From: Spirochaetia bacterium
GTDB lineage: Bacteria > Spirochaetota > Spirochaetia > CAKZLE01
NCBI GenBank assembly: GCA_963677595.1
Contig: OY782041.1
Coordinates: forward strand, 2,176,001 to 2,240,000
Direction of reading: 5' to 3'
Length of the DNA: 64,000 bases
The translations under genes and the position numbers were made by a program. Below, one piece after another: positions 1 through 64,000 of this stretch. How positions within the stretch are numbered: position 1 is the first letter of the stretch; the number at the start of each line of letters is the position of its first letter. The notes under the pieces are model-generated. The model made no database searches, was not told the DNA's origin, and saw only the letters and a list, made by a program, of their open reading frames with translations.

Positions 1-232
1 TCAGGGGGAAGATGAGGATCATGAAGCCGGAGAAGATGGTCTTTCCCGGCGGCAGGTAGACATCCACGGTGTCGCCGACCTTGATGGAGAGTTTCTCCGG
101 ATTGATCGCCGTGAAGGTCTTCCCCTGGATATTGCAGAAGGAACTGCCGCTGCAGGCCTTACAGCTCGTCGTGATGCACCCGAGGGTGACGTGGTGTCTC
201 TCTATCGATATGACCTGTGTGATCTCTGTCAT
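1..232 (-). CDS. RseC/MucC family protein (runs off window start)
   Basis: Own translation from ATG at 232: MTEITQVISIERHHVTLGCITTSCKACSGSSFCNIQGK...IKVGDTVDVYLPPGKTIFSGFMILIFPL. Has CxxC-x4-C, a VGDxV motif and then a TM segment; ATGA overlap with the ymdB stop. Confidence 0.8.
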   Translation of the reverse strand, partial: MTEITQVISIERHHVTLGCITTSCKACSGSSFCNIQGKTFTAINPEKLSIKVGDTVDVYLPPGKTIFSGFMILIFPL

Positions 233-1041
233 CTCTTTCTCTCCTCTTCAGGGGTCTCTATCGGCAGCCTGACCAGCTCGATCGACTCAGCCTTCCCATC
301 ATCCCCGATGGTGAAGAGGGCCCCTTGGAGCTCGAGTGATTCCCAGCAGTCCTGGGACCGTTCCGGGACCGCCGTGAGGAACTTCCGGATCTCGATCTCG
401 GGGTCGAGTCCCCCGACCCCGTGGAGGGAGCCGCACCGGCCGTTGTCGGTGAGGACGGCGGTCCCCTTGGGGAAGACCTCGGCATCGGCGGTCAATGCCT
501 TGTTGTGGGTGCCGATCACTGCTGACACGGCACCGTCGGTATGGAAGAACATCGCCCGTTTCTCGGCAGTGGTGGCTGCATGGAACTGGATGATGACGTA
601 GGGCGTGATGCTCCGTATCTTCTCGATGATCATGTCGAAGAAGCTGAAGGGATTGCTCAGGTGGACCCGCGGGTACTCCGACTGGCCGAGCAGGTTGAGT
701 ACTGCCACCTTCTTATCGCCGACATCGTAGGTCCTCCACCCCCTGCCGGGGTTGCCGGGCGGGTAGTTCGCCGGCCTGAGAAGGTAGGGAGCCTTCCCGA
801 TCTGGTCGACCATATCTTTCTTGTAGTAGGTCTTCTCCCCGGTGGTCACCACGTCGATGCCGATCTTCTTCAGGTATATGGAATGGTTCTTCCCGATCCC
901 GAACCCCCCGGTCGTCCCTTCGCCGTTGGCGATGACCAGGTCGATGGGCCCCTGCTTCCTCAGCTGCTTGAGCCCCTGTTTGACGGTATAGATACCGGGT
1001 CGTCCCACGATCTCGCCTAAGGCCAATATTCTCATGCTCAT
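229..1041 (-). CDS. ymdB: YmdB/TIGR00282 family metallophosphoesterase
   Basis: Motifs GEIVGRPG, IANGE, LRPANYP..PGRG, FHAATTAEK, GTH; several metal-ligand positions look substituted. Confidence 0.85.
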   Translation of the reverse strand: MSMRILALGEIVGRPGIYTVKQGLKQLRKQGPIDLVIANGEGTTGGFGIGKNHSIYLKKIGIDVVTTGEKTYYKKDMVDQIGKAPYLLRPANYPPGNPGRGWRTYDVGDKKVAVLNLLGQSEYPRVHLSNPFSFFDMIIEKIRSITPYVIIQFHAATTAEKRAMFFHTDGAVSAVIGTHNKALTADAEVFPKGTAVLTDNGRCGSLHGVGGLDPEIEIRKFLTAVPERSQDCWESLELQGALFTIGDDGKAESIELVRLPIETPEEERKR

Positions 1042-1155
1042 GGCTACAATGTAGTCATGTTTTGCCCGATTTGCAAGCGATTACCCCTCCTATTCGTAGA
1101 GTTAGCCTGCAAAGCATGCTATGATGAGGTATGACCGCAGGCGGGGGAGGCTCCC

Positions 1156-3294
1156 ATGTTCGACAAGCTCAAGCAGCGTTTTTTGCAGAGAAGAATGAGA
1201 CAGTATGCTGGAGACCCCCACCGTGTCCTGCCGGCAGGTATAGTCCCCCCGGAGTCAGGGTTCTCTGAAGCTCCTGGGGAACGTGCCGCACGTATCATCA
1301 GTGACATGACGTTAGACGAGAAGATAGACTGCCTCTCCGGGACTGACACCTTCGCGGTGAAGGGACTGCCCCGGCTGGGTCTCCCCTCCATCTACATGGC
1401 CGATGCGACCTCAGGGGTATGCGGCCTTGGTGAGGCAACAGGGTTCCCTGCTGCCGTGGCGCTTGCCGCGACATGGGACCGGGGGCTTTTACACCAGGTC
1501 GGTGAGGCGATCGGCGAGGAGTGCCGCGCCAAGGGGGCGGGCATCCTGCTCGGGCCCGGGGTGAACATCGCGAGGGTCCCTACCTGTGGGAGGAACTTCG
1601 AGTATTTGGGGGAGGATCCCTACCTTGCCGGTGAGCTGGCTGCCGCTTATATTACGGGAGCTCAAGGCAGGGGGGTGATCACCACGGTGAAGCACTTCGC
1701 CTGCAACAACAGTGAGTATGACCGCCATAAGAGCAACTCTGTCGTGGATGAGCGGACTCTCCATGAGATCTATCTTCCGGCATTCAGGAAGGCTGTCCAG
1801 AAGGGGGAGAGCTTAGGCATCATGTCCTCCTATAACCAGTTGAACGGTACCTATGCCAGTGAGAACAGCTACCTGCTGCAGGAGGTCCTCCGGGAGCAGT
1901 GGGGCTTCGACGGGTTCGTGGTCTCGGACTGGAATTCCCTCTACAGCACTATAGACCCGGTCAAGCATGGCCTTGACCTTGAGATGCCCGGTCCGAGATG
2001 GCTGAGCCGTAAGAATATATCGAAGGCACTGGACGATCAGGAGATCACTGAAAAAGAGATCGACCAGATGCTCACCCACCTGCTCACTACGTTCATCAGG
2101 GCGGGGATCCTTGACCGGCCGATGGTCGACCCTGCAGCGGAGCTGAAGTCGAAGAGGCACCGGATCATCGCCGCGAAGGCGGCAGATGAGGCGGTCGTCC
2201 TCCTGAAGAACAACCGGGACCTCCTGCCGCTCAAGGATATCCACCGGATAGCCGTGGTGGGGAATAATGGCCTGGTCACTGCTACCGGGGGCGGCGGGTC
2301 GAGTTACATGCTGCCGGAGGAGGGTATGAACAGTATCTATGATGCCCTCAGGCTCATGAACCCGGAAGCGGAGGTCGAGTATATCGAAGCAAGGCGCGGC
2401 CTGGTGGACAGGAGGGATCTCCCCTCTGTCATGAAGGCCGATGCCGTGGTCATCGCGACGGGTTTCAATCACGTCACCGAGAGTGAGGCATATGACCGGA
2501 GCTGGAAGCTCCCTGACCGGCAGGATCGTCTGATCGAGCAGATGACTGCCGTGAACAGGAACTGCATCGTCATCCTCCACGGCGGCGGCGCCGTGGACTG
2601 TGCACCCTGGATTGGGCAGGCGACCGCAGTACTCCATGCCATGTACCTCGGGCAGGAGGCGGGGAATGCCGTGGCGCGGGTCATCTATGGCTGGACCAAC
2701 CCCTCCGGGCACCTGCCGTTCTCGATGGCCGAGAAGTATGAGGATTATGAATCGGTGATGCACTATGTTGAGACACCGGAGAAGATGGAACTGCGGCGGG
2801 TGTTCATCGGGCAGGGCAACCCGAACAGGCGGAGCATCAGTGATATGATCTATGCAGAGGGCCTGAAGGTAGGATACCGGGGACTCGAGGCAGACGGCAG
2901 GAAGCCGCTCTTCCCCTTCGGTCATGGCTTGTCCTATACGAAGTTCTCTCTCATGAAGATGGCGATACAGAAGCCCGAAGGGAGCCAGTTCCCTCTCGAG
3001 GTCTCCCTGACGGTGAAGAACACCGGCAAGGTAGCCGGTGCGGCAGTAGTGCAGCTCTATGTCCATGATGCGGCTTCCCGTGTCTTCAGACCCCCGAAGG
3101 AGCTGAAGAACTTCCTGCGGGTCGAGCTCAAGGCCGGGAGACAGCAGAGGATCTCCTTGGAACTGGCAGAAGAGGCCTTCAGCTTCTATGATGCTGCACA
3201 GCACCAATGGGTCCTGGAACCCGGCACATTCACCATCCTTGCAGGACTGAGTTCTTCTGATATAAGATTACAGAATGATATTGACATTGGTTAG
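1156..3294 (+). CDS. GH3 beta-glucosidase with C-terminal Fn3-like domain
   Basis: LGPGVNIAR..CGRNFEYLGEDP, KHFACN, nucleophile motif VVSDW, PLFPFGHGLSYT, VVQLYV..P.KELKNF. Confidence 0.95.
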   Translation: MFDKLKQRFLQRRMRQYAGDPHRVLPAGIVPPESGFSEAPGERAARIISDMTLDEKIDCLSGTDTFAVKGLPRLGLPSIYMADATSGVCGLGEATGFPAAVALAATWDRGLLHQVGEAIGEECRAKGAGILLGPGVNIARVPTCGRNFEYLGEDPYLAGELAAAYITGAQGRGVITTVKHFACNNSEYDRHKSNSVVDERTLHEIYLPAFRKAVQKGESLGIMSSYNQLNGTYASENSYLLQEVLREQWGFDGFVVSDWNSLYSTIDPVKHGLDLEMPGPRWLSRKNISKALDDQEITEKEIDQMLTHLLTTFIRAGILDRPMVDPAAELKSKRHRIIAAKAADEAVVLLKNNRDLLPLKDIHRIAVVGNNGLVTATGGGGSSYMLPEEGMNSIYDALRLMNPEAEVEYIEARRGLVDRRDLPSVMKADAVVIATGFNHVTESEAYDRSWKLPDRQDRLIEQMTAVNRNCIVILHGGGAVDCAPWIGQATAVLHAMYLGQEAGNAVARVIYGWTNPSGHLPFSMAEKYEDYESVMHYVETPEKMELRRVFIGQGNPNRRSISDMIYAEGLKVGYRGLEADGRKPLFPFGHGLSYTKFSLMKMAIQKPEGSQFPLEVSLTVKNTGKVAGAAVVQLYVHDAASRVFRPPKELKNFLRVELKAGRQQRISLELAEEAFSFYDAAQHQWVLEPGTFTILAGLSSSDIRLQNDIDIG

Positions 3295-3308
3295 CTACTT
3301 GGTATAGT
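3281..3308 (+). promoter_or_regulatory. sigma70-type promoter for tRNA-Leu
   Basis: TTGACA (3281) - 16 nt - TATAGT (3303), with an extended TG, 13 nt upstream of the tRNA. Confidence 0.7.
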
Positions 3309-3321
3309 ATTCATTCCGCAA

Positions 3322-3405
3322 GCCCGAATGGCGGAATTGGTAGACGCGCTAGTTTCAGGGACTAGTGACCTCGCGGTCGTGGAAGTTCGAGTCTTCTTTC
3401 GGGCA
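3322..3405 (+). tRNA. tRNA-Leu (CAG)
   Basis: GCCCGAA/TTCGGGC acceptor stem, anticodon arm CTAGT-TTCAGGG-ACTAG, long variable arm, GTTCGAG T-loop; CCA not encoded. Confidence 0.97.
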
Positions 3406-3436
3406 TCTTTATAAGACGAAATTGATACAAATTATG

Positions 3437-3466
3437 AAAGCCGGTCCTTTGTGATTGGCTTTTTTT
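3437..3466 (+). terminator. Rho-independent terminator after tRNA
   Basis: AAAGCCGGTC-CTTTGT-GATTGGCTTTTTTT hairpin plus U-tract. Confidence 0.7.
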
Positions 3467-3686
3467 AACACCAATTGTATCTTTTGGAAGAAACGTTGGC
3501 TTGATTTCCCAATGACACCCAATTAATAATAAAGGTTATTACCCGAATCCCATTTAAAATGGAAGTCACCAGACCTGTTATAAACAGAACGGGAATCGAG
3601 TAATAACCTCTATTAAATACTTAGTATTGTTCGCAAAGTATCTCCTAAATCATTCCACTTGTCAATCCAAACAATTCTAACACCTA

Positions 3687-4837
3687 TAGTAAACGACATA
3701 AGTAATTGTGCTTGAATAGCCGAGCAGAGACATGGTATACTATTCTCAGGAGAATTATATGCCAAGTCGTACATACCATACCGATCCTGCACAACTGTTA
3801 GCTGAAGGGCAGATGATCGTTAATTCTACAAATGATGCAAAGTTCCAGCACAAAGTAGAAATTGTCAATCTTGTGTTAGGGGGACTGACCCCCTCGTTTC
3901 TCAGCAAGTACTGCGGAGAAAGCAAGAATACCATCACGCTTTGGGTCAAGACTGCTGATGAACAGGGCTTTGATGCGCTCAAAGTCAAGAAACAGTCCGG
4001 TAGGCCCATGAAGCTCTCTCCGGAACAAATAGCCACTATCAAGACTGTACTCGAAGAGGATGACCCGAAGAAATACGGGTATCAGGTCTGGGATGGCCCG
4101 GGTCTTTCTGCCTACATTAAAACCACCTATTCGGTGCACTTAAGCGTAAGACAATGTCAGCGAATGTTTCACAACCTCGGGTTCTCGCTCGTTCGTCCTC
4201 AGACGTTTCCCGGGAAGGATGAAGAGAACACAGAACAGCGGGAAGACTTTAAAAAAAACTGAAAAATCTTGAGGAAGAGGGCGCAACCATTGTATTTCAG
4301 GATGAGGTGCACTTTCAGATCACGACCTCTGTCACACGCAAATGGGTAGTGAAAGGATCAAGGCCGACGGTAAAGTCTGCTCCCGGTAGAAAGAGTGTGG
4401 CGTATAGCGGCTTTGTGATTCCTTCAACAGGGGAGCTCATCCTCAACAAACCAGAATGGTTCAACTTTGAAACCGTAATCAACTCTTTCCGTGAGTTCAT
4501 CAAAGACTATCCATCTGAAAAGAGGATGCATATGATTCTTGACAATGCCCCCTGGCATAAGAAGGCAGTACGCCTGGTCCAAACTGAAACGCTTCCTGAA
4601 TATCAGGACATCAGGGACAGGCTCACCTTCTTGTTTCTTCCGCCATATTCACCGGACTTGAATCCAATCGAACAATGTTGGAGGATCACAAGACGAGAAA
4701 TGACCCACAATACCTACTACCAGAACATTGATTCCCTCACTGATGCACTTGACGGGTACTTTTCTCAATACAGAGATCCAAACGAAAAGTTTGCTTCTTT
4801 ATGTTCATTCAAGTACTAATATTTATGTCGTTTACTA
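3687..4837 (+). mobile_element. IS630 family insertion sequence
   Basis: TIRs TAGTAAACGACATAA / TTATGTCGTTTACTA; TA duplication at 3685-86 and 4838-39. Confidence 0.95.
3759..4819 (+). CDS. IS630 transposase, two ORFs joined by a -1 frameshift at TTTAAAAAAAAC (4248-4259)
   Basis: HTH ORF ends FKKN*. The -1 frame reads KKLKNLEEEGATIVFQDEVHF...ILDNAPWH...LPPYSPDLNPIEQCW (DDE). Confidence 0.9.
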
Positions 4838-5280
4838 TAAATGGTATACAAGTGATTCAAGAATCTCTTTCTCATAAATAGAATCAGGTGCACGTTCTAT
4901 CCAAAAATGCTGAGTTGATGGTTTGTTCTTTGAAAGAGATACTTCACTAATATCATCAGCTCTTGCTTTTTGAACCCAAGATAACCATTTTCTAATATTA
5001 CTATCACACAGAGATCATGAATTTTAATTAAATTTGTACTAGAAATAGCACAATTCTTTCCCAGTTAACAACATAGAGCTTTACAATCCTATGACCACAA
5101 ATAACAGTTGGAACAGAGCAACTACCGAAGCGAAAAGAACATACCGACTTAGCGAGACAGAAATATCAAGTATATGAAATCATGACATCGAAGAAAACCT
5201 CCTTCACAGCACCGTAAATGCAGGGTAGTATGAAACTACGCCGTAGAAACGGTTGGTTAAAGTATTAAGTATATGCTATA

Positions 5281-5982
5281 ATGTATTCTATAAACATATA
5301 CTTAATACAGGAGGCTGGTATGATCCCGCAGGAATTGAAACATGAGGTCATGCAGACATTTCGCAGACGGAAGACGATGACCATCGAACAGTTGAGATCC
5401 TTGCTGCAGTGTTCGGTTCCGGCAGTCCGGAAGTACCTGAAGCAGTGGGGTGCCGTGACAAGTTACAATAACAACGGGCGCTATTATGTCCTGCCGGATG
5501 TCCCGACGTTCGATGAACACGGACTCTGGGAGTATAAGGGGATACGGTTTTCCCGGTTTGGCACGTTGAAAGAGACGGTCGTTCACCTGGTCAATGATGC
5601 TCCGCAAGGGTTGAGCTCTGCAGAGCTTGGGACGCTGCTTGGCTTGGAGCCGCGATCGTTCATGAGTCATTATAAAGCGCTTCCCGAGCTGAAAAGAAAG
5701 AAACTTGACGGCCGGTATGTGTATCTGAGTGATGATGAGCAGATCGGTGCAAGGCAGCAGGAGAATCGGGAAGCATCAGCAGCGCAGGCATCATTGCAGA
5801 AGATCTCTGATCATGATGCGGTCCTGGTGTTCGCAGACTTCATCAAGCATCCGGAGACCGCATTAGAGAACCGGGTGAACCGTCTGCAGCGGCAGGGCAT
5901 CTCGGTTGATACCGGGAAGATCACGGCCTTACTGCAGTTCCATGGGCTGTTGGAAAAAAAAACGGATCAGCTGGATTCCTAA
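5281..5982 (+). CDS. Element Y ORF1, putative winged-HTH DNA-binding protein (likely start 5320)
   Basis: HTH-like segment MTIEQLRSLLQCSVPAVRKYL; RBS GGAGG before ATG 5320; ends in an A9 tract. Confidence 0.7.
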   Translation: MYSINIYLIQEAGMIPQELKHEVMQTFRRRKTMTIEQLRSLLQCSVPAVRKYLKQWGAVTSYNNNGRYYVLPDVPTFDEHGLWEYKGIRFSRFGTLKETVVHLVNDAPQGLSSAELGTLLGLEPRSFMSHYKALPELKRKKLDGRYVYLSDDEQIGARQQENREASAAQASLQKISDHDAVLVFADFIKHPETALENRVNRLQRQGISVDTGKITALLQFHGLLEKKTDQLDS

Positions 5983-6808
5983 AGGCGTTTATCTATCACC
6001 GGAAGCGTGTTCAGCATGCGCTTGAGAATCGACAGGTGTTCAGAGAACCTCCGGTGGTAGTCTTCCGGCAGGATGATGCTGCCTGTCCCTGCTGTCAGCA
6101 TACGATGCAGGTGCAGAAGACACGAAAGCGAACCGTCGTCCTGTATGCTATCGGACCGATCTCGGCTTGTGAGACGATCCTGATTTGTCCGAACTGCGGA
6201 CATACCAGTGGATCAGCGGAACTGGGCACCCTTGTCCCGCCACGGCACCGCTTTGCCTATGATGTGATCACCTATATCGGTGAAGCCGTCTTTCGGGCAT
6301 GCCGGAGTCAGGCAGAGATACAGGAGCATCTGGAAGCACGAGGGATCCGCATCAGTACCAGTGAGATCGCGCTGCTCACAAAGAAATACATCGGGTATCT
6401 TGCTGTAGCACACCGGGAGAGCAGTGAGGTGCTGCGACTGCATCTGGAAGATCAAGGAGGATACATCCTTCATCTTGACGGGACGTGTGATGGGGAGAGC
6501 CCCCATCTGTTCGTAGGGCTTGATGAGATCTCATCAATCGTCCTGAACTCGGTAAAGATCCCCTCCGAAAAGCGTGATGCTATCATCCCCTTCCTGAATG
6601 GGTTGAAGCGAGCCTATGGAGAACCGGCAGCCCTGGTACATGACATGGGAGCAGGCATACTCAGTGCGGTGGCACAGGTTTTTCCCGATGTCCCTGATTA
6701 TATCTGTCATTTTCACTTCCTCCGGGACATCGGAAAAGACCTGTTGTCGAGTGAGCATGACCGGCTGCGGCGTAGATTCCGCTGTCATGGCATTCAGACA
6801 AAGCTGAG

Positions 6809-8879
6809 CACCGATTTTCATGGAATTAACTAACCCCTAACCCTCTCCATCTGAATCCGACCATAAAGAGCCATAGAACCCTCCTGCCAGTAGTTCATCT
6901 ACACTATCCCTAGTTTCCTACTCACGGCATCTAGGGTTATTACCTACAACTATAGAAATCTTTCTAATCATTAAAACCTATCAGGACTTCCTAAAACCTA
7001 TGAATAATAGCCATATATGCGCATTTCTCGCTTGACTTTACCCACAACTAATGATTTAATAACAAGTATAGAATAGCTTTCATGGTAATATCTTACCCTA
7101 TACGGAGGAGCATGGACCCACGCCAATTCTTTTTAGAGCCAACGACAACCAAACAGCGCCAGTATGAGGCGCTCCGCCGGTACTTCCACGACGGCTTCAC
7201 CGCAGATCAGGTCGCTCAACGGTTCGGCTATACCAAAGCCTCTGTCTACTCCCTCATCCGGGACTTCAAGCAGCAGCTCGCATCAGGGGAGAACCCGTTC
7301 TTCACCGATGTCAAACAGGGGCGAAAGCCCATGGACCATACCGGGGAGTTGACGGAACTGATCGTATCGCTCCGAAAGAAATATCTCTCAGTTCCTGACA
7401 TCACAGCCGCTGTCGCTGCGAAGGGCCATACGGTATCAGAGAAGTACGTCTACAATGTGATCAACCAGGAAGGGTTTGACCGGCTTCCCCGCCGTACCAA
7501 CGAGATCAAGCAGCATGCAACTTCAACGATACCAATCGCTGCACCGAAGACCTTGAAACTGGACTTTGATCCTGAGACCTTCATCTCACAGAATGCTCTC
7601 GGGGTTCTTACCCTGTTGCCGTATGCGCAACGGTATGGGATCCTTGACCTGATCGGGTCATCAGCGTATCCAGAAACGAAGAGCATGAATCGAGTGAACT
7701 CGATCCTGAGCTTTGTTGCACTCAAGCTCTCGCATGCACGGCGCTACACTGCAGATGATGCCTGGTGCATGGACCGGGGCCTCGGACTATTCGCTGGACT
7801 GAACGTGCTGCCGAAATCCGCGTGGTTCAGTTCCTATTCCCATCGGGTGACCCGAGAGATGAACACGAGCTTGCTGAAACACCTGTACAAGCTTCTTGAT
7901 ACACATGGATTACTCTCTGATACGGTGAACCTTGACTTCACGACGATTCCCTACTGGGGAGATGATTCACACCTGGAGAACAACTGGTCGGGGAAACGGG
8001 GAAGAGGATTGGCATCGATGCTGGCCCTCATCTGCCAGGATCCCGGCTCCGGGATGCTCACGTATGGGGATACGACGATCAGGCATGACCGGGAAGGAAA
8101 TGCCTCAGTGGAGTTTCTAGACTTCTCCCGAAAGCATGGGAGCGGGGATCTGCGATACCTGGTGTTCGACTCCCGGTTCACGACGTATGAGAACCTTGCA
8201 CGGCTTGATGAGGATGTGAACTTCCTGACCATCCGACGAAGAGGGAAGAACATCGTCGATGCATTGGCTAAGGTTTCGCCATCAAGCTGGAAGAAGGTCC
8301 GTGTCACCCGTTCGAACGGGAAGGGACAGACGCTGAGAATCTATGACTCGACCGTATTCCTGAAAGCCTATGGGAAGGAGATCAGGCAGATAGCGATCGA
8401 AGGACATGGGAAGATCAAGCCTGCGATCCTGATCACGAATGACTTCGATCGACCAACCAAGGAGCTGGTGCAGATCTATGCACGCAGGTGGCTTGTTGAG
8501 AAGTCTATCAGTGAACAGATAGAGTTCTTCCATCTCAACCGGGTATCATCCTCCATGGTAATCAAGGTTGACTTCGATCTTACCATGACGATTCTTGCTC
8601 ATAACCTGCTGAGGCTGCTGGCGATGGACCTGCCTGGATTCACCCACTGTACTGCGATGAGCCTGTATGAGAAATTCCTTGATACTGGAGGTTCGGTATC
8701 GATCAAGGAGGACCAGATCGTGGTGGATCTGAAGAAGAAGCGGAATCTGCCTGCTTTGCTGACTGCACTGCAGCCGTACCAGGAAACAGCTGTCTCAGCT
8801 CTGAACAATCTGCCGATCGTCTTTCAGGGAAATACAAGATCCTGAATTAGGGGTGCTATCTGTACCATGAAAATCGGTG
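6809..8879 (+). mobile_element. IS4-superfamily-like IS (element Z)
   Basis: 15-bp TIR CACCGATTTTCATGG; 5-bp TSD CTGAG (6804-08, 8880-84). Confidence 0.92.
7082..8845 (+). CDS. DDE transposase of element Z (likely start 7112)
   Basis: N-terminal HTH; NLDFT, VFDSRF, and YARRWLVE (Y-2-R-3-E signature). Confidence 0.88.
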   Translation: MVISYPIRRSMDPRQFFLEPTTTKQRQYEALRRYFHDGFTADQVAQRFGYTKASVYSLIRDFKQQLASGENPFFTDVKQGRKPMDHTGELTELIVSLRKKYLSVPDITAAVAAKGHTVSEKYVYNVINQEGFDRLPRRTNEIKQHATSTIPIAAPKTLKLDFDPETFISQNALGVLTLLPYAQRYGILDLIGSSAYPETKSMNRVNSILSFVALKLSHARRYTADDAWCMDRGLGLFAGLNVLPKSAWFSSYSHRVTREMNTSLLKHLYKLLDTHGLLSDTVNLDFTTIPYWGDDSHLENNWSGKRGRGLASMLALICQDPGSGMLTYGDTTIRHDREGNASVEFLDFSRKHGSGDLRYLVFDSRFTTYENLARLDEDVNFLTIRRRGKNIVDALAKVSPSSWKKVRVTRSNGKGQTLRIYDSTVFLKAYGKEIRQIAIEGHGKIKPAILITNDFDRPTKELVQIYARRWLVEKSISEQIEFFHLNRVSSSMVIKVDFDLTMTILAHNLLRLLAMDLPGFTHCTAMSLYEKFLDTGGSVSIKEDQIVVDLKKKRNLPALLTALQPYQETAVSALNNLPIVFQGNTRS

Positions 8880-9915
8880 CTGAGAGCGATCTTGAGAAAG
8901 ATTCGTACCACGCAGGCAGGAGCTTTGGTGGACATGGAAGCCTTCAGTACAGATGTGAGATCGGTACCGAAAGGAGGCAGTCCCTACTCCGAGGAAACAT
9001 ACCTGTACACCCTCATCGAATGGGCACTCGCCGGTAAGAACGTAGGAGATGGGTACGGGTTCCCCTTTGACCAGGCCTACCTATCCTTCCTGAATCGGCT
9101 GTATGAGCTGAGAAGGACCCTGCGCCTGATGAAGCTGGATACACGGTCCTCATTTGCTGGAGACGTGCTGGCGGTATTGAGACCGGTATGGTACGATGGG
9201 GAGATTAGTACTGCGTATGAATCCCTACAGAAGAAGGTAGTGGTCTTTGACCGACTCCGATGTGCTATGAGGATTGCGGAACCCGGCGGCAAGTTGGGAT
9301 TGAATGATCCCGGAAGTGGGGAGATCGATACCATCAAAGAGCAGGTGGAACAGTTTCTGGTGCAACTGTGCAAGGATGACAGTCTGCAGGGGAACAGGTT
9401 GTTGAAGATGAGGCTGCAGTTAGAGAAGTATTGGGAGAAGCTCTTCACGGCTCCGATACCCATCACTCGACAGGGAGAGACTTATATGATCTACCCCCAG
9501 CGTACGAATAATTCCTGTGAACAATTTTTTAGAGGCTTAAAGCATGGGTATTGCCGAACAAGCGGGCATGCCGGCATGACGAAAACACTGTCCGCAATGC
9601 TCTCAGCAACACCATTGGTTCGGAATCTTGGCAGTCAGGATTACCTGAACCTGATATGTGGTGGAGCGTCCAGTTTGGAAGAGCGGTTCGCACAGATTGA
9701 TGTAGCAAAGATCAGGAAGATGCTGGCGGTTGAATCTGAATCGGTTCAGACCGTGCATCCCAAGATCAAGAAATTGGTGAAGGACCCTGGGTTGCCAAAA
9801 CGGCTCCTCAAGCTCTTTCGAAAGTCTGCTTGACCTGAATCCAACTGTTATTTGTGGTCATAGTTACAATCCTCCTTTTAAATAGTACAATTAGCTATTA
9901 ACAGGAGGGACGCAC

Positions 9916-10370
9916 ATGGCCAGACCGCCCAGGAACGATGACAAGATCTATCTTAACCTCCATATCAATCAAGGATACCGATACGCTCGTGCTCAGGTTC
10001 CGTACAAAACTGAATCAGGGGTGAAGCGGTACAAATCTGTCCATTTCGGGACAGTCACCGATGAGCTTGTATTCAATCCGAATCATAAGTTTCTCTATGC
10101 ATCTGAACAGGTACGGAAGGCCCTCGTGTTTCCTCCTGAGTGGAATGTGACAGCTGCCTTCAAGGAGATTCACCCGCCGCCGGGGAGACCGGAATCCTCA
10201 GATGAGGATACGAACCGCCTGTATGGCCATATCTGGCTTCTCGAGAAGATTGCAGAAGCTACCGGAATCCGCAAGGACCTCCTGCAGGTCTTCCATGGCA
10301 ATAAGGCCCTGGTGAACGATATCCTTACCCTTGCCATGTTCCCCTATGTTACCGGGTACACCTATAACCG
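9916..10370 (+). pseudogene. 5' part of copy A transposase (continues 14225-14390)
   Basis: Identical to the N-terminal ~150 aa of the 593-aa ORF; cut at YTYNR by the copy B insertion. Confidence 0.92.
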
Positions 10371-10396
10371 CATGAATTTTGATTTATTTTGTACTA

Positions 10397-12178
10397 TTAA
10401 TTCTCGATACGCGGCTTCCGTGGTCGACCTCTCTTCTTCTTTGGCTCAACTTTCCTGATCTCATACCCGACATCACAACCCGGCGGGATCTCAAAGCCAA
10501 AAGCATTACAGATCTCTCGCTGTTTGCCTACAAAGGCTGTTATATGTTTTGCTGTTCCTGCATGCTCAATACACCTGATCGGCTTCATCTCATCAAGTAT
10601 TTCAAGCGATGTCGAGAATTGCTTTGTCAACGATTGTTTCCACGTATACCGCACCTGAGAGGCCAGCACCAGCGAGACGTACAGGATGAAGAGCCTTCCT
10701 GTCTTCCCTTCTTCCGACCAGTTTCGCTGTCGGTCACTGACCATCTGACTCTTCATCTGCTGGAAGTACTTCTCCTGTTCATCACGAAGATTGTAGGTCT
10801 CAAGCACTTCCATGCCGCCCATAGTCAGGTTGTGACTGGTAATGGAGAAGAAGCCAGACAACTCTTTGGCTTTACTGATCTTCTTGGCATCTCGCGTATA
10901 TCCAGTAATACGGTTCTCCTCTGAATCATAGGTCACGCTATAGTATTTGAACTGTTTCTTTATCTCAGCAGCAGTGTAGGGAGCGTCTTTCCCGATGAGT
11001 TCATCCAGCTCCTCCTGCATATCATAGAGGTCATCGGCAAGTTTCTTCAGTTCCAGCGTTCTCCGCATGGGATCAAAATAGAGGTTTACACAGAGGTTCT
11101 TCGCATGCGTTATCTTGTCCTTCTGGACACTCTGTACCGCATAGTCAACTCGCTGCTGCAGATAATAGATGCCAGATTCCCGGTCATATGACATCTCTTC
11201 GGGGCTATCAGTAAATGGAGCAAGCGACTTGATCACGTTCTTCACCAAGGTTTGCTGAACCTTGGTGCACATGATCATGGCCTTCCCTTTCAGGATATAG
11301 GTCTCAAGCGTCTCTATCTTTTCATAGCCACGGTCGGTCACCAGGATGGTGTCCGGGAATCCGGCATCATCAAGATCCTTGAAGATGGTCCGCAAGGATC
11401 TGCTGTCAATCATGTTCCCCGGGAATGTCCGGTAGTATACCGGTACATGGCTGCTGAGCGAGTAGACTACTACTTCATTGGTCTGGGGAAGTTTCAGCCC
11501 CTCCTTGTTCTTGCCCCAGCGAATGTCTGCAAGAGCGCTGCCATACGCAGTCCGGGACGTGGAATCAACAGCGCAGACTTCCCCCTTTTCGAGCCGGTTC
11601 AACCGTAGTCGCAACAGATCCATGCGATGCTGCTCGGTAATGCTCTGCGTCAGATGCGTAATGGCTGGCGGGTTCAGCGGTCTGTCTGACGGAGCTTTTA
11701 CAATCCGCTGCCAGCGTTCAACCCGGTTATAGGTGTACCCGGTAACATAGGGGAACATGGCAAGGGTAAGGATATCGTTCACCAGGGCCTTATTGCCATG
11801 GAAGACCTGCAGGAGGTCCTTGCGGATTCCGGTAGCTTCTGCAATCTTCTCGAGAAGCCAGATATGGCCATACAGGCGGTTCGTATCCTCATCTGAGGAT
11901 TCCGGTCTCCCCGGCGGCGGGTGAATCTCCTTGAAGGCAGCTGTCACATTCCACTCAGGAGGAAACACGAGGGCCTTCCGTACCTGTTCAGATGCATAGA
12001 GAAACTTATGATTCGGATTGAATACAAGCTCATCGGTGACTGTCCCGAAATGGACAGATTTGTACCGCTTCACCCCTGATTCAGTTTTGTACGGAACCTG
12101 AGCACGAGCGTATCGGTATCCTTGATTGATATGGAGGTTAAGATAGATCTTGTCATCGTTCCTGGGCGGTCTGGCCAT
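10397..12178 (-). CDS. IS1634-like transposase, 593 aa
   Basis: AVDSTS, GKNKEG..LPQ, PVYYRTFPGNMID, VTDRGY, YNLRDEQEKYF. Confidence 0.92.
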   Translation of the reverse strand: MARPPRNDDKIYLNLHINQGYRYARAQVPYKTESGVKRYKSVHFGTVTDELVFNPNHKFLYASEQVRKALVFPPEWNVTAAFKEIHPPPGRPESSDEDTNRLYGHIWLLEKIAEATGIRKDLLQVFHGNKALVNDILTLAMFPYVTGYTYNRVERWQRIVKAPSDRPLNPPAITHLTQSITEQHRMDLLRLRLNRLEKGEVCAVDSTSRTAYGSALADIRWGKNKEGLKLPQTNEVVVYSLSSHVPVYYRTFPGNMIDSRSLRTIFKDLDDAGFPDTILVTDRGYEKIETLETYILKGKAMIMCTKVQQTLVKNVIKSLAPFTDSPEEMSYDRESGIYYLQQRVDYAVQSVQKDKITHAKNLCVNLYFDPMRRTLELKKLADDLYDMQEELDELIGKDAPYTAAEIKKQFKYYSVTYDSEENRITGYTRDAKKISKAKELSGFFSITSHNLTMGGMEVLETYNLRDEQEKYFQQMKSQMVSDRQRNWSEEGKTGRLFILYVSLVLASQVRYTWKQSLTKQFSTSLEILDEMKPIRCIEHAGTAKHITAFVGKQREICNAFGFEIPPGCDVGYEIRKVEPKKKRGRPRKPRIEN

Positions 12179-12246
12179 GTGCGTCCCTCCTGTTAATAGC
12201 TAATTGTACTATTAAAAAGGAGGATTGTAAAGCTCTATGTTGTTAA

Positions 12247-14161
12247 CCTGAATTTCGTGAATTTTGTACATAGAGAATTTCTCGGTCAGTCGACCGGCAG
12301 TCCATGCTTCAGTTTCCGCTTCTTTAGCTCGTTCCTGACCAGCCGGGGAATGTCACTGCGGAGGTTCGACTCCTTGGTTACTGAGAACAGGTAGAACAGC
12401 TTCTGTACCTCTAACGGCAGCTCACACCACTGTCCCTTATCGAACGTCTTGCCGGCGGGCTTCCTCCATTTGGCACTGAATACCTCATCCCGTAGATCAC
12501 CGAATGTGTACTTGTCATACAGCAGGTACTCATCCATCTTACGCCTGATGTACATCTCCAGGATCGTAGTAAGGTAGACAAGAAAGATCTTCCCTTCCAG
12601 GTGTTCTTCCAAACTGTGTTTCGGGCGGCGCATCCGGCTCTTATAGGCCTCATAGTCCTTCTCGATGTAATCCCGGTTTCTCGTGATGGCCAGTACCCGC
12701 TGGGGAGTCAGCCCCACCGGTCCCAGAAACCCGAAGAACCCACATTCGTTTCTCTTCCGCGTCTGGGCTTCCTTATCATGCCTGGCAGCTATTACCTGGC
12801 CCTTGGCATCCCGGTCCACCTCAAAGTAGCGTCCGTAGAAATTGTTCGGTTTCCAGAGACTCCCATCCGCCTGCAGCGCCTCGAGACTATCAGCGAACTT
12901 CATGCTGAGCGCCTGCCGTTCCGCGATCTGTTTCTCCGCATTCACGAACAGGTACAGGCATACCTCATGCCGGTTGGGGCCTCGCCCCCTCCGGGGGGCA
13001 TCAATGCTGATCACCTTGGTGTAGGCATGTATCCGTTCTGATCGACAGAAGTTCTCCGTGTCGAGGATGACCGGTGCCGCTTCCTGGATGGCATCCTTAT
13101 AGATCCCGGCACTCAATGGCATCCCCATGAGGAACCGGAAGTTACTCTTGAGCACCATCTTCACGTTCGCCTGTGAGTAGAAGCCCCGGTCCATGACGAT
13201 GATCGCACCCTTGCGAAACTCAGCAGCACGCAATTCCTTGAGCGTGGTATCCAAGACGGTAGTGTCCGAATAGTTCCCTGGAAGTGAGCGGTAATACAGC
13301 GGGATGCCGCTGGCATTATCGCAGATCATCAGCAGGTTGATCTGCTGAAGGTCATCCCCTTCCTTGTTCTTCCCGTATTTCGCCGCTTCCAGCATCGCTG
13401 AATACGTCGAGATACTCGTCGTATCCAGGGCGCAGACAATCATCTCCTCGACTGGGTCTGCGGCAATGCGATGCTGCTGCATACGACGCTCAAAGTCGGT
13501 GAAGAACCGCTCCGTGGCGGCCGGGTCCACCGCTTCAAGTGCTGCGTTGATCCCGTATTCGGTCGGTTTGTCCACCAAGGTATGCCAGCACACATCATGG
13601 AAGTGCTTGGGCCGGAATAAGGCCCGGTGCGGATAGCTCATCATCGACTCGACGATCGTGAGCATCATCCGCCAATGTGAGGGAAAGACTTTCTTCAGAG
13701 CCAGCCAGAGTCCGGTCTGTTTGGCAGCAGCTTCCAACAATGCCGTGAACCCGTACATCTTGGATTCATAGGTATCAAGATCCCCGCGGACATAGGGGGC
13801 ATAGTACGGTTCTTCAACCAAACCGGTAGCCAACTGCTCTGCAGCGGAGAATGAGAGGAAGGTCTTGTTCGGTTCAAATTCACCCCTGGAATCGATCTTT
13901 CCGATGCAGTTTTTCTCGACTTTGGGGTACTTGTTGCCCGGAATATAGACCGAATGCCCCCAATAGAGGTAAGTGACACCAGATTTCTTGTTTTTATGGC
14001 GAATAATCTTGTTCTCAGCACTCATATATGTACAAGATTATACATATATAATCGCAGGTTGTCAACGCCGCAGAGAGAATCTATTTCTTTTTATTACAGA
14101 ATTTTATGCACACCGGAAAGGTGCCGAGAGGGACCTATGTACAAAAATACGGAAATTCAGG
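12247..14161 (-). mobile_element. IS1634-like element W
   Basis: TIR CCTGAATTTC-N5-TTTTGTACATAG at both ends; TSD TTGTTAA (12240-46, 14162-68). Confidence 0.92.
12286..14025 (-). CDS. IS1634-like transposase, 579 aa
   Basis: ALDTTSISTYS, YGKNKEGDDLQQINL, PLYYRSLPGN, VMDRGFYS, RDYIEK. Confidence 0.92.
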   Translation of the reverse strand: MSAENKIIRHKNKKSGVTYLYWGHSVYIPGNKYPKVEKNCIGKIDSRGEFEPNKTFLSFSAAEQLATGLVEEPYYAPYVRGDLDTYESKMYGFTALLEAAAKQTGLWLALKKVFPSHWRMMLTIVESMMSYPHRALFRPKHFHDVCWHTLVDKPTEYGINAALEAVDPAATERFFTDFERRMQQHRIAADPVEEMIVCALDTTSISTYSAMLEAAKYGKNKEGDDLQQINLLMICDNASGIPLYYRSLPGNYSDTTVLDTTLKELRAAEFRKGAIIVMDRGFYSQANVKMVLKSNFRFLMGMPLSAGIYKDAIQEAAPVILDTENFCRSERIHAYTKVISIDAPRRGRGPNRHEVCLYLFVNAEKQIAERQALSMKFADSLEALQADGSLWKPNNFYGRYFEVDRDAKGQVIAARHDKEAQTRKRNECGFFGFLGPVGLTPQRVLAITRNRDYIEKDYEAYKSRMRRPKHSLEEHLEGKIFLVYLTTILEMYIRRKMDEYLLYDKYTFGDLRDEVFSAKWRKPAGKTFDKGQWCELPLEVQKLFYLFSVTKESNLRSDIPRLVRNELKKRKLKHGLPVD

Positions 14162-14465
14162 TTGTTAACTGGGAAAGAATTGTGCTATTTCTAGTACAAA
14201 TTTAATTAAAATTCATGATAACCGGGTTGAACGCTGGCAGCGGATTGTAAAAGCTCCGTCAGACAGACCGCTGAACCCGCCAGCCATTACGCATCTGACG
14301 CAGAGCATTACCGAGCAGCATCGCATGGATCTGTTGCGACTACGGTTGAACCGGCTCGAAAAGGGGGAAGTCTGCGCTGTTGATTCCACGTGAATATTCG
14401 CCCGCAATAGCACCGGTGGTGGCAAGAGCCAGCACCGGTGCCTCGCATGTTTAGCACCACCTAGA

Positions 14466-15221
14466 TCAGGCAGATCCTACCGAGCGTACCGTACTCATCG
14501 CTTCCCTCATATTGAGTTCTCCGGAGTCAAAGAAGATCGTAGAATGCACTATCCGATCAGTGATGGCATCAGCCTGGGGGCCTCCGCCGAGTCTATCTAG
14601 CCACTCTTCTGGGGTAAATTGCGTACAGAAGATGGTACTTCCGTTCTGGTATCGAGACTCGATCACCTCAAATACAAACGAAACCTGTATGGCATCCAAG
14701 ACGGATGACATCCATTCATCAATGATCAGCAGATCACAACTCTGTAACTTTCTTACCAGCTTACGCCGTCCTCCGACTTTGGGCTCTTGAAGCAGGAACT
14801 CTTCAAGAAGATCGGGCATGCGGTAATATCTCACCTTGTAACCGCTTATACAGGCCTGCTTCCCGATTGCACACGCCAGCCAGGTCTTCCCAACGCCGGT
14901 AGGACCACTGAAAGCGACATTATGCATGCATTTCACGAACGCACAGGATCCGAGCTGCAGCAAGAGACTTCTGTCGATGCCTCTCTTTTCGTAATGCACG
15001 GAGTGAATGTCTGCAGTCGGATACCGGAAATGGGCTCCCTTGACGAGACGTTTAATCTTGGCATCCTGCTTGAGTTGATACACATAGTCGATGATATATT
15101 GCATCCGCTCGTCGAAAGGCATTGTGTTAAATAGTACGTCATCCTGCTGCTTTTGGAGGATTTCGACCATTTCCGGTAAGTTAAGTTCTCTCAGCTTCCT
15201 GATGGATTCGTCATTGATCAC
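14466..15221 (-). CDS. istB: IS21 helper ATPase IstB
   Basis: Walker A GPTGVGKT, Walker B LLIIDEW, ADAITDRIVH. Confidence 0.95.
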   Translation of the reverse strand: MINDESIRKLRELNLPEMVEILQKQQDDVLFNTMPFDERMQYIIDYVYQLKQDAKIKRLVKGAHFRYPTADIHSVHYEKRGIDRSLLLQLGSCAFVKCMHNVAFSGPTGVGKTWLACAIGKQACISGYKVRYYRMPDLLEEFLLQEPKVGGRRKLVRKLQSCDLLIIDEWMSSVLDAIQVSFVFEVIESRYQNGSTIFCTQFTPEEWLDRLGGGPQADAITDRIVHSTIFFDSGELNMREAMSTVRSVGSA

Positions 15222-16165
15222 TGGTTGCCTCCCTTGCCGAAGTTGCTGTAGTAATCGGCCCCTCTGGTGAACAGGGTTGGCTGATTGCTCTCCTTCTGTT
15301 TTGTTTCGAGGTCCTCCAGGTAGATCTGGTCTTGATTCGAGCTGAGGATAGAATTAAGATGGGCATACCGAGGGCTCCCGAACCCCTGCTTGAGGGCAAT
15401 CTGGCAAGCGATCTCGAGTCTCTCGTAGGTGTATTTCCTTCCAAGGCGAAGGATGGACAGGGCTGGGTTGAAGCCCTGTTCTTTCACCTCGACACTATCG
15501 AACACCCGCTGTACAATCACCGTGGTATTGTTGCCGATTTCGCAGGCCCACGCCAGGATGCGCTCCATCGACCATTCCTGAAACTGGCCATCTTTTGGCA
15601 TATCTTCCTGATCTGTCCGGTATTTGTTCTTGGCATACGGGCCAAAGACCTGATGGGTCTTGATCCGCTCCCCATTGTGGAAAATCTCAATTCGGCTTGT
15701 CATGACCTTGAGGTCCACTTTCTTTCCCAGATAGGCGTGGGGACAGGAGTAGAAGTTCTTCTTGAAGGCAACATGGCTGTTGAGCTGAACCTTTCGGTTG
15801 TAATACCAGGTGCTTGCCTCGTACGGATATTTCGGCAAGGGGTTCAGCCGGGGAAGCTCTTCTTCCGTGAAGCACAGATACCGACTCTTCTCCCGTTTCT
15901 GGAACTCCTCAGTATTGTATTCAGCGAGCTTCTCTTTAACGGCCTGTTTCAAGGATGCAAGCGAGGTAAAGGTGGTATTCCTGAGGCGTGCAATGATAGC
16001 CGTGGCCACATCCCCCACCACACCCTCAACCGTCGGCTTCTGTTTGGGTTTGCGGACCCCAGCGGGGAGGATGGCCGTCTTGTAATGAATGGCAAGTTCT
16101 TCATAGGCATCATTGAGGATGATCTCACCCTCCTTTGGATGTGCCGTAACACCCGTGAGCAGGTT
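15218..16165 (-). pseudogene. istA: IstA transposase, 3' part only
   Basis: NLLTGV...AIHYKTAILPAGVRKPKQKPTVEGVV...FKKNFYSCP; cut at the DNL catalytic motif. Confidence 0.88.
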
Positions 16166-16268
16166 TAATGTAAAGAAATCATAATGGCAACGGATGTGGC
16201 TAATATAATTACTTGTAAGTAAATAATTAATGTTATTCTTACCATTATAAATCTCAACCAGGAGGTTC

Positions 16269-17510
16269 ATGATGGATGAACAACGAACAATTAAAGAATC
16301 GATTACGTTGATAAGAGATGTCATCGTTAATCACACAGAACAAAGTAAGGTCTTCTACGAACGCATTTTTAACCGCATCGAAAGCTTTGCGGAAGGCTAT
16401 CCTGAAGAAGCATCTGAAAAGGAAATTCTTTTTGCATTCTATGAAGATTTGACAGGAGAAAAACCTTTCTTAAAACCATCATCTGCGAAAGTGGGTTTTA
16501 TTCGAAAGACAGGGATTGTAATAAATCTCTACAGAATTATGTGTGGTCAGGAATTCGGCAAAAAAGCAGTATTCTTCGATGCAAATCAACGTATATGGTT
16601 TTCTCCAATGCTTGAAGCTTATGCTGACTGGCAGCAGGACTGTGGGAAAAGCAAGTTAACAATAGGAACGAGAATTGGAAGAATTAAGGTTCTGTTCAAT
16701 TACTTGGATCAAAGAGGGCTTTCAAGCATTTCAGATGCAAGCATTGAGGACTTTATTGAGTTCCCAGGTTACCTGAAAAATAGAGGTTACACTTCTCAGG
16801 GGTGTCACAACATACTCTATACCGTCAGAGATTACCTGAAGTCACCTAACGTGAAGAGGATGATTGGATGCAACCCCATGCCAATCTTTTCTCGAATGCA
16901 CACAAACAAGCATGAACGACTGCCATCTTACTATTCTGCAGAGGAAATCAGGAAGGTTTTGAGTTCGATAGATAGAGAGACATACATCGGTCGACTAGCC
17001 TACGCCTTCATGCTACTAGGATGTGTTTACGGTATCAGAAGCTGTGACATAAAGAACCTGAAGCTTGACTCCATCAACTGGGATGAAAGCAAGATTTCGT
17101 TTGTTCAGCACAAAACCAAAGTGCCGGTGGAATTTCCATTGCTGACTGAGGTCAAATTTGCACTCCTCGACTACATAAAGAATGCAAGACCAAAATGTGA
17201 TCTGCCTTTTGTATTCTTGCGAACCAGACCACCTATATCACCTTTTAGTCAGAACAATCACCTGTCTGATGTAATCAGGAAAGTATTCGAAAAAGCTGGC
17301 ATTGATACGACGGGAAAGCATTGCGGGCTACATTCTCTAAGGCATAGTCTTGCTACAACACTGACAGAGATGTCTGTGCCAATCAATGAAATCACGACGA
17401 TTCTTGGACATTCTTCAATGACACCTACACTCTCATACATTTGGTCCGACATCCCTCATCTACGACTTGCTGCAGAGGAGGTGCCGATCTATGCCAAGAC
17501 GTCCAAGTAA
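16269..17510 (+). CDS. Tyrosine recombinase, RitA-like (RIT element)
   Basis: Catalytic residues in GIRSCDI, HSLRHSLAT, LGH and Y; ~410 aa; C-terminal DIPHLRLAAEEVP; an overlapping next ORF starts at 17491. Confidence 0.85.
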   Translation: MMDEQRTIKESITLIRDVIVNHTEQSKVFYERIFNRIESFAEGYPEEASEKEILFAFYEDLTGEKPFLKPSSAKVGFIRKTGIVINLYRIMCGQEFGKKAVFFDANQRIWFSPMLEAYADWQQDCGKSKLTIGTRIGRIKVLFNYLDQRGLSSISDASIEDFIEFPGYLKNRGYTSQGCHNILYTVRDYLKSPNVKRMIGCNPMPIFSRMHTNKHERLPSYYSAEEIRKVLSSIDRETYIGRLAYAFMLLGCVYGIRSCDIKNLKLDSINWDESKISFVQHKTKVPVEFPLLTEVKFALLDYIKNARPKCDLPFVFLRTRPPISPFSQNNHLSDVIRKVFEKAGIDTTGKHCGLHSLRHSLATTLTEMSVPINEITTILGHSSMTPTLSYIWSDIPHLRLAAEEVPIYAKTSK

Positions 17511-17561
17511 CCACATTATTGACCAGTTTGAAGACAATTGCTTTAAACCATACTTCATTAG
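17491..17561 (+). pseudogene. Start of probable second RIT recombinase, truncated by an IS
   Basis: GAGGAGG RBS then ATG MPRRPSNHIIDQFEDNCFKPYFI, cut at the IS end. Confidence 0.5.
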
Positions 17562-19408
17562 CCTACGATAAACCGAAAAGTAGAACCATAATTTCGGCTT
17601 AACTCAAGCCCTTCATGCCTGCAGCTTCAGGGTCTCGGACTTGAACATCTTGAGGCTCAGAGAAGCCGGTACCTTCACCTTCAACTTCTGGTAGAAATCC
17701 CGTACCTGCTTGTTCGGGACTTCTACCAGCACCGTTCCGTCCCGCTTCTTCATACACATGAGTGATTGGGTCTTCCCGATCAACCGATTCGTGGAGATGC
17801 CCGGTCCTGAGAGCCTGCTTCGTAACTGCAGCAGGGCAATAGTCGCGATGATGTCTGAAAGCAACTTGCCCCTGACGGTGAGATCTGACCACTTTGACAG
17901 CGGCAGCAGATTCAGGTACTCCTTGCTGGTCTTGAATACCGTCTCGATCTGCGTCCTGCCGAAATAGTCATCAAGCTTTTCGTCAGCCTCCTTGAGTTCA
18001 GTGGAAAGCAGGATAAAGAACCCGAAGCGCACCGCATACCAGTTCTTCTCCTTATCGGTCATCTTACCGTACTCCGCTTCATGGTTCAGGCGGTACTTCC
18101 TATTCCCCTCCAAAGCATTGTCCTTGTCCACGTAGACATATGCATGCATCGGGCACCCGAAGACCTCGACCTCATAGTGCTTGCCGAAATAGGTATGTCC
18201 TTGGCGGATAAACTCATACTTGGCATTACTCATCAGTTTCTTAGCCTGATGATAGAGGGGTTTGTACGGGTATCCCTTCTTTGCCGGCATTCGGACAGTG
18301 ATGGTCTTCCCCTCTTCGTTTCCGCACTGGAACGCTTCGATCAGCTCCCGGCTGGCATAGCCTGCATCCAGTACGAAGTTGTTGATGCACACATCCAGAC
18401 TCTCTGCGACATCGGACATGGTCGATCGAAGCGTGCTCAGATCAAGGAGGTTTCCCGGGATCACGGTATACCATACCGGCAGGCCAGTCTTCTCATCAAG
18501 AATGAGCACCAGCCTCGTCTGGATGGAGGTGGAGGTGATCCCATGACTGCACAACGCATTGAACGGGTTGTCCCGAATGGTATTGGGTAAGGGCGTAGAA
18601 TCCACATAGCAGCCAACACCGAACTGTGGGTCCTTACGTCTCATATGGGAGACGAACGCCTTGAAGAATGCCATTCGGCTTGTATCCTCACCCATGAGAG
18701 AGAAGTAGACCGTATCGCTTCCCAGGGAGCCCAACGGGATGTTCTCAAAGAGGTAGGAGGCGAATGACTTCCCGATGAAGTCATCACAGGAGACCCGGGA
18801 ACCATCTTTCAAGACAGAGTGAAGGAGGTGGGTGAGTACGCGCTCATACTCCTTATCGTGGGAAAAAGCCCTCCTCAATACGGCAAGTAGCCCTGATTTT
18901 TCACACACGGTAAGAAAGAGGTACGCATCACCGAATACCGTATGGATCTCTGGTTCGGGGAACAGTACCTGTGATGAGATTCTCGGATCTTCCCGTTCGA
19001 CACTCGTAAAGGCATCAGGGACTGAATCATAGGCTACCAGCCCGCGTGTGGGAGACAGGAAGACCCCGCTTTTCCTGTCAGGGGAAATAGATACCACTTT
19101 CCCGAGTTTCTCTCGGGTGGTGTGGCGGGACCTCCCCTTGTAGGATGGATCATATTCAGTATCCATGATGGAAGCACTGCCGGAGCGGACACTGCCGTCA
19201 GGATCGAGAACCAATTTCTGCACTTTGATGAAAGCCATGAACCGGTACCTGCCTTTCCGAAGATATGGTGCTATGTAGAACCATACCTATAGTACAACAG
19301 AACAGGTAAACATGCAAGGGATACCGCAGGAATGCACGGAGAATGCAGGAATTTATAGGTTTTGCGTATCAGCAAGGACTATGGTTCTACTTTTCTGTTT
19401 ATCGTAGG
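17562..19408 (-). mobile_element. IS1634-like element V (no matching TSD)
   Basis: TIR CCTACGATAAAC(C/A)GAAAAGTAGAACCATA; the two flanks are unrelated. Confidence 0.88.
17613..19238 (-). CDS. IS1634/IS4-like transposase, 541 aa
   Basis: YVDSTP, GLPVWYTVIPGNLLD, VLDAGY, YFGRTQIETVFKTSK. Confidence 0.9.
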   Translation of the reverse strand: MAFIKVQKLVLDPDGSVRSGSASIMDTEYDPSYKGRSRHTTREKLGKVVSISPDRKSGVFLSPTRGLVAYDSVPDAFTSVEREDPRISSQVLFPEPEIHTVFGDAYLFLTVCEKSGLLAVLRRAFSHDKEYERVLTHLLHSVLKDGSRVSCDDFIGKSFASYLFENIPLGSLGSDTVYFSLMGEDTSRMAFFKAFVSHMRRKDPQFGVGCYVDSTPLPNTIRDNPFNALCSHGITSTSIQTRLVLILDEKTGLPVWYTVIPGNLLDLSTLRSTMSDVAESLDVCINNFVLDAGYASRELIEAFQCGNEEGKTITVRMPAKKGYPYKPLYHQAKKLMSNAKYEFIRQGHTYFGKHYEVEVFGCPMHAYVYVDKDNALEGNRKYRLNHEAEYGKMTDKEKNWYAVRFGFFILLSTELKEADEKLDDYFGRTQIETVFKTSKEYLNLLPLSKWSDLTVRGKLLSDIIATIALLQLRSRLSGPGISTNRLIGKTQSLMCMKKRDGTVLVEVPNKQVRDFYQKLKVKVPASLSLKMFKSETLKLQA

Positions 19409-19696
19409 TTGAGTCAGCCGGTGTTCATTACTGATGGTAATGATTTATCAGAATATGATGAGCTTGCCAGTCGGTATGAGACGATCCAGAATCGGCTCAG
19501 GCACATCTCATTAGAGGTCACTAACCGGAAGCAGAAGATATCACAAATAGGACGGTTCTGCCGGATGATACAAGAGACTGATGAAGTCATCACGGAGTTC
19601 TACCCCGAGCAGTTTATTGTCTTGGTGGATTACATGGCGGTGTATTATGGAAAGGGGGATATCAGGGTGACATTTAGGGATGGGACAACGTTATAG
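19409..19696 (+). pseudogene. C-terminal remnant of a large serine recombinase
   Basis: Coiled coil followed by LVDYMAVYYGKGDIRVTFRDGTTL*, resembling the V..I.V.....I.V.F.DG tail of large serine recombinases. Confidence 0.65.
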
Positions 19697-19840
19697 TTAT
19701 ATTTCTTATCTAAGCAGAGAATACCTATAACACGCACGATGACTCTGAGGTGAGAAAGTATCTGCAGTTGGTAAGAAAGTCAAAATCACTATGTCATAGA
19801 TAGCTATCTATAAATTATAGGCAGTAATCAGAATTATTTA

Positions 19841-19869
19841 TTGAATTTCTGCACGAATACATTTATGAT
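19841..19869 (+). promoter_or_regulatory. Candidate promoter for the lipoprotein operon
   Basis: TTGAAT - 17 nt - TATGAT in an AT-rich region. Confidence 0.35.
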
Positions 19870-19984
19870 TTTATTGAGTAATGGTAAATATGATCGAACT
19901 CTTTAGATTATTATAAGTTTAATTACTTATGAGTCAGGCAAAACTTGTACCCGAAATAAGTATGCAAATTCCAAGGGGGAAGTT

Positions 19985-20662
19985 GTGAGAAAGATTCAAG
20001 TTGCCATTTTCGTTTTGATTACTATTGTACTTTTCGTATCTTGTGTGTCTTCTAGTGAGTATGTGGGTATTCTTGGAAAATTACCAGCAAATTGGTGGGA
20101 AAAAGATATCGCAGAAATTCAAAATCGATTCAGGAATACAAGCACAGGTGAATCAAAGAATGTTCTTATATTTGTTGGATATAGCGATTTCCCTTCAAAT
20201 AAAACGCAAACGATAGCAATCTATCAAGCCCGACTAGATGCACAAATGCAGCTATCACAATATCTAACCCAAAAATTAACAGGTATTGTCCAATCAAAGA
20301 ACTTCTCCACTACATTAGAAGAGGAACTTAAAGATGCTGGAGCTTCTAATGAAGAAATTATTACCTCAAAAGGTATATTAGAATCTGCCTTCTCACAGTT
20401 TATGTCAGACTTTGCTTCAACTCAGTTTTCATCTTTTAAAGAGGAAAGTCATCATACAAACAAAGCTGATGGGTATTATGAAGCATGGGTTTGTTATTCT
20501 GTATCAGATCAAATTCTTGAAGAGAGTCAAAAATTACAAGATCAAGCTTTCAGAACATTACTAGAAGAATCTGGAGCATATAAAGAAACTATGATAGCTG
20601 TTAATGAAGAAATAGCTCTTCAAGTTAAAGATGCACTGATCTCGGAAGTATTTAATGAATAA
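19985..20662 (+). CDS. Lipoprotein, LPP20-like
   Basis: Lipobox FVSC; FVGYS...AIYQARLDAQMQLSQYL helix pattern. Confidence 0.6.
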   Translation: MRKIQVAIFVLITIVLFVSCVSSSEYVGILGKLPANWWEKDIAEIQNRFRNTSTGESKNVLIFVGYSDFPSNKTQTIAIYQARLDAQMQLSQYLTQKLTGIVQSKNFSTTLEEELKDAGASNEEIITSKGILESAFSQFMSDFASTQFSSFKEESHHTNKADGYYEAWVCYSVSDQILEESQKLQDQAFRTLLEESGAYKETMIAVNEEIALQVKDALISEVFNE

Positions 20663-20710
20663 ACAGTTCCTATACGGTGACCTCTAATGGATCACCGTAA
20701 GAGAATTTTT

Positions 20711-22081
20711 ATGAAAGAAATTAAATACTTATTCTTTATAATAATAATATCTCACTTTCCCATCCTTATTGGTTGTACATCTTTGCAGGATACTACACCG
20801 AATTGGATAAGCATAACACCCGAGAGGAATGAGAATGTAGAATTCTTTGTTGGAGGACCAAGTACAGATATTGCTGAATCAAAAGAGATGGCTCTCTCTG
20901 AAATATCACATACTATTTCTACAGCAGTGAGTGCAATAAGTTCTTCATACACATATGCCTCCTATGAAGACATCAATGAAAGTATTAATGAGAAAATGCT
21001 ATCTACATTTGACAACTCATCTGAAGCAATAAGTTTTACAGTTTTTTCAGGAGTGAAAATAATTGAACGATGGTATGATCCTAACAATGACGAGTGGTGG
21101 GTATTAGCTTCGGTTTGTCAGTCTGATTTACTTAAAGGGATAGATGAAACTGCTGAGCAAATTGAGAAGAATGCAGAAGAAAAGCTGCAGTTTTCTAATC
21201 AAGTGAAACAGTTAGTAGAATCAATTACGGAAAGCGAATCAAAGTCAGGATTCTTTGATTTGTTGCTACGCTATATTGAAGTTTATAATCTTTTCCCAAG
21301 TAGTCAGTATAGAGATCATATTTATGCTGAGATTGATGGGCAGTATCTGAATATTTTCTCCTTCATTAAAACTAAAATAAATCAGTTATTAGCCAGCAAC
21401 ACTATCACTGCTGAGCCCCAGAATACTATCCTGATGAAAAACAATAATAAGACCATCATATTATCCAGGGAACCCAATAAGGATCATCTTGGAAAACTGA
21501 GAATGGTCGTTGAGAATGGTACTAAGGAAATAATCTACAGCGATCTGTGGGACTTAACACAACCCATCTGTGATTTGAAAATCTCAAGCGAAAAGTTACC
21601 TATGGGGGAATCTCTACTACATATCTATCCTGACTATACTAGTGTGGGTATAATGATACCCGAAGAAATGGTTATCCCGGTCTTGAATATTCCTATCACG
21701 ATCATTGATCAGATACCAAGCGTTGAGTTTGATTTATCGAAAAGTATCCTTATAGAAAATGTTAGCGAGCATCTTGAGGCACTACTGACTGATAAGTCTG
21801 TTGATTACATTATCTCGGATGAAGAGTCTTTTCCCAAAATAGTTATTTCACTGAATCAGGAGGAAGGTTCCAAGCTTGGAGCCATGCAGGCAGTACGCAC
21901 TGAAATAGTTATTTCGTATGAAGCTGAAAAAGGGGAGTCTTATGTCTTTATTTCGGCCCCAGTTAAAGGTTATGGGAGTAGTTTAAGGGAAGCCGCAAAG
22001 GACTCTTTTCAGAAAGCATTAGCGGAAACACAAATGAATCCGCAGTGTGGTGCATTTATTGAGAGTTATATAACCAAGTAA
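20711..22081 (+). CDS. LPP20-family lipoprotein, ~456 aa
   Basis: Lipobox LIGC; TPNWI...FFVG...ESKEMALSEIS...GVKIIERWYD...WVLA. Confidence 0.7.
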   Translation: MKEIKYLFFIIIISHFPILIGCTSLQDTTPNWISITPERNENVEFFVGGPSTDIAESKEMALSEISHTISTAVSAISSSYTYASYEDINESINEKMLSTFDNSSEAISFTVFSGVKIIERWYDPNNDEWWVLASVCQSDLLKGIDETAEQIEKNAEEKLQFSNQVKQLVESITESESKSGFFDLLLRYIEVYNLFPSSQYRDHIYAEIDGQYLNIFSFIKTKINQLLASNTITAEPQNTILMKNNNKTIILSREPNKDHLGKLRMVVENGTKEIIYSDLWDLTQPICDLKISSEKLPMGESLLHIYPDYTSVGIMIPEEMVIPVLNIPITIIDQIPSVEFDLSKSILIENVSEHLEALLTDKSVDYIISDEESFPKIVISLNQEEGSKLGAMQAVRTEIVISYEAEKGESYVFISAPVKGYGSSLREAAKDSFQKALAETQMNPQCGAFIESYITK

Positions 22082-22151
22082 ATAGAAGAGATTAACAAAT
22101 CTCTAGCTTTATGGATTTTAAAGTACTACATGCTATCGGAGGGGAAGAAAG

Positions 22152-22967
22152 ATGATTACAAAAAAACTATGGATGCTTATAGGTTTAATACTAATGATAT
22201 CATCAACCGTATTCGCACTTGATATAAATACTGTAGCAGTTATCCCCTTTGATGGTAAGGTAATATCACAGGAAGAAGCAACTACCTTGTCTAATACACT
22301 GCAAAATAGATTAGCCCAATATGGTACTTACGATCTTGTGAGTAGAATTAAGATTAATGAAGTAATGAAAGAACATGAATTCTCATCTTCTGATTTTGTT
22401 AACCAAGAAACTGCAATTCGAGCAGGAGAACTACTATCAGCACATTGGTTATTCGTAGGATCCGTTAGTAAACTTGGTAATGCTTACCTTGTTTATGTTG
22501 AATTGGTTAATACTGAAACTGGAAGGATTGTTACGGGTGCTGATGGGGAAGCAAAGACAATAGAAGGTCTAAAAACAGAAGTTGAGAATTTAGCAAAGAA
22601 GTTATCAACCTTTGTCTTATCCAGCTTTAACTATTCATTTGATGTATCTGGTACAGTCATGCTCCATAATCTGGATATACATTCCCTTGGGGTAAATTTA
22701 GGTTTCACCTATAACCTGATAAGAGGTATCTCAGCTGGAGCCTGGATTGGTATGCATGTCCGCAGTGAAGATAGTGAAATGGATCTGATGTATGGTGGGA
22801 CCCTTATGCTGGGGGATCCCAGAAAACAAGCACTTACTGTCAAGGTGGGGCACATACCCGCAATAGGGATTGTTTTCCACCAAGCCTTCATTGAAGTTTC
22901 TCCGCTCATGTTGTTAGGGTATGAAGATGCAATGGGTATCTCAATGGGGTATTCAGTTTGTTTTTAG
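22152..22967 (+). CDS. CsgG/HfaB-like exported protein with a C-terminal beta-strand region
   Basis: Signal peptide (VFA); VAVIPFD, LVSRIKINEVMKEHEF, GELLSAHWLFVGSVSKLG, LVNTETGRIV; ends GISMGYSVCF. Confidence 0.75.
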   Translation: MITKKLWMLIGLILMISSTVFALDINTVAVIPFDGKVISQEEATTLSNTLQNRLAQYGTYDLVSRIKINEVMKEHEFSSSDFVNQETAIRAGELLSAHWLFVGSVSKLGNAYLVYVELVNTETGRIVTGADGEAKTIEGLKTEVENLAKKLSTFVLSSFNYSFDVSGTVMLHNLDIHSLGVNLGFTYNLIRGISAGAWIGMHVRSEDSEMDLMYGGTLMLGDPRKQALTVKVGHIPAIGIVFHQAFIEVSPLMLLGYEDAMGISMGYSVCF

Positions 22968-22977
22968 GTAAGAATGT

Positions 22978-24873
22978 ATGAAAAAAAGTTTTATATTGCT
23001 GAGTATCTTGGTTTTCACTATTGCAGGATTGCTTTTGAGCTGCGATCTATTCTCATTGGATGAGTGGTTTGATTTTCCAACCAAAGCCATAATCACAACA
23101 GAAGATACTGGTGAAGTGAAAATCGGGGATACCATTACCCTTAATGGCAACACCAGTGTATGCGGCATGAATGAAACTTTGACCTACTCTTGGGAGATCA
23201 CCCAAAAGCCAGCAGGATCAACTGTAGCCTTAGAGACTCCAACGTCAAAACAATCGTCGTTAATTCCCGATTATGCAGGTATCTATAACATAAGACTAAC
23301 AGTAGAGGACGACGATGAAGATAGTGATAGCTGTGAATATACCCTAGAGGTATCAGCAGTCATCACCGCTTCAGCCGGAACAGGAGGGAGTATCAACCCG
23401 AGTGGAGATGTAAGTGTAACTTATGGAAGTGATAAGACGTTTACGATAACACCAGAAACAGGGTATGAGGTTTCTGATGTGCTCGTTGATGGAGTGAGTG
23501 TTGGAGCTGTTACGAGTCATACCTTCGATGATGTAACTGAGAACCATACGATAAGTGCAACGTTCTCATTAGTTGAGTATGTGATTACTGCCACCGCAGG
23601 AACAGGAGGAAGCATCAGTTCGAGTGGGGATGTGAGTGTGACTCATGGGAATGATAAGACGTTTACAATAACACCAGAAACAGGATATGAGATTTCAGAT
23701 GTTCTTGTAGATGGGACGAGTGTTGGAGCGGTTTCAAACTATACATTCACAGATGTGATAGAAAACCATACGATTAGTGCGACATTCGCATTAGTTGAGT
23801 ATGTGATTACTGCCACCGCAGGAACAGGAGGAAGCATCAGTTCGAGTGGGGATGTAAGTGTAACGCATGGGAATGATAAGACGTTTACAATAACACCAGA
23901 AACAGGATATGAGATTTCAGATGTTCTGGTTGATGGGACAAGTGTTGGTACGGTTTCAAACTATACATTCACAGATGTGATAGAAAACCATACGATCAGT
24001 GTGACGTTCTCATTAGTTGAGTATGTGATTACTGCCACTGCAGGAACTGGAGGAAACATCAGTCCGAGTGGGGATGTGAGTATAACCCATGGGAGCGATA
24101 AGACATTTACGATAACACCAAATACTGGATATGAGATCTCTGATGTATTGGTAGATGGGACAAGTGTTGGAGTTGTAACGAGTCATACTTTCAATGATGT
24201 AATAGAGACTCATACGATTAGTGTGACATTCGTGCAGAGTGAACTCACAATTACATTTAATAAGAATGCAACAGATGCAATAGGCACAATGCCTACAGAG
24301 ACTGTAACAAATGGGGAAGAGATAACTCTACCTGCAGTTGGGTTCAGCAGGTCTGGATATACCTTCTCTGGTTGGTCATTGAGTGCTAGTGGTGCAGTAG
24401 TGTATGAAGATCAGGTAACAGTGACGATGGGTTCTTCAGATGTAACATTGTATGCGGTGTGGGAAATTACAGAGTACAGTATTGGTTCTTTAGGTCCAGC
24501 CGGTGGGTATATATTTTATGATAAAGGTACATATTCCGATGAATGGAGATATTTAGAAGCAGCACCATATGGATGGTATAGTGGAGCAGTCGATCCACTT
24601 AAAGATTGGATGAACGCCTTATTAGTATGTGCAGATATTGAAATTCAGGGATTTTCTGATTGGGAATTACCATCAAAACAGTATTTAGATTTAATGTATC
24701 ATAACTTGCATGTTTTAGGTCTCGGAAGTTTTACAAGTGGATCTTATTATAGCTCAACAAGGTATGATGATGAAAATGTTTGGTCTTTAAACTTCAATAT
24801 CCAATATGATGGATATTGGCATGATGATAATACGTCTCTTCAAAGATATGTACGTCCGATAAGGAAATTTTAG
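22978..24873 (+). CDS. Repeat-stalk surface lipoprotein 1 (PKD-like, 4 x 74-aa InlB-B-like repeats, 1 Flg_new-like repeat, DUF1566/C-type-lectin-like tip)
   Basis: Lipobox LLSC; repeat VITASAGTGGSI.PSGDVSV..G.DKTFTITP.TGY; tip GPAGGYIFYDKG...WELPS...VRPIRKF. Confidence 0.85.
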   Translation: MKKSFILLSILVFTIAGLLLSCDLFSLDEWFDFPTKAIITTEDTGEVKIGDTITLNGNTSVCGMNETLTYSWEITQKPAGSTVALETPTSKQSSLIPDYAGIYNIRLTVEDDDEDSDSCEYTLEVSAVITASAGTGGSINPSGDVSVTYGSDKTFTITPETGYEVSDVLVDGVSVGAVTSHTFDDVTENHTISATFSLVEYVITATAGTGGSISSSGDVSVTHGNDKTFTITPETGYEISDVLVDGTSVGAVSNYTFTDVIENHTISATFALVEYVITATAGTGGSISSSGDVSVTHGNDKTFTITPETGYEISDVLVDGTSVGTVSNYTFTDVIENHTISVTFSLVEYVITATAGTGGNISPSGDVSITHGSDKTFTITPNTGYEISDVLVDGTSVGVVTSHTFNDVIETHTISVTFVQSELTITFNKNATDAIGTMPTETVTNGEEITLPAVGFSRSGYTFSGWSLSASGAVVYEDQVTVTMGSSDVTLYAVWEITEYSIGSLGPAGGYIFYDKGTYSDEWRYLEAAPYGWYSGAVDPLKDWMNALLVCADIEIQGFSDWELPSKQYLDLMYHNLHVLGLGSFTSGSYYSSTRYDDENVWSLNFNIQYDGYWHDDNTSLQRYVRPIRKF

Positions 24874-24915
24874 ATTTGCATTTCTTGAGATAAAAAAATT
24901 TTAGGGATTTCTAAA

Positions 24916-27900
24916 ATGGGGAAAAAAGTACTAATAATAAGTTTAATTGCTTGCTTTTTTTTCAATGTAATAAGTTGTGATCTCTTTTCTTTAGAAGAAT
25001 GGTTTGATTTCCCAACTAAAGCCGTTATCACAACGAATGATATCTCTGATATACATATAGGAGAAACTGTTTCTCTTGATGGTAGTACCAGTGAATGTGG
25101 CATGAATGAGACTTTGATTTATACATGGGAAATAGCAGAAAAACCATTAGGATCAATAGCTACTCTTGATCATCCTACATCTAAAACTTCTTCTTTTACT
25201 CCAGATTATGCAGGAACTTATATAATTAGCCTAACCGTAGTAGATGATGATGAAGATAGCAATAGCTGTAACTATTCAATCGATGTTTCCGCTATTATTA
25301 CTACTTCAGCTGGAACAGGAGGGAGTATCACCCCTAGTGGGGCTGTGAGTGTTACACAGGGGAGTGATAAGACCTTTACCATTACACCAGAAACAGGGTA
25401 TGAGATATCTGATGTGTTCGTAGATGGCGAAAGTGTTGGAGCTGTAACGAGTCATACCTTTAGTGATGTAACTGAGAACCATACTATCAGTGCGTCGTTC
25501 TTATTAGTTGAATATGTCATAACAGCATCCGCGGGAACTGGGGGAAGTATCAATCCGAGCGGAGATGTGAGTGTAACTCATGGAAGTGATAAAACGTTTA
25601 CGATTACCTCAGAGACAGGATATGAGGTGTCTGATGTACTTGTAGATGGAAAGAGTGTTGGAGCTGTTACGAGTCATACCTTCGATGATGTAACTGAGAA
25701 CCATACGATAAGTGTAACATTCTCATTAGTTGATTATGTAATTACTGCTTCAGCCGGAACAGGAGGGAGTATCAATCCGAGCGGAGATGTGAGTGTAACG
25801 CATGGGGATGATCAGACATTCACCATTACACCAGAAACAGGGTATGAGATAGCAGATGTGTTCGTAGATGGCGAAAGTGTTGGAGCTGTAACGAGTCATA
25901 CCTTCAATGATGTAACTGAGAACCATACGATAAGTGCAACATTCTCATTGGTAGATTATGTAATTACTGCTTCGGCTGGAACAGGAGGGAGTATCAATCC
26001 GAGCGGAGATGTGAGTGTAACGCATGGGGATGATAAGACATTCACCATTACACCAGAAACAGGATATGAGGTATCTGATGTGCTCGTTGATGAAGTGAGT
26101 GTTGGAGCTGTAACGAGTTATACTTTTTATGATGTAACAGAGAACCATACTATCAGTGTTTCATTCGTTTTAGGTGAATATACAATTACATTTTATAAGA
26201 ATGCGACAGATGCGATAGGAGTAATGCCACCAGAAGATGTTATAAATGGAGAAACAATAGTCTTACCTATTGTTGGATTCAGTAGAGCAGGGTATACCTT
26301 TTCTGGATGGTCTACAAGTTCCGGTGGTGAAGTGGAATTTACTGATCAATCATCATTTACAGTTGGATCCTCGAATGTCACACTATTTGCGATATGGGAA
26401 GGTAATACATATATAATCACATTTGATAAAAATGATGAAAGTGCAATAGGAACTATGCCAGACCAGAATGTAAAAAGTGGTATTGTAGTAAATCTTAATG
26501 CAAATGTGTATGAAAAAGTCGGAAGTATTTTTACTGGTTGGGCAACTAATCCTAGTGGGCCTGTAGTATACGAAGACCAAGCTTCTTTCATGATTGGTAT
26601 TTCAAATGTGACACTATATGCGCAATGGGAAGAAGTGAAGAACTTGCTTCCTACAAATGGCACTACAACAATTGATACTACACCTACTTTCAGTTGGAGT
26701 GAGATTAACTATTCAACTGGATATCATTTTCAGCTAGTTAAAGATGAAGCACTTTTTGATTCTAGTGATTATATCCCTGTAACTTCAAATTCTTATGTCC
26801 CAGAGGAAGTATTAGATAATTTGAGTACATATTATTGGCGGTTACGAGTAGCTAACAATGAAAAACTGGGTAGCTGGACAGAAGCCAATTCTTTCAGTAT
26901 TGATTTTGGTGATGTAAATAATCTTCTACCAGTAAGTGGTTCTGGAACATCCGACACTACTCCTTTATTTAGCTGGGATGAAGTACCAGGAGCTATAAAC
27001 TATGAATTTCAAATATCTGAAAGTGAACCAGATTTAGATACTGCTACTAAAGAAAATTGTGTTTCAAATGAGTACGAACCCTCTAACGCGCTAGAAAACA
27101 CAAAAACGTATTATTGGCGTGTGAGAGCGAGAAATAATGATGGAGTATATGGAGAGTGGAGTGGTAATAACAGTATTTCAATCAATTGGTTGGGAGAAAT
27201 TACTGATAAAGTCCCAGTTGATGGATCTGTAACGATTGATCAGACCCCAAGATTAAGTTGGGATGTAAATGATAGTGCTACCTCATATGAATTACAGTTT
27301 TCTGAAGTTGGATTTGATTTAAATGATTCCGAAATTCGAATCATAGACAATAAGTATTTCTATCTTGAAGATGAATTAATCATTGGTGAAGAATATCAGT
27401 GGCGAGTTAGGGCTAAAGATAGTGGAGGCTCTTATGGTTCTTGGAGCGAAATAAACAAGTTTACTGTAAAATCATCCTTCTCAATTCGAGATACTAGAAC
27501 AAAAGGGAGCATTATATTCTATGACAAGGGATCATATAGTGATGGTTGGAGATATTTAGAAGTCGCACCCTATGGTTGGTATAACGGGGGGAATGATCCA
27601 TTATATGATTGGGGTGTTTGGTCCTATACTGTGAGTCCCTCTGCAACAGCTAGAGGAATCGGATATGGAAGTATAAATACAACTAATATCGTTTTATTTC
27701 ATGATCGCCTTGGAACAGAGGGGTATCTCGGTTATGCAGAAGGATGGGGAAGTTATTATGAAAATCCTTCGGCATATAATACTTGGAGTAATGGGCAGGT
27801 AGCTGCAAAACTTTGTGTAGAGGCTGAGATTGTAGGATATACTGATTGGTTCTTACCTTCAGCAGATGAATTAAAACAAATCTACAATATTCTATATCTC

Positions 27901-28056
27901 TCAGGAATCGGTAACTTTATGGCGAATGGTACACCATATTGGAGTTCAAGTGAATATGATTCAAAAGAAGCAATGAGATTAGGATTTAATCCATATTATT
28001 ACAAAGATCTTTCAAAATCATCTAGTTGTTATATTAGGCCTGTTAGGAGTTTCTAG
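24916..28056 (+). CDS. Repeat-stalk surface lipoprotein 2 (4 x 74-aa repeats, 2 Flg_new-like, 3 FN3-like, lectin-like tip)
   Basis: Lipobox VISC; three TP.FSW...Y.WRVRA...G.WS domains; tip DWFLPSADEL..YWSSSE..IRPVRSF. Confidence 0.85.
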   Translation: MGKKVLIISLIACFFFNVISCDLFSLEEWFDFPTKAVITTNDISDIHIGETVSLDGSTSECGMNETLIYTWEIAEKPLGSIATLDHPTSKTSSFTPDYAGTYIISLTVVDDDEDSNSCNYSIDVSAIITTSAGTGGSITPSGAVSVTQGSDKTFTITPETGYEISDVFVDGESVGAVTSHTFSDVTENHTISASFLLVEYVITASAGTGGSINPSGDVSVTHGSDKTFTITSETGYEVSDVLVDGKSVGAVTSHTFDDVTENHTISVTFSLVDYVITASAGTGGSINPSGDVSVTHGDDQTFTITPETGYEIADVFVDGESVGAVTSHTFNDVTENHTISATFSLVDYVITASAGTGGSINPSGDVSVTHGDDKTFTITPETGYEVSDVLVDEVSVGAVTSYTFYDVTENHTISVSFVLGEYTITFYKNATDAIGVMPPEDVINGETIVLPIVGFSRAGYTFSGWSTSSGGEVEFTDQSSFTVGSSNVTLFAIWEGNTYIITFDKNDESAIGTMPDQNVKSGIVVNLNANVYEKVGSIFTGWATNPSGPVVYEDQASFMIGISNVTLYAQWEEVKNLLPTNGTTTIDTTPTFSWSEINYSTGYHFQLVKDEALFDSSDYIPVTSNSYVPEEVLDNLSTYYWRLRVANNEKLGSWTEANSFSIDFGDVNNLLPVSGSGTSDTTPLFSWDEVPGAINYEFQISESEPDLDTATKENCVSNEYEPSNALENTKTYYWRVRARNNDGVYGEWSGNNSISINWLGEITDKVPVDGSVTIDQTPRLSWDVNDSATSYELQFSEVGFDLNDSEIRIIDNKYFYLEDELIIGEEYQWRVRAKDSGGSYGSWSEINKFTVKSSFSIRDTRTKGSIIFYDKGSYSDGWRYLEVAPYGWYNGGNDPLYDWGVWSYTVSPSATARGIGYGSINTTNIVLFHDRLGTEGYLGYAEGWGSYYENPSAYNTWSNGQVAAKLCVEAEIVGYTDWFLPSADELKQIYNILYLSGIGNFMANGTPYWSSSEYDSKEAMRLGFNPYYYKDLSKSSSCYIRPVRSF

Positions 28057-28130
28057 TAGTAAGATGATTTATGTAGAAAATTTTTGTAATTATAAATATT
28101 TATTAAAGAACATTTATAAGGTTTTGAGTT

Positions 28131-30554
28131 ATGAAAAGAAGTCTGGTACTATTTACTATCTTAGTAGTCATTATAGCATGTCTGATCAGCTGTGATCTAT
28201 TCTCCTTAGAGGATTGGTTCGACTTTGCAACAAAAGCAGTAATCACTTCTAATGATACCTCTGATATACATATAGGAGAAGCTGTTTCTCTTGATGGTAG
28301 CACCAGTGAATGTGGCATGAATGAGACTTTGATTTATACATGGGAAATAGCAGAAAAACCATTAGGATCAATAGCTACTCTTGATCATCCTACATCTAAA
28401 ACTTCTTCTTTTACTCCAGATTATGCAGGAACTTATATAATTAGCCTAACCGTAGTAGATGATGATGAAGATAGCAATAACTGTAACTATTCAATCGATG
28501 TTTCCGCTATTATTACTGCTTCAGCTGGAACAGGAGGGAGTATCACCCCTAGTGGGGCTGTGAGTGTTACACAGGGGAGTGATAAGACATTCACGATTAC
28601 ACCAGAAATAGGTTATGAGATAACAGATATCGTAGTGGATGATAGTAGCATAGGGGCTGTATCTACATACACCTTCTCAGATGTTTCAGAGAACCATACA
28701 ATCAATGCGACATTCTCATTAGTAGATTATGTCATTTCTGCTTCAGCAGGAACTGGAGGAAGTATTAGTCCAAATGGCGATGTAAGTGTAACTTATGGAA
28801 GTGATAAGGCGTTTACGATTACCTCAGAGACAGGATATGAGGTGTTTGATGTACTTGTAGATGGAAAGAGTGTTGGAGCTGTTACGAGTCATACCTTCAA
28901 TGATGTAACTGAGAACCATACGATAAGTGCAACATTCTCATTGGTAGATTATGTAATTACTGCTTCGGCTGGAACAGGAGGGAGTATCAATCCGAGCGGA
29001 GATGTGAGTGTAACGCATGGGGATGATCAGACATTCACCCTTACACCAGAAACAGGATATGAGGTATCTGATGTGCTCGTTGATGAAGTGAGTGTTGGAG
29101 CTGTAACAAGTTATACTTTTTATGATGTAACAGAGAACCATACTATCAGTGCGTCGTTCTTATTAGTTGAATATGTCATAACAGCATCCGCGGGAACTGG
29201 GGGAAGTATCAATCCGAGCGGAGATGTAAGTGTAACTCATGGGGATGATCAGACATTTACGATAACTCCAAATACTGGATATGAGATCTCTGATGTTCTA
29301 GTGGATGGATTGAGTGTAGGTGCAGTGATAAGCTATACGTTCATTGATGTGACAGAGAATCATACGATCAATGCGTCGTTCTCATTAGTTGAATATGTCA
29401 TAACAGTATCAGCAGGGACAGGGGGCAGTATTACTCCAAATGGCGATGTAAGTGTAACACATGGAAGTAATAAGACATTTACGATTACATCAGAGACAGG
29501 ATATGAGGTGTCTGATGTGCTAATAGATGGATCTAGTGTTGGAGCTGTAACGAGTCATACCTTCTATGATGTAACTGAGAACCATACGATCAGTGCGTTG
29601 TTCACATTAATTGAATATGTCATAACAGCATCAGCGGGGACTGGAGGGAATATCAGCCCAAGTGGCGATGTAAGTATAACTCATGGGAGTGATAAGACGT
29701 ACACCATCACACCAAATACAGGATATGAGATATCTGATGTACTCGTAGATGGATCTAGTGTTGGAGCTGTAACGAGTCATACTTTCAATGATGTGACTGA
29801 GAACCATACGATCAGTGTTACTTTTTCTCAGAGTGAATTTACCATTACATTTATTAAAAATGCTGCTGATGCAACTGGTACTATGTCTTCTGAAACAGTA
29901 AAAAGTGGAGATGCAATTTCTCTTCCTACCGTTGGATACACCAGAGTAGGGTATACCTTCTCAGGTTGGGCAACGAGTTCTGAAGGGATCGTAGTATATG
30001 CTAATCAGGCGTCGTTTACAATGGATTCTTCGGATATGACGTTATATGCAATTTGGACACGTAAAGAGTATGCTATTGGGACAGTAGGTCCTGGAGGCGG
30101 TTATGTTTTTTATGATAAAGGGTCTGATGTTGACGGTTGGCGGTATATTGAAGCGGCGCCATATGGTTGGTTTGATGGAGGAGATGATCCGCTGATGATT
30201 TGGGGTGGGTATGGAATTAGTATTGGTACAGCAGAATCGGTGGGTACTGGTCGGAATAATACTGAATTAATTGTAAATGAATTAGGAAATAATTATTATG
30301 CTGCAAAAATATGTGAATCTGCAATAATTAATGATCTATCAGATTGGTTTTTACCTTCGATTGAAGAAGTTAATTTAATGTATGATATTCTGTTATTAAA
30401 CAATCTCGGGAATCTCTTAAATGAGTATGATTATTGGAGTTCTTCAGATTCAGATAGTATTTCTCATGCTTTATCTAAATTGTTTAGTAATGGTGGCGTT
30501 ATGGGGGAATTAAAAAATACTCATAATTGGGTAAGACCTGTTAGATATTTCTAG
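28131..30554 (+). CDS. Repeat-stalk surface lipoprotein 3 (6 x 74-aa repeats, 1 Flg_new-like, lectin-like tip)
   Basis: Lipobox LISC; tip GPGGGYVFYDKG..DWFLPS..YWSSS..VRPVRYF. Confidence 0.85.
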   Translation: MKRSLVLFTILVVIIACLISCDLFSLEDWFDFATKAVITSNDTSDIHIGEAVSLDGSTSECGMNETLIYTWEIAEKPLGSIATLDHPTSKTSSFTPDYAGTYIISLTVVDDDEDSNNCNYSIDVSAIITASAGTGGSITPSGAVSVTQGSDKTFTITPEIGYEITDIVVDDSSIGAVSTYTFSDVSENHTINATFSLVDYVISASAGTGGSISPNGDVSVTYGSDKAFTITSETGYEVFDVLVDGKSVGAVTSHTFNDVTENHTISATFSLVDYVITASAGTGGSINPSGDVSVTHGDDQTFTLTPETGYEVSDVLVDEVSVGAVTSYTFYDVTENHTISASFLLVEYVITASAGTGGSINPSGDVSVTHGDDQTFTITPNTGYEISDVLVDGLSVGAVISYTFIDVTENHTINASFSLVEYVITVSAGTGGSITPNGDVSVTHGSNKTFTITSETGYEVSDVLIDGSSVGAVTSHTFYDVTENHTISALFTLIEYVITASAGTGGNISPSGDVSITHGSDKTYTITPNTGYEISDVLVDGSSVGAVTSHTFNDVTENHTISVTFSQSEFTITFIKNAADATGTMSSETVKSGDAISLPTVGYTRVGYTFSGWATSSEGIVVYANQASFTMDSSDMTLYAIWTRKEYAIGTVGPGGGYVFYDKGSDVDGWRYIEAAPYGWFDGGDDPLMIWGGYGISIGTAESVGTGRNNTELIVNELGNNYYAAKICESAIINDLSDWFLPSIEEVNLMYDILLLNNLGNLLNEYDYWSSSDSDSISHALSKLFSNGGVMGELKNTHNWVRPVRYF

Positions 30555-30665
30555 GGTTTAGAAAATGTTTTTTGTATACCTCATATTGGTACCTAATACA
30601 GTCAAAAAAACATTAGATATTTCTGTGGGATATTTTGTTTGTAGGGCGGAAACTTAGGGTATAAA

Positions 30666-33119
30666 ATGATGAACAAAAAAATTGTAATAATATGTACCAT
30701 CATTCTTATTCTTGTAGGAATAGCCAGTTGTGATCTGTTTTCATTAAACGAATGGTTTGATTTTCCTACAGAAGCAGTTATAACAATCGATGATTCAACA
30801 GTCCCAATTATTGGAGATTCTATTACCCTAGATGGTAGTTCGAGCAAATGTGGTATGAATGAATCATTAATCTATAATTGGGAGGTAATACAAAGACCGT
30901 TAGGTTCTGTTGCCACACTAGAACAAACTACTGCACAGCAATCCTCGTTAATTCCTGATTATGCAGGAACATATATAATTAGATTAACCGTAGTAGATGA
31001 TGATGAAGATAGCAATAGCTGTAACTATTCAATCGATGTTTCCGCTATTATTACTGCTACAGCTGGAACAGGAGGGAGTATCACCCCCAGTGGTGATGTG
31101 AGTGCTACACAGGGGAGTGATAAAACATTTACGATTACACCAGAAACAGGGTATGAGATAGCAGATGTGTTCGTAGATGGCGAAAGTGTTGGAGCTGTTA
31201 CGAGTCATACCTTCGATGATGTAACTGAGAACCATACGATAAGTGCAACATTCTCATTGGTAGATTATGTAATTACTGCTTCAGCCGGAACAGGAGGGAG
31301 TATCAATCCGAGCGGAGATGTGAGTGTAACGCATGGGGATGATAAGACATTCACCATTACACCAGAAACAGGGTATGAGATAGCAGATATCATAGTGGAT
31401 GATAGCGGCATAGGTGTTGTATCTACTTACACCTTCTCAGAAGTTTCAGAAAACCATACAATCAGTGCAACATTTGTGCAGAGTGAATTCACGATTACAT
31501 TTGTTAAGAATTCAACTGATGCAACTGGTACTATGTCTCCAGAATCAGTAACAAGTGGTGATACCATCTCTCTCCCTGCTGTTGGATATACGAGATCAGG
31601 GTATACCTTCTCTGGATGGGCAACGAGTTCTGTAGGAACCGTAGTATATACTGATCAGGCGTCATATACGATGGGATCATCAGATGTAACGCTATATGCC
31701 GTTTGGCAGAGTACCGTTCAATATATGGTAAGTTTCGATAAGAATGATAGTGCAGCAACAGGAAGCATGTTAAGCCAATGGATTACGCAAGGGCAGACTG
31801 AGAATCTTGATCCCAACGGGTATAGTAAGGAAGGTTGGTCATTCGTAGGTTGGTCTATGACAAGTAGTGGGAGTATTGCATATGTTGATCAAGCCCCATT
31901 TACCATGGGAAGTAATCATGTACCTTTGTATGCTTTATGGAAAATAAATGATTATACTATAACCTTTGATAAAAATGACGAGTTAGCTGAAGGAGAGATG
32001 GAAGATCAAGAAATTATATATGGTGAGACAGAAAATCTTAATGCAAATGTTTTAAGTAGAAAAGGATATAGTTTTTCAGGGTGGTCAACCACACCTGATG
32101 GGGGAATTGAGTATACAGACCAATCTGAGTTTACCATGGGATCAGCAGATTTAACACTCTATGCACAATGGGAAGCAAATGATTATATTATTTCATTTAA
32201 TCCTGAAGGGGGTTCTTTAACAACCTCAAGTACAAAGATAGTTATCTATGATAATAATTATGGAGATTTACCAGAGACTTCGAAAATAGGGTATAGTTTT
32301 TTAGGTTGGTGGTCAGAACCCCTTGGCGAAGGGTATGAAATAACAAATTCAACTTTAGTAAAGATTGAAGCGAATCATGAATTCTATGCATTATGGCAAG
32401 CAAATACCTTTCTGGTAAGTTTTAATCCTGATAAAGGCAGTAATACAAATCCTATAAAAATTTCGGTAGCATTTGATTCTCTTTATGGTCCTTTACCAAT
32501 TACTACTAGGGACGGATATGATTTTGGTGGTTGGTGGACAGGTGTAAATGGATCTGGTCTGGAAATTACAGAAGATTCAATAGTGTTAATAACAGAGGAC
32601 ACAACACTATATGCAAATTGGAGTGTTGTTGGGAATTTAGGTCCTGCAGGTGGGGTTGTTTTTTACGATAAAGGGGTTTATATAGATGGTTGGAGATATC
32701 TAGAATGTGCAACTTTGGGGTGGTATAAAGGAGGTAGTGACCCCTCAGTTGTATGGGGGAAGTTTGGGGCATATGTACAAAATACACAAACTGCAATTGG
32801 GTATGGTGATTATAATACACAACGGATAATCAGTACAAATCAATTAAACTTGAGTATTTTTGCAGCAAAAATATGTGATGACTATTCTGTTATTAATGAT
32901 GCTATTATCTATAATGATTGGTTTCTTCCTTCTAAGGATGAATTGGAATTGATGTACATCAATAGAGCGATTATTGGGAGTTTCTCTGCAGAAGCATATT
33001 GGAGTTCTTCAGAATTTGACTGTAATAGTGCTTGGATACAGGTATGGGATAGAAATTATCAATACTATAATTATAAAGATAAATTAAACTATGGGATAAG
33101 ACCAATAAGAGCTTACTAA
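30666..33119 (+). CDS. Repeat-stalk surface lipoprotein 4 (2 x 74-aa repeats, 5 Flg_new-like, lectin-like tip)
   Basis: Lipobox IASC; five G(Y/W).F.GW...LYA.W repeats; tip DWFLPSKDEL..YWSSSE..IRPIRAY. Confidence 0.85.
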   Translation: MMNKKIVIICTIILILVGIASCDLFSLNEWFDFPTEAVITIDDSTVPIIGDSITLDGSSSKCGMNESLIYNWEVIQRPLGSVATLEQTTAQQSSLIPDYAGTYIIRLTVVDDDEDSNSCNYSIDVSAIITATAGTGGSITPSGDVSATQGSDKTFTITPETGYEIADVFVDGESVGAVTSHTFDDVTENHTISATFSLVDYVITASAGTGGSINPSGDVSVTHGDDKTFTITPETGYEIADIIVDDSGIGVVSTYTFSEVSENHTISATFVQSEFTITFVKNSTDATGTMSPESVTSGDTISLPAVGYTRSGYTFSGWATSSVGTVVYTDQASYTMGSSDVTLYAVWQSTVQYMVSFDKNDSAATGSMLSQWITQGQTENLDPNGYSKEGWSFVGWSMTSSGSIAYVDQAPFTMGSNHVPLYALWKINDYTITFDKNDELAEGEMEDQEIIYGETENLNANVLSRKGYSFSGWSTTPDGGIEYTDQSEFTMGSADLTLYAQWEANDYIISFNPEGGSLTTSSTKIVIYDNNYGDLPETSKIGYSFLGWWSEPLGEGYEITNSTLVKIEANHEFYALWQANTFLVSFNPDKGSNTNPIKISVAFDSLYGPLPITTRDGYDFGGWWTGVNGSGLEITEDSIVLITEDTTLYANWSVVGNLGPAGGVVFYDKGVYIDGWRYLECATLGWYKGGSDPSVVWGKFGAYVQNTQTAIGYGDYNTQRIISTNQLNLSIFAAKICDDYSVINDAIIYNDWFLPSKDELELMYINRAIIGSFSAEAYWSSSEFDCNSAWIQVWDRNYQYYNYKDKLNYGIRPIRAY

Positions 33120-33147
33120 AAGTGTTATCAAAATGAAGAACAAAATC

Positions 33148-33197
33148 TGTATCAATTACGTCCATGAAACACATCTTAAGTAGACAAAATTGATACA
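33148..33197. repeat. Symmetric att-like site (15-bp inverted arms, central CA)
   Basis: TGTATCAATTACGTC-N9-CA-N9-GACAAAATTGATACA; the right arm matches the sequence after the tRNA. Confidence 0.75.
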
Positions 33198-33203
33198 ATT
33201 CAG

Positions 33204-33238
33204 AAAAGCCGGTTTCTCTTAGTGAAGATCGGTTTTTT
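33204..33238 (+). terminator. Rho-independent terminator, homologous to the one after the tRNA
   Basis: AAAAGCCGGTTT...AGATCGGTTTTTT. Confidence 0.65.
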
Positions 33239-33355
33239 CTATATCTTTTCCGTTTGTTCTTTCCCTATCCCCCAGATTTCCTCACTGAACCAAAAAAAAG
33301 AAAGAGGCATTTTGCAGGTTACATATTAGTATTGTTCTAGGAATCTGCATATGGG

Positions 33356-33468
33356 TGAATACGTATACAAGATTGTGGTAATTTGGTTGTATTTTTAGAA
33401 AAATACAAAAAATAAGTTTGACAATCATGGTATTCAATGGTAATGTTCAGTTAATGAATACGTATACA
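33356..33468 (+). promoter_or_regulatory. Promoter flanked by two LacI-type operators
   Basis: TTGACA (33418) - 17 nt - TAATGT (33441); TGAATACGTATACA at 33356 and 33455. Confidence 0.8.
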
Positions 33469-33512
33469 TTACAAATTGCAGTTATGTATTCTGATTTCAA
33501 AAGGAGAGAGTT

Positions 33513-34121
33513 GTGATAAAAAACATATTCAAATGGTTGGATATTAACTTTGAACCTGTTTGTATGGCAGTCTTGTTCTATGCAATCACGTTACTGGTTA
33601 CCCTACAGGTTATCCTGCGATTTGTATTCTCAACCGGGTTTTCTTGGGGCGAAGAGGTTGCAAGGTTCCTGTTTGTCTGGTTGATGTATTTCAGTATTGC
33701 CTATGCCACACGCAATCAACGGCATATCAGGGTGGCGTTCCTGGTCCAGAGATTCGGGGAAAAGGGTCATAAGATCTTTCTGATTCTGGGAGACATCATC
33801 TTTTTGATTTTCTCAGTGTTTATTTTCCTTTCTGCCATCAAAGTCTGTCAGTCAGTCTTCAAGTACCAGGATATGGCAGTAACCATCAATGTGTCGCTGA
33901 ATATTGTGTACGCTGCAGGGGTAGTTGGATTCTTCCTGATCCTTATCAGGCTTGTCCAGTCTATCATCTGGAAGATCAGGCACTTCAGTGATTCCATGGA
34001 TGTGTTCGAGAACTATGCAGGTGTCTATTCCGGTGCTGACAATGTCTTCTTCTTCCAGAAAACGAAGTTGAAGGAAGCCGCTTCGACAGAACCTGCTGAA
34101 TTACAGAGGGAGGCTGAGTAA
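33513..34121 (+). CDS. dctQ: TRAP transporter small permease
   Basis: QVILRFVF...WGEEVARFLFVW...HIRV; 4 TM segments. Confidence 0.92.
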   Translation: MIKNIFKWLDINFEPVCMAVLFYAITLLVTLQVILRFVFSTGFSWGEEVARFLFVWLMYFSIAYATRNQRHIRVAFLVQRFGEKGHKIFLILGDIIFLIFSVFIFLSAIKVCQSVFKYQDMAVTINVSLNIVYAAGVVGFFLILIRLVQSIIWKIRHFSDSMDVFENYAGVYSGADNVFFFQKTKLKEAASTEPAELQREAE

Positions 34122-35407
34122 TGGTCGGATTATTATTTGGTTCTTTGATACTGATGCTGCTGCTTTCGGTACCAATCGGTATCTCATTGGGTGCAGCTTC
34201 CATGCTCACGATTTTTACTACAGATCCTATCAGTCTTGAGTCCTTCACACAGACAATGATTCAGGGACTGAACTCATTCCCGCTCATGGCAGTACCGCTA
34301 TTTACTTTTGCCGGTGATATCATGGGTAAGGGAGGAATCTCCAAGAGACTATTGAATGTGACGGGCATCATGTTCGGTCGATTCAAGGGGGGGCTCGGCG
34401 TCGTTTCTATCGTTGCCTGTCTGTTCTTTGCTGCGATCTCAGGTACCGGTTCTGCAACAGTAGCGGCTATCGGACTGATCATGATCCCGAATATGGTGGA
34501 TAAGGGATATGACAGGACCTTCTCAGGAGCTTTGATTGCAACAGCTGGAACCGTAGGAGTTATCATCCCGCCAAGTATCTGTATGGTCATTTATGCTGTT
34601 GCTTCCGGAGTATCAGTTACCGGTATGTTCATGGCCGGGATCGGTCCTGGTATTCTTGTAGGAATTGCTTTGGCAGTCTATACCGTGATCTACTCCACAA
34701 GAAAAGGATATGAAGGGGATCCGAAAAGGTACTCAGTCAAGGAAGTAGTTACGATCTTTGTTGATGCTATCCCGGCACTGCTGGTTCCTGTTATCGTCCT
34801 GGGAGGTATCTACGGTGGAGTTTTCACTCCGACAGAGGCTGCTGCCGTTGCCGCAGTATATGGAATCATTGTAAGCGTGTTCGTCTATAAGGAAGTCAAG
34901 ATCAAGGAATTACCCCAGATCGGATTCAATTCAGCGCTCCTGTGTGCAGCAGTGCTTGTTATCATCGGTATTTCAGCAGGGTTCGGGCGAATTCTTACGA
35001 TTACCGGGATCCCTGTGACCATAGCGAACTTCATCTTGGACATTACTCAGAGCAAGTTCCTGATCCTTCTTTTCATCAATATCATGTTGCTGATCGTAGG
35101 GACATTCATGGAGACCAATGCATCTATCATCATCCTGGTCCCGATCTTGCTGCCGGTAGTGACAGCACTTGGGGTCAATCCTATCCACTTCGGTGTGATC
35201 ATGGTACTCAACCTTGCGATCGGATTCGTCACACCTCCGTTAGGGGCGAACCTCTTCATGGCATGCCAGATCGGCCGTATCAAATTCGATGATATTGCCA
35301 GATCTATCGTACCCTGGATCCTTGTCATGATCGTGGTCCTGATGTTGGTGACCTATATCCCGGTAATCACATTGGGATTACCCAAGTTGATGGGTATCCC
35401 GGTCTGA
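34121..35407 (+). CDS. dctM: TRAP transporter large permease
   Basis: FAAISGTGSATVAAIG, IIPPSI, GVFTPTEAAAV, TPPLGANLF. Confidence 0.95.
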   Translation: MVGLLFGSLILMLLLSVPIGISLGAASMLTIFTTDPISLESFTQTMIQGLNSFPLMAVPLFTFAGDIMGKGGISKRLLNVTGIMFGRFKGGLGVVSIVACLFFAAISGTGSATVAAIGLIMIPNMVDKGYDRTFSGALIATAGTVGVIIPPSICMVIYAVASGVSVTGMFMAGIGPGILVGIALAVYTVIYSTRKGYEGDPKRYSVKEVVTIFVDAIPALLVPVIVLGGIYGGVFTPTEAAAVAAVYGIIVSVFVYKEVKIKELPQIGFNSALLCAAVLVIIGISAGFGRILTITGIPVTIANFILDITQSKFLILLFINIMLLIVGTFMETNASIIILVPILLPVVTALGVNPIHFGVIMVLNLAIGFVTPPLGANLFMACQIGRIKFDDIARSIVPWILVMIVVLMLVTYIPVITLGLPKLMGIPV

Positions 35408-35447
35408 CCGGGAACCGCTGATTATAATAGTGTTAATCGTCAGAACT

Positions 35448-35461
35448 TGTATACGTATACA
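35448..35461. promoter_or_regulatory. LacI-type operator
   Basis: Perfect palindrome TGTATACGTATACA upstream of dctP. Confidence 0.75.
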
Positions 35462-35510
35462 TTTTCTGAAAGGACAGTATGTCCTTAGATAAAAAATGGA
35501 GGAGAGAATT

Positions 35511-36527
35511 ATGAAGAAAATGCTAGGAATCATGTTAGTACTGCTCATGGTAGCCATGACAGGGCTGGTCGCAAACGGACAGCAGGAAGGTGCAGCAGAG
35601 AAGATCGTGATCAAGTTAGGACATGATAATAATGTACAGACACCTGGACATGCAGCATTCGTCAAATTTAAAGAGATCGTAGAGACAGAATCAGAAGGTC
35701 GGATAGAAGTTAAGATCTTCCCCGGTGGACAGCTTGGATCCGTACAGGATATGTTCGAGCAAACTCGACGAGGTGACCTTGACATGAGTGTTGGGGCAAC
35801 CACACTGTTCACACAGACCATTCCTGAATTTGCTGTATGGGATTCATTCTATATGTTTGATGATGCAGCGCATGCTCACAGAGTCCTTGACGGCAAGGCT
35901 GGACAGGAGTTGATGAAACCCCTTGATAAGATGAATCTTGTTGGACTGGGGTACATGGAGATCGGATTCAGGAATTTCTCGAACTCTAAACGACCGATCG
36001 TGAATCCTGCGGATGTGAAGGGATTGAAGATTCGAGGTTACAGCCCGATGCAGATTGCAGCCTGGGAATCTGTAGGATGTTCTCTTACCAACCTCTCATG
36101 GTCGGAAGTGTTCACATCACTTCAGCAAAATCTGATCGACGGTCAGGAATGTGCCACAACAAGCTTCTACAGCGCTAAATTCTATGAAGCACAGAAATAC
36201 TGGTCTCTCACACGCCATGTATACACCAACTGGCTGTGGTATGCAAATAAAGATTTCATGAATGGTCTTTCTGAAGCTGATCGGGCACTAGTTGAGAGCG
36301 CTGCGAAGAGAGCAATCGATGAGGATAGAAAACTAATGGCTGCTGCTGAGAAAGAGACCCTTGATAAGCTCCCAGGACTTGGAATCGAAGTGCAGGAAGT
36401 ACCGCTTGAGACGAGGCTTGCAATGGGTAAAACAATGAATGCGGCAGTAGGTGATCAGATCATCGCTAAGTGCGGACAGGATATCTATGACATGGTCATG
36501 GAAGAGATCAAGAAAGAGCGACAGTAA
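35511..36527 (+). CDS. dctP: TRAP substrate-binding protein
   Basis: Signal peptide; IFPGGQLG, GFRNF, KGLKIR (carboxylate-binding Arg), SLQQNLIDGQE. Confidence 0.93.
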   Translation: MKKMLGIMLVLLMVAMTGLVANGQQEGAAEKIVIKLGHDNNVQTPGHAAFVKFKEIVETESEGRIEVKIFPGGQLGSVQDMFEQTRRGDLDMSVGATTLFTQTIPEFAVWDSFYMFDDAAHAHRVLDGKAGQELMKPLDKMNLVGLGYMEIGFRNFSNSKRPIVNPADVKGLKIRGYSPMQIAAWESVGCSLTNLSWSEVFTSLQQNLIDGQECATTSFYSAKFYEAQKYWSLTRHVYTNWLWYANKDFMNGLSEADRALVESAAKRAIDEDRKLMAAAEKETLDKLPGLGIEVQEVPLETRLAMGKTMNAAVGDQIIAKCGQDIYDMVMEEIKKERQ

Positions 36528-36542
36528 CGTAAAGTATGTATG

Positions 36543-36577
36543 CCCGTATCCTTTCAAGATGACAGAAGGGATACGGG
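36543..36577. terminator. Hairpin after dctP
   Basis: CCCGTATCCTTTC...GAAGGGATACGGG; no clear U-tract. Confidence 0.5.
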
Positions 36578-36723
36578 AAGAGAAATGGTCAGCTGAGCCT
36601 GGAATAGATGAAATTACATAGGGCTTACGGGTACAGGCTCAGTTAGTTTGAGTTAAAGGCATGAATTTTTCCTCCTACTATATAGCCGTTTTAGTGAAGA
36701 TAGTGTAGCATAGAGGTGATTTT

Positions 36724-37785
36724 TTGATGGAAGTAAAGAGAAAGATGGTCAAAAGGAAAACCAGACAGCGTAGGGTCTCTTCAGTTGATGTTGCTAAAGA
36801 GGCTGGTGTTTCACAGGCAACAGTATCCCGTGTCTTCAACAACAAGAAGGGCACGAATGTATCGGAGGAAACTGTTGAGAAGATCATGGCTGCAGCGAAA
36901 AAACTCAATTACCGTCCATCTGTTATTGCCAGGAGTCTGCAGGAGAACTCAACCAATATCATCGGGATCATAAATCGAAGATTCGACAGCTCCTTCCATA
37001 TGAAGTCGTTGGATCTGTTCTCGCAGGAGCTTCAGAAATTAGGATATTCAACATTGCTGTTGAATCTCCCTTCAGACGGGAGCATGGATTCAGCCCTTCA
37101 TAAGGCACTAGAATACCAGGTGGATGGGATTATCCTGACTTCTGTCAAGCTCTCCTCCCATCTGGTTGAGGAATGTATTCACTACGATACGCCAGTTGTG
37201 CAGTTCAACCGATATTCAATCTATCAGGATGTTGATTCCGTATGTCTTGATAACTATAAGGCTAGTGCAGAAGTTGGCAATTATCTTGTCGAGACAGGAC
37301 ATACAAAGATCGCGTATGTTTCAGGTAATGCTGAATCCTCCACAAGTATCGATCGTAAGAAAGGGTTGGAACACAGTCTTCAGCGTGTCGACCTTCCTAT
37401 ATATTGTGAGCATATTGGAAGATTGACCCATGAATCGGGCTGTGACGCAGCTGATGTATTCTTTAAGGATAAAGACAAAGCTGATTGGCCAGATGCAGTC
37501 TTCTGTATCACGGATGATGTGGCTACTGGGTTTATTGACCAGGCCCGAAGCGTATATGGTGTGAAGATACCAGAAGATGTATCTATTGTCGGGTTCGATG
37601 ATGCTCCGATTTCCAGGTGGCCGCAATATGACCTGACAACTGTCTCACAGCCGATTGAGACGATGGTGCTTGATGCCCTGGAGATCCTTCTGGATCTGAT
37701 CCAGTTTGAGAAATCCGGAGTTATTAAGAAGATGATACCTGGTACTCTCGTAAAGAGATCTACTGTCAAAGAGAGAAATAAATAA
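36724..37785 (+). CDS. LacI family transcriptional regulator
   Basis: DVAKEAGVSQATVSRV, YRPSVIARSL, IPEDVSIVGFDD, LTTVSQP. Confidence 0.95.
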   Translation: MMEVKRKMVKRKTRQRRVSSVDVAKEAGVSQATVSRVFNNKKGTNVSEETVEKIMAAAKKLNYRPSVIARSLQENSTNIIGIINRRFDSSFHMKSLDLFSQELQKLGYSTLLLNLPSDGSMDSALHKALEYQVDGIILTSVKLSSHLVEECIHYDTPVVQFNRYSIYQDVDSVCLDNYKASAEVGNYLVETGHTKIAYVSGNAESSTSIDRKKGLEHSLQRVDLPIYCEHIGRLTHESGCDAADVFFKDKDKADWPDAVFCITDDVATGFIDQARSVYGVKIPEDVSIVGFDDAPISRWPQYDLTTVSQPIETMVLDALEILLDLIQFEKSGVIKKMIPGTLVKRSTVKERNK

Positions 37786-37835
37786 ATTCATGATGTGATT
37801 ATGGAACGTGGGAAAGAGAGTTTTACTAAATACGA

Positions 37836-37849
37836 TGTATACGTATACA
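37836..37849. promoter_or_regulatory. LacI-type operator
   Basis: TGTATACGTATACA upstream of the transaldolase operon. Confidence 0.75.
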
Positions 37850-37881
37850 TTGTGTTGTTTGATGATTACAAGGAGAAGTAA

Positions 37882-38928
37882 ATGAAAAAGAGCTATTTTC
37901 ACCGAGTGACAGAACAGAGCCCGACACGGTTCTGGATCAATAACGTGACTCGAGAAGAGGCGGATGTGGCCCTTGAGGCAGGTGCAGTCGGCTGTACCCA
38001 GAACCCGTCATATGTCTACAAGATGCTCGTGCATGAAAAAGAGCAGGCATATGCCTACGGGAAGCTGGATGCGATCCTGGCAGAGGAATCAGACGATGAG
38101 ATGGTACAGGAGATTCTCCAGCAGCAGTTGGTAGGTGAGGTGGCCAAACACTTCCTCCCGCTGTTTGAGGCATCGAAGGGCCGGTACGGGTATGTTAGCG
38201 TACAGGGGAACCCCTTCAAGGAGGATGTCGGGAACATCATCCGTAATGCCCGGATGAACCGGGAAGCCGGGCCGAACATCATGGCGAAAGTCCCGGTGAC
38301 CGAGGATGGACTGAAAGCGATCGAGGTCCTGATCGCAGAAGGGACCCCTATCAACGCCACCGAGGTGATGGGTGTGAGACAGGCGATGGATGTCTGTGAT
38401 GTCTATGACAAGGCAGCGTCAACGATGGAGAACCCGCCGGCAGTCTTCTTCTCACATATCACGGGGATCTATGATGAGTACTTGCAGGGGTATGTGAAGG
38501 AGAAGGGCATCGAGATCAGTGAGGATGTGATGTGGCAGGCCGGGATGGTCATCGCGAAGAAGGTGTACAAACTGACGAAGGAGCGGAACAGTGGGGTCGG
38601 CTTCATCGGCGGCGGGGCCAGGGGGCTGCAGCACTTCACCGAGATGGTGGGAGCTGACTGCAATATCACGATCAACTGGAAAGGGACCGCGGACAAGCTG
38701 ATCGAGCAGGACGGCCCGGTGGTTGACCGGTTCCATACCCCGGTGGCTGAAAGCGTTCTCGATGAACTGCTTGAGAAGGTAGAGGATTTCGCGAGAGGGT
38801 GGAAGATCAACGGACTGAGCCCGGAAGAGTATGAGGAGTTCGGACCGGTCGTGCTGTTCAGGAACTCCTTCGAGAAGAACTGGAGCCAGGCTCGGGAGCT
38901 GATCAGGAAAAGAAGATCTGAGAAATAA
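37882..38928 (+). CDS. Divergent transaldolase family protein
   Basis: GCTQNPSY, GYVSVQG, NIMAKVPVTEDGL (Schiff-base Lys), INAT; WINN replaces the usual D motif. Confidence 0.85.
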   Translation: MKKSYFHRVTEQSPTRFWINNVTREEADVALEAGAVGCTQNPSYVYKMLVHEKEQAYAYGKLDAILAEESDDEMVQEILQQQLVGEVAKHFLPLFEASKGRYGYVSVQGNPFKEDVGNIIRNARMNREAGPNIMAKVPVTEDGLKAIEVLIAEGTPINATEVMGVRQAMDVCDVYDKAASTMENPPAVFFSHITGIYDEYLQGYVKEKGIEISEDVMWQAGMVIAKKVYKLTKERNSGVGFIGGGARGLQHFTEMVGADCNITINWKGTADKLIEQDGPVVDRFHTPVAESVLDELLEKVEDFARGWKINGLSPEEYEEFGPVVLFRNSFEKNWSQARELIRKRRSEK

Positions 38929-38983
38929 TATGTCACCAATGACATGAAGAAACATAAACACATAGATTTTTTAGGAGAGAAAT

Positions 38984-39895
38984 ATGAAGAAACAGAATAC
39001 ATTCAAGATGAACAAAAGAGACTCAGTCTGGTTCCAGGAGAACAGTGCCCATGTGAATGCAGCATATGCGAAAGAAGTATGTGATGTGGCGATCCTTCCA
39101 ATCGGTGCAATCGAGCAGCATGGAGCGCACTGTCCATGCGGAATGGACTCCTACAATGCAATTGGTATTGCTGAGAAGGTGGCAGAGGCAACAGGTGCTA
39201 TGTGTCTTCCCAGTCCGATGTATGGTTCACATCCACACCACCATTGGGGAATGCCAGGGACTATCCCCCTTCAGTTTGAGACACATATTGCCCTGCTGAT
39301 GGATATCATCAGGGGGGCTGCAGTATGTGGTTACAACAAGTTCATCATCATTTCGGCTCACGGTCAGGTATCATCAACGATCGTGGCAGTACATAAACTT
39401 GGGATCGAAGGACTCTTCACCATCTCATCAACATGGTATGACTTCCTGCGGGACAACAAGACTGTATTGAAGGATTATATGTGGCATGCGGATGAAGCTG
39501 AAACATCAGTCGGACTGTATCTCTACCCGGATCTGATCCAGATGGACCTTGCAGAAGCAGGTGGCGGGAAAGGACTGGTCGATTCATCATGGAAGATCGC
39601 TCCCGGTGAGGCGGCACTTCCTGGAATGCTCTACCACTTCGAGGGTACGTTTGCGCTCCCTGAAAAAGATGATCTTGAAAACGGTGTAATCGGTGACCCG
39701 ACAAATGCGACAAGGGAGAAGGGTGAGGAACTGATCGAAGGTGTCGTCTCTTACTATTCAAGACTTGTTGAGGAGATAAAGAGTAAGTATGCGGTTGGTA
39801 TCAACCCGCTCGGTTTCAGGAATCCGAATGGATACAACACAACTGCTGACATCGTGTATGACAAGGATCATGATGAGAAAGGGCAGCTGAAATAA
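38984..39895 (+). CDS. Creatininase family hydrolase
   Basis: PIGAIEQHGAHCPCGMD, HH..PGT, AHG, HADEAETS, GVIGDPTNATREKG. Confidence 0.9.
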   Translation: MKKQNTFKMNKRDSVWFQENSAHVNAAYAKEVCDVAILPIGAIEQHGAHCPCGMDSYNAIGIAEKVAEATGAMCLPSPMYGSHPHHHWGMPGTIPLQFETHIALLMDIIRGAAVCGYNKFIIISAHGQVSSTIVAVHKLGIEGLFTISSTWYDFLRDNKTVLKDYMWHADEAETSVGLYLYPDLIQMDLAEAGGGKGLVDSSWKIAPGEAALPGMLYHFEGTFALPEKDDLENGVIGDPTNATREKGEELIEGVVSYYSRLVEEIKSKYAVGINPLGFRNPNGYNTTADIVYDKDHDEKGQLK

Positions 39896-39989
39896 GTGCA
39901 GGTAATGACTGATTCTCTGCTGGGCAGGAAGGATATTCTTGCTCGGTAGAGACAGCTGTCGGGTTGATTCCGATGAGGAAGATGAATCA

Positions 39990-40865
39990 ATGAATCACAC
40001 TGTCTTAATTGATAAGATCATAACAGATAAACTACCGTTCTTTGCTAAACATCCTAAAATTGAAAAACTTGTCGGTGGGTTCCGGTTTGTAGAAGGGCCA
40101 GTCTGGATTGCTGAAGAGAAGAGACTTATCTTCAGTGATATACCGGGGAATGCCATCTACAGCTGGCAAGAGGAAGCAGGTCTCTCGATGCTGAAACCGA
40201 ACAGTTATCTTGCGAACGGGAATACCCTGGACCCCTACGGGAATCTGATCAGCTGTGAACATGGCACCAGCAGGATCACTGCCACGGACCTGAAGACCGG
40301 TCGGTATAGTATCCTTGCTGATTCTTTTGACGGTAAGTCGTTGAACAGTCCGAATGATGTTGTAGCCAGGTCAGACGGGAGTATGTACTTTACTGATCCG
40401 ATCCCTGGTCGACAGCCGAGAGTTGGTATTCCAAGGACTCCGGAATTACCCTTTTGCGGCATCTATCGATACGATGACAAGACTGCGTACCTCTATCTGC
40501 TTGATGACACCTTCACCACACCGAACGGGCTCTGCTTCTCGGATGATGAGAAGAGACTGTATGTGAATGACTCGGCAGACGGAAGCATCTCTGTATTCGA
40601 CGTCGATGAGAAGGGAATGCTGAAAAACAGGATAAGGTGGTCCTGTGTGCAAGGTGACGGGCCGGGATGCGCTGATGGGATGAAGTTCCATCCGAGCGGG
40701 CATATCTTCTGTACAGGACCTGGAGGGATATATCTGCTGAATCCTGGGGGGAATATTGTCTGCAGGTTGAAGATGCCGGAAGTAGCAGCGAATCTGACGT
40801 TCAATGAGGATTACTCAGCAATATACGTTACGGCAACCTCTTCAATCTACCGGATCAGACTGTAG
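39990..40865 (+). CDS. SMP-30/gluconolactonase family protein
   Basis: EGPVW, FSDIP, LNSPNDVV, PNGLCFS, ADGM. Confidence 0.92.
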   Translation: MNHTVLIDKIITDKLPFFAKHPKIEKLVGGFRFVEGPVWIAEEKRLIFSDIPGNAIYSWQEEAGLSMLKPNSYLANGNTLDPYGNLISCEHGTSRITATDLKTGRYSILADSFDGKSLNSPNDVVARSDGSMYFTDPIPGRQPRVGIPRTPELPFCGIYRYDDKTAYLYLLDDTFTTPNGLCFSDDEKRLYVNDSADGSISVFDVDEKGMLKNRIRWSCVQGDGPGCADGMKFHPSGHIFCTGPGGIYLLNPGGNIVCRLKMPEVAANLTFNEDYSAIYVTATSSIYRIRL

Positions 40866-40887
40866 CACATAAGATAAGGAGAACGTT

Positions 40888-41955
40888 ATGACAGATAACG
40901 AAAGAAAAATCAAACCGGAAGAACTGGAAGGATATCTTTCAGAACTCTTTGCAGCAGCAGGGATGAGCAGAGCTGATGCAGCATTCAGCGCATCCTGTAT
41001 GGTCAGGACGAACCTCTGGGGAGTAGATTCTCACGGTGTGCTCAGGATGCCGATCTACCTGCAGAGGGTGCTCGGCAGGGTGATCAACCCTGAACCGGAA
41101 ATTACTGAGGTATCAGAGCTGCCTGGTCCGATGGCCCTGCTCGACGGTGATGCCGGCATGGGGTATGTCGTAGGGAAAGCAGGTATGGGTCTTGCCATCG
41201 AGAAGGCGAAAGAGTACGGGATCGGGATGGTCCTGGTACGGAACAGCAACCATTTCGGTGCAGCGGCACTGTATGCACGACAGGCAGTGGAAGCAGGGAT
41301 GATCGGTATCTCGACGACCAATGTGATCCCGAATATCGGGATGAAGGGGAATGCGAAGCCCTCAACAGGAAACAACCCGATTGCTATGGCAGCGCCATTG
41401 GAAGAAGCCTTCCCGTTCGTGCTTGATATCTCACTGTCTGCCGTAGCCGGGGGGAAACTCCTGCTGGCGGCGAAGAAGGGAGAGAAGATCCCGAAGGACT
41501 GGGCTGTCACGAAAGAGGGGAAGGAGACTGATGACCCGACACTCGGGTTTGCGGGATTCCTGCTGCCGGTAGGGTTGCATAAGGGGTTCGGACTCTCCCT
41601 GTTCGTTGACCTGATTACCGGAGTCCTGAGCGGCGGACCGTATCTGCATGGACTCAAGAGCATGTACAAGCATCCGGATGATCCATCTCTGACCTCTCAT
41701 CTGTTCATTGCCATCAACCCTGATGTTTTCCTCACAAAAGAGGAGTATGCGGAACGGGTGAAGGACTGGGCCTCCCAGGTGCATGCGACCGAGATGATTG
41801 ATCCGTCGATGAAGCAGGTGATACCGGGGGAGATCGAATATCGGAAGGAACAGGAACGAAAGGAATCAGGGATACCGGTACCGGCTGAACTGATCAGGGA
41901 CCTCGCAGCATACAGCGAACGGCTCAATGTGAAGATGCCGGCTGTACTGCAGTAG
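40888..41955 (+). CDS. Ldh_2 family oxidoreductase (ComC/YiaK/AllD-like)
   Basis: GVDSHGV, NSNHFGAA, GNNPIAMAAP, HKGFGL, IPGE. Confidence 0.92.
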   Translation: MTDNERKIKPEELEGYLSELFAAAGMSRADAAFSASCMVRTNLWGVDSHGVLRMPIYLQRVLGRVINPEPEITEVSELPGPMALLDGDAGMGYVVGKAGMGLAIEKAKEYGIGMVLVRNSNHFGAAALYARQAVEAGMIGISTTNVIPNIGMKGNAKPSTGNNPIAMAAPLEEAFPFVLDISLSAVAGGKLLLAAKKGEKIPKDWAVTKEGKETDDPTLGFAGFLLPVGLHKGFGLSLFVDLITGVLSGGPYLHGLKSMYKHPDDPSLTSHLFIAINPDVFLTKEEYAERVKDWASQVHATEMIDPSMKQVIPGEIEYRKEQERKESGIPVPAELIRDLAAYSERLNVKMPAVLQ

Positions 41956-41976
41956 ATTGAGAGAAGGAAGAGAGTT

Positions 41977-42810
41977 ATGAAACTGAAGAACAAAGTAGCG
42001 GTAATCACCGGCGGTACGAAAGGTATCGGGTTAGGCATCGCTATCGAGTTCGCGAAGGAGGGAGCGTTAGTCGTGATCGGCGGGCGCAACCCCCAGACCG
42101 GGGAAGAGGGACTGCAGGAGCTCCTCGCGCTCGGAGGCGAAGCGATGTACGTTCCCTGTGATGTCGGGGACTTGACCAGCCTGCAGTATATCATAGACAG
42201 GACCGTGGAGCGGTTCGGGAAGATCGACATTTACGTCTCCAATGCCGGGATCAACGATTCACAGAAGACACGGTATCTGGATATCACGCCGGAACAGTAC
42301 GACCGGATCATGGACGTCAACCTCAGGGGGATGTTCTTCGGGGACCAGTATGCGGCGCGTGAGATGGTGAAGCAGGGATGCGGCGGAGCGATCATCAACA
42401 TGTCATCGGTCAATGCCTATCTGGCACTGAATTCGCAGATGGTCTACACGACGAGCAAGGGCGGCGTGCAGCAGCTGACGAAGGTTCAGGCGGTGGACCT
42501 GGCTCCCTACGGGATCAAGGTGAACGCGATGGCACCGGGACCGATCGAGACCGATCTCATGAGACGGGTAGGGTCGGACAAGCAGCTGATGAACACGATT
42601 CTCTCGAGGACCCCGTTGGGGCGTATCGGGACGCCGAAAGAGTGCGGGAGACTGGCGGTCTTCCTCGCCTGCGAGGACTCGGACTTCATCATGGGGCAGT
42701 CGATCTACAATGACGGCGGCCGGGGCTTCCAGGCATTCCCTGTTCCCGGATACAAGACCGTGACTGATGAAGAGTATGAACAGCTTCAGAATATGAAGGA
42801 GAAGAACTGA
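41977..42810 (+). CDS. SDR family oxidoreductase
   Basis: TGGTKGIG, SNAG, YTTSK, PLGRIGTP. Confidence 0.95.
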   Translation: MKLKNKVAVITGGTKGIGLGIAIEFAKEGALVVIGGRNPQTGEEGLQELLALGGEAMYVPCDVGDLTSLQYIIDRTVERFGKIDIYVSNAGINDSQKTRYLDITPEQYDRIMDVNLRGMFFGDQYAAREMVKQGCGGAIINMSSVNAYLALNSQMVYTTSKGGVQQLTKVQAVDLAPYGIKVNAMAPGPIETDLMRRVGSDKQLMNTILSRTPLGRIGTPKECGRLAVFLACEDSDFIMGQSIYNDGGRGFQAFPVPGYKTVTDEEYEQLQNMKEKN

Positions 42811-44228
42811 TGAGTAACCCCAAAGTAGGATTCATCACCTTTGGTGACCACAGACCAGATATGTGGGAGAAGGTTTTCTCTCATAAAACGATCCCTCTCC
42901 ATGCAGAGGCGATCGAGACGTTAAACAAGCTTCCGATCGAATTGGTAGTTGCATCTGAGATCGCCAGGACACGAGAACAGATCAATGAAGCAGTAGATGA
43001 GCTGAAAGCTCAGCATGTAGAAGTATTAATAGCCCATATTCCGTGTTGGACATCTCCGAACCTGATCGTCCATGGTGTCCAGCGGCTGGGGCTTTTTACC
43101 ATATGTCTCGGGAACACTGATCCTGGGACCCATGGCTGTGTAGGCCTATTGGGTGCCTCAGGTGCTTTGGCGCAGATTGATTATCCTCATAAGAATATAC
43201 GCGATGCATATGATGCGGCAGCCTATGAGAAGAAGCTGCTTCCTCTGATCAGGGCAGCGGCAGTGAAAGAGCAACTCAAGGGATCGGTCTTCGGGCTTTT
43301 CGGTGGTCGTTCGATCGGGATTGATACCGGTCTCTTTGACCCGATGCAGTGGAGAAGCCAGTTCGGTATCGATACGGAGCATCTTGCCCAGATCGAAATA
43401 ATACGGCTTGCAGAGAAGATGCCCCAAGAGCGTATTGATACGTTACGGACCTGGATGGAGGATAATGCCCTGGCTGTCGATTACAATGATGACAAGTTCA
43501 CCAAGGCGAAATTCGATTTCCAGCTTGCATGCTATCTGGCGACCAAGGATCTGGTCAGGGATTACGGTATGGACTTCATCGCGATCAAGTGTATGCATGA
43601 ACTCTCAAACTCCTATGTCCCACAGTGTATGACGCAGGCGCTGCTTGCCAACCATGAGGATGCTGAAGGAAGGAAGGAGACTACGCCTATTGCCTGTGAG
43701 GCAGATGCTGACGGTGCATTGACACAGCAGATACTTAAAATCCTATCAGGCGGGAAGCCGACATTTTTCGCTGATGTCAGTCATATCGATGCGGAGAGGG
43801 AGATGGTCTACTGCGTGAACTGCGGGGCGATCTGTGTCTACTATGCCGGAAGGAATGAAGATACAAAAGAGAATCTCAAACAGATCAGGTTCAAACAGTC
43901 AGTTCGTCCTGCAGGCGGGGGGATCACCTATTTCAATGCATCTCCGGGGCCTATGCAGCTTGCTCGATTGTATCGAAAAGGCGGGAAGTACAAGATGGCG
44001 ATCATCCCCTGCAATTCGGAGACTCCGACGCAGGAGATGGTTGATGAATTCGTGGAAGCACGGGGACCGCATCAGCTGCCGACGCTTTTTGCGAAGGTCA
44101 GTTTTGACCTTGACCGTTTCATCAATGAATATGGTTCAAACCATATCTCCGGTGTTGTCGGGAATTACCTTCCAGAACTCCTGGAAGTCTGTGATCTGCT
44201 TGATATCGAAGCAGAAGTATTCGTTTAA
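42810..44228 (+). CDS. L-fucose/L-arabinose isomerase family protein
   Basis: FGGRSIG, PIACEADADGALT, FFADV, NCG, YGSNHI. Confidence 0.85.
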   Translation: MSNPKVGFITFGDHRPDMWEKVFSHKTIPLHAEAIETLNKLPIELVVASEIARTREQINEAVDELKAQHVEVLIAHIPCWTSPNLIVHGVQRLGLFTICLGNTDPGTHGCVGLLGASGALAQIDYPHKNIRDAYDAAAYEKKLLPLIRAAAVKEQLKGSVFGLFGGRSIGIDTGLFDPMQWRSQFGIDTEHLAQIEIIRLAEKMPQERIDTLRTWMEDNALAVDYNDDKFTKAKFDFQLACYLATKDLVRDYGMDFIAIKCMHELSNSYVPQCMTQALLANHEDAEGRKETTPIACEADADGALTQQILKILSGGKPTFFADVSHIDAEREMVYCVNCGAICVYYAGRNEDTKENLKQIRFKQSVRPAGGGITYFNASPGPMQLARLYRKGGKYKMAIIPCNSETPTQEMVDEFVEARGPHQLPTLFAKVSFDLDRFINEYGSNHISGVVGNYLPELLEVCDLLDIEAEVFV

Positions 44229-44252
44229 GCGATATACGAAGAGGATAATAAG

Positions 44253-45032
44253 ATGATAGAGAAAAACAGAAACTGGGTACGAGCTGCCCTGCAAGAAGGA
44301 AAGAAGATTTCAGGGGCATGGCTGCAGTCAGGGAGCCCGATAACCGCCGAGATCATGGCTGAAGCTGGCTATGATGCGCTTATGGTAGACCTGGAGCATG
44401 GTCCCGGGGATATCATGTCAACAATCCTGCAGATCCACGCAATGAAGGGGGAGATTGCAGTTCCCTTCTCACGGGCACCATGGAATGACTTCGTACAGAT
44501 CAAGCGGATACTTGATGCCGGAGTCTATGGTCTTCTTGTCCCATATGTAAACACGAAGGAAGAAGTGGAAGCAGCGGTATCTGCTGTATCCTATCCGAAA
44601 GAGGGTATCAGAGGTGTTGCCGGTTCTCCACGGGCAGCTCATTACGGGAACAAGTCTATGGAGTATCTCTCAACTGCGAATGATGAAGTGTACCTCATGA
44701 CAGCTGTCGAGACACCGGACGCAGTTGCCAATCTTGATGCGATCCTGACCGTTGACCGACTTGATGGGATCTTCATCGGTCCGATGGATCTGGCTACCAA
44801 TATGGGACACTTCGGAAACCCGAAGCATCCGGAAGTCCAGGCAGCCATCAAGACTGTGGAAGAGAAGGTGTTTGCTGCAGGGAAAGTCCTCTCAACGGTT
44901 GCGGGAACCTGGGAAGATGCAAAGGCAAAATATGATAAAGGGTACCAGATGGTATTCTTCTTCTCTGATACGACTGCTCTTGGAGCTGCCGCTAGAACCA
45001 GGCTTGCAGAGTTCAAGTCGTATATAGAATAA
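44253..45032 (+). CDS. HpcH/HpaI aldolase family protein
   Basis: VDLEHGP, IKRILDAG, YPKEGIRG, VETP, IFIGPMDL. Confidence 0.93.
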   Translation: MIEKNRNWVRAALQEGKKISGAWLQSGSPITAEIMAEAGYDALMVDLEHGPGDIMSTILQIHAMKGEIAVPFSRAPWNDFVQIKRILDAGVYGLLVPYVNTKEEVEAAVSAVSYPKEGIRGVAGSPRAAHYGNKSMEYLSTANDEVYLMTAVETPDAVANLDAILTVDRLDGIFIGPMDLATNMGHFGNPKHPEVQAAIKTVEEKVFAAGKVLSTVAGTWEDAKAKYDKGYQMVFFFSDTTALGAAARTRLAEFKSYIE

Positions 45033-45067
45033 GTAAAGAAACTAATTACCTAGAGGTTTGGTGCGAT

Positions 45068-45259
45068 ATGGATATTCCAGAATATCAAGTGAGTACCTGG
45101 GAAAAAGTAGATCAGTATAACAGGCAGTATCCAAGACAACCTTTGGATACATTGAATTTACATCCGTATCTCAAAGAGGATACTCTTGTTCGATGTCTTA
45201 ATGAGGCGTTAATGAATACTAGACCTATCAGTTTTGATGATTATCGAGTGTATAGATAA
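45068..45259 (+). CDS. Small hypothetical protein
   Basis: 63-aa ORF with a GAGG RBS; no recognised motif. Confidence 0.35.
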   Translation: MDIPEYQVSTWEKVDQYNRQYPRQPLDTLNLHPYLKEDTLVRCLNEALMNTRPISFDDYRVYR

Positions 45260-45291
45260 AAGGGATTGCAGGAAAATTCTTGATGGTAATC

Positions 45292-45366
45292 CAGGGATGA
45301 GAGCTCTCGAGATCATGGATGTTCGAATCTTCTTTCGGGCATCTTTGTGAGATGAAATTGATACAA
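45292..45366 (+). repeat. Decayed copy of the tRNA-Leu 3' half plus flank (att scar)
   Basis: CAGGGA...GTTCGAATCTTCTTTCGGGCATCTTTGTGAGATGAAATTGATACAA aligns without gaps to 3356-3430. Confidence 0.88.
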
Positions 45367-45437
45367 TGGTTATGAAATTATTACAGAGACGTTCCTGATC
45401 AATCAGTGGTGAGCGTACATTATTGGAGGTGCATACA

Positions 45438-46481
45438 ATGTCAACATTACGAGAGAGGAATTTTCGACGTCTTAAGCAGAGTATAGCTGGAGAGAAATCA
45501 GATAAACATGCAGTTTTTCATTACTACACCTATCCCTTCTTTCAGTCGATGACGGGAGTGGACCTGGATGATTTCTTTCATAATCCAGAGGTTACTCTGA
45601 AATGCGAAATTGAGACCTTTGAACAGATCGAGGGGATAGGGAATCCCCTCCCCGATATGGGCTCTGTGCCAGTTGCCAGTGGACTGGGTGGAGTGGTGAA
45701 ATTCGATGATGCTGGTTTTATATCAGTGCATCCGAATCCTGATATCGCTTCTGCCGAATCGGTAGAGGATCTGAAATGGCTTGAACCGGGTGACCCCTAT
45801 GGTGACAATTATATGGGTAAGGCTCTGGAGTCTCTCCAGTATATGGTAGATAACTGTCCTGAAGATTACCAGATCAACCCCCACCCCATACAGGGAGCAT
45901 ATACCACCGGAGCGAACATTCGGGGGATCAGTGAGTTTTGTATTGATACGCTCATTCAGCCTGAATTCGTAAGAAGGATCCTCGATGTTGTTGTTAAAAC
46001 TCAAATCCGTTTCCTCAAGGCTCAGGAGAAGGTCCTTGGTTCTCTGTCACATATCCTGGTTGGTGATGACCTTTCTGCCTTCCTGAGTGAACCGGTATAC
46101 AGGGAGTTCATACTGCCTACCTACTCAGCACTGTTCAAGGCGTTCCCTGACACGCCATTCTGGCTCCACAATGATTCGACTGCAAGACACGTAGCACCGG
46201 CTATTGGGGATTCCGGGATGAAGGCATGGCATTATCATCCAGATATCGCTCCTCAGGATGCTTTGGAATTGACTGGAGGCAGAGTGACTCTCTTAGGAGG
46301 ATTGAGTCCGCTAGATCTGCAAAAATGGACTGCCGAGGAGACCTATGATAAAAGTATTGAGGTGCTGAAATCCTTCGGCGGGAATAGCAAGTTCGTTCTG
46401 GCTGCCGGTGGATCGGTGAATCAGGTGCCGGTTGAGAATATCATGGCCATGTTCAGAGCTGCAGATGATTTTGAGATCTAG
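45438..46481 (+). CDS. Uroporphyrinogen decarboxylase/MtaA-like family protein
   Basis: GAYT..ANIRG..EF, GDDLSAFLS..YREFILP, LHND, LLGGLSP, FVLAAG. Confidence 0.82.
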   Translation: MSTLRERNFRRLKQSIAGEKSDKHAVFHYYTYPFFQSMTGVDLDDFFHNPEVTLKCEIETFEQIEGIGNPLPDMGSVPVASGLGGVVKFDDAGFISVHPNPDIASAESVEDLKWLEPGDPYGDNYMGKALESLQYMVDNCPEDYQINPHPIQGAYTTGANIRGISEFCIDTLIQPEFVRRILDVVVKTQIRFLKAQEKVLGSLSHILVGDDLSAFLSEPVYREFILPTYSALFKAFPDTPFWLHNDSTARHVAPAIGDSGMKAWHYHPDIAPQDALELTGGRVTLLGGLSPLDLQKWTAEETYDKSIEVLKSFGGNSKFVLAAGGSVNQVPVENIMAMFRAADDFEI

Positions 46482-46803
46482 CAATCCTCTAAACTGATCT
46501 GAAAAGTAAGTATTGGCTTGCTTGAAACACGCCAGGATTTATCTATATCAAAATCATTCATGAGACAGAAATAAGCTCCAGTTACTTTGGTAATGGGAGC
46601 TCATCTCAATTCTTGCTACTCGTGAGAAAGGGGAAAAATACTGCAAAATCATTGTTGGTTATATGGTGGAACTGAGTGAGGTTGTTCTGGTAGAACACCC
46701 GGTAGGCGCTGAGATCATAATAAGCACCTGGAATAAATAAGTATCGGATTCCTGAGAAACTTCAAAGGTTCCGACGGGAATCCTTACTGTACAAGGAATA
46801 CGA

Positions 46804-47406
46804 ATGGAACTTAAAGAGTTGAAGAAACAGGTACTCGAGGTCTGCAAGAAACTGCCTGAATACCAGCTTGTGACGGGAACCGCTGGGAATGTCAGTGCCC
46901 GTGATCCTGAGACAGGACTCGTGGCGATCAAACCCAGTGGGGTACCCTATCAGACTATGGATATCGATGACATCGTGGTACTTGACTTGAACGGTGTGAT
47001 CATTGAGCAGAAAGCCGGAAGGAAATCCAGTTTCGAAACCCCCACCCATCTGGAGATCTACAGACGATACCCCGAGATAAACGGCGTGATCCATACACAT
47101 GCAAGATATGTCAATATTCTCAGTGCCGTAAAGGATTCGATCCCATGCGGGACTACGCCTACAGGCAGGCGTTTGCTGAAAGAGGATATTGTCGTCATTG
47201 GGTTCATCAATAATGGAACTCAGGAAATGGCAGATACGGTAGCCCCCGCTCTTGATGGTAAAACTGCTGTGGCAATTCAGAATCATGGTCCGTTTACCGT
47301 TGGTGAAACGGTACAGTTAGCCCTGGAACGGGCAGTCGCTCTTGAAGATACCAGTCAGATCTACTATATGGCATCCCTCCTGGGTACTCCTTCGCTCATC
47401 TGCTAG
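46804..47406 (+). CDS. Class II aldolase/adducin family (FucA/AraD-like)
   Basis: GTAGNVSARD, IKPSG, SSFETPTH, HTH, NHG. Confidence 0.92.
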   Translation: MELKELKKQVLEVCKKLPEYQLVTGTAGNVSARDPETGLVAIKPSGVPYQTMDIDDIVVLDLNGVIIEQKAGRKSSFETPTHLEIYRRYPEINGVIHTHARYVNILSAVKDSIPCGTTPTGRRLLKEDIVVIGFINNGTQEMADTVAPALDGKTAVAIQNHGPFTVGETVQLALERAVALEDTSQIYYMASLLGTPSLIC

Positions 47407-47431
47407 CTATAGAGGGGATATGGGATAGATC

Positions 47432-48946
47432 ATGAAGCATGTACAGAATTATTTAGCAGTTGATATAGGAGGATCGGGAGGCCGCTGTGTGGCAGGCAGA
47501 TTTGACGGAAACACACTGTCGCTTGAAAATCTTGGATCATTCCCCAATGATTACGTTCGTCTAGCAGGTGTCTTTTACAGCAGTTTTCTGCAATTAATGT
47601 CCGGTGTACAGGAGGGGATGCGAAAAGCCTCCAGTATCTATGGCCCTGATTTTGCTGGTATCGGAATAGACAGCATGGGGGTAAGCTTCGGTACGCTTGA
47701 TCAGAATGGTCATCTTCTTTCAAATCCACTGTATACCCGCACTCCCCAGGAAAAAGAAATTGTCAGTGCGATATTCGATAGTGTCGGCAGGGAAGAACTG
47801 TATGGTATTACAGGCCTGCAGCTCACCAAGCTGAACTCTCTCTATCATCTGATGCGATTACTACGGATGGATTCCCCTGTCATACGTAATGCCCGTACAT
47901 TCATGATGATGCCTGATCTGATCAACTATTTTCTTACTGGCAGGATTACCTCTGAATATACCATATCCACTACATCCCATCTGATGAATGCAGCATCAAT
48001 GACATGGGATGCTGGTCTGATTGAGCGACTGGGCCTGGATCCCGATATATTCCCTGCGATATGCCCTGCTGGATCTGTTGTTGGTAAGCTCAAAACCTCT
48101 CTTTCTGAAGAAAGCGGTCTGGCTCGAGTGCCGGTCATTTCCACCGCATCCCATGATACGGCTGCCGCTCTTGCTTTTGTCCCTTCACAGGGGGGGAGGT
48201 CTGTATACATCAGTTCAGGCACCTGGGGAATGATGGGGGTGGATCAGGAATCTCCGATCATCTGCGGCGAAGGAATGAAAGAGAACTTTGCCAATGAAGG
48301 GGGTGCCTTCGGTAATATACGGTATATCCATAACTCCCTGAATCTCTGGATCCTGAAAGAGTGTCGTATTCACTGGGAAGGAGAGGGACTTGAGATGACT
48401 TGGGATGAACTTTCCGTGGCTGCTGAGAAGGCCCCACCGTTTCAGTCGTTCATCGATCCAGGTGACCCCGTATTTCTCCTGAGTCGGGATATGCCTGATA
48501 CTATCAGAGCCTGGTGTCACCGGACTGGACAGAAGGTCCCTGGATCAGTAGGGGAGATCGTCCGCTGCATATATGAGAGTCTGGCACTGAAGTTTCGTTA
48601 CACCTATGATTCCCTCTGCTCCATCCTGGACTGGAAACCCGAATCACTGAACATTGTCGGAGGAGGAGGAAAGGATCCTCTGTTAAGTCAGATGACTGCC
48701 AATGCCGTGGGTATCCCGGTTGTGTGTGGACCCTATGATGCGACCGCCATGGGGAATATCCTGATGCAGATGATAGCCAAAGGTGAGATTTCCAACCGGG
48801 ATGAAGGTCTGGAGATCCTTATGAGGTCCTGTGTCTTGAAAAACTATGAACCGATAAACCGGGACAGGTGGGAAGATACGTTTGCTGAATATAAAAGAAT
48901 GATCAGTCAGAGAAAGATAGAGGAGGAAGATAGGATTGTAGATTGA
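47432..48946 (+). CDS. Rhamnulokinase-like FGGY kinase
   Basis: AVDIGGSGGR, MPDLINYFLTG, SHDTAAA, SSGTWG, ANEGG, ESLAL. Confidence 0.9.
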   Translation: MKHVQNYLAVDIGGSGGRCVAGRFDGNTLSLENLGSFPNDYVRLAGVFYSSFLQLMSGVQEGMRKASSIYGPDFAGIGIDSMGVSFGTLDQNGHLLSNPLYTRTPQEKEIVSAIFDSVGREELYGITGLQLTKLNSLYHLMRLLRMDSPVIRNARTFMMMPDLINYFLTGRITSEYTISTTSHLMNAASMTWDAGLIERLGLDPDIFPAICPAGSVVGKLKTSLSEESGLARVPVISTASHDTAAALAFVPSQGGRSVYISSGTWGMMGVDQESPIICGEGMKENFANEGGAFGNIRYIHNSLNLWILKECRIHWEGEGLEMTWDELSVAAEKAPPFQSFIDPGDPVFLLSRDMPDTIRAWCHRTGQKVPGSVGEIVRCIYESLALKFRYTYDSLCSILDWKPESLNIVGGGGKDPLLSQMTANAVGIPVVCGPYDATAMGNILMQMIAKGEISNRDEGLEILMRSCVLKNYEPINRDRWEDTFAEYKRMISQRKIEEEDRIVD

Positions 48947-49038
48947 TGGGAATAGGCAGTTACACAGTTAACTTTCCAGACTCAATCCTGCGCTTCTTGG
49001 TGGATTTCCGATACATTCAATTCTGCAGAATCTGCCTC

Positions 49039-51546
49039 TCATGAATTCAACACCTCAACCAGCCCAGTTTCTCCATCAACACGGGCTCTTTGGCCATCTT
49101 TAAGAATCGAAGTTGCTGAGGGTATTCCTACCACAGCAGGAATGCCGTACTCCCGGGCTACAATTCCTCCATGACTAACAGGTCCCCCATACTCCATTAT
49201 CAGGGCACCCGCTATGGCGAACAGTGGTGTCCATGCTGGATTTGTGCTCTCAGTCACCATGATTTCGCCTTTTTTAAGCTGGGCACTCTTTGGATCAAAT
49301 ACAATCTTTATAACACCTTCGTAAGAACCTGGGGATAATGGCATGCCCTGTACATGATCTGCATCGGGGTCAATCACTGTAGAGTTGTAATAGGCGGCAC
49401 CATTGTTCAGTACTATCCTCGGGATTGCTGTCCTTTTCATCTCCTTCTCATATTGTTGTCTATTCCTGATGACCAGTGACTTGAGATCCTGATCAGTCAA
49501 GATATCCTTCATGTAAAGAAAGAAGATGTCATCTCTTTGCTGCAGTCTTCCCTCTTTTTCCAATCGCTCCCCAATTACCAGCAGGGCTTTCCTTGCCAGA
49601 AACATGAATTTCACAACACATGATTTTGGGTATTCCCGCATGGCAAGAGCGAACCTGTAATTGACCATCAGGTTCTTCAATCTGGCAGCAGCTCGTTCGC
49701 CCTTTTTCTCTCTCAGGTGCATATAGACATCTTCGATCAGGGTTTCAGCTTTCTCTCGTTTATCAGCATGGTCATTAAGATTCCTCTGATACATCTTCCC
49801 GTTCACGAATGATTTCGTTAACTCGAGAAGATAGCTAGGATCTTCTCGCCATCGGGGTGTTCCAATATCCAATTCTATGTTGCCCCTGTGACCAAAGTCT
49901 TCAAGGATCTTACGGAACTCAGGGTCATGTATGTCTGGTTGCTTTCCCAAGATATCGAGATGTTCTGCATACTCATTCAAGCGGAGCATCAATGATTGCG
50001 TGACACAATCCTCGAGCGAATGCACAAGTATCTCTGCATCGTAGGTATCAGCAAAATATTTTTTTAGAGCTTTTTCGATCTTTTGCCGGTTATTCACAGC
50101 GAGTGGGTACATCGCCTGTTCCTGAGTCAGGATGAATGCGTTTTCCAATACCGTAACAGCGAAGGCGAGACGCTCTTCATCGCTCTGTAGTGAATAATAC
50201 ATCGATATCTGCTTTTCATAGGCAGTATCACTGAGTTGCCGCAAGGCGTCATACCGTTTATCGTAGGGGATCTTATTGATCGAACGCGACTTACCGGCTA
50301 AGGATAATGAATACTTCACAATACCAAAGGGAAATCTGAAATGGATTCCCTGATGCCGAAAAGTTCTTCCGTATTCATCAATGACCTTGTACATCACACC
50401 CTTCATCGGTAGATCGTTGTTGGAAAAGACATTGGCAAACTGTTTGGAAATCATCTTACTGGCCATAAGGTATGTGATGTCCATATAGATTCGAGAACCA
50501 GCGTGTTTTACAAAACTGTTGGTCAGAGGTTTCTTTTTTCGGGCTGTCATTATATTAACGGTTATCGGGTAAAGATTGCTCAGGATATCAAAGCCCAGGG
50601 GGGTGAAGGGTTCCTTCATGCCCAGAAGGATCGTGCTGGAGCAGAGATACGCTCTCAGCTTGCTGTCCTGGATCAGTTCTTCAATAGGAAACAGGGTTGT
50701 GATATCCCGGGTCTGGAGGATTTTAAGCTCACCACTTTGGGTAAAGGCAAACTCCATATCCTGAGGTGAACCAAATTCCTGTTCAGCCATTCTCCCTGTT
50801 TGTAAGAGCTTGCTAAGCATCTCATCTGACAGCACAGGGGTATTAATGCACTGACTATCTACAACCGAACCAGTTTCCTTGTTGATCACTATCTGATTCG
50901 GCTGGACTTCACCGCTGACGATTGCATCACCGAGACCAGGTGCAGCATTGATAAGCATTTCGTTGCGTATTCCACTGAGGGGATTGGCAGTGAATAGGAT
51001 TCCGGCTGACGATGCATTCACCATAGTCTGTACGATGATCGCCTGAGCATCCTCTCCTGTAACAGTATTTCTCAGCCGGTATTCCATGGCCCGTTCATTC
51101 CACAGTGACTGCCAGCAGAGCATGATTTTCTCAAATAATGCTGCCTCCGTCACATGCAAGTAGGATGAATACTGTCCTGCAAAGCTCATCCCTGGCAGGT
51201 CTTCATGAGTAGCGCTGCTTCTTACAGCCACGTTGACTGCATTCAACTGCTTAAACGCCTTTACAATCGCTGATATTACTTCACTATCTACTTTCTCAGT
51301 GACGAAGAAAGCCTGGATCTCTTTTGACTGCTCAGCCACAGTCTTACCGGAATGCTGAATACTGTTGATTCTTTCCCTCAGTCCGTCTCTGTTGAGATAG
51401 GCACCATACATATCTGTTGTTATGACAAATCCTCTGGGAACATCGAATCCGTATCGTGTTAGTCGCGCCAAATTGACGGCCTTGCCGCCAACGAACTGGA
51501 TATCATCTGGTTCGATTTCATGTAACCACTTAATCATGTCTTCCAT
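49039..51546 (-). CDS. Rifamycin phosphotransferase-like / PEP-utilising dikinase (ATP-grasp, central domain, C-terminal His swivel)
   Basis: VGGKAVNL, AVRSSATHED...SFAGQ, QTRDITT, TNPAWTPLF, GGPVSHGGIVAREYGIPAVVG. Confidence 0.85.
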   Translation of the reverse strand: MEDMIKWLHEIEPDDIQFVGGKAVNLARLTRYGFDVPRGFVITTDMYGAYLNRDGLRERINSIQHSGKTVAEQSKEIQAFFVTEKVDSEVISAIVKAFKQLNAVNVAVRSSATHEDLPGMSFAGQYSSYLHVTEAALFEKIMLCWQSLWNERAMEYRLRNTVTGEDAQAIIVQTMVNASSAGILFTANPLSGIRNEMLINAAPGLGDAIVSGEVQPNQIVINKETGSVVDSQCINTPVLSDEMLSKLLQTGRMAEQEFGSPQDMEFAFTQSGELKILQTRDITTLFPIEELIQDSKLRAYLCSSTILLGMKEPFTPLGFDILSNLYPITVNIMTARKKKPLTNSFVKHAGSRIYMDITYLMASKMISKQFANVFSNNDLPMKGVMYKVIDEYGRTFRHQGIHFRFPFGIVKYSLSLAGKSRSINKIPYDKRYDALRQLSDTAYEKQISMYYSLQSDEERLAFAVTVLENAFILTQEQAMYPLAVNNRQKIEKALKKYFADTYDAEILVHSLEDCVTQSLMLRLNEYAEHLDILGKQPDIHDPEFRKILEDFGHRGNIELDIGTPRWREDPSYLLELTKSFVNGKMYQRNLNDHADKREKAETLIEDVYMHLREKKGERAAARLKNLMVNYRFALAMREYPKSCVVKFMFLARKALLVIGERLEKEGRLQQRDDIFFLYMKDILTDQDLKSLVIRNRQQYEKEMKRTAIPRIVLNNGAAYYNSTVIDPDADHVQGMPLSPGSYEGVIKIVFDPKSAQLKKGEIMVTESTNPAWTPLFAIAGALIMEYGGPVSHGGIVAREYGIPAVVGIPSATSILKDGQRARVDGETGLVEVLNS

Positions 51547-52210
51547 CCCTCTCTGCCACAGCTCGCTTCATGCTTGCAAGATATTTCCTACCCATTGCCT
51601 CGAGCGGTATCTCTTTTTCTGGAAGGTTCAGTTGTCTGTTTATCAATTGTTCATTGAAACGCAGGGTCCTCTCGAACAGAACCTCATCAGCTATCCTCCC
51701 ACTGATTATCTTCCTGGATATCCTGTAGAATCTTATGACCTCTCTGCTCCACATACTGGCCAGTTCCTCCGGGAATGCTGTATGGAAGATTCCCTCTTCG
51801 ATTCCCTGTTTGAACAATTCACTGAAAAAGCATGTGGTCGCATCTTCAAACGCTTCTCCCATTTTCTGATACAGATGATGATTGCCTTCGTAACTGAAGG
51901 TATGCTGTATCCGCTCAGAATCTCTGATAGCATTCTTTTTGTGCTCTCCAATCTCGAAATAGGAATCTATGAATTTATCAATAACGTTCTGATCTGTGTC
52001 ATCAAGAATTCTCTGGTATTCCGACTTGGCTTGAGAAATGAAGGCCATGATCAACTCTTCTAAGATCTCATCTTTACAACCAAAGTGATGATAGAAGCCA
52101 CCTTTCGAAACACCTGCTGTCTCTATGATGTCAGCTATCGTTGTATGCTGAAAGCCTTTTGATGCAAACAACTCCTCGGCTGTCTCCACAATCCTTTCTC
52201 GTAGCGTCAT
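51530..52210 (-). CDS. TetR family regulator
   Basis: AEELFASKGFQHTTIADI...GVSKGGFYHHF. Confidence 0.95.
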   Translation of the reverse strand: MTLRERIVETAEELFASKGFQHTTIADIIETAGVSKGGFYHHFGCKDEILEELIMAFISQAKSEYQRILDDTDQNVIDKFIDSYFEIGEHKKNAIRDSERIQHTFSYEGNHHLYQKMGEAFEDATTCFFSELFKQGIEEGIFHTAFPEELASMWSREVIRFYRISRKIISGRIADEVLFERTLRFNEQLINRQLNLPEKEIPLEAMGRKYLASMKRAVAERDGRHD

Positions 52211-52233
52211 TGGCTATTACCTCAATCTATAAA

Positions 52234-52293
52234 CTGAATACAGACCGACCGTCGGTCTGTATTCAGAATAGAACTACCTGAGTTGTTTGTCAA
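52234..52293 (-). promoter_or_regulatory. TetR operator and promoter
   Basis: 33-bp palindrome CTGAATACAGACCGAC-C-GTCGGTCTGTATTCAG (52234-66) overlapping a minus-strand TTGACA-17-TATTCT promoter. Confidence 0.85.
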
Positions 52294-52438
52294 ATCAAAA
52301 GACTAGCTCTGTTGGTTCTTATGATTGACTAAGAACAATCCACAAAGAAGATTCTTGTTTGGTACAGGGAGCTTGTATACAGCTGTCCTCCCAGGAGCCC
52401 GGATCCTAACTGAATATCATGGAACATATAGAAAATAT

Positions 52439-52525
52439 CAGACATATTATATAATATGTCTGTTTATATCAAACTAGAATGGATAAAACTTGATAAATAA
52501 TCAGACATATTATATAATATATCCG
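52439..52525. promoter_or_regulatory. Duplicated palindromic operator upstream of moaD-aor
   Basis: CAGACATATTATATAATATGTCTG (52439-62, perfect) and a near copy at 52502-25. Confidence 0.75.
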
Positions 52526-52702
52526 TATGTTGTACGATTATACAAGTTGCATGAAGACAAAAAAGAAATAACCATACTCATGAGAAGAGCCATGTACTAT
52601 GATATAGAGAACATAGGCTGAGTATCAAGGTACATGCTGCGTGGTTGATCAATCGATTTGCCGTCTGTGCAAGATATATGCTTTATGAGGGGGAGGAGTA
52701 TC

Positions 52703-52963
52703 ATGAATGTTACAGTCAAGATGGAATATTATGCATGGTACTCTACAAAGACAGGACTAAAGTCGGAAGAGATCAGTGTGAGCCCTGATGTAGAACTGGC
52801 TTATGAATCTATAGTCACATACCTGGAAGAGACGTATGGGATCACTACCCCCTTCATATTGATGCTGGGTAATACGCATATCATACGTGCATTAAAACAA
52901 AAGACCGTACTGAAAGACGGTGACGTATTCAAACTGGTGCCGACGGTGATATCCGGAGGTTAG
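52703..52963 (+). CDS. MoaD/ThiS family sulfur carrier
   Basis: ~86 aa ending LKDGD...VISGG, immediately upstream of AOR. Confidence 0.85.
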   Translation: MNVTVKMEYYAWYSTKTGLKSEEISVSPDVELAYESIVTYLEETYGITTPFILMLGNTHIIRALKQKTVLKDGDVFKLVPTVISGG

Positions 52964-53023
52964 GGCTTTGGGAAATATTGAATTGATAACAGAATGCTAT
53001 TTGAGTGAATAAGGAGAGATGCT

Positions 53024-54910
53024 ATGTTCGGGTATGCAGGAAAAATATTACATGTTGATCTTACGACTGGACAGCTTGAAGTGGAAACCCCAGATGAAAG
53101 CTTCTACAGGATGTATGTGGGAGGAAGCTGTCTAGGCGCCTACTATGTGATGAATGGAATGAAAGGTGGAGTTGATCCGCTCTCCCCTGAGAGTGTCATG
53201 GTCTTTTCCATAGGACCTATTACCGGTGCGAACATGAGTGGTGCCTGCAGGCATGCGATCACTGGGAAATCCCCTATGACAGGCGGCATCATGGCCACCG
53301 AGGCTGGTGGGTACTGGGCACATGAGCTGAGACTCTCAGGGTTCGATGCTATCGTACTGAAGGGTAAAGCGGAGAAGCCTGCCTATCTTTGGATCAATGA
53401 CGGTGAAGTTGAGCTGCGTGACGGGTCCCGGATCTGGGGTAAGACAACCAAGGAAGCCCAGCAGGTAATCAGGGATGAACTTGGAGATCCCAAGATCAGG
53501 GTCGCCCAGATCGGTATTTCCGGTGAGAACCTCTGCAATTATGCGAATGTGGTCAATGAACTGGCGCACTTTAACGGACGCGGCGGGATGGGTGCCGTGA
53601 TGGGTTCGAAGAACCTGCGGGCCATAGCCGTTCGGGGTACACAGAAGCCGGAGTTCTATGACCCAGAAGGCATGAAAGGGTTTATCAGGAGACTCATTTC
53701 CGATATCCGCAACTCCGAGCAGTGGCAGGCATTCAAACAGAACGGAACGCTTGGTGAGATCGAGGCGCAGTCGCTGATCGGCGGGCTTCCCACAAGAAAT
53801 ATGACATCAGGGAATTTCGAGGGAGCTGAAGCCCTCTATACCGAATCATTCAATGAGACGCTCATCAAGCCCGGGACCTGCCATGCCTGTGCATTAAGCT
53901 GCAAACGCCATGTTGACGGCAGTAGAACGACTGAGATCGATCCGGCTTACGGCGGACCAGAGTATGAGACAGTCGGGATGGTCGGTTCCAACCTGGGTAT
54001 CTCAGATAAAGTTGCTGTCTGCAAGCTTAATGAGATATCGGCAAAATATGCCTACGATACCATATCGTTCGGGGCGACAGCAAGTTTCATCATGGAATGC
54101 TATGAGAACGGCATCATCACCAAAGAGGACATAGGCGGACTGGACCTGAGATTCGGCAATGCTGAGGCTTCCATAGAGCTTGCAGAGATGATCGGCAAAG
54201 GTGAAGGGTTCGGTAAGCTGGCAGCGAAGGGATCGGAACTGCTGGCCAAGCATTTTGGCAGGGGGAGTGAGAAGTATCTCCTGACGGTAAAAGGGAAGGA
54301 GTTCCCTGCACATATGCCGCAGGCAAAAGGGTCCCTTGCAATATCATATGCAGTCATCCCGTATGGTGCCGATCACTGTGCGGTTGAGATGGATACCAGT
54401 ATTACCGTTGCCCCGATACCTCCCAGGTTGGCTGCTGTCGGTGTTGACCGGCCGGAAGATCCTGCAGCATTGAATATCGAGAAATCCAAGCTCAAATGGA
54501 GAACCCAGCAGGCATACAGCCTGGATGATACTGCCTGTGTCTGTATGGTGATCTTCGGGTTCGGCCCGGTGAAGGGCCATGAAGACTTGGTAGAGGCCAT
54601 AAACTATGCAACCGGATGGCAGACCTCCCTCGTGGAGATGCTGATGGCTGGAGAACGCAGGGTCCAGATGATGCGTGCGTTCAATGTCAGGGAAGGGTTT
54701 ACAAATGAGGATGATGTGCTCCCTGAGAAAATGTACGTACCGCTTGAAGGCGGGGTGCATGATGGGGAAGCCATTGACAGAGGCGCGTTCTACGAAACAA
54801 GGGATTTCTATTATGAACTGGCAGGCTGGACCGGCAAGAACGGTGCCCCATCTACAGCAAAACTGTTGTCCCTGAATTTAGATTGGGTCGTTGATTTCCT
54901 GAAGCAGTAA
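53024..54910 (+). CDS. Aldehyde:ferredoxin oxidoreductase family (tungstopterin)
   Basis: GYAGKILHVDLT, KSPMTGG, GRGGMGAVMGSKNLRAIAV, CHACALSC, GPEYET, DTISFG. Confidence 0.95.
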   Translation: MFGYAGKILHVDLTTGQLEVETPDESFYRMYVGGSCLGAYYVMNGMKGGVDPLSPESVMVFSIGPITGANMSGACRHAITGKSPMTGGIMATEAGGYWAHELRLSGFDAIVLKGKAEKPAYLWINDGEVELRDGSRIWGKTTKEAQQVIRDELGDPKIRVAQIGISGENLCNYANVVNELAHFNGRGGMGAVMGSKNLRAIAVRGTQKPEFYDPEGMKGFIRRLISDIRNSEQWQAFKQNGTLGEIEAQSLIGGLPTRNMTSGNFEGAEALYTESFNETLIKPGTCHACALSCKRHVDGSRTTEIDPAYGGPEYETVGMVGSNLGISDKVAVCKLNEISAKYAYDTISFGATASFIMECYENGIITKEDIGGLDLRFGNAEASIELAEMIGKGEGFGKLAAKGSELLAKHFGRGSEKYLLTVKGKEFPAHMPQAKGSLAISYAVIPYGADHCAVEMDTSITVAPIPPRLAAVGVDRPEDPAALNIEKSKLKWRTQQAYSLDDTACVCMVIFGFGPVKGHEDLVEAINYATGWQTSLVEMLMAGERRVQMMRAFNVREGFTNEDDVLPEKMYVPLEGGVHDGEAIDRGAFYETRDFYYELAGWTGKNGAPSTAKLLSLNLDWVVDFLKQ

Positions 54911-55057
54911 GATGTCAGGTAGATAAACAGGAAATCAGCGCAATAGACATTATGAGTAGATCCTCTAGATGGGTACAGCTATCTAGGGGATTTTCCTCTA
55001 TTCAGGGGCGCTGAAAAGGACATTATCCTTGTTTGGGCAAGAACCTTGAGGTAGGTC

Positions 55058-56242
55058 ATGGACAGATTCATCCTTGTTTCCATATATGGAGCATTCCTGC
55101 TCTTCGGACTTCCGTATACACTGCTTGGTGCAGGATGGCCTGTCATCCAGGCTGAGCTTGGTATCCCCTTGGGGTATGTCGGCATCATACAGATGCTGAT
55201 CTCAGCAGGCCCAGTAGTCTCAAGCATGTTCTCAAGCATGTTCCTGGAGCGCTATGGGATCCGCAGGCTGCTGGTCATAGGATTCGGGGTCATTGCAGTG
55301 ACGCTTCTTGGGTTCTCAGCCGCAGCGTCTCTTCTCTGGCTGATCCTTGCAGCTATACCGTTCGGCATTGGCTATGGGTTCATCAATACAGGGATCAACA
55401 GTTATGTTGCTCACCATTATAAATCACAGCACATGAGCTGGCTTCATGCGTTATTTGGGATAGGAGCCCTGGGAGGCCCATTACTGCTCTCAGTCCTGCT
55501 CCTTCATGGGCATTCCTGGCGACTGAGTTATCAAGGTGTCGTCATCCTGCAGCTTATGGCGATCATCATACTCATCGTCTCAAAACCCATATGGGATCGT
55601 GCAGAGAAGGATGACATGGACATGGACTCTGATGTGGGACAGAAGCCGGTCCGTCTCCATAAGGTATTCAGGATCCCCGGGGTCCGTCCTGCGCTCCTGG
55701 TCTTTTTCTTCTACGGAGGTACGGAGGCAAGTGTCGGGTTATGGGGTGCATCCTACCTGTTCAAGACCAAAGGGATGACAGCAGCCGCCGCAGCTGTTTG
55801 GGTATCCGTGTTCTTTGCCAGTGTGACAGCAGGCCGGATCATCGTAGGGTTCTTATCAGGCAGGCTGACAAATAATGCCAAGATCCTGCTGGGGGCGATC
55901 ATTGTATTCTCAGGCCTGCTGCTTATGATACTCCCCCTGCCGATACCGGCAGTTCTCGCAGGAATCATCCTGATAGGACTGGGGTATGCACCGATTATCC
56001 CCTCAATGCTGCATGAGACCCCTGTCCGGTTCGGGAAGGTCAATTCGCCATCTATCCTGGGTATCCAGATGGTAATGGTAGCAATCGGGGCAACCCTGCT
56101 TCCCTTTCTGTTCGGATTCATAGCAGGCATGAATACCTCTGCCAGACTTTCATTACTGCCTTGGTTCATTCTTCTTTGCCACCTGCTTGTCTGTATGAGT
56201 TTTATACGGCTTACCCTCATCACCAGAAAAGAAGCTGTTTAG
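55058..56242 (+). CDS. MFS transporter
   Basis: About 12 hydrophobic segments; LLGAGWP, MSWLHALFGIGA..GP. Confidence 0.9.
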   Translation: MDRFILVSIYGAFLLFGLPYTLLGAGWPVIQAELGIPLGYVGIIQMLISAGPVVSSMFSSMFLERYGIRRLLVIGFGVIAVTLLGFSAAASLLWLILAAIPFGIGYGFINTGINSYVAHHYKSQHMSWLHALFGIGALGGPLLLSVLLLHGHSWRLSYQGVVILQLMAIIILIVSKPIWDRAEKDDMDMDSDVGQKPVRLHKVFRIPGVRPALLVFFFYGGTEASVGLWGASYLFKTKGMTAAAAAVWVSVFFASVTAGRIIVGFLSGRLTNNAKILLGAIIVFSGLLLMILPLPIPAVLAGIILIGLGYAPIIPSMLHETPVRFGKVNSPSILGIQMVMVAIGATLLPFLFGFIAGMNTSARLSLLPWFILLCHLLVCMSFIRLTLITRKEAV

Positions 56243-56330
56243 CTCTACTGCCAGTACGGATAAGATATCAAAGAGGTGATGAGAAGAGGTGGGTTGAAAT
56301 GCTGCCGGATAGCAGGGTGTAGCCGGCAGA

Positions 56331-57014
56331 TCAGTCTTCTTCGGACTCCATCAAGGCGCTGACGATCTTGAAACGTGCCTCAACGAACTGCTTGTTCATA
56401 AGCTCCGTTACTGCAGGAAGGTCCTGCTTGGCAAATGCGTTGAGGATCTTCTCATGCTGGATCGCTACTTCCATCAGGTTCGTTGGTGGTGGATGGATCT
56501 TGGCCATCTCATACAAGTCCCAGAAAGCTGTCAGAAGCTGTTCCAGCAGAATATTCCCTGTGCTGCCGAACAGAATCCTGTGGAACTCCCGATCCTCATG
56601 TACAAAATCCTCGCTGATCTCGGCCTTAGCTTTCATACTTGTGACTTGCTTGTTCATTTCGAGTATCTGGTCCATATTGGTCCGCTGGATAGCCTGCGGG
56701 AGGGAATTGATCTCAAGGATACTGCGGATCTCCATCAATTCCAACAGCATCCTTGGCTTTGCCTTGAGCATGATCGACCAAGTGTCTATGATCTGGACCC
56801 CGATATTGGGAACGTGGACGAACCGTCCCCTTCCCTGATAGGAACGTATGATACCACTGGATTCAAAGATGCTGAGCGTTTCCCTCAATGATGAGCGACT
56901 GACGTTGAATTCGCTTATCATCTCCTTCTCCGTGGGTAATTTCTCGCCAGAATCCATACGGTCGACTATAAGGTCAATCAGTTTTTCTTCGAGTGTCTTC
57001 TCTTTACTGCTCAT
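56331..57014 (-). CDS. GntR/FadR family regulator
   Basis: GEKLPTEKE...VSRSSLRE, QGRGRFV, DREFH..GN..L (FCD domain). Confidence 0.93.
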   Translation of the reverse strand: MSSKEKTLEEKLIDLIVDRMDSGEKLPTEKEMISEFNVSRSSLRETLSIFESSGIIRSYQGRGRFVHVPNIGVQIIDTWSIMLKAKPRMLLELMEIRSILEINSLPQAIQRTNMDQILEMNKQVTSMKAKAEISEDFVHEDREFHRILFGSTGNILLEQLLTAFWDLYEMAKIHPPPTNLMEVAIQHEKILNAFAKQDLPAVTELMNKQFVEARFKIVSALMESEED

Positions 57015-57327
57015 GACTGTCAAACTCCATATTCTCTGATATTTCCTTATCAATAAACAAGTAGCTGATTATTCACGCAAATATGGACTTGTTTTTGAAA
57101 ACAAATATTATTTATATTGTAAAATTTGTCTGATAAATTATCAAGCATTATTTTCATGATCCAAGGTTTTCAACGATTTTCCTCGAGATACGGTCTCAAG
57201 CCACCGGCCAGAGGGCAATGGGCAGGAACATGTATTGCCTCTCAAACGCTTCCTAGTATATCCATAGGAGATGGATTGTCTTGATCAACACGCAAGGAAT
57301 AACCCATTGTGTGGGTGATACGATCCA

Positions 57328-57374
57328 ATCCTTGCTGCAGCCATATATCATCAAGATGAAGGCTGCAGCAAGGA
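57328..57374. terminator. Hairpin downstream of the class II aldolase
   Basis: TCCTTGCTGCAGCC...GGCTGCAGCAAGGA, 14-bp stem. Confidence 0.6.
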
Positions 57375-57393
57375 GTCCCACTCACTAGGGGAG

Positions 57394-58245
57394 TTACAGC
57401 CTATTCCCGGACATGCATAATTCAATGGAATTAGCTAATGCCCCTTCCATCGCTCTTGACCCAGTTGCCATGATATCCATCAGCCCCAGGTCGTCCGGCT
57501 TCTCAGCTAGATGTGACTTGATACCATTGATAAAGGCACTTCGCAATGCTGTGCTGAAATTGATCTTGGCGATTCCCATTTTAACAGCCTGCTGGATCTG
57601 GTCTCCGGGGATCCCAGTGCCACCATGCAGTACCAGGGGGATCGATACTTTCTCCGTGATCTCCTCCAGTCTGTTGAAATCGAGCTGGGGAGATTCCCGG
57701 TAGAACCCATGGGCGTTCCCGATAGCGACCGCCAGGCAGTCGATCCCGGTCTCATTCGCAAGGCGCTCGGCAGAACCTGCATCAGCGAGATAGGCATTCT
57801 CGATCTTCTCACCCATCTCTGTTGTCTGGCCGATGGTGCCGATCTCGCCTTCTACTGTTACACCAGCTGCATGGGCAAACTCGACGACCTTCCTGGTGTT
57901 TGCTATGTTCTCTTCCAGAGGCAGGGGAGAGCCGTCATACATGACACTGGTGAAGCCGCCCTGGATACTTCTCATCACATTCTCGATCGATTCGCCGTGG
58001 TCAAGGTGCACTGCCACTTCAAGGTCCATATCGGCACCGACATCCCTGACCATGTCGACCAGCGTCTTTGCCCCGGCATAGTATACTTCAAGGAAGTGTG
58101 CCTGAATGATGACTGGGGACCTTTTTTCGTTTGCCACTTTCAATACACTCTGGATGTTCTCAAGGTTGCAGACGTTGAAAGCCGGGACTGCATAATTGTT
58201 CTTGTATGCTTTTACCAGTAAGTCCTTCATAGGGTATAGAATCAT
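57394..58245 (-). CDS. Class II ketose-bisphosphate aldolase
   Basis: AVPAFN, HLDHG, GFTSVMYDGS, VEGEIG, GNAHG, LVLHGGTG, KIN. Confidence 0.95.
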   Translation of the reverse strand: MILYPMKDLLVKAYKNNYAVPAFNVCNLENIQSVLKVANEKRSPVIIQAHFLEVYYAGAKTLVDMVRDVGADMDLEVAVHLDHGESIENVMRSIQGGFTSVMYDGSPLPLEENIANTRKVVEFAHAAGVTVEGEIGTIGQTTEMGEKIENAYLADAGSAERLANETGIDCLAVAIGNAHGFYRESPQLDFNRLEEITEKVSIPLVLHGGTGIPGDQIQQAVKMGIAKINFSTALRSAFINGIKSHLAEKPDDLGLMDIMATGSRAMEGALANSIELCMSGNRL

Positions 58246-58270
58246 GTTATTTCCACCTTTATATAGTTAG

Positions 58271-59140
58271 TTAAAGTAAATCCATCACCCCTTCCAAGTC
58301 TGCCAATGCTTCTTTGGAAAGAGGCTGAAATGGCTTCCTACATGTCCCGCACGGCACACCAAGCATCTCAAGGGCTGCTTTCACACCTTTGAAGACACCG
58401 ATCTTCACCAGGACCTGGATGATCTGATTCGCCTCTGATTGAAGCTTGAGCGCTGAATCCAACTCACCAGCCTGGAAGTGTTTCTGTATGCGTATGAATT
58501 TTTCTGCCATGAAATTGAATGTGCTGCCGATAGCAGCTTCAGCACCAATGGAGAGTGCACTGAGGTATATCTCATCATGCCCGATGAACAGTGACTTCTC
58601 AGGGAACTTCCCGATGATCTGCTGGAGCTGGAACAGGTCGTACGAGGTGTGCTTCATCCCGATGATGCGTTCTTCTGAGAGGAACTTCTCAATATCCTGG
58701 TCTGAGAAGGATATCCCTGACATAGCCGGTACGTTATAAACGATCATAGGGACCGAGACCTCGTTCGCGATGTCCAGGTAGTACCGATAGTACTCATCGA
58801 TAGTGAATTTGAAGTAAAAGGGCGGTACTGAAGAGATGGCATCTACCTTGAGTGCATCTGCATGTTTAGCCAGTGCTATCCCATCCCTTGTAGAGAAGGA
58901 ACCGATATTGACGATGACATCCGCTTCGTTATTGACCGTTTCGACTACCATCTCCAGTATGGCCTTTCTTTCCTCCAGCGAGAGGAGATACGATTCTCCC
59001 GTACTCCCTCCGACATAGAACCCGGATACTCCTTTATCCATATTCCACGTAATCAGCTTCTTGAGTGCTGTTCTATCAAAGTCTCCCTCTTTATTGAAGG
59101 GAGTGACGAGAGCCGGGAATATCCCTTTGAATGATCTCAT
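58271..59140 (-). CDS. nanA: N-acetylneuraminate lyase-like (DHDPS family)
   Basis: GGSTGE, PPFY, YNVP, MKHTS, GHDE, IGSTFN. Confidence 0.75.
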   Translation of the reverse strand: MRSFKGIFPALVTPFNKEGDFDRTALKKLITWNMDKGVSGFYVGGSTGESYLLSLEERKAILEMVVETVNNEADVIVNIGSFSTRDGIALAKHADALKVDAISSVPPFYFKFTIDEYYRYYLDIANEVSVPMIVYNVPAMSGISFSDQDIEKFLSEERIIGMKHTSYDLFQLQQIIGKFPEKSLFIGHDEIYLSALSIGAEAAIGSTFNFMAEKFIRIQKHFQAGELDSALKLQSEANQIIQVLVKIGVFKGVKAALEMLGVPCGTCRKPFQPLSKEALADLEGVMDLL

Positions 59141-59489
59141 AGCAGTTCTCCAGATTCTTTAAAATAATATGTATGATAAATAATATGAAAATATTATTAT
59201 ATATACAACAAATTGTCAATAAATACTTTATTAAGTCTTATATGTTGGCTTGTTCGAAATACCATTGGGAGCCAGCCATAAGCGATTACCTGTATCTGAC
59301 CCTGTTGTGAGGGCTAAAATTTTAATTTGATGCCATATTGACCCTTTGGTATGAACCGATGAAACTGTTTAGGGGAGCTTGTCAGTCGGAACAGATCCGG
59401 CTTTTAAGCTGGTTTACTACAGGTTTTGTAGTATTTGTAGATGTATATCCGATAAAACTTATAAAAGGTAATACATTTAAAGAAAAAAA

Positions 59490-59518
59490 TTGACAATAGG
59501 TTCAACCTATGGTAGCCT
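59490..59518 (+). promoter_or_regulatory. sigma70 promoter
   Basis: TTGACA - 17 nt - (TG)TAGCCT upstream of the dehydrogenase. Confidence 0.55.
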
Positions 59519-59577
59519 ATATTCATAAATGGTATGAGTATTGCCTATTGTCATGATGAAATTGGAGAAGCTTGATA

Positions 59578-60615
59578 ATGAGGAATTTAGCTGCATATGT
59601 TGTAGAGAACAGGAAGATTGAGATCAGGGAAAGCGAGATGCCGGTATGCGGTGACCATGATGTCATGGTCAAGATCGAGTATTGCGGTGTCTGCGGATCT
59701 GATGTGCATTTCTACCAACATGGAGAACCAGCGTTCCCCGATGTCTATCCATTCATCCTTGGTCATGAATGTGCCGGGAAAGTGGTTGCGGTAGGAAGCA
59801 AGGTGACATCACACAAGATCGGGGACCGGGTAGCACTTGAACCCGGGATCACCTGCGGCTCCTGTGAGTGGTGTAAAGGTGGGAAGTATAACCTATGCCC
59901 GAATGTGAGATTTCTCTCTGCACCAACATATCAGGGGGCAATGAGGGAATTCGTCGTACATCCTGCGGAATTGTGCTTCATACTACCTGAGAACATCACC
60001 TCAATGGAGGGAGCCCTGATTGAGCCACTCGCTGTCGGGCTCAATGCAGCGACTAAATCAGGTATTACCATAGGAAAGAAGGCAGTCGTCCTCGGGGCAG
60101 GCTGCATAGGGCTTGTCACCTTACTGTCACTGAAGGCTATGGGGATCGATGACATCGCTGTAGTGGATCTGTTCGACATCAGGTTGGAGAAAGCGAAGGC
60201 TCTTGGGGCTGCCCATGTGGTGAATGCATCGGAGACCGATCCGATAGAGGCGGTTCGTTCGATCTTCGGCGGGATCGGTCCGGATTATGTGTTCGAGACA
60301 GCCGGCAGCATCCATACCGCGGAGCAGACCGTCTATATGGTGAAACGAGGCGGAACGATCGTGATGATCGGGAACACGGTCGGGAAGACGCCGTTCAATT
60401 TCCAGCTCTTCGTAGATAAAGAGGTCCAGATGCAGTCAGTCTTCAGGTACAGGAATATCTACCCCACCGCAATCGAGGCATTGAGGACGGGGAAGATCGA
60501 CCTGAGCCAGATCGTATCAAAGGTATTTGACTTTGAAGACACGATGGAAGCCTTTGAGGCGTCGATCCTTGAGAAACAGACGATGGTCAAGGCCGTTATC
60601 AAGATTAACGGATAG
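59578..60615 (+). CDS. Zn-dependent polyol (sorbitol/xylitol-like) dehydrogenase
   Basis: GVCGSDVH, LGHE, GDRVALEPG, CxxCxxC-x7-C, GAGCIG, VFRY. Confidence 0.93.
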   Translation: MRNLAAYVVENRKIEIRESEMPVCGDHDVMVKIEYCGVCGSDVHFYQHGEPAFPDVYPFILGHECAGKVVAVGSKVTSHKIGDRVALEPGITCGSCEWCKGGKYNLCPNVRFLSAPTYQGAMREFVVHPAELCFILPENITSMEGALIEPLAVGLNAATKSGITIGKKAVVLGAGCIGLVTLLSLKAMGIDDIAVVDLFDIRLEKAKALGAAHVVNASETDPIEAVRSIFGGIGPDYVFETAGSIHTAEQTVYMVKRGGTIVMIGNTVGKTPFNFQLFVDKEVQMQSVFRYRNIYPTAIEALRTGKIDLSQIVSKVFDFEDTMEAFEASILEKQTMVKAVIKING

Positions 60616-61572
60616 GTGAAGTACATGGGTGAAGTCAAGGACGTAGTATGTGTTGGATTCGTGACTACCGATATCATGGCCAACGGGGTCGAGAAGATCG
60701 AGTTCGGTGGTGTGACCAATATCGTTGATTCAGTGAGTATGCATGTTGGCGGGGATGCGTTGAATGAGGCATTCACCCTGGCCCATCTTGGCCATAAAAC
60801 CGGCCTCATGTCACTGGTCGGCAGGGATGCACAAGGTGAGTTCGTCGCTGCTGAATGCAGGAAGGCCGGTGTTGATACTGAAGGGGTTGCAATCAGTGAT
60901 ACATACCCAACCTCCACGAGTGTGGTTCTCGTTGGGAGGGATGGACAGAGAAGTTTCATATCACAGCATGGAGGCTGTGCCGATGAATACTCCCTCGATG
61001 ATATCGACCTCTCGCTGATACAGCCGGGGACCCGGGTCGTCTCCATCGGGAGTATCTTCTGCAGTAAGAGCTTTGACCAGGGAGCACTTCGTGCTGTCCT
61101 GGAGAAGGCAAAGTCGGTCGGGGCTGTCACCATCGCGGATTTTGTGCCTAACCGCAATGAAGCGAATATCGAGGAGTTGAAGGAAGTCCTCCCCCTGCTT
61201 GATTATGTGGTCCCGAGTATCGAGGAAGCGGTACTGTATACCGGGTTATCGGACCTTGATGAGATAGCAGAGGCATTCCTGAAGGCTGGAGCCGGGACCG
61301 TTCTGATTAAGATGGGAAAGAAGGGCTCCTTCGCGAAGAATGAGCACGAGAGGCTTGAACTCCCGATATATGATGCGAAAGTCATCGATACGACTGGCGC
61401 CGGAGATAATTTTGTCGCAGGGTTCATATCCGGGTTGTTGAGGGATTACTCGCTGGAGGGGTGCCTGCAGGTTGGAACAGCGACTGCCGCTGTCTCTGTA
61501 GGTTCTATCGGGGCAACAACTGGCGTTCGCAGCTTTGCCCAAGTTCAGGAAGTCATACATAAGAATTCATAA
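60616..61572 (+). CDS. PfkB family carbohydrate kinase
   Basis: GGDALN, VG.D..G, IDTTGAGDNF. Confidence 0.95.
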   Translation: MKYMGEVKDVVCVGFVTTDIMANGVEKIEFGGVTNIVDSVSMHVGGDALNEAFTLAHLGHKTGLMSLVGRDAQGEFVAAECRKAGVDTEGVAISDTYPTSTSVVLVGRDGQRSFISQHGGCADEYSLDDIDLSLIQPGTRVVSIGSIFCSKSFDQGALRAVLEKAKSVGAVTIADFVPNRNEANIEELKEVLPLLDYVVPSIEEAVLYTGLSDLDEIAEAFLKAGAGTVLIKMGKKGSFAKNEHERLELPIYDAKVIDTTGAGDNFVAGFISGLLRDYSLEGCLQVGTATAAVSVGSIGATTGVRSFAQVQEVIHKNS

Positions 61573-61584
61573 GGGAGTTATGTC

Positions 61585-62691
61585 ATGGATCATAAGATAG
61601 CGAAAGTAAGTGTTCATCTTGTGTCATACCCGATCAATGAAGGGTATCAGGATGCTACAAGAACAGTAGAGACGATTGGGTTCACTATAGTTCGTATTGT
61701 CACCGACCAGGGACTGGAAGGGTTCGGGGTAACCTACCACGAGGTTGGCGGAGAAGCGATCAAGACACTTATCGAGAAGAACATGGTCCATAAGCTTATC
61801 GGGCGGGACCCCTTCCAGACTGAGGTTATTTGGCAGGAATTCTTCCATTACCTGCGGGGAGTAGGACGGAAAGGGTTAACCTTCTGTGCGATCAGTGCCA
61901 TCGATATAGCGTTGTGGGACTTGAAGGGGAAGATCCTGGGTATGCCGCTCTATAAACTGTTTGGCGGTGTAGAGACGAAGATCCCCGTGTATGGGAGCGG
62001 CGGCTGGGTCTCGTTCTCTGATGATGACCTGGTAGCTGAGATGAAAGGTATCGTTGACCAGGGATACTCCATGATCAAGTTCAAAGTCGGGTACGACGGC
62101 GGGACCAAACCCGGCCGGGACCTGGAACGTGTACGGAAGGTCAGGGAGGCTGTAGGGCCCGATATCGGGATCATGCTGGATGCCAACAACTGCTGGGATG
62201 CCGGTACGAGTGTCTATTTTGCCAATCGGGTCAAGGAATATGACATCATGTTCTTAGAGGAACCGGTCTTTGCGGACGATATTCCGGGCCTTGCCAGATA
62301 CAAACATGGCACAGACCTGCCCCTGGCTACCGGGGAGCATGAGTATACCAAGTTTGGGGTTCGCGACCTGGTCCTCAACAATGCCGCTGATATCATCCAG
62401 GTCGATGGTACCCGCGCAGGTGGGTTCACCGAGATGCTGAAGATCGCTGCGATAACACAGGCCTGGAACCTCAAGTTCGCGCCGCACGCGATGGAGAACT
62501 TACAGATCCACCTGGTGAGTGCAGCTTATAATTCACTTTTCCTGGAACGCCTGCTGATGTTCGAGGAAGTAACCTCTCTTGTCTTTGATAATCCACCCAT
62601 GCCCGAGAATGGCTATATGCATATTCCTGACCTTCCTGGTTTGGGGCTGAAGCTGGATTTGGATTTCATCAAAGAGCATGATGAAGCGTAA
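61585..62691 (+). CDS. Mandelate racemase/MLE family enzyme (probable sugar-acid dehydratase or epimerase)
   Basis: DIALWDLKGK, KFKVG, MLDAN, FLEEP, TGEHE, APH, PGLG. Confidence 0.92.
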   Translation: MDHKIAKVSVHLVSYPINEGYQDATRTVETIGFTIVRIVTDQGLEGFGVTYHEVGGEAIKTLIEKNMVHKLIGRDPFQTEVIWQEFFHYLRGVGRKGLTFCAISAIDIALWDLKGKILGMPLYKLFGGVETKIPVYGSGGWVSFSDDDLVAEMKGIVDQGYSMIKFKVGYDGGTKPGRDLERVRKVREAVGPDIGIMLDANNCWDAGTSVYFANRVKEYDIMFLEEPVFADDIPGLARYKHGTDLPLATGEHEYTKFGVRDLVLNNAADIIQVDGTRAGGFTEMLKIAAITQAWNLKFAPHAMENLQIHLVSAAYNSLFLERLLMFEEVTSLVFDNPPMPENGYMHIPDLPGLGLKLDLDFIKEHDEA

Positions 62692-62980
62692 AGCATAATC
62701 CGCTGTTGATCGAATCAGTCATGGTTTCGGGGCTTGTGTTGAGACTGAGACCCGAACGTCAATCTTACTCATCATAGCAGCTTTGGATGAATAGCGATCC
62801 ATGTACGGATAGTAACAGGAGGTATTCAGGACAAAGAGACATTGCATGCGGTTTGTAGTTTGGAGGGGTAGGGTTTTATACAGTCTCTGAGGCGTGAGAC
62901 TGTCCATTGCTCTATATGATCTATGTAATCAACCCTTAACCATTGATTAAGGTTGAAAAGGATAAAAGGAGAAAATGATT

Positions 62981-64000
62981 ATGAAGAAACTAATCGTTTC
63001 CGTGCTTCTTCTCAGCGTACTGCTGACTGGAGCGTTCGCAGGTGGTGCAGCTGAGAAAGCTACCACGTCTGACAGCGGGCTTCCCTATGAGGAGCTGGTA
63101 ATCTACTGGCTCAAGATCGGTGAAGCTTCTGACATGCCGAGAATACAGGCAAAGGTTAATGAGATCCTGATGGATAAGCTCAACTGTGAGGTAAGGTTCG
63201 AAGTGATCGATACCGCTGAGTTCTCACAGCAGTTCACCCTGGCTATGGCTTCCGGTGAGCAGGTCGACCTGGCAATCTCCGGGGACTGGATCAACTATTC
63301 CACCAACGTGGCTAGTGAGATGTACGTTCCTATCGATGATCTCCTGGCAAAATACGGTTCAGACCTTAAGAAATATGTCCCCGAGGATATCATTGCATGT
63401 TCGAACTATAAAGGGAAACCCTATGGTGTAGCTTCTATCCGTGAATGGGCAACTGACTTCGGCTGGACAGGTAGAACAGATATCCTGGACAAATACAACA
63501 TCGACCGAGCAGCGATCAAGACTTGGGAAGACCTTACCCCCGTTTTCAAGACTATCGTTGACGGCGAAGGCGTCCCTGTCGTCATCTATGAATCAGCTGG
63601 TGACTCCGTCATTTCCGGTTTCTATTCTGGTTACTTCGATTCCCTTTCTGACTTCAACGGCGTACTTGACTTCAGCGTTGACAATATGACAAGTACGAAG
63701 GTCGTGAACATGTTCGAGACTCCTTCATACCTGAGGTTCGCGAAACTGGTCAAGACGTGGAATGATATTGGCGCTATCCCCCCTAACGCATCAACCATGA
63801 CAGAAGCACATAATACGCTCCTGAGGGCAGGTTCTGTTCTCGGATATATCTCCAAGATGAAACCTGGATATGACAACAAGGAATCGATCTCCAATGGCTA
63901 TGACGTAGAGTCTATCCACCTGTCAGATATCGTCCAGTCAACTGGTACGGTTGCCAACATCATGTACTCGATTCCTTATACCACGGTCGACGCAGACCGA
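62981..64000 (+). CDS. ABC sugar-binding protein (runs off window end)
   Basis: Own translation: MKKLIVSVLLLSVLLTGAFAGGAAEK...MPRIQAKVNEILMDKLNCEV...LAMASGEQVDL; AAGGAG RBS. Absent from the ORF track, consistent with no stop codon in the window. Confidence 0.88.
   Translation, partial: MKKLIVSVLLLSVLLTGAFAGGAAEKATTSDSGLPYEELVIYWLKIGEASDMPRIQAKVNEILMDKLNCEVRFEVIDTAEFSQQFTLAMASGEQVDLAISGDWINYSTNVASEMYVPIDDLLAKYGSDLKKYVPEDIIACSNYKGKPYGVASIREWATDFGWTGRTDILDKYNIDRAAIKTWEDLTPVFKTIVDGEGVPVVIYESAGDSVISGFYSGYFDSLSDFNGVLDFSVDNMTSTKVVNMFETPSYLRFAKLVKTWNDIGAIPPNASTMTEAHNTLLRAGSVLGYISKMKPGYDNKESISNGYDVESIHLSDIVQSTGTVANIMYSIPYTTVDADR

Follow-up and report, generated by a model that had tools for sequence, protein, structure and literature searches.

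A probable large-serine-recombinase island at the terminal CA of a spirochaete tRNA-Leu(CAG) gene, with signs of stacking behind the tRNA

The window analysed here, i.e., the whole stretch of 64,000 nucleotides from a Spirochaetia bacterium (genome G000), carries behind a tRNA-Leu(CAG) gene three copies of a short arm motif, one of them being part of the two-armed site studied in this work. The comparison set comprised five other genomes of the same order (G001-G005), G001 belonging to the same genus, and the reference protein was P0001, a full-length large serine recombinase (LSR) of 523 aa with resolvase, recombinase and zinc-ribbon domains. The features of the array are the following (z values refer to folding):

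3322-3405, forward strand: target tRNA-Leu(CAG) gene (tRNA call), ending in CA at 3404-3405, CCA not encoded; it follows the same beta-glucosidase in G001.
3406-3429, forward strand: right half-site at the tRNA-proximal island end (putative P' of attL); the identical 24 nt stand behind tRNA-Leu(TAA) in the same genome.
3436-3463, forward strand: terminator-like hairpin after the half-site 3406-3429 (z -4.1).
3678-19408, no strand assigned: pile-up of insertion sequences (IS) and fragments, about 16 kb in all, in which one ORF (16269-17510) encodes a tyrosine recombinase.
19409-19696, forward strand: C-terminal 95 codons of an LSR, cut by the IS end at 19408; 76 of 95 residues identical (80%) to P0001.
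19985-33119, forward strand: low-GC cargo of putative surface proteins or lipoproteins, four of them with 222-bp repeat units (ORF annotation).
33148-33171, forward strand: left half-site (putative P), distal island end; near-identical halves occur in G001, G002 and G003.
33172-33173, forward strand: central CA, the putative crossover dinucleotide duplicated from the tRNA end; four of five full sites of relatives are CA-centred, the fifth having a 1-bp deletion.
33174-33197, forward strand: right half-site, putatively the previous tRNA trailer; 20/24 identical to 3406-3429 and 21/24 to the tRNA-Leu(TAA) trailer of G004.
33203-33238, forward strand: terminator-like hairpin, homologous to those behind tRNA-Leu in relatives (z -3.5).
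33513-45032, forward strand: older layer with genes for a TRAP transporter, a LacI regulator and sugar-acid catabolism, in which no recombinase was found.
45292-45341, forward strand: displaced, degenerate 3' half of tRNA-Leu(CAG), starting at the anticodon (40/50 identical).
45342-45365, forward strand: third right half-site, without terminator; 20 bp of it are deleted in a related strain.
46544-46601, forward strand: candidate degenerate left half-site (centre GA; 20 bits) plus hairpin (z -4.2), a tentative outer end of the array.

The site at 33148-33197 spans 50 bases, arranged as 24+2+24 bp around the CA at 33172-33173, and its inverted 15-mers (33148-33162 and 33183-33197), each 9 bp away from that CA, match at 13 of 15 positions. 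This symmetry had been noticed in an earlier inspection of the letters alone (hereafter, the sequence-only reading), whose coordinates proved right throughout, as did its observation that the terminal CA of the tRNA is followed by nine bases, the same arm (3415-3429) and a homologous hairpin. The left arm pairs at 14 of 15 positions with the arm at 3415 and at 13 of 15 with its right neighbour, which is a small difference. Judging by the distance to the T-loop, the CA at 3404-3405 would correspond to the last acceptor-stem base plus the discriminator. The sequences upstream of the two CA dinucleotides (3404-3405 and 33172-33173) are unrelated, and the duplication at the two element ends is limited to the 2-bp core. 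Regarding the hairpins at 3436-3463 and 33203-33238, their assignment rests on folding and on the T-run, because a simple terminator scan called neither, and no hairpin follows the third right half-site (45342-45365; folding z +1.5). Mimicry of the arm by the T-loop was not found for tRNA-Leu(CAG). In an LSR site of this kind, attB would be expected to carry the arm motif moved inward by about 5 bp; the tRNA half and the arm motif share at most three of eight positions in any of the registers compared (0-6).

Taken alone, the dyad is weak evidence, since the genome holds 175 comparable arrangements (15-bp arms, 20 bp apart) when up to 3 mismatches are allowed and 26 when up to 2 are, with 3 lying within the window; it is its repetition that exceeds chance. 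With a half-site matrix trained only on the relatives, and the reversed genome as control, right-half matches of at least 20 bits were found five times, versus once in the control, and all five lie in two tRNA-Leu arrays: three in the window, one behind tRNA-Leu(TAA) and one 10.4 kb beyond. The site at 33148 is, in turn, the best left-half match of the genome (37 bits, versus none reaching 16 bits in the control). A motif scattered over the genome as a regulator site, the outcome that the sequence-only reading had named as contrary to its proposal, is thus not what is found. A regulator operator serving the TRAP/sugar cluster or the tRNA-Leu genes would account for the palindrome and for its position 315 bp upstream of the TRAP operon. 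Nevertheless, the arms are 20 bp apart, a terminator stands between the dyad and that operon, the right halves are confined to tRNA-Leu arrays and, in the relatives, the same full site precedes unrelated genes, all of which leaves this explanation with next to no weight. Elsewhere in the window, at 52441-52523, there is a 27-bp inverted repeat (93%) that is likely an operator, flanked by genes that we take to be TetR-like and a MoaD-like/aldehyde oxidoreductase operon.

The stretch delimited by the two CA dinucleotides (3406-33173) amounts to 29.8 kb and contains no phage genes among its annotated ORFs. Its IS pile (3678-19408) consists of nested and truncated copies, including a 507-bp perfect inverted duplication (9864-10370 and 11724-12230) of a transposase start. 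The LSR remnant points away from tRNA-Leu(CAG) and lies 13.4 kb from the distal arm, and its N-terminal part was not found in 3401-19420. From there to the distal end (19409-33173) the GC content is 37.8%. InlB-B/Listeria-Bacteroides repeats were found in both repeat-unit proteins scanned, and the four paralogous surface proteins of 22978-33119 differ in the number of 222-bp units and share swapped blocks of up to 99% identity over 300 bp, which suggests a modular shuffling of these proteins. As its relatives do, the element probably carried a recombinase pair originally. In its present form the island is, to judge from its gene content, dead, because IS insertions have removed all but the last 95 LSR codons, and any further movement would depend on a recombinase provided in trans. 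A second LSR pair of the genome (48% identical to P0001) was considered as the cognate enzyme and rejected, since it has no family half-site. That pair, together with an IS and a gene for a 1526-aa lipoprotein, is bracketed by a 204-bp direct repeat (G000:C1:2879815-2880019 and 2891646-2891850), which takes in the first part of an ssb-like gene as well as a TT-centred, att-like dyad.

In the same order, the arm and terminator are present behind tRNA-Leu(CAG) in G001 and absent in G002-G005, whereas behind tRNA-Leu(TAA) they are found in G003 and G004 and not in G002 and G005; the latter gene was not found in G001. Two-armed full sites with nearly the same left half exist in G001 (two), G002 (two) and G003 (one). 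In G001, the 97 kb that follow tRNA-Leu(CAG) contain a right half, a full site in inverted orientation (at 125342), a further right half and a second full site (at 175007), as well as LSR pieces with 81%, 59% and 73% identity to P0001, all within 100 kb. Judged by its layout, this array is stacking at the same CA. One of its right halves lies about 30 bp past an LSR stop codon and has no arm or tRNA to its left, and the second-type LSRs of G001 are all truncated. Its cargo presumably includes defence-like and sugar genes, as named from ORF starts. The inverted full site (G001:C34:125342-125392, L129), with its 1-bp central deletion, is possibly a mis-oriented recombination product. Moreover, in G001 (C34:157337-160078) and in G002 (C208, L287), the 5' part of the LSR gene has given way to the same integrase-like ORF of 454 aa. 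No intact cognate LSR pair within a closed element was seen in the family genomes compared, and the intact pair of L013 (75% identical) has no family half-site within 21.5 kb. Outside the family, a phylum-wide search gave right-half matches at one mismatch in 11 of 400 genomes, none behind a called tRNA, and left-half matches in none of the 400; three viral left-half matches, which lack a right arm, were treated as chance.

Are the arm and the terminator, then, native to the tRNA-Leu genes? If they were an ancestral trailer of both, i.e., a true B' resembling P', the site at 33148 would be a plain attR left by a single insertion. Such a trailer would be in line with the presence of the arm behind three of the five tRNA-Leu(TAA) genes found and two of the six tRNA-Leu(CAG) genes, with the right arm that follows each of the six intact left arms of the family, and with the displaced tRNA halves of G000 and G003, which carry the arm too. 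It has to face, however, 24-nt trailers that do not differ at all between the two isoacceptor genes, the lack of the arm behind four of six tRNA-Leu(CAG) genes and the several copies per array, and we regard it as unlikely. The elements themselves probably bring the arm and terminator, since four of the five relatives lack them behind tRNA-Leu(CAG).

The third copy points to a possible second kind of event. The sequence-only reading had placed it behind the CA at 45340-45341, which is correct, but had missed that this CA closes a displaced 50-bp tRNA half. Displaced tRNA 3' halves are the kind of mark that tyrosine integrases leave, and the one preceding the third copy suggests a second event, of the tyrosine type; similar displaced halves exist in other family members. 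In view of the long tRNA duplication at the third copy, both recombinase types have probably used tRNA-Leu(CAG); no integrase was found in the layer concerned (33174-45341). A tyrosine integrase could even be held responsible for the island itself, with the dyad as an arm-type or accessory site, given the tRNA duplication at 45292-45341, its counterparts in the family and the tyrosine recombinase ORF at 16269-17510. Yet no tRNA sequence precedes the CA at 33172, that ORF sits among IS debris, and motif and spacing match LSR elements. Such an integrase fits the 33174-45341 layer only and is largely refuted for 33148, which makes it very improbable as the author of the island. The candidate left half at 46544 is the second-best left match in the genome, and G003 has a weaker version of it behind the same gene. 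The other array of this genome, behind tRNA-Leu(TAA) (L001:900-18474; G000 4043900-4061474, minus strand), has a right half at the tRNA and no recombinase, another right half with a strong hairpin 10.4 kb on and, 7 kb further, a possible degenerate left half followed by CA; its cargo includes a HigBA-like pair and what we take to be a glycyl-radical-enzyme-like operon.

With these alternatives weighed, we consider the site at 33148-33197, with a probability of about 0.86, to be the distal junction of an LSR island (3406-33173) that went into the last two bases, CA, of tRNA-Leu(CAG), behind which an earlier insertion had by then left its arm and terminator. The circular form of the element would have an attP composed of the left half (33148-33171), CA and the right half (3406-3429). 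A crossover at CA would duplicate 2 bp only and would place the arm and terminator of the element behind the tRNA, so that the tRNA end plus arm would again be a target and older layers would be pushed downstream. Three of the half-sites are alike and the fourth would be the gene end, as in SCC elements, and the zinc-ribbon domain of the LSR would be expected to recognise the outer TGTATCAA motif. The crossover at the terminal CA, as proposed by the sequence-only reading, gains support from the LSR remnant inside the island and from the end motif and geometry of Phi1207.3 (see below), and the restoration of arm and terminator with tandem accretion, proposed there too, from observations that include the stacked array of G001 at the same tRNA. 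Boundaries at other positions in relatives, which that reading had contemplated as contrary evidence, did not appear, the relatives' junction lying at the same CA. Its predicted empty site (the tRNA CA joined directly to 33174) was not seen in the relatives, and among the loose ends listed for three contig sets (X1 and X2 from one sample, X3 probably from the source), there was no joint at 3405 or 33172, nor was an excised circle seen. X1 and X2 cover 33.3-47.9 kb and hardly 28.0-32.6 kb, which fits a boundary near 33172; as a matter of missing cover, this was not taken as support. Against the proposed junction speak, in addition, the low resemblance between the tRNA half and the arm, the right half of G001 that follows an LSR stop codon, and the failure to find an intact cognate LSR pair in a closed element of the family.

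A link to LSR elements comes from Phi1207.3, whose orf57 is 51% identical to P0001. The outer 10 bp at the ends of its record match the window halves at 9 of 10 positions (left) and at 10 of 10 (all three right halves), and its outer motif stands at the same 24-bp distance, around a split GA. According to the accessible part of its description, this phage integrates at a GA dinucleotide, which is duplicated (2 bp), by means of a tandem recombinase pair (PMC4260502). In the available part of a treatment of serine integrase sites, the zinc-domain (ZD) motif of attP is located at positions 16-24 (PMC3783163), and the outer arm motif fits that position within about two bases. The site has the geometry described there for LSR attachment sites, i.e., about 50 bp with inverted arms around a dinucleotide and a distal zinc-domain motif; of an LSR gene inside the element, just the remnant of 95 codons is left. 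Of 80 metagenome loci with P0001 relatives, many of them on contigs that end early, only 12 have an arm within 700 bp downstream, versus 6 for the reversed motif, a low yield that counts against the proposed junction. The junctions of these relatives include a tRNA 3' end (L028) and two-armed sites (L034, L084). Furthermore, in L022-L024 the arm lies 24 bp from a junction into a frame that is presumably Mg-chelatase-like, to judge from its NPCPCG motif.

The same arrangement seems to reach well beyond the spirochaetes. A scan of GTDB for a T-loop followed by CA, 14 bases and the arm led to an estimate of about 2000 stretches, and the 120 matches listed stand behind many tRNA types and tmRNA, mostly in Clostridia by record title. 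That 108 of these 120 have a length of 48 was not counted as evidence by itself, since the tRNA fixes that spacing. In viral contigs, where spacers of 4-26 were allowed between CA and arm, 14 is found in 52 of 120 loci. Within the class of G406 (Clostridia-class), 47 of 401 genomes have a match (about 11%), with the arm after the CCA of many tRNA types; by hand count, and G406 included, the spacer is 14 in 37 of 53 matches, versus a single match for the reversed pattern. A downstream LSR pointing at the tRNA accompanies 23 of the 28 unique viral spacer-14 loci, all five spacer-13 loci and none of the 24 others with at least 2 kb downstream. Among GTDB loci, it does so in 7 of 52, one other LSR points away and 44 loci have none, many of the LSR-less loci being short cassettes that end in a left arm and CA. 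The CA occupies the expected place in 8 of 37 exact downstream arms (p about 0.002 versus 1/16) and in none of nine upstream ones. One of these loci (L232) has a two-armed junction between two stacked cassettes, the counterpart of 33148; this, as well as the ordinary terminator that follows the distal left arm and CA of the Clostridia-type cassettes, also tells against a native trailer. In many Clostridial loci (L179, L189, L216 and L230, among others), the arm appears by eye to be the loop of the terminator-like hairpin of the tRNA, arm and terminator forming one element.

Regarding the enzymes, 34 integrases were extracted, and 15 of the 17 pairs with at least 90% identity lie at different 3' ends, e.g., tRNA-Leu(GAG) and tRNA-Pro(CGG) (97%) or tRNA-Ala and tmRNA (91%), although these pairs are not independent and several of the 3' ends are tRNA fragments without a call. 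A quick tree sets the lineage of P0001 apart from the LSRs of Clostridial tRNA ends. Because of this, and because the LSR gene of the window points away from the tRNA, the system of the window would be a sister version whose only sites seen are two tRNA-Leu genes, and we do not extend an isotype-blind targeting to its own enzyme. At somewhat better than even odds, we see in these data a widespread and apparently unpublished branch of paired serine integrases that use generic tRNA and tmRNA 3' ends, with crossover at the terminal CA, a terminator of their own, a renewed target and stacked cassettes, one enzyme serving many tRNA types, and with the lineage of the window as a version retuned to a tRNA-Leu devoid of CCA, its crossover lying 3 bp nearer the T-loop.

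In the literature searched, with subscription papers mostly outside and sources covered in part, no paper was found on serine integration at the terminal CA of tRNAs or on its isotype-blind use. The available main text of a large LSR survey (bioRxiv 10.1101/2021.11.05.467528) does not contain the word "tRNA", and the accessible parts of PMC9927172, PMC10383233, PMC4288039 and PMC12884075 hold nothing on serine integration at tRNA ends. If true, the reuse of the tRNA end would put to the test the rule by which attL is no target for serine integrases. Islands in tRNA genes are usually found through a tyrosine integrase and a long tRNA duplication. Where just 2 bp are duplicated, this signature is missing, so that annotation likely undercounts these islands as well as their cassettes devoid of a recombinase, and the arm motif, with the stretches estimated in GTDB, offers a simple way to find them. 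An integrase that did use many tRNA ends without damage to gene or terminator would make a candidate tool for repeated insertion in anaerobes that are hard to engineer.

How does this site compare with known systems? The anticodon-loop type of tyrosine-integrase tRNA islands, reportedly described by Williams in 2002, fits the displaced tRNA half at 45292-45341 and not 33148, where there is no tRNA duplication. Phi1207.3 and Phi10394.4 (orf56-orf57) share with the family the outer motif, the 24-bp arms, a 2-bp crossover and, in the relatives, the tandem LSR pair. Unlike the island, they are phages that use a GA in comEC instead of a tRNA end, and the available part of their description mentions neither terminator replacement nor stacking (PMC4260502). 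The Dehalococcoides ssrA islands (DsiB/DsiA) are also serine-recombinase islands stacked behind a stable-RNA gene, many of them without integration module, but, as far as the accessible text goes, they duplicate about 20 bp of ssrA and their dsiB overlaps attL (PMC3146451), whereas here only CA is duplicated, the target is tRNA-Leu and the LSR gene ends at 19696, pointing away from the tRNA. SCC/SCCmec composites (CcrAB/CcrC) are similar in their workings: in the parts of the sources available, they have a central dinucleotide, three similar half-sites with the fourth in the 3' end of the target gene (PMC13739063), and tandem composites with the oldest layer outermost and recombinase-less layers (PMC13739063; ECC, PMC6222049). 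According to the portion of PMC3783163 available, attL does not serve canonical serine integrases as a target, and the proposed reuse of the tRNA end plus arm would depart from such strict directionality, matching SCC in this respect. Nonetheless, SCC elements use the rlmH 3' end rather than tRNA-Leu and a different motif, and P0001 falls far short of the CcrA, CcrB and CcrC cut-offs, its 150 bits standing versus 900 for CcrB and the other two scores, 87 and 74 bits, versus 900 and 700. The site thus works like SCC composites and uses an attachment site of the Phi1207.3 type, yet it is neither an SCC nor a Dehalococcoides ssrA island.
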